A DNA stretch of 64,000 nucleotides. Source: Scenedesmus sp. PABB004 (taxonomy: Eukaryota). The notes below the pieces were generated by a model. That model worked only from the letters and a program-made list of their open reading frames with translations, was not told the DNA's origin and ran no database searches. Location: the NCBI GenBank assembly GCA_014905635.1, contig JABVCE010000052.1:1-64000 (forward strand), written 5' to 3'. This document shows, in pieces, positions 1-64,000 of this stretch; within the stretch, counting starts at the first letter, position 1, and the number at the start of each line of letters is the position of its first letter. A program made the translations under genes and the position numbers.

Positions 1-227
1 CCTAAACCCTAAACCCTAAACCCTAAACCCTAAACCCTAAACCCTAAACCCTAAACCCTAAACCCTAAACCCTAAACCCTAAACCCTAAACCCTAAACCC
101 TAAACCCTAAACCCTACAACCTAAACCCTAAACCCTAACCCTAAACCCTAAACCCTAAACCCTAAACCTAAACCCTAAAAACCTAAAACCTAAAACCTAA
201 AACCTAAAACCTAAACCCTAAAACCTA
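1..227 (+). repeat. Telomeric repeat array (CCCTAAA)n = TTTAGGG type, with degenerate proximal units
   Basis: Perfect CCCTAAA units from position 1. Variants appear from ~115 (CCCTACAA, CCCTAA) and CCTAAAA units at ~171-227. Confidence 0.97.
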
Positions 228-372
228 GACTACGACTTCTAATGCAGAGGTCGGGGTGCTCCATCGGAGCGCGGTGCCACGCCGTCCAAGAACGCTCGTG
301 GCTGAGGCCGAGCAGACGCCGACCGCGGGTAACGTTGCAGGCGCCTGCGCGGGCGGGCACGAGGCAAGCAGC

Positions 373-435
373 TTAAGGGGCGCGGGACCAATGGGCGCGA
401 GCCTGTGGTGTAACTATCTCTATCTTTGTTTTTAA
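373..435 (+). repeat. 63-bp subtelomeric direct repeat, copy 1 (TTAA-bounded; hairpin + TGTAA + TATCTT tail)
   Basis: TTAAGGGGCGCGGGACCAATGGGCGCGAGCCTGTGGTGTAA is identical to 800-840, followed by a TATCT(C/T) tail ending in TTAA. Confidence 0.9.
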
Positions 436-799
436 GCAGCGTTCCCCGCCGCGGCCGGCCCGCCGCGGGCGCTGCAGCAGCACAGGCAGCACCGGCGCCG
501 GCCGCGCCCTCGGACGCGCGGTCTCGCTGCATGCGTCGATGCTCGGCTGTTGTGATTGACGCGCCACAACGGCAGCGGATGCGCACTCGCACGGCGCGCG
601 GCCGGCGACGATCCCGGCCTCGCCCGTCGTGAAGGGGCTCTCCATTGCAGGCGCCGCTGCGATGGATGGCCCAGTCGGCGTCGCTCTTGATGATCGCTCT
701 GGAGCGTGGCAGCCAGGCGACAAGGCTGCCGCAGCCTCGTGCAGGCGAAACAGCTAGCTGCCCATGCCGCTCATCGCTGACCACTCCGAACAACCGTCC

Positions 800-862
800 T
801 TAAGGGGCGCGGGACCAATGGGCGCGAGCCTGTGGTGTAATTATCTTTATCTTTATCTTTAA
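800..862 (+). repeat. 63-bp subtelomeric direct repeat, copy 2
   Basis: Same core as 373-435, with tail TTATCTTTATCTTTATCTTTAA. Confidence 0.9.
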
Positions 863-1366
863 CAACCCCGCGGCGTGCGGCGCACGCAGCGGCCCCCGGC
901 GGGCCCCCGCGCCACCGGCCTCGGCGCCGCCGCCAAGCCCCCGGTGCACGACGACCCACCGCCTGTATGCCTCACCGTGCAAGCGTCGCCGGGCCGCGCG
1001 GCGGGCGGTGCCGCGCACCGGGGGCGCGCGCGCGCGCCGCGGCCCGCGCCCGCCGGCGCGGCGGCCGGCCGCCGCGCCGGCGCGGCTGCCGCGCCGTGCG
1101 ATCGCCTGGTCATCCGCGCTGGTGGCGCTGGTGCGCCGGCCCTGCGCCAGCGCTGAACCGCGGCGGATTCGGTGCGTCCTGCTGCTGCTGCTGCTGCCGC
1201 AGTGCCGCCGCACAACGGCCGCCGCCCGCCTCCGCGCACGGCACGCACCTTTGGCGTCTGTCGAGCGCCAGCGGGCGCCTGGACGCGCGCCCTGCGCGCC
1301 TCCAACCGCTTTCGGCCGGCCCGCCCGGGCTCGCTCGCCGGCCCTCGCCCGGTGAAGGCCGGCGCG

Positions 1367-3801
1367 ATGGGCCTGGGCCCGCTCCCGACCGCGCCAGCCG
1401 GCGTTCCCGCCGCTGGCTACGGCGGCGGCGGCGGGCAGCAGCTCACTGCCGCTGTCGTGGTCGTCTGCTGCGTCGCCGCCTCGGGGGGCCTCCTGTTCGG
1501 CTACGACCTGGTGGGCCCTGCAGCGCTGCGCACAGCCCTAGCCTGAGCCGTCTGCTCGGAGCACAGGGCAGACGCAGCGGCGGCGGCCGCTGCCGCCGGT
1601 GACGCCGCTGCCGACGCTCGCGCGTGCCGCGGCCGCCCGCGCCGCAGGGCGTGACGGGCGGCGTGATGGCGATGCACAGCTTCCAGGTGGGCCGGCGCCA
1701 GCCGCCCCGCGCCCCGTCCAGCCCGCAGCAGCGCCCAGCCCGCCGCGTGCCGCGCGCCGTGTGGGCCGCTGACCGCACGCCCGCCCGCCCGCCCGCGCGC
1801 GCGCGCGCGCGCGCGCGCGCGCGCGCGGCAGGCGCTGTTCTTCCCGCACCTCGCGGCCGCGGCGGCGGCGGCGGCCAGCCCGTGGTGCTCCTACGCCGAC
1901 GCGGGGCTGCAGCTCTTCACGAGCGCCATCTTCCTCGCCGGCGCGTGCAGCACGTTGGTCGCGGCGGGCCTGAGCGCGCGGGGGCGCAAGCTGACCATGC
2001 TCCTTGCGGGCCTGTGCTTCCTCGCGGGCGTCGCGCTCTGCGCCACCGCGCGCGTGCTGGCGGCGCTCATCTGCGGGCGCGTGCTGCTCGGGCTGGGCGT
2101 GGGCCTAGCTAACCAGGCGGTGCCGATCTATCTGTCAGAAATGGTGCGCGCGCGGCGTCGCCCGGCGGCGCGCCGCGCCGGTGGCAGCGGCGGCAGCGGC
2201 TGCGCGGCGGCGCGCGCGGCTGAGCGCGCGCTCTCACGCTCTGCGGACCTGGCCGCGCTGCGCTGCGCTGCGCTGCGCTGCGCTGCCCCCCCCCTCTTTA
2301 GGCACCGCCGTCGCTTCGGGGAACGCTGAACATCACGTTCCAGCTCGCGACCACGTTTGGCATGCTCGTAGCGCAGCTGGTCAACCTCGGCACGGCCCGA
2401 TTCGACTGGGGCTGGCGGCTCAGCATCGGCCTGGCCGGTGAGCGCGCGAGCGCGGCGCGGCGGGCGCGCCGCGGCGCCCTGCGAGGAAGCGCCGCCGCGC
2501 AGCCCCGCCGGCCCGGGGCGCCCACCCGCCCCGCGTGCGCGCGCAGGCGTGCCGGCCCTGATCCTCACGCTGGGGGCGCTGGTCCTGCCTGAGACGCCGT
2601 GCTGCCTCGCGGAGCGGGGGCGGCCCGACGTGGCGCGGCGCGTCCTGGCGAGGCTGCGCGGCGGCGAGTCGGCGCAGGTGGAGGCGGAGATGCGCGACAT
2701 CCTGAGCGCTGCGCAGGCGGTGCGCGCGCCGCGGGGCGGCATGCCGGACCACGGCGGCGGCAGCGGCCGCCCGCGCGCACCGCGCCGCGCCGCCCTCACC
2801 AGTCTCGGCGCCGGCGCCTCCGCGCGCGCCCAGAGCGCGGGGCAGAGCACGTGGCGCGCGTGGCGGCGGCTCTTCTCTCGAGGCTGCCTGCCCGAGCTGA
2901 TCAGCGGCACCGCGGTCGCCGCGTTCAGCCAGGCAAACGGGATCAACGCTTTGTTGTTCTATTCAGCCGCTGTGTTCGCCAGCCTCAAGCTCGCCACGCA
3001 CGTCGCGCTGCTGAGCGCGTGCGTCATCGGCGGAACCCTGTTCCTCGGCACGCTCGTGTCGATGGTCCTGGTCGACAGGTGCGCGCGCTGCCCGCGCGCG
3101 CGCGCCCGCCGGGTGGCGGTGGCGGCGGCCGCGCGCGCGTGGTCACGCGCGGGCAGCGCGCACGCGGGCGGCGGCAGCGGCCCGCATGCACGCCCCTGCG
3201 AGCGCCGCCGCCGCCGCCGCCGCCCGACCCGCCGCGCAGGGTGGGGCGCCGGCCGCTGCTGGTGCAGGGCGGGCTGCAGATGCTGGTCGGCTTGCTGGGC
3301 ACGGCCATCGTGCTCGCGGTGGTCTCGAGCGGCTGGGACGCGGCGGCGCTCGCGAGCGGCGCGTCGCTGATGAGCCACGGGACGGCCGAGGCGGTGCTGG
3401 TCTTCATGTGCCTGCACGTCGCGGGCTTCAGCTGGAGCTGGGGCCCGCTCGGCTGGTGCGTCCCGAGCGAGATCATGCCCCTGCGCGTGCGGTCAACGGG
3501 GCAGGCCTTCTTCACGTGCGTGAACTTCATGTGCGCGTTTGCGGGGACCCAGACCTTCTTGTCGCTGCTCTGCGCCATGCACTGGGGCGTCTACCTCTTC
3601 TTTGCTGTGTGGGTCGTGGCCATGGTTGCGTACGCCTGGGCCCTGCTGCCGGAGACGCGCGGCTGGCCGATCGAGCGCATGGACGAGCTCTGGGCGCGGC
3701 ACTGGTTCTGGCGCCGGCTCGCGCCGCCGGCGGCGCCGCACGAGCTGCCGCAGCATCAGGGCGCCGCCGCGGCGGGGGCTGACTGCCGCGACGGGGCCTG
3801 A
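1367..3801 (+). CDS. MFS sugar porter, HUP/STP-like hexose/H+ symporter (multi-exon)
   Basis: Motifs [82 protein letters not shown] at 3937-3941. Confidence 0.93.
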
Positions 3802-3936
3802 CCGCGGCGGCGAGTGACCGCGGCGACGGGGCCTGAACGCCGCGCCGGCGCCGCGAGACCGGGCGCCTGCCCGCGCACTCCTGCGTCTGATCAGCCTGCC
3901 CCCCCATTCGCTTCCATTGGTTCAGCGATTGTTTCA

Positions 3937-3941
3937 TGTAA
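3937..3941 (+). promoter_or_regulatory. Chlorophyte polyadenylation signal TGTAA
   Basis: Lies ~135 nt after the transporter stop. Equivalent signals at 6886-6890 (+) and 20467-20471 (-) follow other stops. Confidence 0.6.
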
Positions 3942-4303
3942 GCACGCGTGCGCACCTGGCCGGCGCGGCGGGCGTGCTGCGCGCGCGGCGCGGGCGGCGG
4001 GCGCGGCGGCCACGGCGCTGCGTCCCCGTGCTGCTCCTTGGCGTGCTGGTGCACGCCCCCGCGTTGCCTGGGCGTGTGAGCGCCTTCAGCCAGGGGTTTC
4101 GGGGCTGAACAGCAGCGGCTGCTGCCCCCTCGCCTCCTGCGCGCCCTGGCGTTCCGGTCGCCCCGCCCGCCGTCTACCCCGCACTCCCGTCTCTCGGCGC
4201 CCCACCTCTGCGCAGGCCGCGCCTGCGAGGCCCGTCCTGCTGCTCGCCCCGCAGCAGCCTGCTGCTCCGGCTCGCGCGCTTGGGCCGCGCCTGACCGGCG
4301 ACG

Positions 4304-6809
4304 ATGCTGCCGGCCGTGGCCGCCGCGTGGCCGGCGGGCGGCCTGGCGCAGCACCTGGGCGGCGTGCTGCAGCATGCCGGGCGATGGTGGGCCACTGCGG
4401 GCGATCAGGGCCACCCCGCGCCGCAGCGCGCCCGCCTCGGCACGCCTGACCCGCCCGCTATCGCCCCGCTCAGCCTGCGCGCCATGAGCGGCGCCGCAGC
4501 GCCGGCCGCGCCGGCCGCTGAGCGGACGAGCTTCGGCAACCTCAAGGACGAGGACCGCATCTTCACAAACATTTACGGCCGCCACGACCCCTTCCTGAAG
4601 GCGCGCGCGGCCGCGGAATGCAGCGGCGCGCCGCGCCGCCCGGCAGCGGCGGCGCGTGGCAGCGACGGCGGCAGCAGCGGCCGAGCGCCCCGCTCGCGCG
4701 CCGCGGCCGCAGGGCGCGGAGGCGCGCGGCGACTGGTACCGCACCAAGGACCTCGTCGTCAAGGTGCGGCGCGGGCGGCGGGGGTGGCGCCAGTGGCAGC
4801 GGGCCCTGCGCGGCGCAGCGGCGGCGGGCCGCGCGCCGCTGGCCGACGCGCGGCGCGCCGTGCGGCGCGCTCTGCGGCGCCGCAGGGCAGCGACTGGATC
4901 GTGGACCAGATGAAGAAGAGCGGCCTGCGCGGCCGCGGCGGCGCGGGCTTCCCGTCGGGCCTCAAGTGGAGCTTCATGCCCAAGGTGCGTGCAGCAGCGC
5001 CAGCGCCGCCCCGCGCGGGGCGCGCGGCCAGCTGCGACGGCAGCGACGGCAGCGCGGCCGGCGGCCGAGGCGCGCGCGCGCGCGCTCCCCTGTGTCGCCA
5101 GGTGTCTGACGGGCGGCCGAGCTACCTCGTGGTCAACGCTGACGAGAGCGAGCCGGGGACGTGCAAGGACCGCGAGATCATGCGCCACGAGCCCCACAAG
5201 CTCGTGGAGGGCTGCCTCATCGCGGGCGTGGGCATGCGCGCGCGCGCAGGCTACATCTACATCCGGTGAGCACGCCCCGCCGCCGCGCGTTGCGTCTGGC
5301 GCGCGGGCGCCGGCGCAGCGCGCAGCGCAGCGCGCAGCGCGCAGCGCGGCCCGCCGCCGTCGCCGCCGACGCGCCCCCGCCCTCCATCCTGCCGCGCGCA
5401 GGGGCGAGTTTGTGGCGGAGCGGCTCGCGGTGATGCGCGCGGTGGAGGAGGCGTACGCCAAGGGCTACCTGGGCAAGAACGCGTGCGGCAGCGGGTACGA
5501 CTTTGACCTCGCCGTGCACTACGGCGCGGGCGCCTACATCTGCGGCGAGGAGACGGCGCTCATCGAGTCGCTCGAGGGAAAGCAGGCACGACACCCGCGC
5601 ACCCCCGCGGCAGCGCCCGCGCCCCGCGCAGCAGCGCGCGCGCCCCGCGCGGCAGCGCGCGCGCCGCGGGCGGCGGCGCTGCGGGGCGCGCCGAGCCGCC
5701 GCGCCGCGTGCAGGGCAAGCCGCGTCTCAAGCCGCCGTTCCCCGCGGGCGTGGGGCTCTACGGCTGCCCCACGACGGTGACCAATGTGGAGACGGTGAGC
5801 GTGAGCCCGACCATCCTGCGGCGCGGGCCCGACTGGTTTGCGGGCTTTGGGCGCAAGAACAACAGCGGCACCAAGCTCTACTGCATCAGCGGCCACGTCA
5901 ACCGCCCCTGCACCGTGGAGGAGGAGATGAGCATCCCGCTCAAGGAGCTCATCGAGCGCCACGCCGGCGGCGTGCGCGGCGGGTGGGACAACCTGCTCGC
6001 CATCATCCCCGGCGGCTCCAGCGTGCCCCTGCTGCCCAAGGCGCGCCGCGCCGCGCGACACGCGCTGCGCCCGCGCGCGGCGGCCGCCCGCGCGCTCGGC
6101 GGTCGCCCGCGCCCGCGCGCCCCCGCCGACCGCGCGGCGCGCCGCCCGCGCCCGCGCCCGCGTCGCGCGCAGCCGATCTGCGACACCGTGCTGATGGACT
6201 ATGACGCGCTGAAGGAGGTCCAGAGCGGCCTGGGCACGGCGGCGGTGATCGTGATGGACAAGAGCACCGACGTCATCGACGCCATCGCGCGGTGCGATGC
6301 CCCCCCCCCCCCCCGGCCCCGCGCCCGCGCCCGCGCGCGCCCGGGCGGCCGGCCGGCCGTGGCGCTGCCGCCGGCTCACCCCGCGCGGCGCGCGCAGGCT
6401 GTCGTACTTTTACAAGCACGAGAGCTGCGGCCAGTGCACGCCGTGCCGGGAGGGCACTGGGTGGCTGTACGACATCATGACGCGCATGGTCAAGGGCGAC
6501 GCGCGCGTGGAGGAGATCGACATGCTCTGGGAGATCACCAAGCAGATCGAGGGCCACACCATCTGCGCGCTCGGCGACGCCGCCGCCTGGCCGGTGCAGG
6601 GCCTCATCCGCCACTTCAGGCGCGCGCGCGCTGCCGCCGCCCGGGGGGCAGCTCGGCGGCGAGCGCGCGCGCCCGCGCGCGCGGCGGCGCCCGGCGCCCT
6701 GACGCCCCCGCCCCGCTCCACCGCCCCCCGCTCCACCGCCCCCCGCCCCAGGCACGAGATGGAGGACCGCATCAAGTTTGCCCACCAGGAGCGCATCGCC
6801 GCGGCGTGA
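4304..6809 (+). CDS. NDUFV1: NADH:ubiquinone oxidoreductase 51-kDa flavoprotein subunit (NuoF), 9 exons
   Basis: [78 protein letters not shown]. Introns 4601-4712, 4764-4885, 4985-5101, 5266-5401, 5586-5713, 6041-6172, 6292-6397, 6620-6751. Confidence 0.97.
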
Positions 6810-7137
6810 GCAGCGCGCAGGGACGGCGACTGGTAGTAGCAGCTGGGCTGGTTTGCCGGCGCTCCAAACTACTAGTAGGCAGATGTGTAAGCAACGGCTG
6901 GCTGTGTGCGCGCGCAGATCTGCGGTCGAGAGTTGGCCGCCGCGTCTGCCGTGCGAGCGGCGCAATATCGGTCAGCAGGGTCGGGCGTTGCTACATGCGC
7001 CGCGGCGAGTGCCAACTGCAGTTCTGCAGCCCCGCTGCTACGCGGCCAGCCAGCCGGCCTGCATGAAGATGGGGCAGTCTCAAGAGTCCCCCCCTCCACC
7101 GCCACCCCGCTCGCCGCCGCCGCGTCGCCGGCGCGCC

Positions 7138-8492
7138 TCAGCCGCGCCACGACCTTCGCTGCAGCTCGCTGAAGGCCCAGTCCAGCTCCTCCTCCGGCAC
7201 GTAGCCGCCAGCCTTGTAGCGGTCCACCACGGCCTTGACCTTGCGCAGCGCCTCCGCGTCCTCGGCCGCGATGCGCGCTCGTGCCGCCTCGATGCTCTCC
7301 GACGCGGTCGCGCGGATGCGCTGCTGCGCGGCCGCGACCGACTCGTACGCTTGCGAGCGCAGCCGCTCGCGCGCCTCCTGCGGGCGGCGGCGGCGGCGGC
7401 GGCGCGTTTGAGCGCAACCACCCGCTGCGGGCCGGGGCTGCGCCGCACGCCGCGCCCGCCGCACCTCGAGCGACTCGTTGGCGCGCCAGGCCGCCGCGCG
7501 CCCCGCCGCCTTGGCCTCCTGCTCTGCCGCGGTGATGCGTGCGCGCGCATCTGTCAGCGAGCGTTCCCAGGGCGCTTCGAAGCCGGCGGGGCCGCTGGCG
7601 CCCTGGCTGCCAGCGCTGCTACCGGCATCGCCGCTGCTGCGGCGGCTGCTGTCGGCACTTGCGCTGCTGCTGCCGGCCATCGCGCGGGCGCTGCCAGCGT
7701 CCGCTTGCGGCGGCGTTGCGGGCCCGCTGGCGCTGGCGCTGGCAGTCTGCTGCGCGGCGCCGCCGCCGCCCAGCAGCTCCATGAGCTCCGCCTGCTCCTG
7801 CCCGATCTTCTCCGCCAGCTTTGCGGCCAGCGCGTAGTTGACCTGGCTGCGGCCGCTGGTGCGCGCCAGCACCTCGGCGACGGCGACCTTCTCCTGCAGC
7901 ACCGCGCGCGCGCCCGGCTCGTCGCCCTCGGCCACCTTGTCGAGCGCGAGGCGCTCCAGCAGGCGGGCCATCTCCTCGAGCTTCACCGCGGTGCGCGCGC
8001 ACGACTCGGCTGCGCCTCCGCGCGGCCGGCGGCGGCGCGGCGTGGCGGGCGTGGCTGTGTGTGAGGGCACTCAGCAGGGCCAAACCAGGGCCCTCGATCC
8101 CCCGCGCGCTCCACGTCCGCTGGCGCGCATCACTGCCGCGCGCGGCACGGCGCACCCGTCTTGACTGCATCATCGCGTTCGGCCTCGAGCAGGCGCAGGC
8201 CGTCGGTGAGCGCCAGGATGCGCGTGTCAGACGCCTCACTGTTGCGCTCCGGCACTGCGGCGGCGGCGGCCGCGCGCTCGCGAGCGCGCATGCATGCGCC
8301 GTGCTGCGGCAGCAGCACCGCACCTGCCCTGGCGAAGCTGGCCCGCGCCCAGCTGGAGGAGCCACGCCATTGGCGGAGGGCGGGTCGTTGCGGGGCGCCG
8401 CGTGGCGGCCAGGCGGCGGTGCGCCGCGCCGCACGGCAGCGCAGCAGCGGCGCGCGCGGCAGCGCCGGCCCCAGCGCGCTGGCGGCCATCAT
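7138..8492 (-). CDS. Hypothetical helical/coiled-coil protein with transit-peptide-like N-terminus (about 3 exons)
   Basis: MMAASALGPALPRAPLLRCR...LLEAERDDAVK joins via a GT-AG intron to AESCARTAVKLEEMARLLE..., ending WAFSELQRRSWRG*. Normal amino-acid composition. Confidence 0.7.
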
Positions 8493-8834
8493 GGCGCGGC
8501 GGGAGACGGCCACGGCAGGCACCGAGCGACGTGGCGGCTCTGGGCGGCCTGTGGGCTCCCCAGCTCGCGTCCGCAGGCGCGGGCATCGTCAGTGACACTC
8601 GGGCTTTTTCCGGCCAAATCCGCGGTGCCTCGCCGCGTGCAGGCGCCCAGCGCGCGCATTAGGTGACAGGCGCCCGACGCTGCTTCGCGCCGCCAGCCCC
8701 GTCCGGCTGCGCAGAGCGGCGGCCGGAGCAACGAGCCGCTGCGCCCGCCGCTGCCGCGCACCCCGCGCCAGCGGCGGCCATGCAGGCGCTCGCGCGGCAG
8801 CCCGGCGTGGGGTGCGCCCGCGGTGCCGGGGCCA
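8421..8834. repeat. ~414-bp direct duplication, copy A (bidirectional promoter plus both start codons)
   Basis: Near-identical to 19949-20360. Confidence 0.93.
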
Positions 8835-10337
8835 CGGGGCGCGGCGCCGGCGCGGCTGGCGGAGCGGTGAGGGCCGCCAGCAGCGGCAGCGGCGGCGCGG
8901 CTGGCGGAGCGGCGAGGGCCGCCAGCAGCGGCAGCGACGGCGCGGCTGGCGGAGCGGCGAGGGCCACCGCAGCGCCGGGGAGCTGGCGCATGCCTGCGCG
9001 GCGAGGGCCGCCGCCGGCAGCAGCGGCAGCGCGGCTGGCGGAGCGGCAGGCGTTCAGCAAGCGCGAGGTCGTGCAGCTCGGCTCGCTGCAGGTGTCGCCC
9101 ATGGGCCTCGGCACGTGGTCATGGGGCAACAGGCTGCTGTTCGGGTACGATCCGAGCATGGACGGCGAGCTGCAGGCCGCGTTCAACGCGAGCGTCGCGG
9201 CGGGCGTGAACATTTTTGACACTGCCGACAGCTACGGGACTGGCACGCTCAACGGGCGCAGCGAGACGCTGCTGGGCCGCTTCATCCGGGAGTACCCAGG
9301 CTCGCCCCGCGTCGCGGCCAACCTTCACGTGGCTACCAAGTTCGCGTCATATCCGTGGCGCCTGACGCCGGGCAACATCGTCGCGTCCTGCAAGGGCAGC
9401 CTGCGGCGCACGGGGCTGGACCAGCTCAGCCTCGGACAGCTGCACTGGTCCGCCAAGAAGTACTTCCCGCTGCAGGCGCGCGGCAGCGGCGGCGGCGCGC
9501 GCAGCGCAGCGCAGCGGCGCCGCAGCGCGCCGCCGAGGTCTGCCGCCGCCGCCGTCGGTGCGCAGGAGTGGGCGCTCGTCAACGGCCTGGCCGACTGCCA
9601 CAACCAGGGGCTCGTCGCGGAGGTCGGGGTCTCCAACTATGGCGCGCGGGAGCTGCGCCGCGTGGCGCGCGACTTTGAGCGGCGCGGCATCAAGCTCGCG
9701 TCGGCGCAGGTGCGGCGCCGCTGGGGCGGCGGGGCGCCGCCGGCGGCCCGCGGCGCGCGACGCCCCGCCGCCCGGCGCGCAGGTGCAGTATTCGCTGCTG
9801 AGCTGCGGCCCCGCACAGCGCGAGGTCGCGGCGGTCGCGGCCGACCTGGGCGTCGTGCTCATCGCCTACAGCCCCCTCGCCCTCGGCCTCCTCACCGGTG
9901 CGCCGGGCCTCGCGCAGCGCCGCGGGCAGCACGGGGCTGCCGCCGCGAGCGGGGCTGCTGCGTGTGCGCGCGTGCCTGCGCCGAGCGGGCCCCGCGCGCG
10001 CGGCCGCGCCGCCGGCGCAGGCAAGTACAGCGAGGCGTCGCTGCCCCCCGGACCGCGCGGCGGGCTGTTCAAGCGCCTGCTGCCGGGCATCGCGCCGCTC
10101 ACGCGCGCGCTGGACGCCGTCGCGGCCAGCCGGCGGAGGACCGTTTCGCAGGTCGCCATCAACTGGTGCATGGCCAAGGGCACGGTCCCCATCCCTGGCG
10201 CAAAGGACCTCGCCCAGGCACGGGCCAACCTCGGCGCCCTCGGCTGGCGGCTCAGCGCGGGGGAGGTCGCGGAGCTCGACGCCGCCGCCGCGCGGTGCAG
10301 CAGCGCCATGGTGCAGAACATCTTCCAGACGGCCTGA
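8780..10337 (+). CDS. PLR1: Aldo/keto reductase, plant PLR1-type pyridoxal reductase
   Basis: VSPMGLGTWSWGN, FDTADSYGTG.LNG.SE.LLG, VATKFASYPWRLT, VGVSNYG, AYSPLALGLLTGKY, QVAINWCM.KGTVPIPG, C-terminal MVQNIFQT. These match Arabidopsis PLR1 as I recall it. Confidence 0.88.
8849..8965 (+). repeat. 45-bp coding tandem repeat (GAAGGA.RAASSGS.) x~2.6 in the PLR1 N-terminus
   Basis: Units start at 8849, 8894 and 8939. Confidence 0.85.
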
Positions 10338-10613
10338 CGATGATGATGCTGCGCTGGCTGCTGGGTCGGCGCGCAAAAACGCGGCGGCCTGGCGGCGCGC
10401 AAACGCAGCGGCGGGAACCGGCCGCTGCGCCACCCCGCGTGGCCCCAGACTCTGCCCGCGTGTGCCAGAACGCATCACCGCCACGAGCGCCGACCGGTCG
10501 ACCGCAGCGACCCCGCCCAGCCGCAGTGCGCCGCGGGCGTGCCTGGAATCATCAGCTGTGCTTGCTGCCCCGCCTGCTCGCGGAGCGGCGCCCGGCGCCC
10601 GGCGAGGAGAGCT

Positions 10614-11924
10614 ATGGCGACGGCGTGCGTGCCTCCGGGCGGCGTCATGAACCTCAGCGCGCTCAAGGAGTACGTGCAGGGGAGCAGCAGCATGCAGGCG
10701 GCCGCGGAGAGCACGGTGCAGCTCTTCATCACGCACAACCACCTGCGCGCGCGCTTCCCGGAGATACGCCTCGACAAGCACGTGCGCGGGCCCCCGGGCG
10801 AGGAGGGGCCCGCTTGCTGCGTGCGCGCGCCGGCCGGCGCTGCGTGCTCGATTCAAGCGCCGCCGCCGCCGCCGCGGTCGCGCGCGCAGATGAGCGTGGC
10901 GGCGGTGAAGGCCAAGATCAACACCATGACCGGCACCAGCCTGCTGAGCATGAGCCTGCAGCTCAAGGACGAGAGCGGCAGGCTCGTGGCGGTGCTGGAC
11001 GACGAGGCGCGCAAGCTCGGCTTCTACGCGCCGCGCGACGGGTGCGCCGCGCGGCCCGCCCCGCTGGCGCTGGCACCGCCGCCGCCGCCGGCGCCTCGCA
11101 CGCGCCCCCCGCCGGCGCGCGCTGCGGGGCGGCGGCCGCCCAGCGCGCCGTGGCGCGGCGCCGTTGCTGCTGCGCCGACGCAGGTGGATGCTGCACGTCG
11201 TGGACAGCGACGAGAGCAGCCTGTCGGCGCAGGGGTGGCTGGAGGACACGAGCAAGGTGGCTAAGTACGTGATGAGCGAGGAGGAGTACGCGGTGCGGGA
11301 CAACACGTACCGGCGCTACAAGGAGGCCAAGCTGCGCGACGACCCGAGCTGGACGCTGGAGAAGGAGATGGCGCTGCGCCGGGGTGCGCCCGCCACGGCC
11401 CGCCCGGCCCGCCCGGCCGCGCGTGCCGCCGCGCCGCGCCGCCGCCGCAGCTGCCCTGATCCTGTCGCCGCGCGCAGGCGTGCCCTACACGCCGCCCGCT
11501 GAGGTGGGGCCCGACTTTCAGGCGGAGGAGGCGGCCGAGCTGCACGCGGGGCAGCGCTGCTGTGTGGAGCCGGGCGAGCGGCGCGGCGAAATCAAGTGCG
11601 CGCGCGCGCGCGATGCGCCGCCGCCTGCGCATTGCCTGCCCCTCCCCTCAGCAGCCCGCTCTCTCAGGACGGCTCACCGCCCGCCGCCGCGGCCGCTGCC
11701 ACGTCAGGTTTGTGGGGCGCGTGGAGGGCCTCGCCGCGGGCTGGTGGGTCGGCGTCGCGTTTGACGAGCCGCTGGGCAAGAACGACGGCAGCGTCAAGGG
11801 CCGCCGCTTCTTCACCGCGGCGCCGGGGCACGGGGGCTTCGTGCGGCCCGACAAGGTCACGCCCGGCGACTTCCCGCCCCTGGACGACTTCAGCAGCGAC
11901 CTCGGCAGCGACGACGAGATCTGA
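10614..11924 (+). CDS. TBCB: Tubulin-folding cofactor B (ubiquitin-like + CAP-Gly)
   Basis: Ubl region (KLGFYAPRDG|WMLHVVD, VAKYVMSEEEY) and CAP-Gly WVGVAFDEPLGKNDGSVKGRRFF...GDFP, C-terminal DDEI. Confidence 0.93.
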
Positions 11925-12274
11925 CCGCGCGCGCAACACCTTTGGAGCGGCCGGCCGCGCCCCGCGTGTCGCGGCTCGCCGCCGGGGCTGGGCGCGTGGT
12001 GACGCGCGTGCCGCCGGTAACGCTGCATGGGAGTGGCTCACAATCATGACCGAAACAGCCAACACCTGCGCCGCGCCGCGCGGCCCGCGCGCGGACGCGA
12101 CAGGGTCTAGCGTCGCACAGCAGCGTCGCTCGCCGTGCGCGCGCTGCGGCGGCGCGCACACACACACAGCGCCAGGCGCCGCTACACCCGCCGGCCGGTG
12201 CAGCGCCAGGGCAGCGGCCGTGAGCATGTGCAGCGCGCTGGAGTGAGCGCGCAACGCGCCGCCCACACGAACAG

Positions 12275-13676
12275 ATGGCGGCGCCGCCCGAGCACATGCT
12301 CTTCTGCCACGCCTGCGGCGCGCGCTCGCCGCCGCCGGGTGGTCCCGAGGACACCGAGCTTGCCTGCCCTGCCTGCGCGAGCGGCGCGGTGGAGCTGGTG
12401 CCGGCAGCAGCAGCAGATGGCCAGGTCCGGTTTTGCGACCGCCGCGCCCGGGGGCCCTGCTCGGCGCCGCGCGACGCCGCGTGACGCAGCCACCGTCCCG
12501 CCCACGCAGGCCACGGCCATGGGCGCCGCGCGTGGCGGCCGCGGCGGGGGCGTGCAGCAGCAGCTCGGCCGCGCCGCCGCGGGCGCGCTGTCGGTGGACC
12601 TCGTGCTCGACGGCCTGCTGCGGGAGCTCAACGGCGCGCGCCCCACCGCGCAGTCGGCCATCGACGCGCTGCCGCGCCTGATCGTGCCGCCGGCGGCGGG
12701 CGACGCGGCGGGCGCCGACGCCGCGGCCGACGGCGCGGCCGGCCGCGCGTTCTGCGCGGCCGGCGAGCCCTGCTCGGTCTGCCACGAGGAGTTTGAGCCC
12801 GGCAGCGAGGTGATACAGCTCCCCTGTGGGCACTGCTTTCACGAGGCCGCGTGCGCGATACCCTGGCTGCGCGAGGTGCGGCACGGCAGCGGCGGTGCTG
12901 CCGCGCTGCGCGGGGGGGGGGGGGGGGATCCCTCCCTCGGACGCGCCTGCGCGGCGCGCCCGCCCGCACCAATGTTGACGCCGCCGTCACTGTCGCTGCG
13001 GCTTGCGCGCGCAGCACAACACGTGCCCGGTGTGCCGGCGCGAGCTGGAGGCTGGCGCTGCGCAGCAGCACCCGCACGGCGCCGCTGGCATGCACGAGCT
13101 GCTGGACGTGGTGCTGCAGCAGCTGATGAGCTGGACCACTGGCGGCGGGCCCCAGCAGGCGGCGCAGGCGCAACAGCAGCAGGCGCAGCAGGCGCCGCAG
13201 CAGGTGGCGCAGGAGCAGGCGCAGCAGCAGCAGGCGCAGCAGCAGCTGCCCCAGGAGCAGCAGGCGCAGGAGCGGCAGCAGCAGCAAGCAGGTCAGGGCG
13301 CGGCCGAGGCGGGCGAGTCGTCGGGAGCGGCCGCGGCGGGCGGGCACGGCGCGACGGCGGCGCTGGCGTCGCTGGCCGCCGCCGACAGCGTGATGGGCCA
13401 CGTGTTGGCGCTGCGCAGCAACATGGAGACCACGCGGTCCAGCCTCGGGCGCGTGGGCGCCAACCTGGCGCGCATCCAGGGCGCGCTGGCGGGCGGCGGC
13501 GGCGCCGACCTGGCGGGCCGCTACCAGGAGCTGTCGGCGGAGCGCACGGCGCTGGCAGGGCAGTACAACGCGCTGCTGGCCGAGGGCGACCAGGCGGTGG
13601 CGCGCCTGGACACGCTGCTGCGCGCCGCACGGCTGGGACAGGCGCAGGCTCAGCAGCAGCAGGCGCAGCAGGAGGC

Positions 13677-13753
<77 letters not shown>

Positions 13754-15504
13754 TGCAGACCCGGCACGGCGCGGGCTCCAGCAGTCCCACGGCCGCGCGG
13801 GGGAGCGGCGCCCTGCTGACGCCCGGCAGCGGCGCCGGCGGCCTCGGCAGGAGCAGCGTGCCCGCGCCCTCAGGGCGCCTGCCCGCGCAGCGGCCGCCCA
13901 CGCCGGACCGGCGTCGATCGCAGAGCCTCGGCAGCTCCCCCGTGGCCGCGCCGATGCTCGCGCAGCCGCCCGCCTCAGTCGGCGCGAGCATGCGCACCAG
14001 CTCCCTCCCCAGCGCGCTCGGCGCAAACAGCGGCGGCGGCGGCGGCGGCACCGGTGCTGTCGGGCTGCTGGGCGCGCTACCGCCGCTCCGGCACGCCAGC
14101 AGGGCCGCCGGCGGGCAGGACGGGGGCAGCGGCCTGGGCAGCCCCCTCGCCGGTGGCGGCGGCGGCGGCAGCGGCCAGCCCAGCCGGCTGCTGGGCAGCA
14201 GCCCGATGGCCGGCGGCGGCATGCGGCCGCCGGGCTTCTGCTCGCCCTCCTTCTACAGCAGCCGCCGCAGCCTGGACCGCGCGTCGAGCGCCGGCAGCGC
14301 GCCGGGCAGCGCGCCGGGCAGCCCGCACGCGCCGACCGCGCCGCCGGGCGCGTTCATGGCGCTCTTCCCGCCCCACGGCTTCAGCCTGCCGCCCGCGGCC
14401 ATCCCCGTCCCCGCGGGCGCCGGGCCGCAGCGCCCGGCCGGCGGCGGCGGCGGCAGCAGGTCGGGCACGCCGCAGCGCGGCCAGCACCGCCAGAGCAGGT
14501 CGGCGTCGTCCGCGGACGTCGCCGGCGGCGGCACGCCGCGCGCGGGGCCGAGCGTGGCCCGCGAGCTGCTGGGGCCGTCGCCGGGGCTCGCCGCTGCGTG
14601 GCGCGGCGGCCCTGGCGCGCCGGCCGACGGGGCCCCGCTGCAGCTGCAGCGAGGCGTGTGGGGCGACGACGGCGCGGACGGCGGCCAGCCGCCGCAGCCG
14701 CAGCAACAGCAGCCCCAGCAGGCGCCGCAGCCGCCGCAGCTGCAGCGGCCGCCCGTGCCGCCGCCCGCACCGCCGGCGTCGCACACGCCTGGCGACGCAC
14801 CGCTGCAGTTGCTGCAGCGCCGAAGCAGCAGCGGCAGCGCCGGCGCGGGAAGCTCGGGCCCCCTGCCGGCGGCGGAGCTGCTCGCAGCGGCGCTCACCAG
14901 CAGCAGCAGCAGCAGCCAGGCGCAGGAGCAGGGCGCACACGCGCCGGGCGTGGCGGCCGGCGTGCACCCGGCGGCGGCGCCGGCGCCGGCGCCGCCCGAC
15001 GGCGGGGTGCCGCGGCTGCAGGCCGACCTCGCCGACCTGATGGCGCAGGCGGACGCGCTGCTCACGGCGCCCGCCGCCGGGCAGGGCGAGCTCGAGCTGC
15101 GGCGGCAGCACATCGAGGCGCTCACCGCGGCCATCACGGCGACGACCGCCAGCCTGCGCGCGCACAGCGCCGCCGCCGCGGCGAGCAACACCGCGCTGGT
15201 GCGCGAGCGCCAGCTCGTCGCGGCCGAGGCCGCGCTCTGGGCGAGCGAGGCCGCGCTGCTGCGCCAGCGCGAGGCCGCGCTGCTGCTGCAGGCGCGCGCG
15301 CTGCGTGGCCGGCTGCACGTGTCGGCGCTCGCGCGCACGGCCGCCGCCGACGGCCGTGACGACGCCGACGCCGGCGGGAGCAGTGGAGGCGCCGCCGGCG
15401 GCGGCGCGCCGTGCCGCGCACACCCAATCGAGCTGTCCCCGGACGCGTCACCGCGGGCCGGCGCTGGCGGCGCGCTCGGCGGCGGCTGCGGCGGCGATCC
15501 GTGA
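12275..15504 (+). CDS. RING-H2 E3 ligase, RNF115/126-like (N-terminal zinc ribbon) with long Q/G/S-rich C-terminus
   Basis: FCHAC...CPAC..GAVE, then AIDALP, then CSVCHEEF...LPCGHCFH..C..PWLRE|HNTCPVCR. Confidence 0.85.
13678..13752 (+). repeat. (CAG)25 coding polyglutamine tract
   Basis: Uninterrupted CAG run in frame with the RING gene. Confidence 0.95.
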
Positions 15505-15751
15505 GCGGCGGGCATGGCGGCGCCCGCGGCGGGGCGCATGTCGGAGGTGCTCTCGTTGCTTCTGCGTCTTGTGCCACCCTTGTTACGTTGGCCGCCGCGC
15601 TGCTCCCCGCTTGACGGCACGCCAGGCGACGCGCGCGCCACGCCGGTTCGCCCCGCTCCCTCCGCGATCGCCAGTGCCAGTTCCGAGCGCGCCCGAGCGC
15701 TCCGCCGCCGCCTCGTCGCAGCCGCTGCAGCTGCAGCAGCACACCGCGTGG

Positions 15752-18238
15752 ATGGCGCCGCCGATCCTGGAGGCTCGGCTGGTGACCGATGCGCTTAGCC
15801 CTGACCACCGCGCGTACAAGACCTTTGCGCCCAGCGTCGCGGCGCTCGCCGCGGGTGAGCTGCGGCGGTGGCACCAGCCGGCCGCTGCTGCCGGGCCGAC
15901 AGCCGGCTGCCGGCTGTCGCTGCCACCTGCGCCCGCCGCCGCCTGCGCTGCCGCCCGTTGCTGCCAGCTGCGCCCGTCACCGCTGCCACCACCACCGCTG
16001 CGCCCCCATCCCGCCGCCCTGCCCGCAGTCACCCTCGCGCTGTTCTGCGCTTTCGTGGAGTACGAGGTGCCGGAACTCACCGCGGGCCAGGTGTCGCAGT
16101 ACTACAAGTGGCTGCTCGACGTGGAGGTCATGATCTACGTCGGTTTCGGGTTCCTCATGACCTTCCTGCGCCGGTGAGCGGCGGGCCCGCGCCGCCCGCG
16201 CGCGCGATGCCCGCGCCCACGCGCGCGCCACCCCGCGCGCGCGCCGCCCGCCGCGCAGGTACGGGCACAGCGCGGTGGGGCTCAACTTCTTCTGCTCCGC
16301 GCTGGTCACGCTGCTGGGCGTGCTGCTGATCGGCGGCGTGCAGCAGGTCCTGGGCAAGGGCGCGGCGCGCATCACGCTCGACCTGCCGCTGCTCATCGAC
16401 GCCACGTTTGCGGCGGGCTCGGCCATGATCGCGTTTGGCGCGGTGCTGGGCAAGACGACGCCGACGCAGCTCACGCTGCTGCTCGCGTGCATGGTGCCCT
16501 GCTACGCGCTCAACCAGCACCTCGTGTTCAACACGCTGCGCGCGCTCGACATGGGCGGCAGCATCACCATCCACGCCTTTGGCGCCTACTACGGCCTCGC
16601 CGCGAGCCTCGCCCTCTCAAACGGTGACACACGCTGACGCTCGCGCGCGCGGTGGCGCCGCCGCGGCGTCTTGGGGCCGCGCCGCCGTCGCCGCCGCCGC
16701 CGCCGCCGACGCCGTCCGGCCTCCCTCTCGCGTGCAGGGCGTCAGAGCTTTGCCGCCTACACGAGTGCCAACATCAAGAACTCTGCCTCGTACGTCTCCA
16801 ACCTCTTCAGCATCATCGGCACCCTCTTCCTCTTCATGTACTGTGAGCGCCTCCACGCGCCAGGGCGCGGCGGGCGGGGGCCGACAGGAACGCAGAGCGC
16901 GCGGCCGCGCGGCATGCTGAGCGCGGCCGCGCGGCGTGCGCGCACGCGTGCGTCGCAGGGCCGTCGTTCAACGGCGCGCTCGCGAGCATCGAGCTGCACG
17001 CCGAGGCGGCGGTCGCGGGGGGCCCCGACCCGCTGCGCATGCCGCAGCAATATTTTTGCGTTGTGAACACGCTGCTCAGCCTGCTCGGGTCGGTCCTCTC
17101 CACCTTTGCCGCGAGCAGCCTGCTGGGAGGCGGGAAGCTCGACATGATGCACGGTGACCACACGCACACGCACACGCGCCGCCCGCGCCGGCGGCGGAGC
17201 TGCGCTGCATGCGCGCGCCGCCGTGCCCACGCGCCCCACGCCCGACACACATCCCGCGCCCCCGCCGCGCTCAGTGCAAAATGCCACCCTGGCCGGCGGC
17301 GTGGCGATGGGCTCCTCGGCGGCGCTGCGGCTCAGCCCTGGCGGCGCGGTCGCGGTCGGCCTGTGCGCGGGCATCCTCTCAACGTGAGCTGCACGGGGCG
17401 GGCGCCCGGGGGCGGGGCGTGCGCGGCGTGCGCGCTGCCCTTGCGCGCACTGCCCTGCGCGCCGCCCGCCCTCATCCCCCCCCCTTTCCCCGCCCCGTGC
17501 CCACTCGTGCGCGCAGCTTTGGCTTTGCGCGCGTCGCGCCACTGCTGGAGGCCAAGATCGGCCTCGGCGACACCTGCGGCGTGCACAACCTGCACGGTGC
17601 GCACGCGCCGCGGCCGCCGCCCGCCTGTCCCCTCGCCCGCCTGCCTCGCGCGCACACCTCGTGCGCCCTCGGCTCACCCCCCCCCCCCTCGCGCGCACGT
17701 GTGCCGCCCCGCAGGCATGCCCGGCCTGCTCGGCGGCCTCGTGGCGGGGCTCGCGTCGTTCGGGCAGCTGCCCGGCGTGGCCCCGCACGGGCGCGCCCAG
17801 CTGGGCTTCCAGGTCCTGGCCCTGCTCTGCACCGTCGCGATCGCCGCCGGCAGCGGCGCGCTCGTCGGCGCCGTCGTCTCGCGCGGCGGGGACCGGCTCG
17901 GCGCGGCGGCGGCGGCGGCGCGGTCCAGGGCCGACCCCGACGCGGTGCTGGACAAGGGCGCGGCCGCGCTGGCGGTGGACGGGCTGGCGCTGTTTGACGA
18001 CGCGCTGTTTTGGAGCGAGGTGCCGCTGGAGACGCCCTTCTCGGGCGACCTCGGCAAGAGCTTCTCGCGCCGCAACGGCTCCTTCCACGCGCGCGGCAAC
18101 TCGGCGCACGGCGGCAGCAGCAGGGGCCAGGCCTACCAGTACGGCTCGGCGCACGGCCCCAGCGGCGGCGCGCCGCGCAGCGACGGCGCGCGCGCGGGCA
18201 CCGCGGTCAAGGCGGACCAGGGCCTCTACGGCGTGTGA
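15752..18238 (+). CDS. Rhesus (Rh50/RHP-like) ammonium/CO2 channel
   Basis: [69 protein letters not shown] (both pore His present), FDDALFW. Confidence 0.93.
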
Positions 18239-18690
18239 GGGGCGGGGAGGGGCAAGGGAGGGGGGGGGGGCTCGCTCGGTTTGGGGCGCTGACCTAGGCA
18301 TGCTGTGAACTCTGTCTTGTTGTGTTGTTGTGAGCGCGTGTGTCGCACGAGCAGCGCCAGGAACTCGCCTTGTCGTTCTTGGCTTCCGCAGAGCCCCTAG
18401 CGCCGGCCGTGTCCTTGTTGTCGTTCTAGGCTCCCACTGAGCCCCTAGCCCCTAGCCCCTGCCCGCATGCTCCGCCCTGAACGGGCCGCCTGGCGCGCGC
18501 CGCGCTCCTTCTTTCTCATAGCGGCGGCTCGCCGATTGCACTGTCCCAACCCGCGACGCAGCACCACCGCCGGCCTTGCTGCACTGCCAAACTGCGTGGT
18601 TGGTGGCGCCGCGGCGTGAGCGGGGCGAGGCGTACTTGATCGGTGTCGGCGCGGCGTGCTGTGTGTGCGCGCGAGCAGCGTGTTGGACGA

Positions 18691-18739
18691 TTAGGGTTGA
18701 GGGCTAGGGTTGAACCCCGAACCTAAACCCTGACCCAAA
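18691..18739. repeat. Interstitial head-to-head telomere-like sequence
   Basis: TTAGGG TTGAGGG CTAGGG TT followed directly by AACCCCG AACCTAAA CCCTGA CCCAAA. Confidence 0.7.
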
Positions 18740-18740
18740 G

Positions 18741-19117
18741 TGTTACGTTCACGCCCGCTGATGGCGCCGGCGCGCCAGGCGACGCGTGCGCCACGCCATT
18801 TCCCCCCTCTCTCCGCGATCGCCAGTTCCGAGCGCGCCCGAGCGCTCCGCCGCCGCCTCGTCGCAGCCGCTTCAGCTGCAACAGCGCGCCGCGCGATGGC
18901 GCCGCCGATCCTGGAGGCTGGGCTGGTGGCCGATGCGCTCGCCCCCGACCACCGCGCGTACAAGACCTTTGCGCCCAGCGTCGCGGCGCTCGCCGCGGGT
19001 GAGCGGCGGCGGTGGCACCAGCCGCCGCTGCTGCTATCCGCCGCTGCCAGCTGCGCCCGCCGCCGCCGCCGCCGCCGCCGTCCACCGACGCTGCCGCCCT
19101 CATCCCACCGCCCTGCG
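18741..19117 (+). pseudogene. Truncated duplicate of the Rh gene 5' region (upstream region, exon 1, part of intron 1)
   Basis: Similar to ~15581-16025. Encodes [34 protein letters not shown] followed by a GTGAG donor. No downstream Rh exons. Confidence 0.88.
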
Positions 19118-19136
19118 CGACAAACTTCCACCGCCC

Positions 19137-20020
19137 TCAGTCGACAAAGTTGCCGCCGCGCGAGTACTTGTCGCGCCGGCTCTCCACCATGCGCACGAGC
19201 TGCGGCAGCTGCTCCTCCCTGAACCGCGCCAGCAGGCCGGGGCTCTCCCACAGCAGCTCCACGACCTGCTCCCGCTCCATGCCCGCCGCCACCAGGCGGT
19301 CGACCGTGCCCTGCAGCGCGTCGACCGGCGCGGCAAGCACGTCCGTGTGGACGGGGATGATGCGCGCCGCGACGTCAGCGTTGCTCCACGGCCCCAGCTC
19401 CTTGAGCCAGGCGATCGCCGCGCCCGCGCGGTAGACGTCCGCCGCAGCCAGCTCGCTGCTCCGATACCGCAGGGCCCTCCACGCCGCGCCGCTGCCGAGG
19501 GCGTAGCCCTCAAAGAACGCGAGCCATTTGCTCACGGGCAGCGCCAGCACGCCCGGCGCGGCGGCGCACAGGCGCTGCACGTCCTGCGCGCGACGGCGAG
19601 GGGGTTCGGTGAGGCGCAGCACCCCGCCGCCGCCGCTGCCGTCGCGTCGGGGGACCTGCGGCCGACCGTGGAGCGGCAGTGCTCGACTGCGCCCCAGCTC
19701 ACTGCGGGCAGGAAGGCGGCGCTGAGCGCCTCGTAATTGGCCTGCACCTGCTCCTCCGACACGCCTGCGACCGCTGCCGCCGCCGCCTCTGCCGCCGACG
19801 GCTCCAGCGCGCTGGCGAGCGCGGGCGGCAGCGCCCGGCAGGCCGACCTGCTGCTAATGCTGCTGCTGCGGCTGCTGACTATGCTGCTTTTGATGTTGCT
19901 GCTGCTGCCGCTGCGGCTGCTGCGTGAGTGCCAGCTGCGTGCGGCGCCGCGCCGCGCCGCACGGCAGCGCAGCAGCGGCGCGCGCGGCAGCGCCGGCCCC
20001 AGCGCGCTGGCGGCCATCAT
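19137..20020 (-). CDS. mTERF-like repeat protein, probably organelle-targeted
   Basis: mTERF-like motifs (AAPGVLAL; DVLAAPVDALQGTVDRLVAAGMEREQVVELLWESPGLL). Aligns with the 30275-31222 protein. Intron donor position uncertain. Confidence 0.7.
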
Positions 20021-20360
20021 GGCGCGGCGGGAGACGGCCGGCGGGCGCCGAGCGACGTGGCGGCTCTGGGCGGCCTGTGAGCTCCCCAGCTCGCGTCCGC
20101 AGGCGCGGGCATCGTCAGTGACACTCGGGCTTTTCCTGCCACATCCGCGGTGCCTTCGCCGCGTGCAGGCGCCCAGCGCGCGCATTAGGTGACAGGCGCC
20201 CGACGCTGCTTCGCGCGGCCAGCCCCGTCCGGCTGCGCAGAGCGGCGGCCGGAGCAACGAGCCGCTGCGCCCGCCGCTGCCGCGCACCCCGCGCCAGCGG
20301 CGGCCATGCAGGCGCTCGCGCGGCAGCCCGGCGTGGGGCGCGCCCGCGGTGCCGGGGCCA
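19949..20360. repeat. ~412-bp direct duplication, copy B
   Basis: Near-identical to 8421-8834. Includes an orphan copy of the first ~18 PLR1 codons (MQALARQPGVGRARGAGA). Confidence 0.93.
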
Positions 20361-20494
20361 GGAACCGCTCCAGCAGCGCCTGGACGCGCGGCGAGGGCGG
20401 CCGGCAGCGGCGGCGGCGGCGCTGGCGGAGCTCGCCACGCGCGGCATGCGTGGTGAGCGGCCCTGCTTACAGGCAGAGAGCCGGGGCCCAGGGC

Positions 20495-23467
20495 TCAGAC
20501 GCTGGCGCCGTTCTCCTCCTCGCCGCTGCCGGCGCCGCCGCCCGGCGGCGTGCGCGGCGCCTTGTCGGGCAGCAGGCGCAGCCGCGCGTCCGCGCCCGCG
20601 CCGACCACCTCGGCGGCGAGGCCGTAGCGGCCCGCCATCTCGGCCTGGGCCTTGCGCACCAGCTCGCTGCGCGGCAGCAGCTCCACCGGCTGCTGCAGCG
20701 GCAGCACGATCGACTCTGCTGCCAGCCGCGCCTCCTCCAGCCCCTCCTCCTCCTCCGCCAGCGCGCGCGCCACGCCGCCGGCGCGCGGCCGCGGCGACGC
20801 GGGGCTGCTGCCCAGCGGCTCGTCGCCCTCCCCCTCGCTGCCCTCGTCGTCCGCGCTCGCCCCCGGGCTGGCGCCGGCGGCACTCGGGCTGCGCGGGACC
20901 CACTCGTCGTCGTCCATGCTGCCGCGGCTGCCAAACAGCCCGCCCGCGCTGGGCTCCAGGCCGAGCAGCGTCCTGAACGCGCGCACGAGGTTGGCGCTGC
21001 TGCTGCTCTTGATCGCGTAGACCGGCACGCCCGCCGCCCGCGACGCGGCGCGCAGCGACGCGTTGGCCTTGAGCCGCGACCGCACCGCCAGCACCGCGTC
21101 CGCCTCGGCCGGCCGCGGCGCGAGGTACACCTGCGCGCGCGCCGCGCTGCGTGACCGGCGCGCGCGCCACACGCGCCGCGCGTGCGCGGTGCGCGCCGTC
21201 ACCCCCCCCCCTCTGCACGCGACGCGGGCGCGGTGGGTCACCTTGTCGTGGAGGCCCATCGCGCTCATGACCTCCCACAGCCGCTCCTCGTCCAGCTCGG
21301 CCACGTGCAGCCGCAGCAGCGCGCCCTCGGGCGACTCCGCGCCCAGGCGCACCGCGCGCCCGCGCCGCGTGAGGGTGGGGCCTGCGCGGCGGGCGCGGGG
21401 CGGGTGAGCGCTCGCCCGGCGCGGCCGCTGCGCTGGCGCGGCCGGCGCCAGCGCCCGCAGCGGCGCTGCCGTGCGCCGCGCGCGCTCACCCGCGCCGGGC
21501 GTGAGGTCGGGCGCCTCGCTGCCAAACGCCCGCCCCCGCACAAAGCCGCCGCCGCCTCCGTCGAGCTCCGGCTCGCCGCCCGGCGCGCCGGCGCCGCCCG
21601 CGGCGCCCGGGCGGCGCAGCTCCGGCAGCACGCGCCCGGCGGGCCCGTCGCCGGGCGGCGCGCGCGCGCCGCTGCTGCGGTACTTGAGGATTGAGCCGTC
21701 TGGCGCGCGCTCGCGCACCTGGCCGCCGGGCGGCGCGCCCGCGAGCAGCGCGTCGACCGCGCCGCCGACGTCGGCGTACACCACCCACCGGCTGCGCTCC
21801 AGCATCTCCACCGCGACGTCAAACGTCGGCGGCGCCGCGCGCTCGAGGATCGACTTTTGCACGCCGCGCCGCTTCGCCTCGTCGTCGCCTGGCGGCGCGC
21901 GCGCGCGCGCGGACGGGCGGCGCCTGGTGGGCGGCGGCGCGCGCGCGGCACGCGGCGGGGTGTTGACCCCCCTCTCTCTCACCGAGCGTGACGCTCTGGA
22001 TGCCGCCGACGAGGTCGCAGAGCGCGGGGTTCTTGATGAGGTTGGCCAGCTCGTTGCCGTGCGCGGTCGCGACGAGCTGCACGCCGCGCTGCGCGATCGT
22101 GCGCGCGGCCGCGGCCTCGGCCTCTGTGCCGATCTCGTCGATGACCACGACCTGGGGCATGTGGTTCTCGACCGCCTCGATCATGGTGCGGTGCTGCACC
22201 TCGGGGTCGGGGACCTGCATGCGCCGCGCGCGGCCGATGCCCGCGTGCGGGACGTCGCCGTCGCCGCCGATCTCGTTGCTCGTGTCCACCACGACCACGC
22301 GCCGCTCCAGCTCCTCCGCGAGCAGGCGCGAGAGCTCCCGGATCGCGGTCGTCTTGCCCACGCCGGGGCGGCCCATGAACAGCACGCTCGCGCCGCTGCC
22401 CACCAGGTCGGCCACGAGCGCCGCGCTGCCGTGGATCGCGCGCCCCACGCGGCACGTGAGGCCCACGATGCGACCCGAGCGGTTGCGCAGGCAGCTGATG
22501 CGGTGCAGCGTCGCGTCGATGCCCGCGCGGTTGTCGCCGCCAAACTCGCCCACCTGACCACCCCGCGGCGGCGGCGGCGGCGGCGCAGGCGCGGCATGAG
22601 GCGCGGCATGAGGCGCGGCATGAGGCGGCGCGCGCGCGCGCGTGGGCCGCGGCAGCCCCGGCGCCCACGCCCCGCTGCGGCGCGGCGCCGCTGGCCCTGG
22701 CGCGGGCGCGGGCGCGGCGGGCGCTGCGCGGCGTGCCGCGTGCGCGTGCGCGGGGGGTTTCGCGCGCCTGCTCGACCGCGTAGTCCAGGTCCGCCTGCGC
22801 CACGGGCGCGTCGCTGAGCGGCTCGTCGGCGCCGGGGAAGCGCGCGAGCGGGGGGCGCCCCAGGTCCATGACCACCTCCAGCAGCTCGTACAGCCGCGCG
22901 TGGCCCTCCAGCGCGCCGCGCACTGCGACGAGCCACCGCGCCCGCCCGGCGGCGGCGGCGTCGGCGGCGGCGGCGGCGTCGGCGGCGTAGCTGCGCGGCG
23001 TGCGCGCGCGCGCGGCGCCCGCCGAGCCGTGCGCCGCGCCGCGCCGCTGCGCCGGGCTGCCCGCGCGGGCGCGCACCCGACGGCGGCAGCAGGCGCACGA
23101 GCTTCAGCGTCTCCTCAATCTCCTCCTCCCACTCGCGCTGCCGCTCCTCCGCGGCGGCGGCTTCGTCCGCGGCCGCGCCCGCGTCTGCAGCAGCGCCGGG
23201 CGACGCCGGCGCCGCCGTGGCCGCCGCCGCCGAGGCCGCGGCCGCGCCGCTGGCACCCGCGCGCGGCGCCAGGCGCGCGCCGCGCCGCGCCCGGCGACAG
23301 CAGGTCGCCGACGGGCCGCCCCAGCCCCAGGAGGCCAGCGCCGGCGCCGGCGCGGGAGCCGGCACGCGGGCCCGCGGCGGCGCCGGGGCCGCGGCAGCAG
23401 CGGCCCCGCCGCGCCCGCCACCACACGCCGCGCCGCGCGGCGCGGCGCTGCCGGCGCGCGTCCGCAT
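20495..23467 (-). CDS. Ycf45-like SpoIIIAA-type P-loop ATPase with C-terminal R3H-like region
   Basis: [27 protein letters not shown], Walker [63 protein letters not shown]. Confidence 0.9.
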
Positions 23468-23939
23468 GGTGCCGCGGGTGTCACGTGCGACCGGTGAGAC
23501 GGGACCGGGCGCAAGGGGCGCGGGAGGCGCGAGGGGGGCGAGCAGCAGCGCCAGGTGCTGCCGCCTGGCGCCTGCTAGCCTGCTGCGCTGGGCCGGGGGC
23601 GCGCCGTCAGGCGCTGTGTGTGGCTGTGCGCAGGTCGCGCACCGACGATCGCGCTGCGCCGCGAAACCGCGAAAGGTTTTCGATTTTGAAGATATACCTT
23701 GCCCATCGGGCCCGCCGCACTGGCCTCACACCCTCCGCGACCCCCTCAGCGCGCACAGCGCCCGGCGCAGCCGCCGCCGCGCCGCGCCGCGCGGCACGCC
23801 GCTCCGCGCCGCTCCGCCGCGCCCGCTCGCCGCCGCGGCCCGCCGCCACCGCCGCCACAGCCCGCCGCCGCTGGCGCAGCGCGGGCGGCGAGCAGCGAGC
23901 AACGCCGAGCGGCGGCGCAAGCCGCCCGCGGCGCGGCCC

Positions 23940-26045
23940 ATGCAGCGCCGCCGCGGGGCGGCGGCGCTGCTGGCCGTGCTCCTGAGCCTTGGCGCGGTGA
24001 GCCGCAGCGCTGCGGCGGTGGGCTGGTCGCACGCGGTGGTCATCGACGCCGGGAGCTCCGGCAGCCGCGTGCACGTGTATCGCTACTTCACCGCCTCGGC
24101 CGCGAGCCCCTGGGCGCGCGTGGAGCTGCCAGAGGCGGTGCACCGCACGAGCCCGGGGCTGGCGTCGTACGCGTTTGAGCCGCGCACCGCCGCCAACAGC
24201 CTGCAGCCGCTGCTGCGCTTCGCCAAGGACAAGGTGCCGCCCGAGGCGTGGGCGAGCACGCCGATCCAGCTGCTCGCCACCGCGGGCCTGCGCCGCCTCA
24301 GCAACGGCAGCGCGGAGGCGGTCCTGGCCGAGGTGCGCGCCCTGCTGTCCACGTCGGGCTTTGACTTTGCGCCCGGCGACGCGCGGGTGCTCTCGGGACA
24401 GGATGAGGGCGTGTGGGGGTGGGTGGCTACGAACTATGCCACCGGCGCGCTGCAGGTGCGCGCGGCGCGCGGCGCGGCGGCGGCGCCCGCGGCAGCCGCG
24501 CGCGCGCGCGCCGTCCCCGCCGCCCCGCCCGCCCGCGACCTCCGCCCGCCCGCGACCCGCCGCCCACGCGCCCCCGCGCGCCGCCGCCGCGCAGGCGGCG
24601 ACCAGCGTGGACGTGCCGCCCTCCGCGTCGCAGCTGCTGCTGGGGCGGAAGGGAAGCCTGCCGCCGCCGGCGCCGCCGCCGTCGGCGCCGCTGCGGGGCC
24701 TGCTGGAGCTGGGCGGCGCGAGCCTGCAGGTCACCTTCCTGCCGCCCGTCAAGCCCCCGCCGGGCCAGGCCGCGGCGCTGGCGCTGCCGCGCCTGGGTGG
24801 CGAGCGCCTGTACTCGCGCTCCTTTGACGGCCTCGGCCTGCAGGCCGCCGCGGCCACCTGGGCGGCGGCGCTCGGCGCGCGCGGCGCGCGCAAGGACCCC
24901 TGCCTGCCCGCGGGCTACGTCGCGGGCAGCGGGCTCGCGGGCGGGAGCGACTGGCCCGCGTGCAGGGCGGGCGTGCGCGCGCTGCTGCCGCTCAACCGCA
25001 CCTGCCCCTTCAAGCGCTGCGGCCTCAACGGAACCTTCCTGCCAGCAACGGAGGGTGAGCGCGGCGCGAGCGCGCGCGCCGCCGCCGAGCCCGCCGCCAG
25101 CCCCACACCGCCCCGCCCCGCACCGTCCCGCCGCGCACCGGCCCCGCACCGCCCTGCGCCGCGCGCGCGTGGGCGGGCAGGCACCACGTTTGTCGGGCTG
25201 GACAACTTTTGGTACACCGCGCGCGCGCTGGGCCTGGCCAGTGGCCGCGCGGTCAGCCCCGACGCGCTCGAGGCGGCCGCCAAGGCCGCGTGCGCCCGGC
25301 CCTGGTCGGCGCTGCGCGGCGTGCACGCGCGCGCGGTCGGCGGCGGCCAGGAGCCCTACGTGCTGCGCGCGTGCTTCTCGGCCGCGCTGCAGCTGGGCAT
25401 CCTCGAGGGCCTGCGCCTCCCCAGGTCGGCGCCCTGCCTGCTGCCCAGCAACGCCGTCGTCACGCCCAAGGGCGAGGCGGTCGAGGTGACGCGCGGCGCG
25501 CGCGAGGCGGGCGGGCAGGCGGAGGGAGAGGGGGGGGGGGGGGGACTGCGCGGCGCGGCGCGCGGCCGGCGCCGTGCGCTGACGCGCGGCGCCGCCGCCC
25601 CACCACGCCGCCTGCAGGTGAGCTGGGCGCTGGGCGCGGTGATCGTGGAGGTGCTGCAGCTCGGCGGCGTCGCGATCAGCGAAGCGCGCATTCGCCTCGC
25701 TGCGGCGGGCAGCGGCGCGGGCGCGAGCGACGCCGTCGCGGTCGCCACGGCCGCGTCGTTCTGCCTCGCACTCCTCGCCCTCTCAGCCCTCGCCAGCGCG
25801 TGCCGGCTGGGCGTCACGGCCGGGCCGCCGCCGCCGCGCAGCGCGGCCGCGTCCGCCGGCGGCGGGGGCCCCGGTACAGCCGCGTGCGCAGCCCGCCGCC
25901 CAACGGGCGCGCGCGGAGCCCGCCGCCGCCGAGCGGCGGCGGCGCCGGGCCAGGCGGCGCGGTGGAGCTGCAGGCGCGGCCCGCCACGAGCGGCGGCGGC
26001 GCCAGCGCGGGCGGCGCGCGGCGGCAGCAACCGCAGCAGCGGTGA
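23940..26045 (+). CDS. Apyrase / GDA1-CD39 NTPDase
   Basis: ACR motifs VIDAGSSGSR, ATAGLR, GQDEG.WGW..NY, ELGGASLQV, VSWALG. Signal peptide and C-terminal TM segment. Last exon is inferred. Confidence 0.9.
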
Positions 26046-26554
26046 CTTGTGTGGTGACCTGTGCGTGCCGGCTCTTGCAACCGCCGACCGCGAGGAAGTG
26101 CGACCAGCGCTGTGTGCGCCGCTCGTGGCTGCGCTGCCAGCTGGCTGCTCACTCTTGTGGGAGCCCGCTGCGCCGTGGGGCCTCCCTGCGCTGCGTCAGT
26201 CCCCCATTGGGCCATCGCATAAGCTGCCGGTTGTCGGTCGGGGCGCGGGGTGTCATTTCAGGGGCCGCGGCCCCCGCCAGCCCGGGCCCTTGAAAGCGCG
26301 CCGCGGCCGCCCACCCCCTCCACCAGCTCATTCAGCGCTCACCGCAGCCCTACGTCGCCCGCTACCCAGCTGCCGCGCGCCCGCGCCCGCAGGCAAGCAG
26401 CAGTCGTGACCGGGCCCCCCCTCCCCCGCAGGCGCAGCGCCAGCCCGCGCTGAGCGCATAGACACGCTCCTGACATTTGGCCCGACGCCATGCGCTCCGC
26501 CGCCCGCAGAGAGCGGCCCCCTCGCGCGTGCAGAGCTCGCAGCGGCTCGGCATC

Positions 26555-27840
26555 ATGAGCGCCAAGGACATCATCATGGGGCAGGTCTTTCCGATCCTGG
26601 GCGGCGTCCTGGCGACCGTCATGTACTGCTCGCCCGTCAAGGCCACCTTCATGGCCCGCCGCGCCGGCGCGCTCGGGGTGCGTGGGCCGCATGCCGCGCT
26701 TTCGCGCCTACCGGGCGCCGTTTCCGGCACGACGCGCCCGCGGCAGCGCCTCCCTGGCAGCGCACGTGACCCAAAAAGCAGCCGCGCGCCCGACCGGCGC
26801 GCGAGCCTGATCAGGGCCGGCGCGCCGGTTGACGCACGAGCGCCGTTGCTCGCGCGCCGGCGCCGCCAGCCGCCGGCTCACGCCTCGGCGCCTGCTGGCC
26901 TCCCTGGCCTCCCCGCCTGCCCGCTGCCGCAGGACCTGAACCCCTTCCCCTTTGCGGTGGCGCTGGTGTGCACGGCGAGCTGGGTCGCGTACGGGTTTGC
27001 GTCGCGCGACTACAACATGTTCCTCGCCAACATCCCCGGCTTCACCGCGACGCTCTACACCACCGTCACCAGCCACGCACTCGCCACGCGCAAGGTGCGC
27101 GGAAGGGCGCCCCGCTGCCCCGCCGCCGCCGCGCCGCACCCGGCGTGGGCGCCCGCGTCTGCGGCCGCCGCGGCCCGACGCGCTGCGCTGCGCTGCGCGC
27201 CGGGCTCGCCGCTGGTGCCGCGCAGACTCAGAACATGATGATGACGATGCTGCTGCTGTCGGCGCCGATCATCCTGGTGCTGGGCGTGATCAGCGCGTTT
27301 GTGCTGAGCGGCAACCAGGCGCAGCTGATGTGGGGCTTCACCTGCAACGCCATCACCATCGCCTACTACGGCGCGCCGCTGAGCACGGTGGTGCAGGTCA
27401 TCCGCTCCCGCAGCAGCGCCTCCATCTACCTGCCCATGTGCATCGCCAACCTGGTCAACACGCTGCTCTGGATCGGCTACGGCTTTGTGAGTCGCGCGCC
27501 GCGCCCAGCAGGCCGCGCCGGCCCGCCTCGCGCCGCCTGGCCGCTGCCTGCCCCCCTGTGCACGCCCCCCCCCCCCCCGTGCACCCCCTGACCCCTGACC
27601 CCCCCCCCTCGCCATCGCCAGGCGGTGCTCGACCCCTTCATCTACGTGCCCAACGCCATCGGCGGCGTGTTTGCGGTCGTGCTGTGCGCGCTGTGCCTCA
27701 TCTTCCCCAGCAAGCAGGCGGGCGACCAGGCGCTGCCGCAGAAGGGCGCCGACGCGGCGCACGTGGAGCTCGACGTGCCCGTCAGCCCCAAGGGCGCCGC
27801 GGCGCACACGACCTCCAAGGACGCCGAGTCGCAGCTGTGA
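26555..27840 (+). CDS. SWEET (MtN3/saliva) sugar transporter
   Basis: MYCSP...G|DLNPFPF...WVAYG...N.PG and YYGAPL...VIRSRSSASI.LP...LWIGYG|..DPFIYVPNAIG; two MtN3 repeats. Confidence 0.92.
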
Positions 27841-28601
27841 GCTCGAGCAGCCGCGTCTGCCACGTCGCGGCACGCCGCGACGGCTGCGTCGTGCAGCGGC
27901 CCCGCGGCCCTGCCGCCCCCCGCGCCCAGTGGCGCGGCGCAATCCAACTCATGTGATGCAGCAGACGCGGCCCCGCCCCCGCGCGCCCGCGGGCGCGGGT
28001 GGCGGCCGCCAACAATGGTCCGCCAACAGAATGATTCTAGCCCAACCGGCACGCCCGCGTCTGGGGCCCGCGTGGGGGTGTCAGTTTTGACCCGGCAGCG
28101 TCCACGGCCGGGGGCGGGGCGCGGGCGCCTGCCTGGGCGCTCCGCGCCGCCGCCCCCGCGCCGCATGCATGCCTCACGCCATCCAGCGCGCGTTTGTGGC
28201 GGAGCAACGGGGCCTGTACATCACCGCTGCACCGCAGCCCAGGAGCGCCGGGCGGCCCCCCGCCGTCACAGCCGCGCGCTGGCGGCGTGAGCGCGCTCAT
28301 GCGCCTGCCCTTGACACCCCCAGCGCGGGCCTCGCGCGGCGCTGCGCATTCTAGGTAGGCGCCGGCCCAGCACCAGGCGGGCCGATTTTGGTCGTGCCGC
28401 GCGTTTGCGTTTGCTGCCGAGTCCGCGTGTGTGGGACGTGCCGCTGCGGCTGCGGCCGGTTTTTGTTGGTGCTGCCGAGGCGGCGTGTAACGCGGCGCCG
28501 CCGTTACGCCGGTGCAACATCGGACATGCGCGCACGCCCAACCTCAACCTCTGCGCCAGCGGCCAGCAACGTCAACTGCGCAGCAGCGCCCACGCGCCGC
28601 C

Positions 28602-29836
28602 TCACTCGGAGGCGGAGGCCTCCTCAGCCTCCTCCGCGGCCTTGGGCTTGGCCTTGGCCTTGGCCGCGGGCGGCGGCGGCGGCGTCGCCTCGAGGCCCGT
28701 GATAAAGGCCCAGTGCGGCGCGCTCACGCGCTGCACGCTCAGCCGCGGGCGCGTGAACAGCGCCATGCCCGCCAGCCCGCCGTCCTTGTGGGTCTTGAGC
28801 TCCTCCAGCAGCACCGGGCGCGCGAGCGCCCGCACGCGGCGCACGTCGACCATCCACCAGCGCGGGGGGCCCTCCGCGCTGCTCTTGGCGTCGTAGTACT
28901 TGCTCGCCGCGTCCAGCGCGCTCGCGTCGGGGTAGGCCTCGCGCACGACCTGACACACCCGCACCCGCGCGGCGTCGCGCCGTGCACGCACCGGCGGCGC
29001 CGCAGCCCCGCGCCACCCCGCCAGGCCCCCTCTCCAGCCGCACGGCGCGCGCGCGCGCGCACCTCAACGACGCCGACGCAGCCGGGCGTCTTGCAGTTGC
29101 TGTGGTAGAAGAGCGCCTGGTCGCCCACGCGCTGCGCCGCGCCGCGCGCGGGCGGGCGGGCGGGCGGGTGAGGCCGCGCGGCGCCGCGCGGCGCGCCGTC
29201 GGCGGCGCCGCACCATTTCGCGCATGATGTTGCGCGCTTCGGCGTTGCGCACGCTGCGAGGGGCGCCGCGCGCGTGGGGTTGGTCGCGGGGGTTGGTCGC
29301 GGCGCGCAGGCGGTGGGGGCGCGGGGCAGCGGGGCGGGCGCGCTCGGCCGCGGATGTGCGCCGGATGTGCGCCCCGCGCGCCGGCCCCGCGCGCGCACCG
29401 GCCCCGCGCTCGGCCCCGCGCGCACCCGTCCCAGCCCTCGGTCTGGTTGGGCCGCGCCTCGAGGTCGTCCCAGCTGAACTCGTGGGGCTCGGACTTGATC
29501 AGGAACAGGCCCTGCCCGTGCAGGGAGGCAGCGGTCAGGCGGGAGGCGGTCAGGCCGGGGCGCGCGCGGGGGCGCGGCTCGCGCGCGGCGCGGCCGCGCC
29601 GCGCACCGAGCCTGGCTCGGCCTGCGCGGCGTTTTGCTTGGGCTTGGCGCTGGGCTTCCTGCTGCGCTTGGGCTTCTCCTCCGGCTCCGACTCGGACGCC
29701 GAGCCCTCCTCGCGGTCCTGCGGGCGAGCAGCGCAGCGCGGCGCGAGTGCGCGGCGCTGCCGCCCAGTCGCGAGGCGCTGGGCGAGGTGCGGCGCACCCG
29801 CTTGCTGGTCGCGGCCGTCCGCTTGGGGCGCGCCAT
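28602..29836 (-). CDS. EVE-domain protein (THYN1-like)
   Basis: LIKSEPHEFSWDDL...WDG|VRNAEARN.MR.M|.VGDQALFYHSNCK.PG.VG..|VVREAYPD...YYD.KS....PRWWMVDV...RLSVQ.V. Confidence 0.93.
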
Positions 29837-30274
29837 GGCCGCCTGCAGGCCGCGCGGCGGGAGCAGCGAGCAGCGCGGCACGCCGGCGCGCCCTGCCGCC
29901 GCCGCAGCCGCGCGCGGGGCCCACGCGAGCAGAAGAATGGCGGCGAGGCGCGGGTCAGCCGGAGCGAGGCAGCAGAGGAAGCGGCGGCAGCGGCGGCCCG
30001 TGGGGAAGCAGCGGACGCGCCGGGCTCGCTGGCGGCGGCGGCGCGGCGGCTGAGCTGGCGTGTTTGTGGCCGGCCGCTGGCCCGCCGCGGTGAGGAGCTG
30101 CCCTGATCTCGCCGTCGCGAGCGGCGGCTCAATCGCAGAGCCCTCGCGTGCGCACGAGACGCGCGCTCATGAATTTCAGGGCCGCCTGGTGCACACGTTG
30201 TGGTGGTACATACACGCACTGATGGTCGTACACGCGGCGCGGCCGCCGCCGCCGCCGCTGGGGCACGGTCGCGC

Positions 30275-31222
30275 TCAGCCGGCGGTGAAGAGCAGGCGCG
30301 AGAGCGAGTTGCTCGCGGCCCCGCGCGCGGGGTGGCGCTCGGGCGGCGGCAGGCCGTAGAGCCCCAGGTGCCTGAACTTGCGAAGGTGCCGCTGCCGGGG
30401 CGCGCGGGCGGCCAGCGTGGGCGGGGGCGGCGGCAGTCAGTCGGGGCGCGGGCGGCGGCGCGACGAGGCGCCCGGGTGGCGGCGCTGCGGCGTGCGCGGA
30501 GGCGCCCACGCGCGCGCCGGCCCACCTTCCAGTCGCGGTGGCAGAAGATGCGCGGGAACTGTGGAGCGCAGCGCACAGGGGCGGGGCGGCCGGGCGCGTG
30601 CCGTCAGCCCGGCGGCGGCGCAGGGGCAGCGCGCGCTCCCGGGCAGTGCCGGCGGCGCTGCCCCCACCTCCCAGACCAGGAGCCGCACGTCGTCCGCGCT
30701 GCAGCCGAGGTCGGCGAGGTGTGCCAGCACTGGCTCCACGTCGGCCTCGACGCTCTTGCCGAGGAGCTGGGGGTACAGCGGCAGCAGCCGCTCCACGATC
30801 GCGCCGTCGCTCCAGCCGAGGTTCTTGAACGCCAGCAGCACCCGCCCCGCCTCCCACACGCCGCGGCGCTCAAACACCGCCGGCGCGGCGCGCAGCATGC
30901 GCGCGAGCGTCGGCGGCGGCAGGCCGTAGGCCGTCAGAAAGCTGACCCAAGCGCCCAGCGGCTCCGGCGCCGCCAGGCCGGGGTGCTCCAGCAGCAGGGC
31001 GTCGACCTCGGCCGGCGGCAGCGCGAGGCGGCCCGACAGCAGCGCGCGGCCGTCGGGAGGCGCCGCGGGCGCCTGCAGCGGCTGCGCCAGCCGCTGCGCC
31101 GCCGGCAGCGCGACCGCCCGGCACCAGCGCGGGCTTGTGAGGCCCGGGCCGGCGCGCCGGGCGCGGGCCGGCGCCGCGGCTGGCGCGCGCGCAGCGGCGC
31201 GCGCCGCTGCCGCCGCTGCCAT
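30275..31222 (-). CDS. mTERF-like repeat protein (3 exons)
   Basis: EHPGL, RAAPAVF, LYPQLLGKSVEADVEPVLAHLADLGCSADDVRLLVWE|FPRIF. Ala/Arg-rich transit-like N-terminus. Confidence 0.75.
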
Positions 31223-31573
31223 CGCTGCCGCCGCAGGGCCCGCCCCGGTGCTCGCGGCACTGCGCCCGGCACGGCGACTTACTGGGTGAGGCCGGGTGTG
31301 AGTTGGCGGGAGCGCCAGCGTCTGTCGAAAGCCCTCGCGGTCGGCTTGGCCCTGCGCCCTGCTGGAGCGGCGTGCGTGCGCCCGGCCGTTGTTCGGGCCG
31401 GGTGTGGCGCGTGATCGGGAGCACCGCGCGGGCGCCGCCAGCGCGCGGCTCACACAAGCAGGGCGGGTGCGCTGGCACGCGCGCTCGGCAGCCCGCAGCG
31501 CGTGCTCGTGAGCAGAGGCAGGCCGGGACCTCAGTGAGTCCCCCGTCGCGGCAGCCGGCCCGCCGCTGCTGCC

Positions 31574-33050
31574 ATGGAGCTGGGCGCAGACCCGCTGGCG
31601 GGGCACCCCCGCTACGAGAGCCTGGGCCGCACGCTCAAGGCGGGGGGCCGCTCCTCCGTGGTCCTGGCCCGCGACCGCACGACGGGCGAGACGGTGGTGA
31701 TCAAGCTCACGCAGCGCGGTGCGCCGCGCGGGCGCTGCTGCTCCCGCTGCCGCCGCCGCCGCGGCCTGCCCGCCGCTTGCCGCCCGCCGCTGCGTGGCGT
31801 GCGCCACCCGCCCCCACGCCCCCGCGCCCACGCGGCCGCCCGGCCGCCCGGTGCGCAGGCTGGGGCGGGAGCGCGGCCAAGTACCTGCTGCGCGAGCTGC
31901 TCATCCACGCGGAGCTGTCCGCCTGCCGGCACCCCCACATCGTGGAGCTGCGCGACGTCTTCCTCAGCGCCACCCACCTCGCTGCGGTGAGCGAGTACGT
32001 GGCGGGGGAGGACCTGCAGACCTTCCTGGCCAACACCGGCGGCCGCGTGAGCGAGGCGCTCGGGCGCTTCCTCTTCCAGCAGCTCGTGCTCGCCCTCGAC
32101 TTTTGCCACGCGCGCGGCAAGGTCTGCCGCGGCGTCAAGCTCGCCAACACGCTGCTCGCGCTCGCGCCGGGCCAGCTGCCGCTGGTCAAGCTCGGCGACT
32201 TTGGGTTCAGCAAGGACACCACCGCGCACTCCGCGCCCGCGAGCCAGGCGCGCACGCGGCGCGGCCCGCGCGCAGCACGCGGCGGGGCGGCCCCGCGCGC
32301 GAAAAGCACGCGGCGGCGCGCCGCCGCTGCCGCCGCCACCGTCGACACTGCGCCGGCGCCGCCGCCGCCGCCGCGCAGGTTGGCACCGCGCTGTTTGTGG
32401 CGCCCGAGGTGATGCACAACTTCAGCGGCGCGCCCTACGACGGCGCCGCGGTGGACGTGTGGGCGGCGGGCATCGTGCTCTTCATCCTGCTCTTCGGCCG
32501 CCACCCCTTCCTGCGCCCCGACGACAGCGCACTGCCCGAGCAGGCACGCGGCGGGGCCGCCGGGCATGCCGCGGCCGCGCGGCGCGGCGCCGGCGCCGCC
32601 ACGGCGCCGCCCACGCCTTGCCGCGCCGCGCCGTGCGGCCGCAGGCCCAGATGCTGGCGCTGTTCACGCGCACCGCGGCGAGCCAGTTCTGCCTGCTGCC
32701 GGAGGAGGCGTGCGCCATCACGCCCGCCTGCGCCGACCTGCTGGGCCACATCCTGCAGACCAACCCCGCGGCGCGGTGCGCGCCGGCGCGGGGCGCGCTG
32801 GCGCGGGGCGCACGGGGCCGCCGCGCGGCCGCGGTGTCGCGCCGCGCCCTGCACGCGCGTCCCACGCGCGCCGCGCGCGCCGCGCCGCGCAGCTACACCA
32901 TGGCGCAGGTGCAGGCGCACCCCTGGTTCCGGCAGGGCCTGCCCGAGGGCGCGGGGCGCATGAACGCGGCCATCCTCGCCGACGCGGCGGCGCGGCCGCC
33001 CAGCCTGCGCTTCCCGCCGGAGGCCATCGCGGCGCTCGTGCAGGTGAGGC

Positions 33051-33146
<96 letters not shown>

Positions 33147-34345
33147 GCGCGTGGGCGGCGCCAGCGTGCGGCCGCGGGGCGCCCCCGCCCGGCTGGCGGG
33201 TGCCGCCCTCACGCCCGCCGCTGCGCCGCCGCCGCCGCTCCTCCGCCGCGTCGCAGCACGGGCAGACGATGGACCTGGGCAAGCCGCAGGTGGCGCAGCA
33301 GCAGCAGCTGCAGCAGCACCCGCAGCAGGCGCAGCAGGCGCAGCAGGCGCAGCAGGCGCAGCAGGCGCAGCAGGCGCAGCAGGCGCGGCAGGCGCAGCTG
33401 TTGCAACAGCAGCAGGCGCAGGCGGCGCAGGCGGCGGCGAAGCCGGCCGCGGCGCCGGCGCCGTCGCCGGCGGGCGCGGCCGACCTCGGCGGCGCCGGCA
33501 GCAGCCTGCTGCGGCTGAGCAGCGCCGACCTGGAGGCCCTCATCCCCCTGGACGGCCTGCCCGGCGGCGTGCGGCTGCCGCTGGAGGTGTTTGCCTCCAT
33601 GGCCAGCCTGCCCGCGCTGCCGAGCTGCGCGCTCGGCGGCGTCGACCGGCTGGACATTGACGCGCTGCTGCGCCCAGAGACCAACCCGCTCGTCGCGGCG
33701 CGCCTCTCAAACGACTACGCGACGCAGCAGGCCCAGATCGCGGCCGCCGCGGCGGCCACGAATGCGGCGGCGGCCGCCGCCGGCACGGGCGCGCCGGGCA
33801 GCCCCGCGCCGGGCAGCCCCGCGCCGGGCGGCGCCCCGCGCTCGCTGACGCCGTCGCCGCCGCTCGCGTCGCCGGCGCCGTCGTCGGGCGGCGCCGGCGC
33901 CGGCGGCGCCGCGGGCGCGGCGTCGCCACCGCCCGGCAGCGACGGCGGCGGCTGGTGCGTTGGCGCGGGCGGCGTGGAGGTGCCGGAGGACTATGCGCCC
34001 TTCATGGTGGACGAGCCTGACGACCTCGCGGCCGCGGCGGTCGCGGCCGCGGCGGCGCGCGGGCGCGCGAGCGGCGGCCCGCCCGCGGGCCGCGGCGGCA
34101 GCAGCATCAGCCTCGACCTGCGCCAGCTCAGCGACATGCTGCTCGGGGGTAGCGAGGTCGCGCTCATGGAGGGCAGCGCGTGGCACAAGATCTGCCGCGA
34201 CCTCAGCACGCGCCAGCGCGGCGGCCTGCCGGGCGGGCGCAGCAGCGGCGGCGGCGGCGCCGACGGCGACGCCGGCGCCGACGGCAGCGACGGCGGCGCG
34301 GCCGCCGCGCTGGAGGGCCTGCGCGACATGAGCATCACACGCTGA
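31574..34345 (+). CDS. SnRK2-like Ser/Thr kinase, probably a pseudokinase
   Basis: VVIK, HPHIVEL.DVFL, RFLFQQL..ALDFCH, KLANTLL, KLGDFGFSK, |VGT..FVAPEV, YDG..VDVW, HPWF..GLP. Catalytic loop reads CRGVKLAN. Confidence 0.88.
33051..33146 (+). repeat. (GCGCGG)n intronic microsatellite
   Basis: Direct reading of the sequence. Confidence 0.85.
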
Positions 34346-34816
34346 ACCAGCCTGGCGGCGGCGGCGCCGTGGTGCGGCCATGGCGGCGCAGTGGCGGGCG
34401 GGCGGGCGGGCGGGGGCTGGGACTGAGCTGCCAACTTCTGTGGGCGCGGCGCTGCCGGGAGGATACCCGCTGGGGGGCGCTGCCGGGGATCCGTGCGATA
34501 CTGTTTGCTGCCGACCTGGGGGAAGCGCGGGGGCAGGGAGGGGGGGGGAGGTCTGCCGCCGTCGGTTTGCGGCGCCGGTGCGGTAAGCTGGTTGACGGCG
34601 CGGCGGCAGGCGCCGCTCGCCGGCCGCAGTTGCACGCCGGCGCGCCAGTCAATGAAACAAGGCCGACGCGTGCCTTCTTGGCGCGCGCGGTGGTCAGAGC
34701 CGCGCCGCCACGAAACGCCCCCCTCCCCTGCTGGCCGTCCTGCCGGTCGTCATCGGGCGTTCACAGCCCCCCGCACCCCTGCGCGCGTCAACGTACCGCC
34801 CACACACCCCCGCGCG

Positions 34817-37800
34817 TCACCCCGCCGCCGCCAGGCCCGCGACCGCGCCGCGCAGCGCCTGCTGCCCCGCCGTCGCCTGCCGCGCGAGCGTCAGCAGCAG
34901 GGGCCTCAGCGCCGGGGCGGGCGCCTCGGGGCCGGCGCCGCCGCGGTGCACTGCCGCCGCGCCCGCCTCGACCGGCGGCGCGAGCTCGGCCACCGCGCTG
35001 TCCAGCTGCGCGGCGACCTCGGCGCCCTGCCCGCCGCGCCACGCCGCCTCGGCCGCCTCCATGGCCGCCGCCGCGGCCGCGCACGCCGGCGGCGCGGCCC
35101 CGCCGCCCTGCTGCGCCGCGGCGTCTCCGCCGGCGTCGCTGGTGAGCAGCAGGCGGCAGGTCTCGTCCTCCGGGCCCAGCAGGTCGGCCAGCTCCTCGCG
35201 GCTCAGGCAGACCATGTCAGCCAGGCCCGACGCGACCACCGCGGCGGCCGCCGCCGCCGCCGCGGCGCCGCCGTCGCCGTCCGCGCGGCCGCACTCGGCG
35301 GCGGCCGCGTTGGCGGGCGGCGGCCCCGCGGCCGCGCGCGCGGCGGCGTCGGCAGCGTGCTGCTGCAGCGCTGCGGCCGCGGCGGCCATCGTGCCCAGGC
35401 AGGCGAGCAGCAGGCCGGCCGCCGCGCGCAGCGCGGCGCCCGCTGCGGCCAGGCGCTCCTGCTGCCGCGCGGCGCCGCGCCGGTGCGCCGCGTCTCCCGC
35501 CGCCGCCTTCCTGGCTGCCGCCTCGGCCGCGCCGCGCGCGTCTGCGAGCTGCTCCCGCGTTCGCTCCAGCTCCGCGTTGGCCGCCTGCGCGCGGCGCAGC
35601 GGCCCAGGGCGCGGCGGTCGCGTCAGCGCGCGTGCGAGGATGGGGGGGCTCGCTGCCGCCGCCGAGGCAGCCTGCGGCTCGCCGCCGGCGCGCGCACCGC
35701 GAGCGCCGCCTCTTTGCGCGCCAGCTCGCTCCGCAGCCGTGCCGCGGCCTTCGTCGCGCGTGCGCCCTCCTCCGCCGCGCCCGCGCCCGCCGCCTGCGCC
35801 GCGCCGAGCGCCTCGACCTGCCGCCGCGCCGCCTCCAGCCCCGCCTGCGCGCCGCGCAGCGCTTCCTCCTTGCGCGCTAGGCCCGCCGCCAGCGTGCGCG
35901 CCTTGGCCTCCGCGACCGCCAGGCGCGCAGCGTCCTCTGCGCCCTGCTTCGGCGCAGCTGCCAGCTCGTCGGCGCGCGCCTTGAGGTCCCTGGTGGTGGT
36001 GGCGGCGGTGGTGGTGCGTGGGTGAGTGCGTGCGCGTGTGCATGTGGGGGTGGCGCGTCAGGGGTGCACAGCCGGTGCCGCCCCGCCCCGCAGCGGGCGC
36101 CGCCAGCGGCCGACCAGACGTTGCTTCCCCCAGCCAGGCCCTCACCGTATGGCCGCGTTCTTGCGCTCCAGCGCGGCCCGCGCCTCGCGCAGCCGCGCCT
36201 CGGCGCCCTCCCGTGCGGCCGCCGCGCCCGCGAGCTCGCGCTGCAGCACCAGCAGCACGCCGGACAGCTCGCTGCCGTCGCCGCCCGCCGCGGCGAGCAG
36301 CGCGCCCGCCTCTACGCCGCCCGCGCCGCCGGCGGCCGCGGCCGCGGCCGCCACGGCGGTGGCCGTGGCGCGCTGGCGGCGCGCCGCCTCGGCGCGCGCG
36401 GCGCGCAGCGCCTCGCGCGCGGACGCGAGGTCGGCCTGCGCGCGCGCCGCCTCGTCCCTGGCGGCCGCCGCCTCAACCGCCGCGACCGCGCCCGCTGTGG
36501 CGGCGCGGCGCAGGCCCTCTGCGTCGGCTGCGGCCGCCCGGAGCCGTGCCTTGAGCCGCGCCGCGACGCCCCGCGCCGCCTCGGCGGCCGCCTCCGCCTT
36601 GCCGCGCGCGAGGCGCTCCAGCCGCGCGTCGCGCCGCGCCGCCGCCAACGCGTCCGCCTCGCGCGCCGCCGCGAGCAGCCCCGCGGCCAGCCCCGCGACG
36701 TCGACGCCCTCGCCCTCGCCAGCGCCGCAGGCCGGCCAGCGCGCCGGCTGGTGCGCCGCCTGGCGTGCCCCCGCGCCGCGCGGCGGCGGCGGCGGCGCGC
36801 CGCGGCCGGCCGCGCCCGCGCGCCGCGCACCGAGCGCCGGCCGTGCAGCCGCCTGCCTGCCGCCGGCGGCCGCAGCGCCGCCGCCGGGCCTGCTGCCCGC
36901 CACGCGCACGCCCGGCCTGCCGCCCCGGAGCTGGTGGTGCAGCGCCGCGGCCAGGCCGCCCCAGGCGCTGCCGCCGGCGTTGAGCGCCGACTGACGCCGC
37001 CAGCGCGCCGCCGCGGCCGAGGCAGGCGGCGCGAGCCGGCCCCAGCCCGCGTCGTCATCCGCGCCGCCGGGGCTGTCCGCGCCGCTGCTCGCGCCGCCCA
37101 CAAACTCGGCGGCCACCGACGCGGGCGCCGCCTGCAGCAGCGCCTCCAGCCGCGCCTGCAGCGCGCCCAGCTCCCGCGCCTTGGCCGCCTGGTAGCATGC
37201 GACCTCCTCCGCCAGCGACGCGAGCGCGGCCTCGGCCGCGGCGCGCCCCGCCTCGGCCGCCTCGAGCCGCCCCGCGACCGCGGAGGCCGCGGCGGCCTCG
37301 CCGTCGGCGACGGCGGCGTCGAGCTGGCGCCGCAGGCCGGCCACCTCGGCCTGGTGCCGCGCCCGCGCCGCCGCGAGCTCCGCCTGCGCGTCGGCGGCGG
37401 CCGCCTCGGCCGCGTCCTGCGCAGCGCGCGCCCGCGCTGCAGCGTCGCTGAGCGCCGCCACCTCCGCCTCAAAGCCGGCGGTCGCGTCGGCCAGCTGCGC
37501 CTGCAGCGCGCCGAGCTGGCCCGCCAGCGCCGTGGCGCCGGCCATCGCATCGCCGTGCTCCGCCGCCTGGCCCGCGCTCGCCGCGGCCAGCGCCTCCAGG
37601 CGGCGCTCCAGGCCCATCACGCGCGCCTCCACGCCCGCCGACGCGCCCAGCAGCGAGAGCAGCTGGCCCTCCAGCTGCTCGCCGGCCTGACCCGCGCCGC
37701 CAGCGAGCGCCTCGCCGCGCGCGAGCAGCGTGCCGGCGGCGCCCACGCTGCCGGCGACGCGGCCCAGCACCGCCGCCTCGGCCGCCTCCACCCGCGCCAG

Positions 37801-40800
37801 CAGCGCGGCCGCCTGGCCGTCGTCCAAGCCCTGCGCCTGCTGCGCGGCCGCGAGCTGCTGCCTGAGCTGCCGCAGCTCGCGCTGCGGCCCCGCGCCGGCG
37901 ACCGCCGCGGCGCCGCCGGGCTCGGCGGCGCCGCCCGGCTGCGCCGCGGCCATGCTGTCAGCGGCGTCGGTGAGCGCGCCGCCGCCTTGCAGCCGCGCGC
38001 TGAGCGCGGCGACGTGGCCGGCCAGCGTCCGGGCCTTTGCCTTCCACCTGCTGCACCGCCGCTGCTGGGCGTCCGCCGCAGCCTGCAGCGCCGCGAGCGT
38101 GGTGGACGGCACGGTGACCAGCTCGCCGCCGTCCGCAGGCGCGGCGCCGCCGGCCGCCAGCCCCGCGGCGCTCGGCTCAGCCTGCCGCGGCGAGCGGCGG
38201 CCCGACAGCGAGGGCGAGGACGCCGTTGGCGAGGCGTCGCCGCCGCCGCCCGCAGCGCTGCCGGTGGGCCAGGGCGCGCCGGCCAGCTGCTGGCGCGCGC
38301 CAGCGCCGCTGCTGGCTGCGCTGCCGGCAAGGGTCGGCGGCTCAGCTGGCGCGTTGGGACGGTGCAGGCGTGGCGCGAAGCTGAAGTCCAGCCCCGCCAC
38401 ACCGTCCGCGCCGCTTGCCGCCGAGGCGTGCCCGGGCGAGCCCGGCGCCTGGCCGCTGGCGCCACGCGCACGCTGCAGCTCCGCCTCAACCTCCCTGCGC
38501 CGCGCGCGCGTGCGTGCACAGGACCGGGCAGGTCAGCGCGCGTGGCAAGAGCGCAGCGCAGCGCCCCGCCACCCCCTCCCGCCCGCCGCGCGCACCGCAG
38601 GCGGCGCGCGAGTCGCTCCGCCTCTGCCGCCGCGCCGTCCTTGGCGCGCAGGAAGGCGGCGTTCTCACGCGTCAGCCGCGCCAGCAGCCCGCCTAGCTCC
38701 TTGGCCGCCGCCGGGCTCAGCGCGGCGCCGCCGGGCTTGCCGCCCGCCTCGCCGCCGGCGCCGCCGCCTGCCGTGGCGTTCGCGCACGCGCCGCCGCCCT
38801 CGTCCGCGCCTGCGCCGCCGGCGATGAGCCGGCTCGCCGCGGCCGCGAGGCCCACGTTCTGGCCAGCCATCGCGTCCCGCTCCGCCGCGAGCGTGGCGGC
38901 CGTCGCCACGAGGCGCTCGCGCTCCGCGTCGGCCGCGCGCAGCGCGGCCGCGGCGCGCGCCGCCTCGCGCCGGGCGGCGTCGGCGTCGGCCGCGGCGCGC
39001 GCCGCGGCGTCTGCGTGCGCGTCGCGCTCGGCCGCCGCGGCCGCGGCCGCCGCGGCGCCGCGCGCGGCCTCGGCCTGCGCGGGCGCGAGCGCCTCGTGCA
39101 GGTCGTCGCGGCGCCGCATGAGGCCCGCGTTCTCCCGCGTCAGCCGCGCCAGCATCGCCCCAATCTCGCGCAGCTGCCCCGAGCTCAGCCGCGGCCGCGC
39201 CCGCGCCGCGTCGCCACTCGCGCATGCGCCGCCCTCGGGGGCCGCCCCCTGCGCGGACGTGTCGCCGCCGGCAACGCCCCCCCCCGCGCTGCCGCCGGAG
39301 AGGGAGCCAACGCCGCCGGGCTCGCACTCGGGCGCAGCGCCGCGCCACGCGTGCGGCTCGCCCGGCGGCGCCGCGTCCATCAGCCGCTGTGCCGTGGCCG
39401 CAAGCGTGGCGTTCTGCTCGGCCAGCGCGTCGCGCTCCGCGCGCACGCCCGCGACCTGTGGCGCGCCCGGAGGCGTCAGCGCGCGCACAGCGTGCGCCCG
39501 CGCCACCGTCCCCCCGCTGCCACGCGGCCCTCACCTGCGCGCGCAGGGCATCGTGCGCCGCCGCGAGCTCGTGCGCCCGGCCCCTCAGGCCCGCCGCGTC
39601 GGCCTCGAGCTGCCCCCGCACCGCCGCCGCCTGCGCCGCACCGCGCTCACACGCCGCGAGCTGCGCCTGCAGCGCGCCCGCCTCCTGCGCTGCGCCCGCC
39701 AGCTGGCCGGCCAGCGCCGCGCGCTCCGCCAGCGCAGCGTCCCTGCGGGCGCGGCGCGGCGGCAGCGGCTCGGCCGCTGACGCGGCGGCCGCCGGCGCGC
39801 CTCTCGAGCGCGCCCCCCCCCCCTCCCCCGTGCGCACCTGGCCTTGATGAGCGCCGCATTCTCCCGCGTCAGCCGGGCCATGAGGGACCCAATCTCCTGC
39901 AGCTGCGCCGCTGTCGGCGCGGGGCCGGCGCCGCCGGCGCTGCCGTCGCCGCCGGCGGCGGGCTGGCCGCAGTCAGACTGCGGCGGCGTGCGCGGGCCGA
40001 TGCCGCGGGGCGGCGCCGCGCCCGCGCCCGCCAGCTTGGCGCTCAGCGCGTCCGCCAGCGCGGCGGCCTGGTGCGCGAGGCTGTCGCGCTCCGCGCCCGC
40101 GGCGGCGAGCTGCGGAGCGAGCATTGGCGCGGCGGCGGAGCGCGTGAGCGGAGCAGCGCGCGCGCAAGCAGGCCTGCGGTCTCGCCCCGCCCGGCCACGC
40201 ACCTGCTTCGCCAGCTCGTCCCGCGCGGCGGCGGCGGCCTCCAGCCGGGCGGCCAGGCTCTGCTTGTCCGCCGCCGCCGCCTCCAGCCCCGCCGCCGCCG
40301 CCTCCAGCTGCGCGGCCAGGTCGGCTTGCGCCGTGGCCGCCTCGGCGGCGCCGGCGCGGGGCGAGGCCGGCGCGCTGCTGCCCGGCCGCTGCCGCGCGCT
40401 GCCGCCGGCGGCGGCAGCCGCCGCCTCGGCCGCCTCCACCGCCGCCGCCGCCGCGGCGAGCTTGTCCTGCACCTGGTAGACGACCTCCGCCAGCGCCTCC
40501 TCCAGGCCCAGCCCCGCGACCTCGGCCTCCACCTCTGCGGCCACGCGCGGCTCCGGCTCCGCGCCCAGCACGAGCTCGCCGAGCACGCGCCGCGCGGTCG
40601 CGAGCGCGGACGACAGCTGCGCGCTCGCGCACGCCAGCACCTGCTCCTCCGCCGCCTGTGGGCCGCCGGCTGGCGAGGCCTGCGCCGCGGCCGACCGGCT
40701 GCTCGCCTGCCGCGCGAGCCGCGCCGCCGCCGTCGCGCTGTGCAGCTGGCGCGCGCCGCTGCCAAGCCCGCTGCCGAGCTGCAGCGCCGGCAGCCCGCCG

Positions 40801-43800
40801 CGCGCGCCGCTCCCGGGCCGCGCCAGCGAGCCGCTGCGGCTGCCGAGGCGCGGCGAGCGTGCGGCCGCACTGGGGTCCGCCTGCTGCGCCACGGCCTCGG
40901 CCAGGGCGCCCTCGAGGCGCGCCACCTCCGCGTCGCGCTTGGCCAGCGAGATGCGCAGCGCCGCAATCTGGTGCGCCAGGTACTCCTTCTCAGCGGCCGC
41001 CAGGCCCTGGCTGGACGCCAGCGCGACGCGCGCCGCCGGCGAGCGCGGGCTGGGCGGCTGCGCGCCGTCCGCGCCGGCGGCGGCGTCGGGCGCCTCCGCC
41101 GGGTGCTGTGGCGGCGTGAGGCCCTCGGCCACCCAGCTCTGGCGCTTCAGCGAGGCGCGCAGGCTGGCGGTGCCGCTGCTGCGCAGGCCGGGGCGCGCGC
41201 CGGCGCCCGACGCCTGCCTGCTGAGCGCGGGCGCGCCGCCCGCCGGCCGGCCGCCGCAGCAGCTCACCCACGCGGCGCTGCAGCGCGTCTGCCGCCCGCC
41301 CGCGCTCGGCCAGCTGCTCCTTGAGGTCCGACACGCGCGTGTCGCGCTCCGCGAGGCGCTGCCGCAGCTCCACCTCCACCCTGGGGCGCGCGGCGGGCGG
41401 CGGCAGGGAGTGAGGGCCCACCAGCCGCGGCTGCGGCTGGCGCAGCACACCCCGCAGCTGCCCGGACGCCGCCGCAGCCTGCAGGTCGCACCTCGCGCTG
41501 ACGCGCAGCTTGCGCTGCAGGTCCGCGGCCGCCATCTGCGCCTTGACCAGCTCCCGCCCCAGCCGCGACAGGCTGCCCGTGCCGCCCTCGCCGCCGCCGT
41601 CGCCGGCCGAGGCGCCGTCGTCGACGGCCGGCGCGCCGCCCGCGGCCTCGTCGCCGTGCTGGCTGCCGGGGCGGCTGCCGGCCCAGCTGCTGCGCTCGCT
41701 GGCGCTGCGGCGCACGCCGGGCGGCGTGCTGCTCCGGCCGCGCGGCGTGGCGCCGCCGCCGGCGCGCCTGCTCTCCGCGCGCTCGATGGCCGCCAGGGTC
41801 GCCTCCAGGCCGCGCACCGCAGCGCCCGTGACCTCGCCCGCGGCCTGCAGGTCAGTCACCTCGCGCTGCAGCGCCGAGACCTGGTCCTGCAGCGCGTCGC
41901 GCTCGAGCGTCAGCGCCTCCAGCTGCCCCTCCAGCAGCGCGCCGCGCACCTCGGCCGCGTGCAGCGCCGAGGACGCCGCCGCCGCCGCAGCGTCCGCCGC
42001 CGCCGCCGCGCTGTCCTGGGCGCGCTGCGCCGCCTCAGCGCGCTGCGTGCTCAGCGCCGCCGACGACTCGGCCGACTGCTGCTGCAGCAACGAGCGCAGC
42101 TCCTGTGCGGGCGGGACGCGGCGCGGGGCGTGAGCGACGCTGCACCAGGGCTGCGCCGCAGCGTTGAGACGCTGCGCGGCGCCGGCCGAGCGCGCCCACC
42201 TGCAGCTCGCGCCGCAGCCGCGCCTCCTCTGCCGCGGCTGCGGCAGTGAGCGCCGCGCGCTGCGCCGCCAGCGCGGCCGCGTCGGCGGCCTGCTGCTCCG
42301 CGCAGCTCGCGCCGGCCTCGTCAAGCAGGGACGCAAGCTCACCCACCTCCAGCTCGCGCGACGCCAGGCGCTGCGCGGGGCGCGGCGGGGCGCGGCGCGT
42401 CAGGGCGGCGGCCGGCCGTGGCAGCTTGCGCTGAGACCCCGCCCTTGCCCCTCACAGCGCCGCACCTGCTTGGTCTGCAGCAGCTCGTCCTGCAGGCGGA
42501 ACACCTCCTGCGCGCGCTGCGACGCCTCGGCGCTCAGCTGCGTCACCGCCGCCGCGGGGTCGTCCGCGCCGCCGCCGCAGCCGCCGCCCTGCTCGCCCGC
42601 TGCGAGCCTGGCCGCTGCCGCCTCGAGCGCCGCCGACAGGCGCTGGCTGCGCAGCGTGGCTGCGTCAGCCCGCGCGTGCGCGGCCGCCAGCGACGCCAGG
42701 AGCTGCGCCTCCACCAGCTTCAGCCCGCACAGCTGGCGGGTGAGCGCCATGGCCTGCGCCTCGCCCGCGCCGCCGCCGCCGGCGCCGTTGCCCAGCAGCA
42801 GCGCGACGCGGCCCTCAAACCAGCGGATGAGGGCCTCGTCACGCAGCGCCACGCCCTCGCTCGCCGACCCGGCCGCCAGGCCGCCGCCGCACGCCGAGTG
42901 GCCCTGCGCCCACTCCGCGCAGCCCGCCGCCTCCTGCGCCGCGGCGGCTGCCGAGCGCCGCAGGCTTTCGAGCTCGGCGGCGGACGCCTCCAGCTGCAGG
43001 GCGGCCGCCGCCGCGGCGCGGCGCGCGGCCGCGGCGGCGCTGCCGGCGGCGGCCGAGGCGGCCTGCGCGGCAGCGAGCTCCTCCGCGAGCTGCTGGTTCT
43101 GGGCGAACAGCGCCTCAATCCGCGCCTCCTGCAGCGCCAGGCGCTCGACCGCGTGCGCGGCCGCCTGCTCGCCGCGCCGCGCCGCGCCACGCAGCAGCGC
43201 CTGCCGGCCCGCCTCGGCGGACTGCCACTGCCCCACGAGGCGCTCCGCCGACGCCTGCGCCACGCCGAGCTGCGCGGCGAGGCTGGACGCGTGCTGCGCC
43301 GCCAGCTGCGCCTTGACCTCGCGCTGCACGTAGAGCCTGGGCGGGCGGGGCCAGGGCGGCGCGGGCAGGTTGAAGCGGCGGGCACGGCGGCGCGGTGCGC
43401 GCACCCGCGCGGCGGCCAGGCGGCGCGGCGCACCCACCTGTCGCTCTCCAGCAGCAGCTCCTTGAGCCGCACCACGACGCCGCCCACCCACGACACGTCG
43501 GCGCCGCCAGCCACCGGCGCCGGCGCGCCGCGGCCGCCGCGCCGCGCGGGCGCGGGCGCTGCGGCGCCGGCGGCTGCGGCGTTGACCGCGGCGAGCAGGC
43601 CGTCCAGGGCGAGCGTCACGTGCGCCACGTGCGCCGCGTAGGCGTGCGGGGGCGCGTCCGCCAGGCGCTGCTCCAGCGCGAGCTGGCCCGCGGCGGCTGT
43701 GGCCTGCCGCTCCCTGCGTGGCGCGGGCGCGGCGGCGGGCAGCTCGGCCGGCGGCAGGCGCAGCGCGGCGCCCGGGCCGGCGCAGCGCGCGCGTCTCCAC

Positions 43801-46335
43801 GACCACGCGCGCCGCGCCGCGCACTTGTCCAGCTGGTGGGCGTGCCGCTCCTGCGCCTCCTCCAGCGCCGCACGCAGGCCCGCCGCGTCCGCCTCCGCGC
43901 CAGCGAGGCGCTGCTGCTGCGCCGCGAGCGCGCGGCCCGCCGAACCCAGCTGCGCGGACAGCGGAGGTGGCGGGGCCGGGTGAGCGGAGAGCGCGGCGCT
44001 GGGGCACCTGCTTCGCAAGACACGCCGCTCGCTGCACACCTGCTGCCCCGAGGCCTTGAGCTGCGCCTTCAGATCCTCCACCTGCCGGCCCAGCCGCTCG
44101 GCGGCGCCCTGCGCGGCGGCCGCGGCCGCTGCCCGTGCCGAGGCGTCGGCCTGCGCCGCCTCGAGCTGCTGGCGCAGCTGCGACACCGCCGCTGCGCGCG
44201 CCTCGCACTCGTCCTGGGCGGTGCGGAGGGGAGCGGCGTGGGGCACCGGCGGCCGGCGGCGCGCCCGTGCCGGCCCTGCCAGCAGCCTGGCGCCGCAGGC
44301 CGCGCGCGCGCGCGCGCGCGCGCGTGCGCACCAGGAGCTGCCGCAGGCGGATCTCCTGCGCCGCCGCCTGCGCGTGTGCCGCGGCCAGCTGCGCCGTGAG
44401 CGCCACGAGGCGCTGCTCCGCCTCGCCCGCGCCGCCCGCCTGGAGCGTCTCAATCGTCTCGAGCAGCACGCCGGCGCGCAGGCCCGCGCTGTCCAGCTCG
44501 CAAGCCTGGCGGTGCACCTCCCTGCGCGCACGCGCGCGAGCGGGCGGGCGACCATCGCGTCAGGCGGGCGCCGCCGGCGCGCGCCGAGCAGCCGGCCGCA
44601 GCAGCGCTGGCGCCGCCCCCGCACCTGTCCCTGGCCGCCAGCTGCTGGCGCAGCTCGGCCGCCTGCGTGGCCGCCGCTTCGCGCACCGCGGCGGCTTCGG
44701 CCGCCGCGCGCGCGGCCTCGGACTTGGCCGCCGCGAGCTGCTGCTTGGCGGCGGCTGCCGCGGCCGCGGCAGACTCGCGCTCCGCCGCCGCCGCGTCGCG
44801 AGCCGCCTCTGCGTCTGCGACCGCCGCCTGCGTCGCCGCCAGCTCTTGCGTGAGGCGCTGCCCCGCCTTCACCTGGCCCGCGAGCATCGCCTCGAGCCGC
44901 CCGGCGGCGGCGTGCTCCGCCTGCCCCGCCGCGCCCTGCGCGGCGGCCGCCGCCGCGCGCGCCGCCTCCAGCTGCGACGCAAGCCGTGACAGCTCCACGT
45001 CCCCCAGCTCGCGCTGCTGCCGGGCCGAGCGCAGCTCCGCCTGCACGGACAGCAGCTCCGCCTGCGTCGCCAGCAGCCGCTCGTGCTCGTCGCCGCCGGC
45101 CGCGCTGGCCAGCGCGGCCGGCGGCGCCGCCAGCTGGCGGCTGAGCGCTGGCTCGCTCGGCGCTGGCAGGCACGGCACCTGGGCCAGCGCCGCCGACTTG
45201 CCGGGCTCCCCGCTCAGCGCGGTGGCCGCCAGGCCCATCTCGGCGCGCTGCGTGCGCTCCGTGAGCGCCGCAAGCAGCGCCTGCCCCCGCGCCAGCTCGG
45301 CCGCCCAGTCGGAGGCCGCGGCGGCCGCCTGCGCCTGCTCGCCTGCGGTCAGCTCCTGGGGCAGCTTCACCAGCAGTGCCGCCAGCGCGTCCGCGACCGT
45401 CGGCTCGCAGCCGCCGGCGCCGCCGCCAGCGCCGCCCCACGCCTCCAGGCAGGGCCAGGGCCGCTTGCCGCCGGCGGGCGTCGACGCCGGCGCCGGCGCT
45501 GCTGCCGCCGCGGCGGCCTTGTCGCCGAGGCGCAGCCGCTGGACCGCCTCCAGCAGGCGCGCCGCGCGCATGAGCGGGTACGTGGTCTGCAGCGCGACCC
45601 CCGCCGCCTCCTGCTGCGACGCCGCCAGCTGGTCGCGCGCCTCGTCAAGCGCGCAGCGCGCGTCAGCGAGCTGCTGCTGCAGCAGCGTGACGTCGGCCGC
45701 CTGCGCCGCGCCGCGCCGCCGCAGCTCGGCCACCTCCAGCGACAGCGACGCCGCCTGCGCAGGGGTGGGGCGGCGCTCAAGGGGGAGGGCGGCGCGCCGC
45801 GCGCGCGCGCCCGGCGCCGCGCCCGGCGCGCCCCGGCGCCGCGCCCGGCGCGCCGCGCACCTGCTCGGCCAGGTCGCTGCGGTGCCCCAGGCGCGCGACC
45901 GCCTCCTGCAGCGCCGCCAGCTGCGTGCTGTTGCCCGCGCGCGCCGCCGCGAGCTGCTGTGCGTGCCGCACCGCCGCGCCCGCCGCGCGCTCCTGCACCT
46001 CGGCAAGCCGCGCCGCGCTCAGCGCCGCCGCCTGGCGCGCGTCCAGGAGCTGGGCCTGCAGCGCGGCCGCCGCGCCCTCCGCGTCCTCCAGCGCAGCGGC
46101 CAGGAAGCCCTCCCGCGTGGCGGGCGCGGCCTCGCCCGCGCCGCCGCAGGCGGTGGCGCCTGCGCTGCTTGCGCTGCCGCCGCGCCGTGCCGCCGCCGGC
46201 TGCTGCTGCTGGTCTCGGCCCGCGGCGCCGCTGTCCCCCGTGAGGGCGTCGTACTCGCCCGCCAGCTTGGCCAAGGCGGGGCCGCCGGCGGCCAGCAGCG
46301 CGGCGAGCTTCTTCTGCATGGCCTGGCGGGAGAGG

Positions 46336-46425
<90 letters not shown>

Positions 46426-49400
46426 GGGGGGGGGGGAGAGGCGATGAGGCGGCGAAGTGAGGGGCAGGGGCAGGCGGCGCCAGCGCACGCGGCCGCCCGC
46501 GAGCACAGGGCTACAGCGGTCCGGCGGGCGCGCCCGCGCTGCCGCCGCCGCGCACCCGCTGCTCGCGCGCCGCTAGCGCCTTGTGCGTGTCCAGCTGCGC
46601 CTGCGCCTGCGCGGCGGCGGCCTGCGCGTCTGCGAGCTCGCCCGCCAGCGCTGTGACCCGCGCGTTGAGCCTGCGAGCAGCGGCGCGCGGTCAGCAGTCA
46701 GCGGGCCGCACAAGCACTTGCCCCCCCTGCCCAGGCGCAAACGCGCGCCGCGCCCACACCTGGCTGCCGTGAGCCGCGCGACCTCCGCCTCGGTATGCTG
46801 CCGGCTCGCCTCGCGCCGCGCCTCGCCCGCGCTGACCTGCTGCTCCGCGGCAAGCAGCCCGCCCTCCTCGGCCGCCGCCTCGGTCAGCGCCTGCGCAGAC
46901 GGTGGGCGGTCCGCGGGCGTCGGTGGCGGCGCGCGCGTGCCGCGGGCTGGCACACCCCACCGCCAGCGCCGGCTGCCCACCTGGAGGGCCTCCAGCTCTG
47001 CCAGCCGCTGCTCGGCCGCCGCGAGCGCCGCGCGGCACTGCCCCAGGTCCCGCTGCAGCAGCAGCACCTGCGGCACCGCGCCCTCCTCGCCGGGCAGCTC
47101 TGCGGCGCGGCATGCAGCGTGGCGGTCAGCGGGGGCAGGCGGCGCGCGCGCCGCTCGCTCAGCTGCTGCGCGCTGCGCACCGGCGTGCCCCGCCAGCCCC
47201 GCGCGCGCGACCGCCAGCTCTGCCTCCATCGTCGCCAGCTGGGCGTCTCGCTCCGCCAGCAGGCTGAGCAGCTCGGCGCCCTGCGACGCCGCGGCGCGCG
47301 CGCCGGCGGCGGTGCCCCGTGCCGAGGTGGCGCCCGGGCTGCCGCTGCTGGCGACGCCGTCATTGAGCGAGACCTCCGCCTCCTCCGCCTCCGCCTCCGC
47401 CTCCTGCTCCGCGCCGCCCGCTGGCACACCAGCGCTGCCTGACGCCATGCCGCGCGGCTGCGCCGCCGCCAGCGCCGCCAGCTCGGGGGACAGCTGCTCC
47501 GCCCGCTGCTGCGCCTGCGCGGCGCTCGGGCGCGTGGGGGCGGCGGCGCGTCAGCCCCCGGCAATGGCCCCCGCGCAGCGGTGGCCCTGTCCCACACCGG
47601 CCGCGCCGGCGCCAGCGCGCGCGCCTGCAGCAGCTGCGCCGCCTGGGCTGCCAGCCGCTCCTCGAGCGCCGTGTTGGCTGCGCGGGCCTCGGCCAGCTCG
47701 TCCTGCAGCTCGCTGATGGCCGCATCCTTGGCCAGCAGCAGCTCCAGCGCGCGCCGGTTGCGCTCCTGCGGCAGCGGCGGCCGCGCGGCGGGCGCGGGCG
47801 GTGAGGCGGCGCGGAGCTGCGCGCAGCAGGGGCGCAAGCCACCCGGCGGCCCGCACACCTCCTGGCGGGCCTGCTCCTGCTTCGCGCCGGCGTCCACCAG
47901 GCTCGCAGCGTCAGGCTGCTCGGCTGACAGGTGCGCCACGAGCGCCCGGCTGGCCGCCAGCTCAGACTGCGCCGCCACGAGCGCAGAGCGCAGCTGCGCC
48001 ACCTCCAGCCCCTCGGCCACGCCGCCAGGCTGCGCCATCGCTGCGGAAGTCGCGGCGTGCTCCGCCACCGGCGCCAGCTGCGACGCCCAGCTGCCGCTCG
48101 GCAGCTGGCCGGGTGGCGCGCGCAGTGGGGCATGCGCCACCTGCTCGCCCTCGTCGCCGCTGCCGCTGCCGCTGCTGGCATCGGCGTCGCCGTCCGACGT
48201 GTCCGCCAGCTGACGCGCGGACGGCCGGAGCAGCTGTGGCGCCGCCGCCGCCGCGGCCTGCTCTTGCTGCTGCCGGCGCGCCTTCAGCGACTCGCGCCAT
48301 GACTGCAGCGCGGTGGCGCCGCTCTCCTGCTGGTCCGGCCGGCCCTGCTGCACGCCGCAACCCAGCAGGCTGCGCTCGGACGCCGCCGCGCTCTCGCCCG
48401 CGCGCTCCCGCGGGCCCGGCGCTGCCGCATCGCGGGCGGGCGCTGCGCCGCCGCCCACGGGCTGCCACCGGCCGGCGCCCTCGGTGCCGCCGGGGCTCCG
48501 CCAGCTGGGCAGTTCGGCGAAGCTCACACTCTTGCGCACGCAGCGCGCCGCGCCGGCGTCGGCGCCGGGGTCGGAGCTCGCGCCGTCGCCTGCGCTCTGC
48601 AGCAGGCTGCGCGCTCTGCCGACGCCGCTGCGCAGCAGCCGGCCCGGCGGCGAGCGCTGGCCGGCGCTGTCGCTGAGCCGCTGCCACACGGGCAGCCTGC
48701 CTGCGGCGCCGGCGGCGCGCTCCGCGCCGGTCGCCTGCGGCTCGCTCGCGCCAGCCGAGGGCGGCTCGCCTGCTGCATCCGCGCCCGAGCCCGACTGCCG
48801 CGGGCTGCGCTGCGGGCTGCGCTGCGGGCTGCGCTGCGGGCTGCGCTGCGGGCTCTTGAAGCTGCGGCGGAGCGACAGCGGGGGCGGGGCGGCCGCGGGC
48901 GCGTGAGGCGGCCGCGCCAGCCGTGCCGCGACGCGCAGCCCGCGCCGCCGAGCACGCACCTGCCCGCACGCGCGGCGCCGCGCGCGCCGCCGCCGCTGGC
49001 CCGGCCCTCCGGCTCGGGGTGCAGGAAGAAGGTGGCATGGAAGCGCTGGTCGAAGAACGCCGTCTGTTGGTGGCGGTGGTGGTGCCGGTGGTGGCGGTGG
49101 TGCGCGCGCGTGTGTGTGTGTGGGGGGGGGGTGCGTGCAGCGGCCGGGCTCTCGCCGCAGGGCCGCGGCCGCAGGCGGCGCCGCCAGAGCGCGTCGCCAC
49201 CCCCCTCCCACCCCCCCACCCCCCGCGACCCCCCCCCCTTTATGTAGAAGGGGTCCCGCTGCCCCGCGTCGGTGGCGCGCGCGCGCGCCGCAAACTTGGG
49301 GCCGAGCTTGAGCGTGACCGCCAGCTCCACGCTCTCGCCCGGGCGCAGCCGGAACGCCGCCGGCGCGACCGAGTAGCGGTCGCTGCTCCCCGGCCGCACC

Positions 49401-49620
49401 TCGCCCTCCACCGCCGCCTTGAGGCCGTTGGTGACGCGCAGCGTCGCGGCCTGGGCCTGCGCGCACGCGCGGGCGCGGCGGGTAGGCAGCGGGAGTCTGC
49501 GCCGCGGGCCGCGCCGGCCGCGCCGGCCGCGGCACGGCGGCCCCCGACGTGGCGACGCACCTGATTGAACCGCACGTCGCGGAACACCAGCTCCCGCGGC
49601 TCCAGGGTGAGCATCTCCAT
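34817..49620 (-). CDS. Very large multi-exon coiled-coil protein with N-terminal Ig-like (ASH/PapD/MSP-type) domain; candidate basal-body/ciliary protein
   Basis: N-terminus MEMLTLEPRELVF.DV..NQ|...LRVTN.L...Y.V.P..F.LRPGES..L.V.L, then ~14 kb of heptad-rich exons joined by plausible splice sites. Single-gene status and the 3' end are inferred. Confidence 0.7.
46338..46422. repeat. (GT)n intronic microsatellite followed by poly-G
   Basis: Direct reading of the sequence. Confidence 0.95.
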
Positions 49621-50284
49621 CGCGGCGCCGCGCCGCTGATGCCGCCGGTGCGGGCGGCGCGGTCACGCGCAGCCGAGCGGCGGGCCCATGCCGGGTGCGG
49701 CCCTCGCTTCTCTGGACAGTCCCACGGGGTGCGCAGCGGGGCCGGGGCCCGCAGGTTGTTGAGGCAGCACCACCGCGGCGGCGCGACGGCGGTTGGGGCG
49801 CGGGGCGTGCGCCGCGCGGCACTCACGGTCGGCAAATGCGCGTTTGGGGCCGGCCCGGAGCTCTGGCGCGTAGCGGCGGCGCGAGCTGTCGCGCGCGCCG
49901 TGGCGCGGTTTGAGCGCAGGCGGCGCGCCGCGCGCAGGTGGGATGCACCAGGCAATCTGGGAGACAGCCGAGTTGGGCGTGTTGCATTGATTCCAGCGTC
50001 CGTCCGGCCCTGCACGCAATGCAGTCGCCGGCGCCGCGCGCACGCGCGCGCGCACTGGGCGCCGCCGCGCGCCCGTCCGATATTTCGGTTCGACGGGGGG
50101 TCGTGCCAGGGGTTGTATTCGTCATGTGCGCGGTCCGGGGCGCGCTCGGCGGCCGCGCCAGCAGTCAAGGCGGCGCGCGCGCGGTCAAGGCGCGCAGCAC
50201 GGCACGCGTCAGCAGCACGCCAGCAAGAAAGAAGCAGTCCGCGTTTCGGTGGCGCCCGGCCCGACGCCCCCCCCCCCTCGCGCG

Positions 50285-52173
50285 TCACTCTGCGTGCTCC
50301 TCGGCGCGGCCCTCCGGCCCGCCGACCGGCACGGGGTGGCCGCTGCCCTGCGCCCAGAGCTTGGCCAGCGTCAGCTGCGGCGCGGGCGACAGCGCCGCGG
50401 GCGAGGCCGCGAACGGCGACAGCGGCACCGCCGTGCCGCCGCCGCCGCCGCCGCGCGCGTGCGCCGCGACGTGCAGCCGCGGCGTGACGACCTGCCCGCC
50501 GCCGCCGGGCGCGAGCAGCACGCCGCTGCCGCCGCCTGGCGCGAGCGCAGCCAGCCCCGGCGCGCCGTGGTGCGCGTGCCCGCCGCCGCCGCTCGCGGGC
50601 AGCGCCCCGCCGTGGCTGGCGGCGCCGACGTGCTTGTGCACCACGTGCCCGCCGCCCCCGCCGCCGCCGGGGTTGCTCACGCCGCGCAGGAACACGCCGC
50701 CGCCCGGCTGCCCGCTCGGCTGCTTGGCGAGCAGCGGCACGCCGCCGTGGCTCTCCCGGCTCTGCGGCAGCCGCCCCGCCGCGCTGCGCCGCGCCACGAC
50801 CTTGCGGCTCTTCTGGTGGTACAGCGCGCTGAACACCACCGCCACGCCGCCCCTGGCGCGCGGCGACGGCGGCGGCGGCGGCGGCGACGGCGTCGGCGCG
50901 CGGCGTGCAGCGCCAGGGCGGGCGCGCGCCACGGCGCGGAGCGCGGTGGCGGGGCGCGGCGCTCAGCGCGCGCACCACTGCGCCAGCGAGAGCGCGTGCC
51001 CGAAGAGCAGCGACGAGAGCAGCACGCTCGCGCACTGCCGCGTCGTCATCATGAGCGCAAACACGAGCGCGCCGTGCGCCTGCAGCACGTGCGCGATGCA
51101 CACCTGCGGCGGCCGCGCGCGCGACACCGCTTTCACGCCGCCGCCGCCGCCGCGGCGCGCCCCACGCCCTGCGCCCCGCGCCCACGCCCCCCCCCCCCCC
51201 ACACACACACACGCCCGCCCGCCCACGCCACCCCCCCCACACACACACACCTGGATGATGGTGCTCATCGCGCTGAGCCCCAGCACCGCCGCCGCGGCGG
51301 GCGGGTGGCGCAGCAGGAACGCGGCCGCGGGGCGCAGCTGCCCGCCCGCCGCTGCGGCGGCGAGGGAGTAGGCGGTCGAGAAGGCGGTCGTGTAGAGGAG
51401 CTGCTCGCGGATGGTCGTGCCGTGGCTGCGGAACAGCGCCTCCTGCTGCGTGCTCGTCCAGCCGTCGGCGGCGAGGTACACGAGCAGCAGCGCCAGCCCC
51501 GCCGCGTGCGCGGCCCAGCCGCCGCCGCGCGGCGCGGCGGCGCTCGCGATGTCGCCGCCGAGCACAAAGAGGCTGCAGCCGCCCGTGATGAGCACCGCGT
51601 GCGCGTACTGCTCGCGCTGGTAGCGCTTGCCGCCCACGAGCGTGCCCCACAGCACCACGGGCAGCGCCTTGCTCGTCTTGGCGAGCGTCGCGGTCACAAA
51701 GCTCACGTACTTGAGCGCCTCGTACTGGCACAGCGTGCTCAGCATGTTGCTCGCGGAGACCGCGCAGTACGCGCGCACCGGCGCGACCGGCAGGAAGCTG
51801 TGCCCGCACGCCTGCGAATGCGCCGCGAGCACGACGACCTGCGGCGCGGCGCGGCGCGGCACGGCGCGGCGCGGCGCGGCGGGCGGGGCGGGGCGGGGCG
51901 GGGCGGGGAGGCGTGGGCGGCCGCCCGCCGCGGGCCGCCGGCCGCCGGGCGCCCGCCGCCGCCCGCCGTGCTGCTGCGCGCCTCGCTCGCTCAGGCGCGC
52001 ACCGTGAGCAGGCGGTTGCAGAGCACGAGGAACGCGGAGTGGCTGAACAGCTCGCGCTCCGGCCCCTCGCCCCAGCCGCGCGTCATCACGCGCTCCTGCA
52101 GGACGCCGTACACCAGCAGCGCCGCCGTGGCGAGCACCACGCTCCACGCGTCGCGACCCGCCCACGGCGCCAT
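50285..52173 (-). CDS. UAA-family (SLC35B2/UTr5-like) nucleotide-sugar/PAPS transporter
   Basis: LVYGVLQERVMT, FLVLCNRL, CQYEALKYVSF...LAK..K.LPV.LWG, DG.TST.QE.LF, GALVFALMMTTRQ..S.LLS. Confidence 0.9.
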
Positions 52174-52999
52174 CGCGCCGCCGGCGCCGGCGGCGCCGCG
52201 CCCGCCGGCGCGCGGCCGGCGGCCGGCGCCAGCTGCTGGCGGCGAGGGGAGGCCCCGGGCGAGAGGGCCTGGAGCCGCTGGCCCTGGGGGCGAGCCGGGC
52301 CGGGCCCGCCGCGCAGGCGCGCCGCGCGCCGCCCGCGCCGCGCGCTGCTCCGCTGCTGCCGCCGGCGCCGGCCGCTGCCCGGTGAGCGCTGAGCGAGCGC
52401 GTGCGCGCAGCAGTGCTAGAGAGTCAGTCGGTCGTGCTAGAGTCAGCTAGAGTCAGTCGTGTGGGCTGCGGTGCGGCAGCGAGAGGGCCCCGATGGCCGC
52501 AACCGCCACCCGGGCCTGGCCGCTTCTGGCGGTGTGCTGGTTGTCCTGATGCTGCTGAACGGTGCCGGAGCCAACTGAGAGGCGCTGGGCGAGTTTGCGG
52601 CGCCGGGCGCGCGGGTTGAGCAATCAAACAGTCGCGCTCTCGCCTGCTGCCGGCGCCTCGCGGCCGTGCACCGCCGGGCGGGCTTTCCTGGACGACGTGG
52701 CACATCCAGCCGGCCCGTCGGCAGCAGCGCTGCGGGCCCCGCGAAACAGCGGCCGGCCGCGCTGCGCAGCACGCCGCAGCGCCGACAGCGGGCCGCGTGC
52801 CGCGGCGGCGGCAGACCCGCTACGCCCTGCTCCCGGGGCTGCCCGCCTCCCCGCAACCCCGTCGCCAGCGGCGCGCCATCGCCGGCCGGCCGCCTGGCGC
52901 GCACGGCGGAGCAGCGGCGCCGCTGCTCCGCCGCTGCAGCGGCGCCGCCGCCTGAACGGCCGGCGCCGCCGTCCCTGGGCTCTGGCCCCCGGCGCCGCC

Positions 53000-55900
53000 A
53001 TGAGCGGCCGCGGCGGCGGCGGCGGCCGCGGCGGCGGCGGCGGCCGCGGCGGGCGCGCCCAGGAGGACTGGAGTGGCGCGGCGGTGCGCGCCGCGGCGCG
53101 CGCGGACGGCGGCGAGCCCTGCCCGCAGCCGCTGGCCTGCCCCGGCAACGCCCTGCTCTACTGGTTCCTGATGTGAGCCCTTGAGAGGGGGGGGGCAGGC
53201 AGCAGGCCGGGGCTGGAGCCCCCGGGCAGCAGGCGCCGGCGCGCTGCCCTCACAGCCCGCCCTGCCGCCGCGCCCGCGCGCGCCGCCGCCGCGGCGCAGC
53301 GAGCTGCAGTCCGACATGTGCGCGCACGACGCGGAGCGCTTCCGGCACACGCTCTCGCACGTGCTGTCGGCGGCGGCCGACCTCGCGGCGCGGCGCTGGC
53401 GGGTCGCGAGCCGCGTCGACGCGGTGCGCCTGCGGGGCTGCAAGGAGGTGCTGGCCGACGTCATCGAGCGCTGCCTCTGGGCGCAGTTCCCGCCGGAGCC
53501 GCTGGGCGAGGCCGAGCGCGTGGCGCGCGACGCCGACCTGGTGCGCGGGCGCCGCGCGGCGGCAGCGGCCGCCGCCGCGGCGGGGCAATTCCCACGCCTC
53601 ACGCGCAAGCGGCGCCGCAGGCGGCAGAGGCGGAGGCCAAGCGTGCGGAGGCCAAGCGCAAGCGCGACGCGGCCAAGGCCGCCAAGCAGGGCCTCCCGCC
53701 GCCGGCGGGCGGCAGTAGCGGCGTGCCGCGCATGGTGGCAGCGCCGAGCGGCGCCGCCAGCGGCGGGCCGTCAGGGCCGCGGCTGGACTCGGGCGGCGAC
53801 GGCAGCGGTGGCGGCAGCGACGGCGGCAGCGACGACCCGGGGGCAGCGTTCCGGCAGCTGGGCGTGGCGAGCCACAACCCGCTGAGCGAGCTGCAGCGCA
53901 TCTTTGGCCGCGGTGAGCGCCCCGCGCAGCAGCGGCTGCTGCAGGGCGCCGCGCGCGCCGCCACGGCCGCCTACGCCCGCCGCCCACGCCGCCCACCCGC
54001 AGACCCCAAGCTCGCCCCGCTGGCGGCGGCCGCGGCCGCGCAGCTGGCGCAGCAGCACGCGGCCGCCGAGGCGGCGGGCGGTGACGCGCTGGGCCGCCTC
54101 GCCGCGGCGGCGGCCGCGGCCGCGGCGGGCGGGGCGCCGCCCGCCGGCGCTGCGGCGGCGGCGCCCAAGAAACGCAAGAAGCGCCCCGCGGCGGAGGACG
54201 GCGGCGCGGACGGCGGCGGCAGCGCGGGCGAGGGCGGCGGCGGCGGCGCGGCGCGGCGCGGTGGGGGCAAGGCGGCCAAGGAGTACCTGCCGCGCCCCGG
54301 CACAGCCAACTTTGCGTTTGCCGTCGCCCTCTACCTGGTGCGCGTGGGGGTGGTGGCGCGGGAGAGGGGGGGCTGGTCGGGGGCGCTGGCGGCGCGCTGG
54401 CGGCGGCGCGGGCGCGGCCCGCAGCTCGGGCGCTTGAGCCCGGGCTCCCCGCCGCCCCCGCCGCGCCGCCAGGCGCACCGCACGGGCTCGCCGCACCTAG
54501 GCAAGGCGGCGCTGCTGGACGCGGCGACCGCGAGCGGGCTGAGCGACACGCCGCTGGTCAGCGCGGCCGCGGGCGCCGGCGCGGGCCGCGGGCGGCTGCC
54601 GCAGCGCGGCCCGGCGCAGTGGTACGACGGCTGGAGCAACATCAAGGTGTGGTGCGGCGGCGGCGGCGGCGGCGGCGCGGCGGTGGCGGCACGGCGGTGG
54701 CGGCGCGGCGGCGCGGTGGCCTGCCGCCCAGGGCGCGGCGCCGACGTGCCGCCGCGCCGGCCGGCGCGCGCAGACGCTTGAGAACCGTGCAGTGCCGCTC
54801 ATCCAGCGCTGGTCCAACCCGGTCAAGGTGCGGCTCACGCCCGAGGGCATGGCCCTCGGCGCCGCGCTCTACCGCCAGGCCGTGGAGGCGGGGCGCATGG
54901 CGGAGCACCCCAGGCGCGGCGCGCGCGGGCGGGAGGCCGCCGCGGCGGCGCCGGCGCCGCGACGCGGGTGCGCGCACCGCCCCGGCCCGGCCACGCCGCT
55001 GCTGCTCACCGCGGGCGGGCGCGCGCGCAGGTTCCGCTGGACGCAGAGCCGCCGCCGCCGCCGGCGGCGAGCCTTGGCGGCGGCGCGGCGGCGCCGGCCC
55101 CAGCGGACGGCGGCTCCACGCAGCCCAGCGGCAGCGGCGACGGCGACGGCGAGGGCGCGGCGCCGGCCAAGAAGCGGCGGCGCGCCAGCAGCAAGGCGGG
55201 CGGGGGGGCGGGCCCGGGGGTTGTGGAGGGCGCGAGCGTGCCGGGCGGGGCTGGCGGCGGAGCCGCCTTTGCCGCCATGGCCTGGGGCGACGACGACCCC
55301 TGCGTGGCGGGCGACGGCTTCTGGGGCGAGGCGTGCGTCATTGACGACAGCAGCGCCGACGAGGCGCCAGGCGGCGACGAGGCGCCAGGCGGCGGCCGCT
55401 GCTGCGCCGGCGGCGCGTCAGAGGCGGAGAGCGAGGAGTGGCGGCCGCCGGGTGGCTCGCCCAGGGCGCCGTGCAGCAGCGCGGCGGCGGCGGCGGCGGG
55501 GCCCCGGGGGCCGCAGCCGCCGGCGTCGCGAGCGCCGCCGACGTGGCCTGCCTCGTTGACATGGGCTTTGGCGCCGCCGCCTCGGCGCGCGCGCTGCACG
55601 AGGCCGGCGGCTCGCTGGTGGACGCGGTGGCGTGGCTTGCAGAGGGGGGACCGGAGCAGCAGCAGCAGGAGGCGGCGGAGCAGCAGCAGCAGCAGCAGGA
55701 GGCGGAGCTGCCGCAGCAGCTGATGGGGGAGCAGGACGGGGGGCAGGGCGCGGAGGGCGAGTATGCTGACGACGTTGCGCTCGCGTTCCACCCCCATCTG
55801 ATAGGCACAGGCGGCGCGGACCTGCAGGCGGAGCAGCTGTCGCAGGTGGAGCAGCCGTCGCAGGCGGGCCTGGGGCGGCCGCCGGAGCTGACGGGCCGCC

Positions 55901-56846
55901 CGGCGCAGCCGCGCACGCGCCGGGCGTCAGACAGCGGCGCGGCCGCTGCAGTGGCGGCGCCGCAGCGCGCCAGGCCGGCCGGCAGCAGGGGCGCCGCCAG
56001 CAGCGGCGCGGCGGCGTCGGCCGCCGCGTCCGCTGGCAGCAGCGAGCCGCGCGGCTCGCAGCCGTGCGCTGCCGGCGGCGGCTACGTCGGGCTCGACATG
56101 TGAGCGCGGGCAGGCGGGGGGGGGGGGGGGGACGCGGGGCCGCCGTGCGCCGCTCCGCCCGCCCGGCCGCCAAGCCTCGCCGCCGCCGCCGCCGCCGCAG
56201 GTCGGCCGCGCGCCCCTGGGCGCCGGCGCTGCTGTCGGCGCCGCTGGCGCTGCGGCTGCCGCCGCTGGCGCGGGGCGAGGCGTTCCGGGACGCCTACGAC
56301 GTGCTGCTGCTCATCGACCAGCGCGAGCAGTACGCGGCGACGTCCGCCAGCCGCGCGGGTGCGGCGGCAGCCCGCCGCTGCGCCCACCAGCAGCGCGTGC
56401 GCGCTCGCAGCGCGCGGGGAGCCCGCCGCACCTCCGGCCCACGCTGCCGCCCCCCGGGGCGCCGCGCCGCCCGCGCAGACTCGCTCGCGGGCCACGTCGC
56501 GGCGCTCGTCGCGGCGGGCGTGCGCGTGGACGCGGGCGTGACGCTCGCGTGCGGCGACTGCGTCTGGGTCGCGCAGCACCGGGTCAGCGGCGCGCGCTAC
56601 GTGCTCGACTGGCTCGCGGAGCGCAAGTCGTACGTCGACCTCTCAGCCTCCATCCACGACGGCCGCTACGGCGTGCAAAAGTGGGCCATGACCGCGCACG
56701 CCCGCCTGGGCCAGCCCCTGCTGCTGCTCGAGGGACGCGCGGCCGACCTGGCCGCGCGGCACGGCGACGGTGCGCCGCGCGCCGCGCGGGGCGCCGCGCG
56801 CGGCGCGCGCCGCACGCAGGCGGGCCCTGGCGCTGACGCTGCTGCG

Positions 56847-56891
<45 letters not shown>

Positions 56892-57736
56892 GCCGCCGCC
56901 GCCGCCGCCGCCGCGCAGCCCCGGGCGCGACGCGCGCGGCGGCGTGCGCGACGGCGGTGCACCGCACGCTGCTGCAGGACGGCTTCAAAGTCTTGGAGAG
57001 CAGCGGGCCGGCCGACACCATCGGCCTGCTCGCGCGCCTCACGGCGTGAGCGCGCGCGTGCTGCGCAGCGCGGCGCGGCGCGGGGCCGCACCGCGGCGCG
57101 CCGCCCGACCCTCGTGCCCCCCCCCCCCGCACGTGCAGGCTGCTGGGCGAGCTGTACGGACCCTGCACCCCGCCCGACGGCGCGGGCGGCGCGGGCGCGG
57201 ACGCGGACGCGGCGCCTCGCCTGGGCGCGGTGCCCGTGCGCGTCGACGCGCGCCCGCTGGAGGCGCTGGGCGCGTGGAACGCCCGCATCGCCGCGGCGCG
57301 GCGCACCAAGACGGTGCGCCAGAAGTGGGGGGAGCTGCTGCTCGGCGTGAGTGGTGAGCGGGGGGGGGGGGCACGGCGCGTGCCGCACGCGCGGACGAGA
57401 GGCGTGCGCGGGCGGCCGTCCGCGCGCGTGTGCGGGCGCGCCACAGGCGTCTGGCGCCGCTCTGCCGCCGCGCGCGCAGGCGTGGGGCCCGAGGCCGCGG
57501 CCGCCATCGTGGCCGCGTACGCCACGCCCGCGCGCCTGGCGGCGGCGTTCCGCGGCGCGTTCGCGGAGGCCGCGGCCGACGGCGGCAGCCCCGCCGCGGC
57601 CGCGCGCCGCCTGCTCGTCGACCTGCAGCTCAGCAGCGGCGGGCGGCTGGGCCCCGTCAAGGCGGCGGCGGTGTTCGACCAGCTGTTTGCGGCGGGCTGG
57701 GCCGCGGCCGGCGGCGGAGACGGCGGCGGCGATTGA
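53000..57736 (+). CDS. MUS81: Crossover junction endonuclease MUS81
   Basis: Winged-helix region (YLPRPGTANFA...WYDGWS...LTPEG) and ERCC4 core LLIDQRE, L.CGD.VWVA, VLDW.AERK...DL..SI.DGRY..QK, plus C-terminal HhH (GVGPEAA.AI, RLGP). One junction near 54910 needs a 1-nt correction. Confidence 0.9.
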
Positions 57737-57785
57737 GGCCGGCCAGCGCGCAGGCGGGCCTCCGGTCAACCGATCGCGAGCTGCA

Positions 57786-58503
57786 CCCGCCCGCCCTGCG
57801 CCGACCTGGGCCTGATCGCGGCGGTGCTGGGGCTGCCCTGGAACTGCCTGTGCGGCGGCGCGTTCCTGCTGGGCGACCTCACCGCGCAGCTGGAGACGCT
57901 CGTGCGGCAGCTCTACGTCGCGCTCGCGGGCGCGCTCGCGCTGTTCGTGGCCACCAGCTGGCTGTTTGGCCACCTGTCCGCCGCGGGCGCGCACGCCGAG
58001 CGCGACCTGGCGGAGCTCGTCCCCGGCGCCGGCCCGGGCGCCGTCGGGGCGTGGCGTGAGCGGGCCGCGGGTGACGGCGGCGGCGGCGGGCGGTGAGGGG
58101 GTCGGCACTGGTGCGCGGCGGCGGACGCGCAGCTCGCGGGCGTCTCGGGCGCCCGGGAGGCGAGGCGGCGAGAGGGCGCGGGTCAGACGCTGGTGACGCG
58201 CCGAGGCTGCCTCGCTGCGCTGCCGCCCGGCCGCCAGTCACGACGCACGCCCACGCGCAACACTCACAGCCACAGCAGCGAGTACTGCGCCCGCTCCCAA
58301 CACTCCCGCACGCCTCCGCCCGCCAGCGCGCGTGATCGCTGCGGCAGGGCGAGCAGCGCCGATCTGAGGCCGTCGGCATTAGGGTAGCCCGTGCGGCACA
58401 GGTGCGGCGTCCGCGCGAGCGCTGCCGCCGCGGGCGGGCACGGGATGGGGGCCCGCTGCTCCGGCAAGAGAAGGCGCCGCGCCGGCCCGCCGATCGGATG
58501 CAG
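57786..58503 (+). repeat. Inverted duplication, left arm (3' fragment of the 60477-61755 gene plus downstream flank)
   Basis: Reverse complement of 60033-60750, near identical. A 1-nt G deletion near 58046 shifts the copied C-terminus. Confidence 0.95.
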
Positions 58504-58638
58504 CGCGGTGCCCCGGCGACGCCCCCAGCCCTGGCCGCTTCGCCGACCCACGCACGCGCCGCCGCCGCCGCCGCCGCCACCGCCGCAGCGAGCCTGGAAC
58601 CAGCGAGCCCGGAGCCCGCCACCGCCGCAGCGAACCAG

Positions 58639-58935
58639 ATGGCCTGCACGGCCGACTGCCCGTGGCACCACTCCCACCGCTCCCCGGTGGCGCCCGTGCC
58701 CGTCCTCCTCCTCCTCCCGGAGGGCGAGGGCTCGTGCTCTCTCGCCGCCGGCGACAGCGGCTGCCCGCACTGCGGCAGCGCCGACGGCGGCTGCCCGTGC
58801 GACGGCAGCATGATGAGCGACGAGCCCGAGGTGCTCAGCGCCCTCGCGCCGCACGGCGGCGGCGGCCGCTGCGCGCGGCACCACCTGCACCGCGTGCGGC
58901 GCTACGCCGACCTCTGCGGCCTCGTCGCACACTGA
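58639..58935 (+). CDS. Small Cys/His-rich protein (98 aa), possibly metal-binding
   Basis: MACTADCPWHHSH...GCPHCG..GGCPCDG...RCARHHLH...LCGLVAH*. Strong C/G third-position bias, unlike the shadow ORFs. Confidence 0.55.
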   Translation: MACTADCPWHHSHRSPVAPVPVLLLLPEGEGSCSLAAGDSGCPHCGSADGGCPCDGSMMSDEPEVLSALAPHGGGGRCARHHLHRVRRYADLCGLVAH

Positions 58936-59593
58936 TCTGCCCGCCTGCCGCGAGGCCCGGCGCGCGCCCTCGCAGCCGGCGCGCCACGCCGGCCGGCGAC
59001 CGCGCCGCCGGCGCGCACGTATGAGGCCCCTGCATGCACATTGCATGCGCGCGACCGGCGCGCCGGGCGCGTCCCGGCCGCCCGGCCGCGGCCTCGCGGC
59101 GGCACGTTGCTGGCGCGAATCAACGCGGCCCCGCCGCGCCGCGGCCATTCCCTGTCGCGCCGATATTCTTGTGGCGCGCGCGCGCGCGCCCCCGGGCGCG
59201 CGCCGCGCCGCCGTGTTGACTGTGGTTGCGCCCGCCGCCGTGTTGGCCGCGGCGGGTGATTGACTCGCCCATTGGGATTTCACCAGGCAGGCGGGGAGGT
59301 TTTTGGCCGCGCGTGCTCACGGGTGCCCCGCGAGCACGGCGCGGCGCTCCCCGCTCGCCCCTCCAGCCCGATTGCTGGGGGCTCTGGCTCTCTTGTCGCC
59401 GCGCGCGCACCGCGCTCTGGTGCTGCCAGCACCCAAAACTTGTCTTGAACCTTTTGCTCGCACGCATGCTCTGCTGCAAGCGGGCGCCGCCCGCCGCCGC
59501 CGCGCGATGGCGCGCGCGGAGCGGGCGGGGAAGGGGGAAGGTGGGACGGCACACGCCCGCAATACGGGCGCCGTCTTGTTTGTGTTTGTGTGG

Positions 59594-59598
<5 letters not shown>

Positions 59599-59637
<39 letters not shown>
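59599..59637. repeat. (TG)n microsatellite
   Basis: Direct reading of the sequence. Confidence 0.9.
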
Positions 59638-59638
<1 letters not shown>

Positions 59639-60032
59639 TGGAGGTTGTGTGCCAAGGGAGGAAGGGAGGGCTGCAGCGCCGCAGGCACCGCCTGCGGCCC
59701 CACAGCCGGCTTGACGCGCGGCCCGCGTTCACCCTTGAGTCCGCAGGCAGGCAGGGTCGCAGCGCCCGTCCGGGCGCGCACGCCACACCACCACACCACC
59801 ACCGCCACAGCTCGGGTTGGTCTTGAAACCCAGGATTCTTTCTTGGGCCGCCACGGCGGCCCCGCCGCCCCCACTTGCATGCATGCGCGTTGTACATCAT
59901 CACGTGAGGCGCGGCGCAAGGCATTCGGCCCGCGGCCTGCCCCCTGTACGTCTTGCGTGCGATTGCGCTTTGACCAGCTGCGTGCGTGCGTGCGTGCGTG
60001 ATGAAGATGCGTTGATGCGTTGACCAGGTAAA

Positions 60033-60750
60033 CTGCGTCCGATCGGCGGGCCGGCGCGGCGCCTTCTCTTGCCGGAGCAGCGGGCCCCCATCCCGTGCCC
60101 GCCCGCGGCGGCAGCGCTCGCGCGGACGCCGCACCTGTGCCGCACGGGCTACCCTAATGCCGACGGCCTCAGATCGGCGCTGCTCGCCCTGCCGCAGCGA
60201 TCACGCGCGCTGGCGGGCGGAGGCGTGCGGGAGTGTTGGGAGCGGGCGCAGTACTCGCTGCTGTGGCTGTGAGTGTTGCGCGTGGGCGTGCGTCGTGACT
60301 GGCGGCCGGGCGGCAGCGCAGCGAGGCAGCCTCGGCGCGTCACCAGCGCCTGACCCGCGCCCTCTCGCCGCCTCGCCTCCCGGGCGCCCGAGACGCCCGC
60401 GAGCTGCGCGTCCGCCGCCGCGCACCAGTGCCGACCCCCTCACCGCCCGCCGCCGCCGCCGTCACCCGCGGCCCGCTCACGCCACGCCCCCGACGGCGCC
60501 CGGGCCGGCGCCGGGGACGAGCTCCGCCAGGTCGCGCTCGGCGTGCGCGCCCGCGGCGGACAGGTGGCCAAACAGCCAGCTGGTGGCCACGAACAGCGCG
60601 AGCGCGCCCGCGAGCGCGACGTAGAGCTGCCGCACGAGCGTCTCCAGCTGCGCGGTGAGGTCGCCCAGCAGGAACGCGCCGCCGCACAGGCAGTTCCAGG
60701 GCAGCCCCAGCACCGCCGCGATCAGGCCCAGGTCGGCGCAGCCGGGCGGG
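60033..60750 (-). repeat. Inverted duplication, right arm
   Basis: Reverse complement of 57786-58503. Confidence 0.95.
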
Positions 60751-61755
60751 CACGGCGTGACGCCGCCCGCGCCCAGCCCGGCCTGCGCGGGCGCCGCCAC
60801 GGCTGCGGCCGCGGCCGCGGGCGCGGGCGCGGGCGCAGGCGCGAGCGCCGGCGCTGCGGGCGGGAACCAGGGCGGCGCGGGGCCGCTGCCGCCGCCGCCG
60901 GCGCCGCGCGCCGCGGAGAGCGCGCCAGACATCATGGTCAGCCACGTGATGCTGCCGCCCAGCGCGACCGTGGCGAGCGCGAGCAGGAGCACCCAGTTGG
61001 CGACGTTGACCTTGGCCGCGGTGGTCACCCAGTTGCTCAGTGACAGGCCCGTCGCTGCGGCGCGGCAACGGCGGCGGCGGCGGCGGTCGCGCGGGTGAGG
61101 GCGGCGCGCTTGCTGGCGCGGCGGGCCGCGGGCTGGGCCAGGCGGCGGCGGCGCCGCCGCGTCCGCGTCGCTCACCGCCGCCGCCGCCGCGCGGGCGGGC
61201 GCCGCGGGGCGGCCCGCCTCGAGCCAGAGGTTGGCGCCCAGCACGCACGCAGCGGCGGGGCTGAGCACGAGCACCGCGGCCAGCACGCTGGCCTTGAGCC
61301 GGTCCACCCCCTCCGCCGTCACGCCCAGGTCGCCCATCGCGGCGACCGTCGTGGAGCGCGCCGCGAGCATGCCGCCCGCCCACAGGGGGAGGCCGACCAG
61401 GAAGAGACCCGCGCAGGCCAGCGGCACCGCCGGCACCGTCACGCCGCCGCTGCAGAGGCGGGCGCGGCGCGGGGTCGCGAGCGGAGCGGTGAGCTGGGAG
61501 CGAGCTGGGAGGTGCCTGGGCGCGCGCCGGCAGGGCGGCGGCGAGCGGCGGCGCGCGGCGGCGGCGGCAGCAGCGGCGCACATGGTCACGAGCCGGCGCC
61601 TGGCCGCATCCCGGGGCGCCGCCCACGGCGCCGCCGCAGGCAGGCTCTCGTAACTGCGGGTCGCAGCGGGGGCAGGCGGGCGTGAGCGGGCGCGACCCCC
61701 AGGCGCGAGCGAGTGCGGCCTGGCGACAGCCCTGGCAGCCTCACCGCGGCTGCAT
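60477..61755 (-). CDS. Hypothetical multi-pass membrane protein
   Basis: Spliced model MQPR|YESLP...LVTI|GGVTVPAVPLACAGLFLVGLPLW... with about 4 hydrophobic segments and a CPPGC.DL...C.C loop. Confidence 0.65.
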
Positions 61756-61909
61756 CGCGCGCGCGTCACGGTCAGCGACGACTCGGATCGGGGAGTGCGG
61801 GGAGCGCGCAGCGGCGGCGGCCGCGGCGTCGCGCAGAAGAGTGGCGCGGCGGGCGAGGGTTCTCGGCCGGTCGTCACCGCCGCGGCCGCAGCGCCGCCGC
61901 CCCGACTGC

Positions 61910-63456
61910 TCACGCCGCCGCCACGCCGCCGCCGTCGCCGCCGCCGCGGCGCCCCAGGCCGCCGCCGGCCGCGCGCCACCCAGCGCCGCCGCGCTGCCCG
62001 CCGCCCGCGCCGTGCTCCTCCCACCACGCCAGCCGCGCGGCCTGCTCCGGCCAGTCCTTGGACGCCTCCCGCTCCCAGCGCCGGATGTGGCGCAGCTGCG
62101 GCCGGGCGCCGCGTGCGCGCGGTCGGCCGGTCGCCGCCGGCGCCCTCGCCCGCCCCGCCCCGCGCTGCCGCCTGGCCTGCCGCGCCAGCGCGCCGCACCT
62201 CTGTGCGCCGCGCCTCGCGCACGCTCTTGGGGTCGTGCTTGTGTGAGAACATGAGGTCCAGGTGGTGCGCGCCCTGGCGCCACGCGCGGCAACGGCGGCA
62301 GGGTCGGGGCGCCGCGCCGCGCTGCCCCCCCCCCCCCGCCGCACCTCTGGGATGACCAGCGCCACGATCGACTCGCTCACGTCGGCCAGCACGCCGCCGC
62401 CGGACCACGGGTCTAGTTTTCCGTTACTCAGCACAATGTTGCTGCCCCCCCAATGTCACGCCCGCCCCACTGCGGCCCCACGGTCGAGGCGGCAGCGGGG
62501 GTGAGGCTGGCGCGGCGCAGCAGGCGGGCGGGGGGCGGCGGCGGCGCGGCGCGCGGCGCCGCCGCGCCTGCGTGACGGGCCAGGCCTTGGAGCGCGGGCC
62601 GACGCCCCAGCGCGACACGCAGCCCTCCGCCGCGGCAGTGAAGTCAAAGGGCTCGTCCCAGAACATGTCGGTCTCTGTAGGTGTGTGTGGTGTGTGGTGT
62701 GGGTGTGGGTGTGGGTGTGGGTGTGGGTGTGGGTGTGTGTGTGTGGGGGGGGGGGGGGGGGGGGGGGAGGTGGGGCAGGCCAGGCGCGTCGCGCCCCCCG
62801 GGAGGCCGCGGCGCTGCGGCCCGCCGTGGGGCAGCGCCCGCGGCGGCGCGGCGGCGGCGCGCGCACCACCGTCCTTGGCCGCCGGCATGATGAGCTCGGT
62901 GCACCACTGCCAGTCCCACAGCGCCCCGTCCTCGTCCGACTCGGGGCTGGGGCCCTAAAGGCGCGCGGCACGCGGCGGCAGGGGGCGGTGGTGTGCCGCC
63001 AGGCCCCGCGCCGCAGCGCCCCCCCGCGCCGCCCCCCTTGCAGCGGGGGGTCGGGGCGCCCCGCGGCGGGGCTCGCGGCGCCCCGGCGCGGCGCCGCACC
63101 AGGCCGGGCGCGAGGCAGTCGAGTGTGCCGGTGAAGTTGTAGAGCACGCCCGCGGCCTGACCCAGGGCTGCAGGGTTTGGGGTTGGGGTGGTTTAGGGTT
63201 CAGGGGGGCGGCGGGGCGGGGCGGTCAGCGGCGGGCGGGCGCGCGGGGCGGCGCCGCGACCCCGAGCGGCCCCCCCTCCCGCCAGCACGCGCGGGCGCGG
63301 CGCGCCCGCGTGCTGCGAATGCCGCAGCTGCCGCGCGACCGCCACGGCATCAGTAGCACACGAGCGCGCCGCGCCGGCGGCGGCGCTGCGCGGCGCTGCG
63401 CGCCGTGCGGCGCGCACGGCGCGTGCCATGCAGCGCGCGCGTGCAGCGCGTCTGAC

Positions 63457-63492
<36 letters not shown>

Positions 63493-63676
63493 CCCCCCCC
63501 CCCCGCACCCCGCATGAGGTCGAGGCCGTCGCTCGGGTGCGCCGCGGCCATGGCCGCGCACGCGGCCCGCACGGGGAAGGGTGGCAGGTCGCCCGCGCCG
63601 TTGGTCATGTAGGCGCTGGGGTAGGGGTAGTCGCCCATGGCCAGGTAGTCCCTGGTGGGTGTGTGGGGGGTGGGGT

Positions 63677-63708
<32 letters not shown>

Positions 63709-64000
63709 GTGGGGGGGGGGGGGGGGGGGGGGGGGGAGGAGGGAGCGCGAGGGGCGTGCAAGGGAGGGGCGTGAGGGAGGGAAGGGGCGCGGGGCCGGCG
63801 GCCGCCGCGGGCGTGCCTGCCTGCCGCCCCCCCCACCCACACCCACACCCCTTTCAAACACACAGCAACGCGCGCGCACCAGGCGGACGCCAGGTAGTCC
63901 CGCAGCGCCAGCACGTCGTCCCGGCCCCGCAGCTGTGCGTCGGGGCAGAGGCGCAGCGCGGCGCCGAGGTCGGCCCGGCCGCCGACGTCGCTGCCGAGCG
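61910..64000 (-). CDS. PRCP: Lysosomal Pro-X carboxypeptidase (peptidase S28), 3' part; gene continues beyond the window
   Basis: LAMGDYPYPS, LPPFPV..AC, YNFTG...C, WDWQWCTEL.MP, SNIVLSNG.LDPWSGGGV, GAHHLDL. Apparent 1-nt frameshift in the C7 run at 62445-62451. Confidence 0.92.

Follow-up and report, generated by a model that had tools for sequence, protein, structure and literature searches.

GC-AG introns are frequent, and follow exonic AG, in a G+C-extreme stretch of nuclear DNA from a Scenedesmus-like green alga

Introns with GC-AG borders make up ~1.2% of introns across 121 plant genomes (Pucker & Brockington, 2018; PMC6310983), and a broader survey sets an average of 1.3% against three far higher algal values, namely 39.6% in Aureococcus anophagefferens, 22.2% in Micromonas pusilla and 7.7% in Chlorella sp. 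(Iwata & Gotoh, 2011, BMC Genomics 12:45; PMC3033335). That survey already tied the GC-AG excess to G+C content and inspected U1, reporting that the U1 5′ end has the unchanged consensus (quoted there as AUACUUACCUG) in Aureococcus and M. pusilla. In the haptophyte Emiliania huxleyi, a GC donor is described at 56% of 241 curated junctions, and RT-PCR confirmed nine GC junctions (Feldmesser et al, 2014, BMC Genomics 15:148; PMC4028052); there, high G+C was blamed and ab initio gene models missed the donors. Pelagophytes of high G+C are reported to have ~14–17% predicted GC-AG introns versus 0.32% in a lower-GC relative (bioRxiv 10.1101/2024.10.30.620910). Among the matches listed in our literature search, none dealt with GC-AG introns of Scenedesmaceae.

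The 64-kb window analyzed here (the whole stretch of DNA, 64,000 nucleotides) derives from the nuclear genome of a Scenedesmus-like green alga; its nearest proteins place the lineage in the Sphaeropleales/Scenedesmaceae, and the nearest named genome has a G+C content above 70% according to a review (PMC12571836). G+C runs from 0.742 to 0.834 per 4-kb bin (74–83%), well above the 60% that sets apart the class of genomes described by Iwata & Gotoh, and the introns are more extreme still (~90% G+C, T only 4–6%). A sequence-only reading of this DNA had claimed a very high frequency of GC-AG introns, and the claim holds: such borders occur at 7 of 19 introns placed by homology and at ~14–20% of those called in 13 recognizable genes, several-fold above the ~1.2–1.3% of the surveys.

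The window thus combines high G+C with a GC-AG excess in the manner of the Iwata & Gotoh algae (two of whose three are green algae), and differs from them in its lineage, in its composition (74–83% in the window, as opposed to 66–70% genome-wide), in that the share derives from 64 kb, and in a strict dependence on exonic AG, seen here in a small sample. As in E. huxleyi, the GC donors are forced by sequence mapping; unlike in that haptophyte, where GC is described as the majority donor and is partly RT-PCR-verified, GC is a minority (~14–20%) in this green alga and is known from DNA and protein sequence. The share is of the same magnitude as that given for the pelagophytes, which are stramenopiles with genome-wide predictions, whereas ours comes from a single window. 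With ordinary plant and animal GC-AG introns, those described here share U2-type character and the AG acceptor; their frequency is more than ten times higher than the surveys report.

The gene that carries most of the evidence is NDUFV1 (complex I 51-kDa subunit), whose conserved coding sequence (4484–6809, plus strand; ATG at 4484, stop at 6807–6809) was delimited by PDB matches (E 1e-55 to 1e-79) and by gapless alignment, and is interrupted by eight introns. It is possible that translation starts upstream, at ATG 4305, with an additional 5′ intron. Removal of the eight introns yields a product ~95% identical to three relatives (P0004, P0005, and P0007) and gap-free after the presequence; this product did not turn up in the clusters that contain its 95%-identical relatives. 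G+C at codon positions 1, 2, and 3 is 63, 47, and 96%, respectively, and the introns of this gene are 90% G+C with 4.4% T. Four of them have GT-AG borders (exon letters in lower case, slash at the junction): intron 2 (4764–4885, aag/GTGCGG), intron 4 (5266–5401, ccg/GTGAGC), and intron 7 (6292–6397, gcg/GTGCGA) were placed by the relatives' alignment and a border scan, and intron 3 (4985–5101, aag/GTGCGT) by these and a PDB match.

The border scan was exhaustive, scoring 5,863–10,558 frame-compatible border pairs per intron by BLOSUM62 against the relatives. At the four remaining NDUFV1 sites the sole recognized splice pair among the top-scoring borders is GC-AG, and the best GT-AG alternatives lose 40, 53, 47, and 81 points at donors 4601, 5586, 6041, and 6620, respectively; alignment and scan hence agree with the sequence-only reading on both the positions and the letters of these donors. 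Intron 1 (4601–4712, 112 nt, aag/GCGCGC…CAG) and intron 5 (5586–5713, 128 nt, cag/GCACGA…CAG, with homologues contiguous across the junction) shift the reading frame, so that their removal is obligatory and read-through of intron 1 impossible. Intron 6 (6041–6172, aag/GCGCGC…CAG) and intron 8 (6620–6751, cag/GCGCGC…CAG) are each 132 nt long, in-frame and stop-free; read-through of either would insert 44 residues at a cost of 54 points, and the junction of intron 6 falls at residues 352/353 of the chain in solved plant complex I, where the numbering is contiguous. Four GC-AG introns out of eight, as had been claimed for this gene, has a probability of ~2e-6 against a 1.3% background.

Relatives offered little on the history of these introns. 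A metagenome search with NDUFV1 exon 6 kept 80 loci, 64 of which had fewer than three HSPs to P0005 and the remaining 16 of which were without this intron layout. The NDUFV1 isoforms of Tetradesmus obliquus carry inserts at residues 256 and 420, neither of them an intron position in the window's gene, so that intron positions vary somewhat among relatives; on shared positions nothing was learned from these isoforms. In T. obliquus (~56% G+C), a single contig carries NDUFV1 together with the kinase and ycf45 genes described below.

Three further GC-AG introns were placed by homologue alignment in two other genes, all of them frame-forced, and all at donors that had been proposed beforehand. In a protein-kinase gene on the plus strand, the intron at 32248–32378 (131 nt, cag/GCGCGC) was aligned with five homologues; its GC-AG pair is among the top borders with four and two points under the top with the fifth (P0124), and the best GT-AG alternative scores 64–74 points lower. 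The second intron of this gene, at 32544–32644 (101 nt, cag/GCACGC), is top with all five, and the zone scanned offers no GT-AG candidate. In a ycf45-like AAA ATPase gene on the minus strand, the intron at 22554–22767 (214 nt, donor 22767, cag/GCGCGC) scores 120 versus 100 for the best GT-AG pair with the Tetradesmus homologue P0138, the one homologue of five to span this exon, and P0137, an annotated protein in the public record that is 99% identical, carries the peptide that spans its spliced junction. In the public ycf45 model, one intron is read through.

Across these seven introns, the donor positions and letters, and the restoration of coding sequence upon removal, are observed directly. 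Five of the seven shift the frame, which precludes their read-through, and from frame and homology together all seven would be removed from the mRNA. None carries a U12-type 5′ signal (consensus reported as ATATCC in a figure legend of PMC3033335), the letters after the junction being GCGCGC in five and GCACG in two; these mirror the local GT consensus, GTGCG, as had been noted.

The earlier estimate of about ten GC-AG introns in the window is borne out for these seven, with the other three proposed sites graded as follows. In an aldo-keto reductase (PLR1-like) gene, 9476–9565 (plus strand, 90 nt, cag/GCGCGC, in-frame and stop-free) is a probable GC-AG intron, favored by an ab initio model with a class margin of 21–25 nats and by a Pfam profile that is continuous across it (exon end at ~118, next exon start at ~117); PDB searches with the exons of this gene gave no usable match, one having been run at a too strict cut-off of 1e-8. 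A candidate in an S28/PRCP-like peptidase gene (62470–62567, minus strand, donor 62567, cag/GCGCGG) is plausible solely if the frame is corrected by 1 nt within the G7 run at 62445–62451: with this correction, the residue count of the solved PRCP chain from 364 to 375 fits this junction only, the PDB matches of the exon being weak (E 0.6–1.6) and the ab initio model favoring 62580, a different weak GC donor. At donor 47624, in a long gene of low complexity on the minus strand, GC is preferred by the ab initio model alone (cag/GCGCGCGC; 47515–47624, acceptor at 47515 or 47509), by a margin of 4.7 nats over the best GT. The same model adds a candidate absent from the sequence-only list, at 54914–55134 (plus strand, 221 nt, cag/GCGCGG, frame-forced), with a margin of 12.3 nats.

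How common GC-AG is depends on the sample. Among homology-placed introns the count of 7 in 19 (P ~3e-9 against a 1.3% background) breaks down as 4/8 in NDUFV1, 2/4 in the kinase, 1/4 in ycf45, and 0/3 in a sugar transporter, a sample biased in that three of the four genes had been flagged for GC donors and the unflagged one has none. Two further sugar transporter junctions (1511/1541–1831 and 2720/2726–2845) were left unsettled between GT and GC by homologues at 40–50% identity; the ab initio model calls GT at both. This model, which combines codon log-odds exons with EM over donors, finds 18 of the 19 homology-placed introns. It makes one known false GC call (21196, where the true donor is a GT at 21241), and several of its GC calls are without a preceding AG and have weak donor scores; its GC fractions are therefore upper estimates. 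In the 13 recognizable (Pfam-identified) genes it calls GC-AG at 12 of 56 introns, 8–11 after review (~14–20%), with no GC call in 7 of the 13; among frame-forced introns the count is 12/45, or 7/34 outside the training genes. All of these shares describe 64 kb of one genome.

A raw EM estimate of pi(GC) = 0.48 over 146 exon pairs was rejected as inflated by pairs that need no intron. After filtering, 34 of 82 pairs are in-frame and open, hence maybe intron-free, and 18 of those 34 were called GC. A planted control, in which the called donors were set all to T or all to C, returned 0 and 82 of 82 GC calls, respectively; all this proves is that the best site is the one the model takes, and the control is circular as to whether that site is true.

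In GC-AG introns generally, the pair lost at +2 is made good by a stronger flanking donor consensus, especially by exonic AG. The window conforms to this: AG occupies −2/−1 at all seven confirmed GC donors, as the sequence-only reading had claimed, versus 4 of 12 GT donors (Fisher p = 0.013), and the mean match to CAG/GTAAGT (the U1-pairing consensus) is equal in the two classes, at 5.36 of 9 for GC and 5.5 for GT (Mann–Whitney p = 0.76). The further claim that T has become C wherever this is tolerated is too strong, since GT is kept at 4 of the 11 confirmed donors that follow AG and, of the 18 such donors among the frame-forced ab initio calls, at 11. T at +2 is indeed still strongly retained, at no fewer than ~75% of donors in this small sample compared with 4–6% T in intron bodies.

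We think it likely that these are ordinary U2-type introns whose +2 T became C under GC pressure and was tolerated behind AG, a core reading that fits both the 90% G+C introns and the AG dependence. A strong AT-to-GC substitution pressure, which we infer to be mutation bias or GC-biased gene conversion, would drive introns to ~90% G+C and would convert the donor +2 T along with them. The resulting C may survive only if the remaining donor positions pair adequately with the U1 snRNA 5′ end, in practice at exons ending in AG, such that the −2/−1 pairs would offset the lost +2 pair and total complementarity would stay equal to that of GT donors. Splicing in vivo, substitution bias as the cause, and an unaltered spliceosome are presumed in this account.

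The alternative that survives best is that 6041–6172, 6620–6751, and 9476–9565 are in-frame, stop-free, low-complexity coding inserts kept in the mRNA. All three are open in frame and have lengths divisible by three (132, 132, and 90 nt), stop-free frames are common at 80% G+C (the window holds 504 stop-to-stop ORFs of at least 70 aa, open frames being the rule), and public annotation treats one GT-AG intron of ycf45, likewise in-frame, as coding. The proteins of relatives, some of them transcriptome-derived, are nevertheless contiguous there, and read-through carries the 54-point penalty; the stretches have intron composition, the codon log-odds signal breaks exactly at the proposed borders, and the donor and acceptor motifs are identical to those of the frame-forced introns. 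This reading would also leave five frame-shifting GC-AG introns unexplained, and we regard it as quite unlikely.

An Rfam scan of the 64 kb gave no match at gathering score and no snRNA gene. The sequence-only reading had suggested an adapted U1 or U1-C; that this lineage recognizes GC like GT through altered splicing machinery (a changed U1 5′ end, U1-C or U6, or base modifications) seems very unlikely. Nothing from the window favors it; Iwata & Gotoh raised such a possibility in the case of Aureococcus and M. pusilla, because two Micromonas species of similar G+C differ tenfold in their GC-AG share (PMC3033335). Against it, the GC donors still need exonic AG (7/7) and equal the GT donors in total match, as expected of an unchanged U1; GT is the majority donor although T makes up only 4–6% of intron bases; and Aureococcus and M. 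pusilla, both rich in GC-AG, keep the consensus 11 nt of the U1 5′ end.

A recent origin of the GC-AG introns from introner-like mobile elements, which would bring a GC donor with them or generate one on insertion, is in our view highly improbable. In some dinoflagellates, introns that stem from introners and have GC-AG borders are described as prevailing (PMC11282704), and the T. obliquus inserts lie away from the intron positions of the window's NDUFV1. The 19 homology-placed introns, however, contain no clear repeated family (at the low power of a single window): the best intron–intron local alignment scores are 29, 26, and 26 versus a mononucleotide-shuffle maximum of 21, a modest excess attributable to (GC)n-like composition, and GC and GT introns are alike in length range and composition. 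An assembly or base-calling error that hides true GT donors has next to no probability, for although the G7 homopolymer of the PRCP-like gene may contain a frame error, homopolymer indels are another type of error, and T-to-C changes would have to fall exactly at +2 in at least seven introns, and only behind exonic AG, while 12 neighboring donors of GTGCG context read T.

The GC-AG excess noted in this window is a correct observation, though not one of a new kind: such an excess has been described in GC-rich algae since 2011, and the novelty implied for it does not stand beside what the texts on other GC-rich algae report (PMC3033335, PMC4028052). The phenomenon, the suggested cause, and the check on U1 are all in print, and no new question is opened. 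A bolder view would place the Scenedesmus-like lineage at the far end of the relation between G+C and GC-AG in green plants, with a genome-wide share of 15–25%, a near-deterministic rule of GC only after AG, and a U1 snRNP (U1-C, base modification) or U6 tuned so that AG/GC splices as well as GT. We hold this to be unlikely; were it true, the lineage and its 56%-GC relatives would form a natural system in which to measure how the recognition of splice sites is remodeled by substitution bias. In practical terms, gene finders that allow no donor but GT will get the structure of an appreciable part of the genes wrong in such genomes. For the link between G+C and GC donors, the window contributes a chlorophycean case, the most extreme in base composition, in which, in a small sample, the +2 T is given up solely behind exonic AG.

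Solved complex I 51-kDa subunits match open frames over 4295-7066 piecewise, with chain numbering continuous between the pieces, and splicing out eight introns from this NDUFV1 gene yields 446 residues that align without gaps, beyond the presequence, to the NDUFV1 proteins of relatives (P0004, P0005, and P0007). Introns 2, 3, 4, and 7 (4764-4885, 4985-5101, 5266-5401, and 6292-6397, plus strand like the rest) are GT-AG, and the remaining four are GC-AG: intron 1 (4601-4712, 112 nt), intron 5 (5586-5713, 128 nt), intron 6 (6041-6172, 132 nt), and intron 8 (6620-6751, 132 nt). We scanned all frame-compatible, stop-free border pairs of any dinucleotides across a wide zone (5,863-10,558 pairs per intron); at these four sites, no recognised splice pair other than GC-AG was present among the best-scoring borders. 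The best GT-AG pairs at 4601, 5586, 6041, and 6620 lie 40, 53, 47, and 81 points below, because they introduce indels into an otherwise gapless alignment. Gapless splicing and the border scan thus agree with a sequence-only reading that had placed GC-AG introns at four of eight positions here. Introns 1 and 5 shift the frame, so their removal is obligatory; introns 6 and 8 are in-frame and stop-free, reading through either costs 54 points, and we regard them as probable introns, with retention as the alternative.

As judged by sequence alone, NDUFV1 probably starts at ATG 4305, where the encoded peptide is similar to the P0004 and P0005 N-termini. The presequence, itself poorly conserved, may also hold an extra in-frame GT-AG intron (~4387-4473, 87 nt); if real, it would bring the count to four GC in nine introns. 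The Tetradesmus obliquus NDUFV1 isoforms carry inserts at residues 256 and 420, neither of which is an intron site of the window gene.

Five homologues, two of them transcriptome-derived, place four introns in the kinase gene (plus strand): GT at 31719-31858 and 32776-32892, and GC at 32248-32378 and 32544-32644, where GT alternatives are 64-74 points below or absent, bearing out both GC donors proposed for this gene. The ycf45 gene (AAA ATPase-like, minus strand) has GT introns at 23076-22923, 21982-21889, and 21241-21131 (the last in-frame and placed by four of five homologues) and a GC intron at 22767-22554, placed by the Tetradesmus homologue alone, against which the GC donor scores 120 and a GT donor lying 9 nt upstream scores 100. 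The public annotated ycf45-like protein P0137 carries the exact spliced junction peptide of this GC intron, and with it the proposed donor at 22767 holds. P0137 also reads through the GT-AG intron 21241-21131 and extends further downstream to 19140; public gene models at ycf45 look imprecise. For a sugar transporter (plus strand) that had not been flagged, homologues at 40-50% identity settle three introns, all GT (2144-2301, 2438-2546, and 3079-3239), with two more not assigned to GT or GC. Seven of the 19 homology-placed introns are GC-AG (P ~3e-9 vs a 1.3% background, in a sample biased to previously flagged genes), and frame forces five of the seven.

A codon log-odds model trained on homology-defined exons and introns redrew the NDUFV1 exons within a few bases and gave ~200 exon segments in total. 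Across 146 adjacent same-strand exon pairs, every G[T/C]...AG candidate was scored by coding potential and splice-site matrices, and EM supplied the estimate of the GC share, converging from two starting values. This ab initio model finds 18 of 19 homology-placed introns, the single miss being a false GC call. The raw EM share of 0.48 was set aside as inflated, 34 of 82 filtered pairs being in-frame and open, such that they may need no intron. Of 45 frame-forced pairs whose class margin was clear, 12 were GC (7 of 34 outside the training genes); five of these do not follow AG and are doubtful. For 13 Pfam-identified genes, seven of them free of GC calls, the model's output is 44 GT and 12 GC introns; the latter comprise seven homology-confirmed, one profile-supported, one known false, and three doubtful calls, for a reviewed GC-AG share of 8-11 of 56 (~14-20%). 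GC-AG introns in the window are at least ten times as frequent as usual, and the earlier figure of about ten was a fair count. NDUFV1, at four of eight, is high even for the window (P = 0.017 at 14%), and is unremarkable once picked as the most striking of ~15 genes.

Further claimed donors vary in strength. In the aldo-keto reductase (PLR1-like) gene, 9476-9565 is in-frame, the model calls it GC-AG by a large margin, and Pfam profile positions continue across it (~118 to ~117), making the 9476 donor probable. In the S28/PRCP-like peptidase gene, solved PRCP matches stop at chain residue 364 and restart at 375 in the next exon (the first match being weak, E = 1.6), and the ten missing residues are supplied exactly only if the intron is 62567-62470 and one base is added at a G7 run; we consider the 62567 donor plausible and left it out of the counts. 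That seven-G run (62445-62451, minus strand) needs a one-base frame shift to keep the following conserved motif, and reflects either misassembly of the homopolymer or a genuine frameshift. The donor at 47624 is a tentative call of the ab initio model, its sole support, and has an ambiguous acceptor. Previously read as a giant gene, the long stretch 34800-50400 (minus strand) has weakly scoring, Ala/Arg/Gly/Pro-rich coding segments and no Pfam match, and holds most of the model's doubtful in-frame GC "introns".

G+C is 74-83% in each 4-kb bin of the 64-kb window; a 2025 comparison lists few Sphaeropleales above 70%, Scenedesmus sp. PABB004 among them (PMC12571836). NDUFV1 is of extreme composition (third codon positions 96% G+C, introns 90%). 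There are 504 stop-to-stop ORFs of at least 70 aa in the window, so open frames are uninformative here, and an Rfam search of it recognised no RNA genes. Its genes are intron-rich and nuclear, and their closest named proteins belong to Scenedesmaceae, with 97% identity between NDUFV1 exon 6 and Scenedesmus sp. NREL 46B-D3 and 99% between the ycf45-like protein and a public Scenedesmus sp. PABB004 protein. In Tetradesmus obliquus, a single 6.7-Mb contig carries the homologues of the kinase (locus tag 013128), ycf45 (013151), and NDUFV1 (013170), suggesting that synteny with 4484-33043 is conserved.

Although T makes up only ~4-6% of bases in these 90% G+C introns, +2 T is kept in most donors, showing strong selection on this base. 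Exonic AAG or CAG precedes all seven confirmed GC donors, in line with the AG rule proposed from sequence, vs AG before four of 12 GT donors (Fisher p = 0.013); CAG also precedes 9476, 47624, 54914, and 62567. GC donors likewise mirror the local consensus (GCGCGC or GCACG vs GTGCG). The U1-pairing consensus at the donor spans nine positions, of which GC and GT donors match 5.36 and 5.5, the classes being equal. An unchanged U1 would require a fixed amount of pairing, and a +2 T-to-C change would be tolerated only with -2 and -1 paired; the donor pattern is that expected under such a need. GC pressure with exonic-AG compensation, as earlier proposed, fits these data, the interpretation as a whole being partly supported. 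Its adapted U1 would be unlikely in a Scenedesmus-like lineage, by precedent: the U1 genes retrieved from earlier GC-AG-rich algae have an unchanged 5' 11 nt (PMC3033335). A low-power comparison found no obvious repeated family among the introns and hence no indication that they derive from introners, and the confirmed GC donors are unlike U12-type sites.

Earlier surveys give GC-AG shares of 39.6% in Aureococcus anophagefferens, 22.2% in Micromonas pusilla, and 7.7% in a Chlorella sp. vs 1.3% overall (PMC3033335), ~14-17% in pelagophytes (bioRxiv 10.1101/2024.10.30.620910), and a mean of 1.2% in plant genomes (PMC6310983), and report GC donors at 56% of 241 curated junctions, some RT-PCR-verified, in Emiliania huxleyi (PMC4028052). 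Among the papers searched, none dealt with GC-AG introns of Scenedesmaceae. The window introns are a further, compositionally extreme, member of an already known class, and the checks proposed for them, U1 inspection included, repeat work on earlier cases; their chief practical use is as a caution for gene annotation in such genomes.
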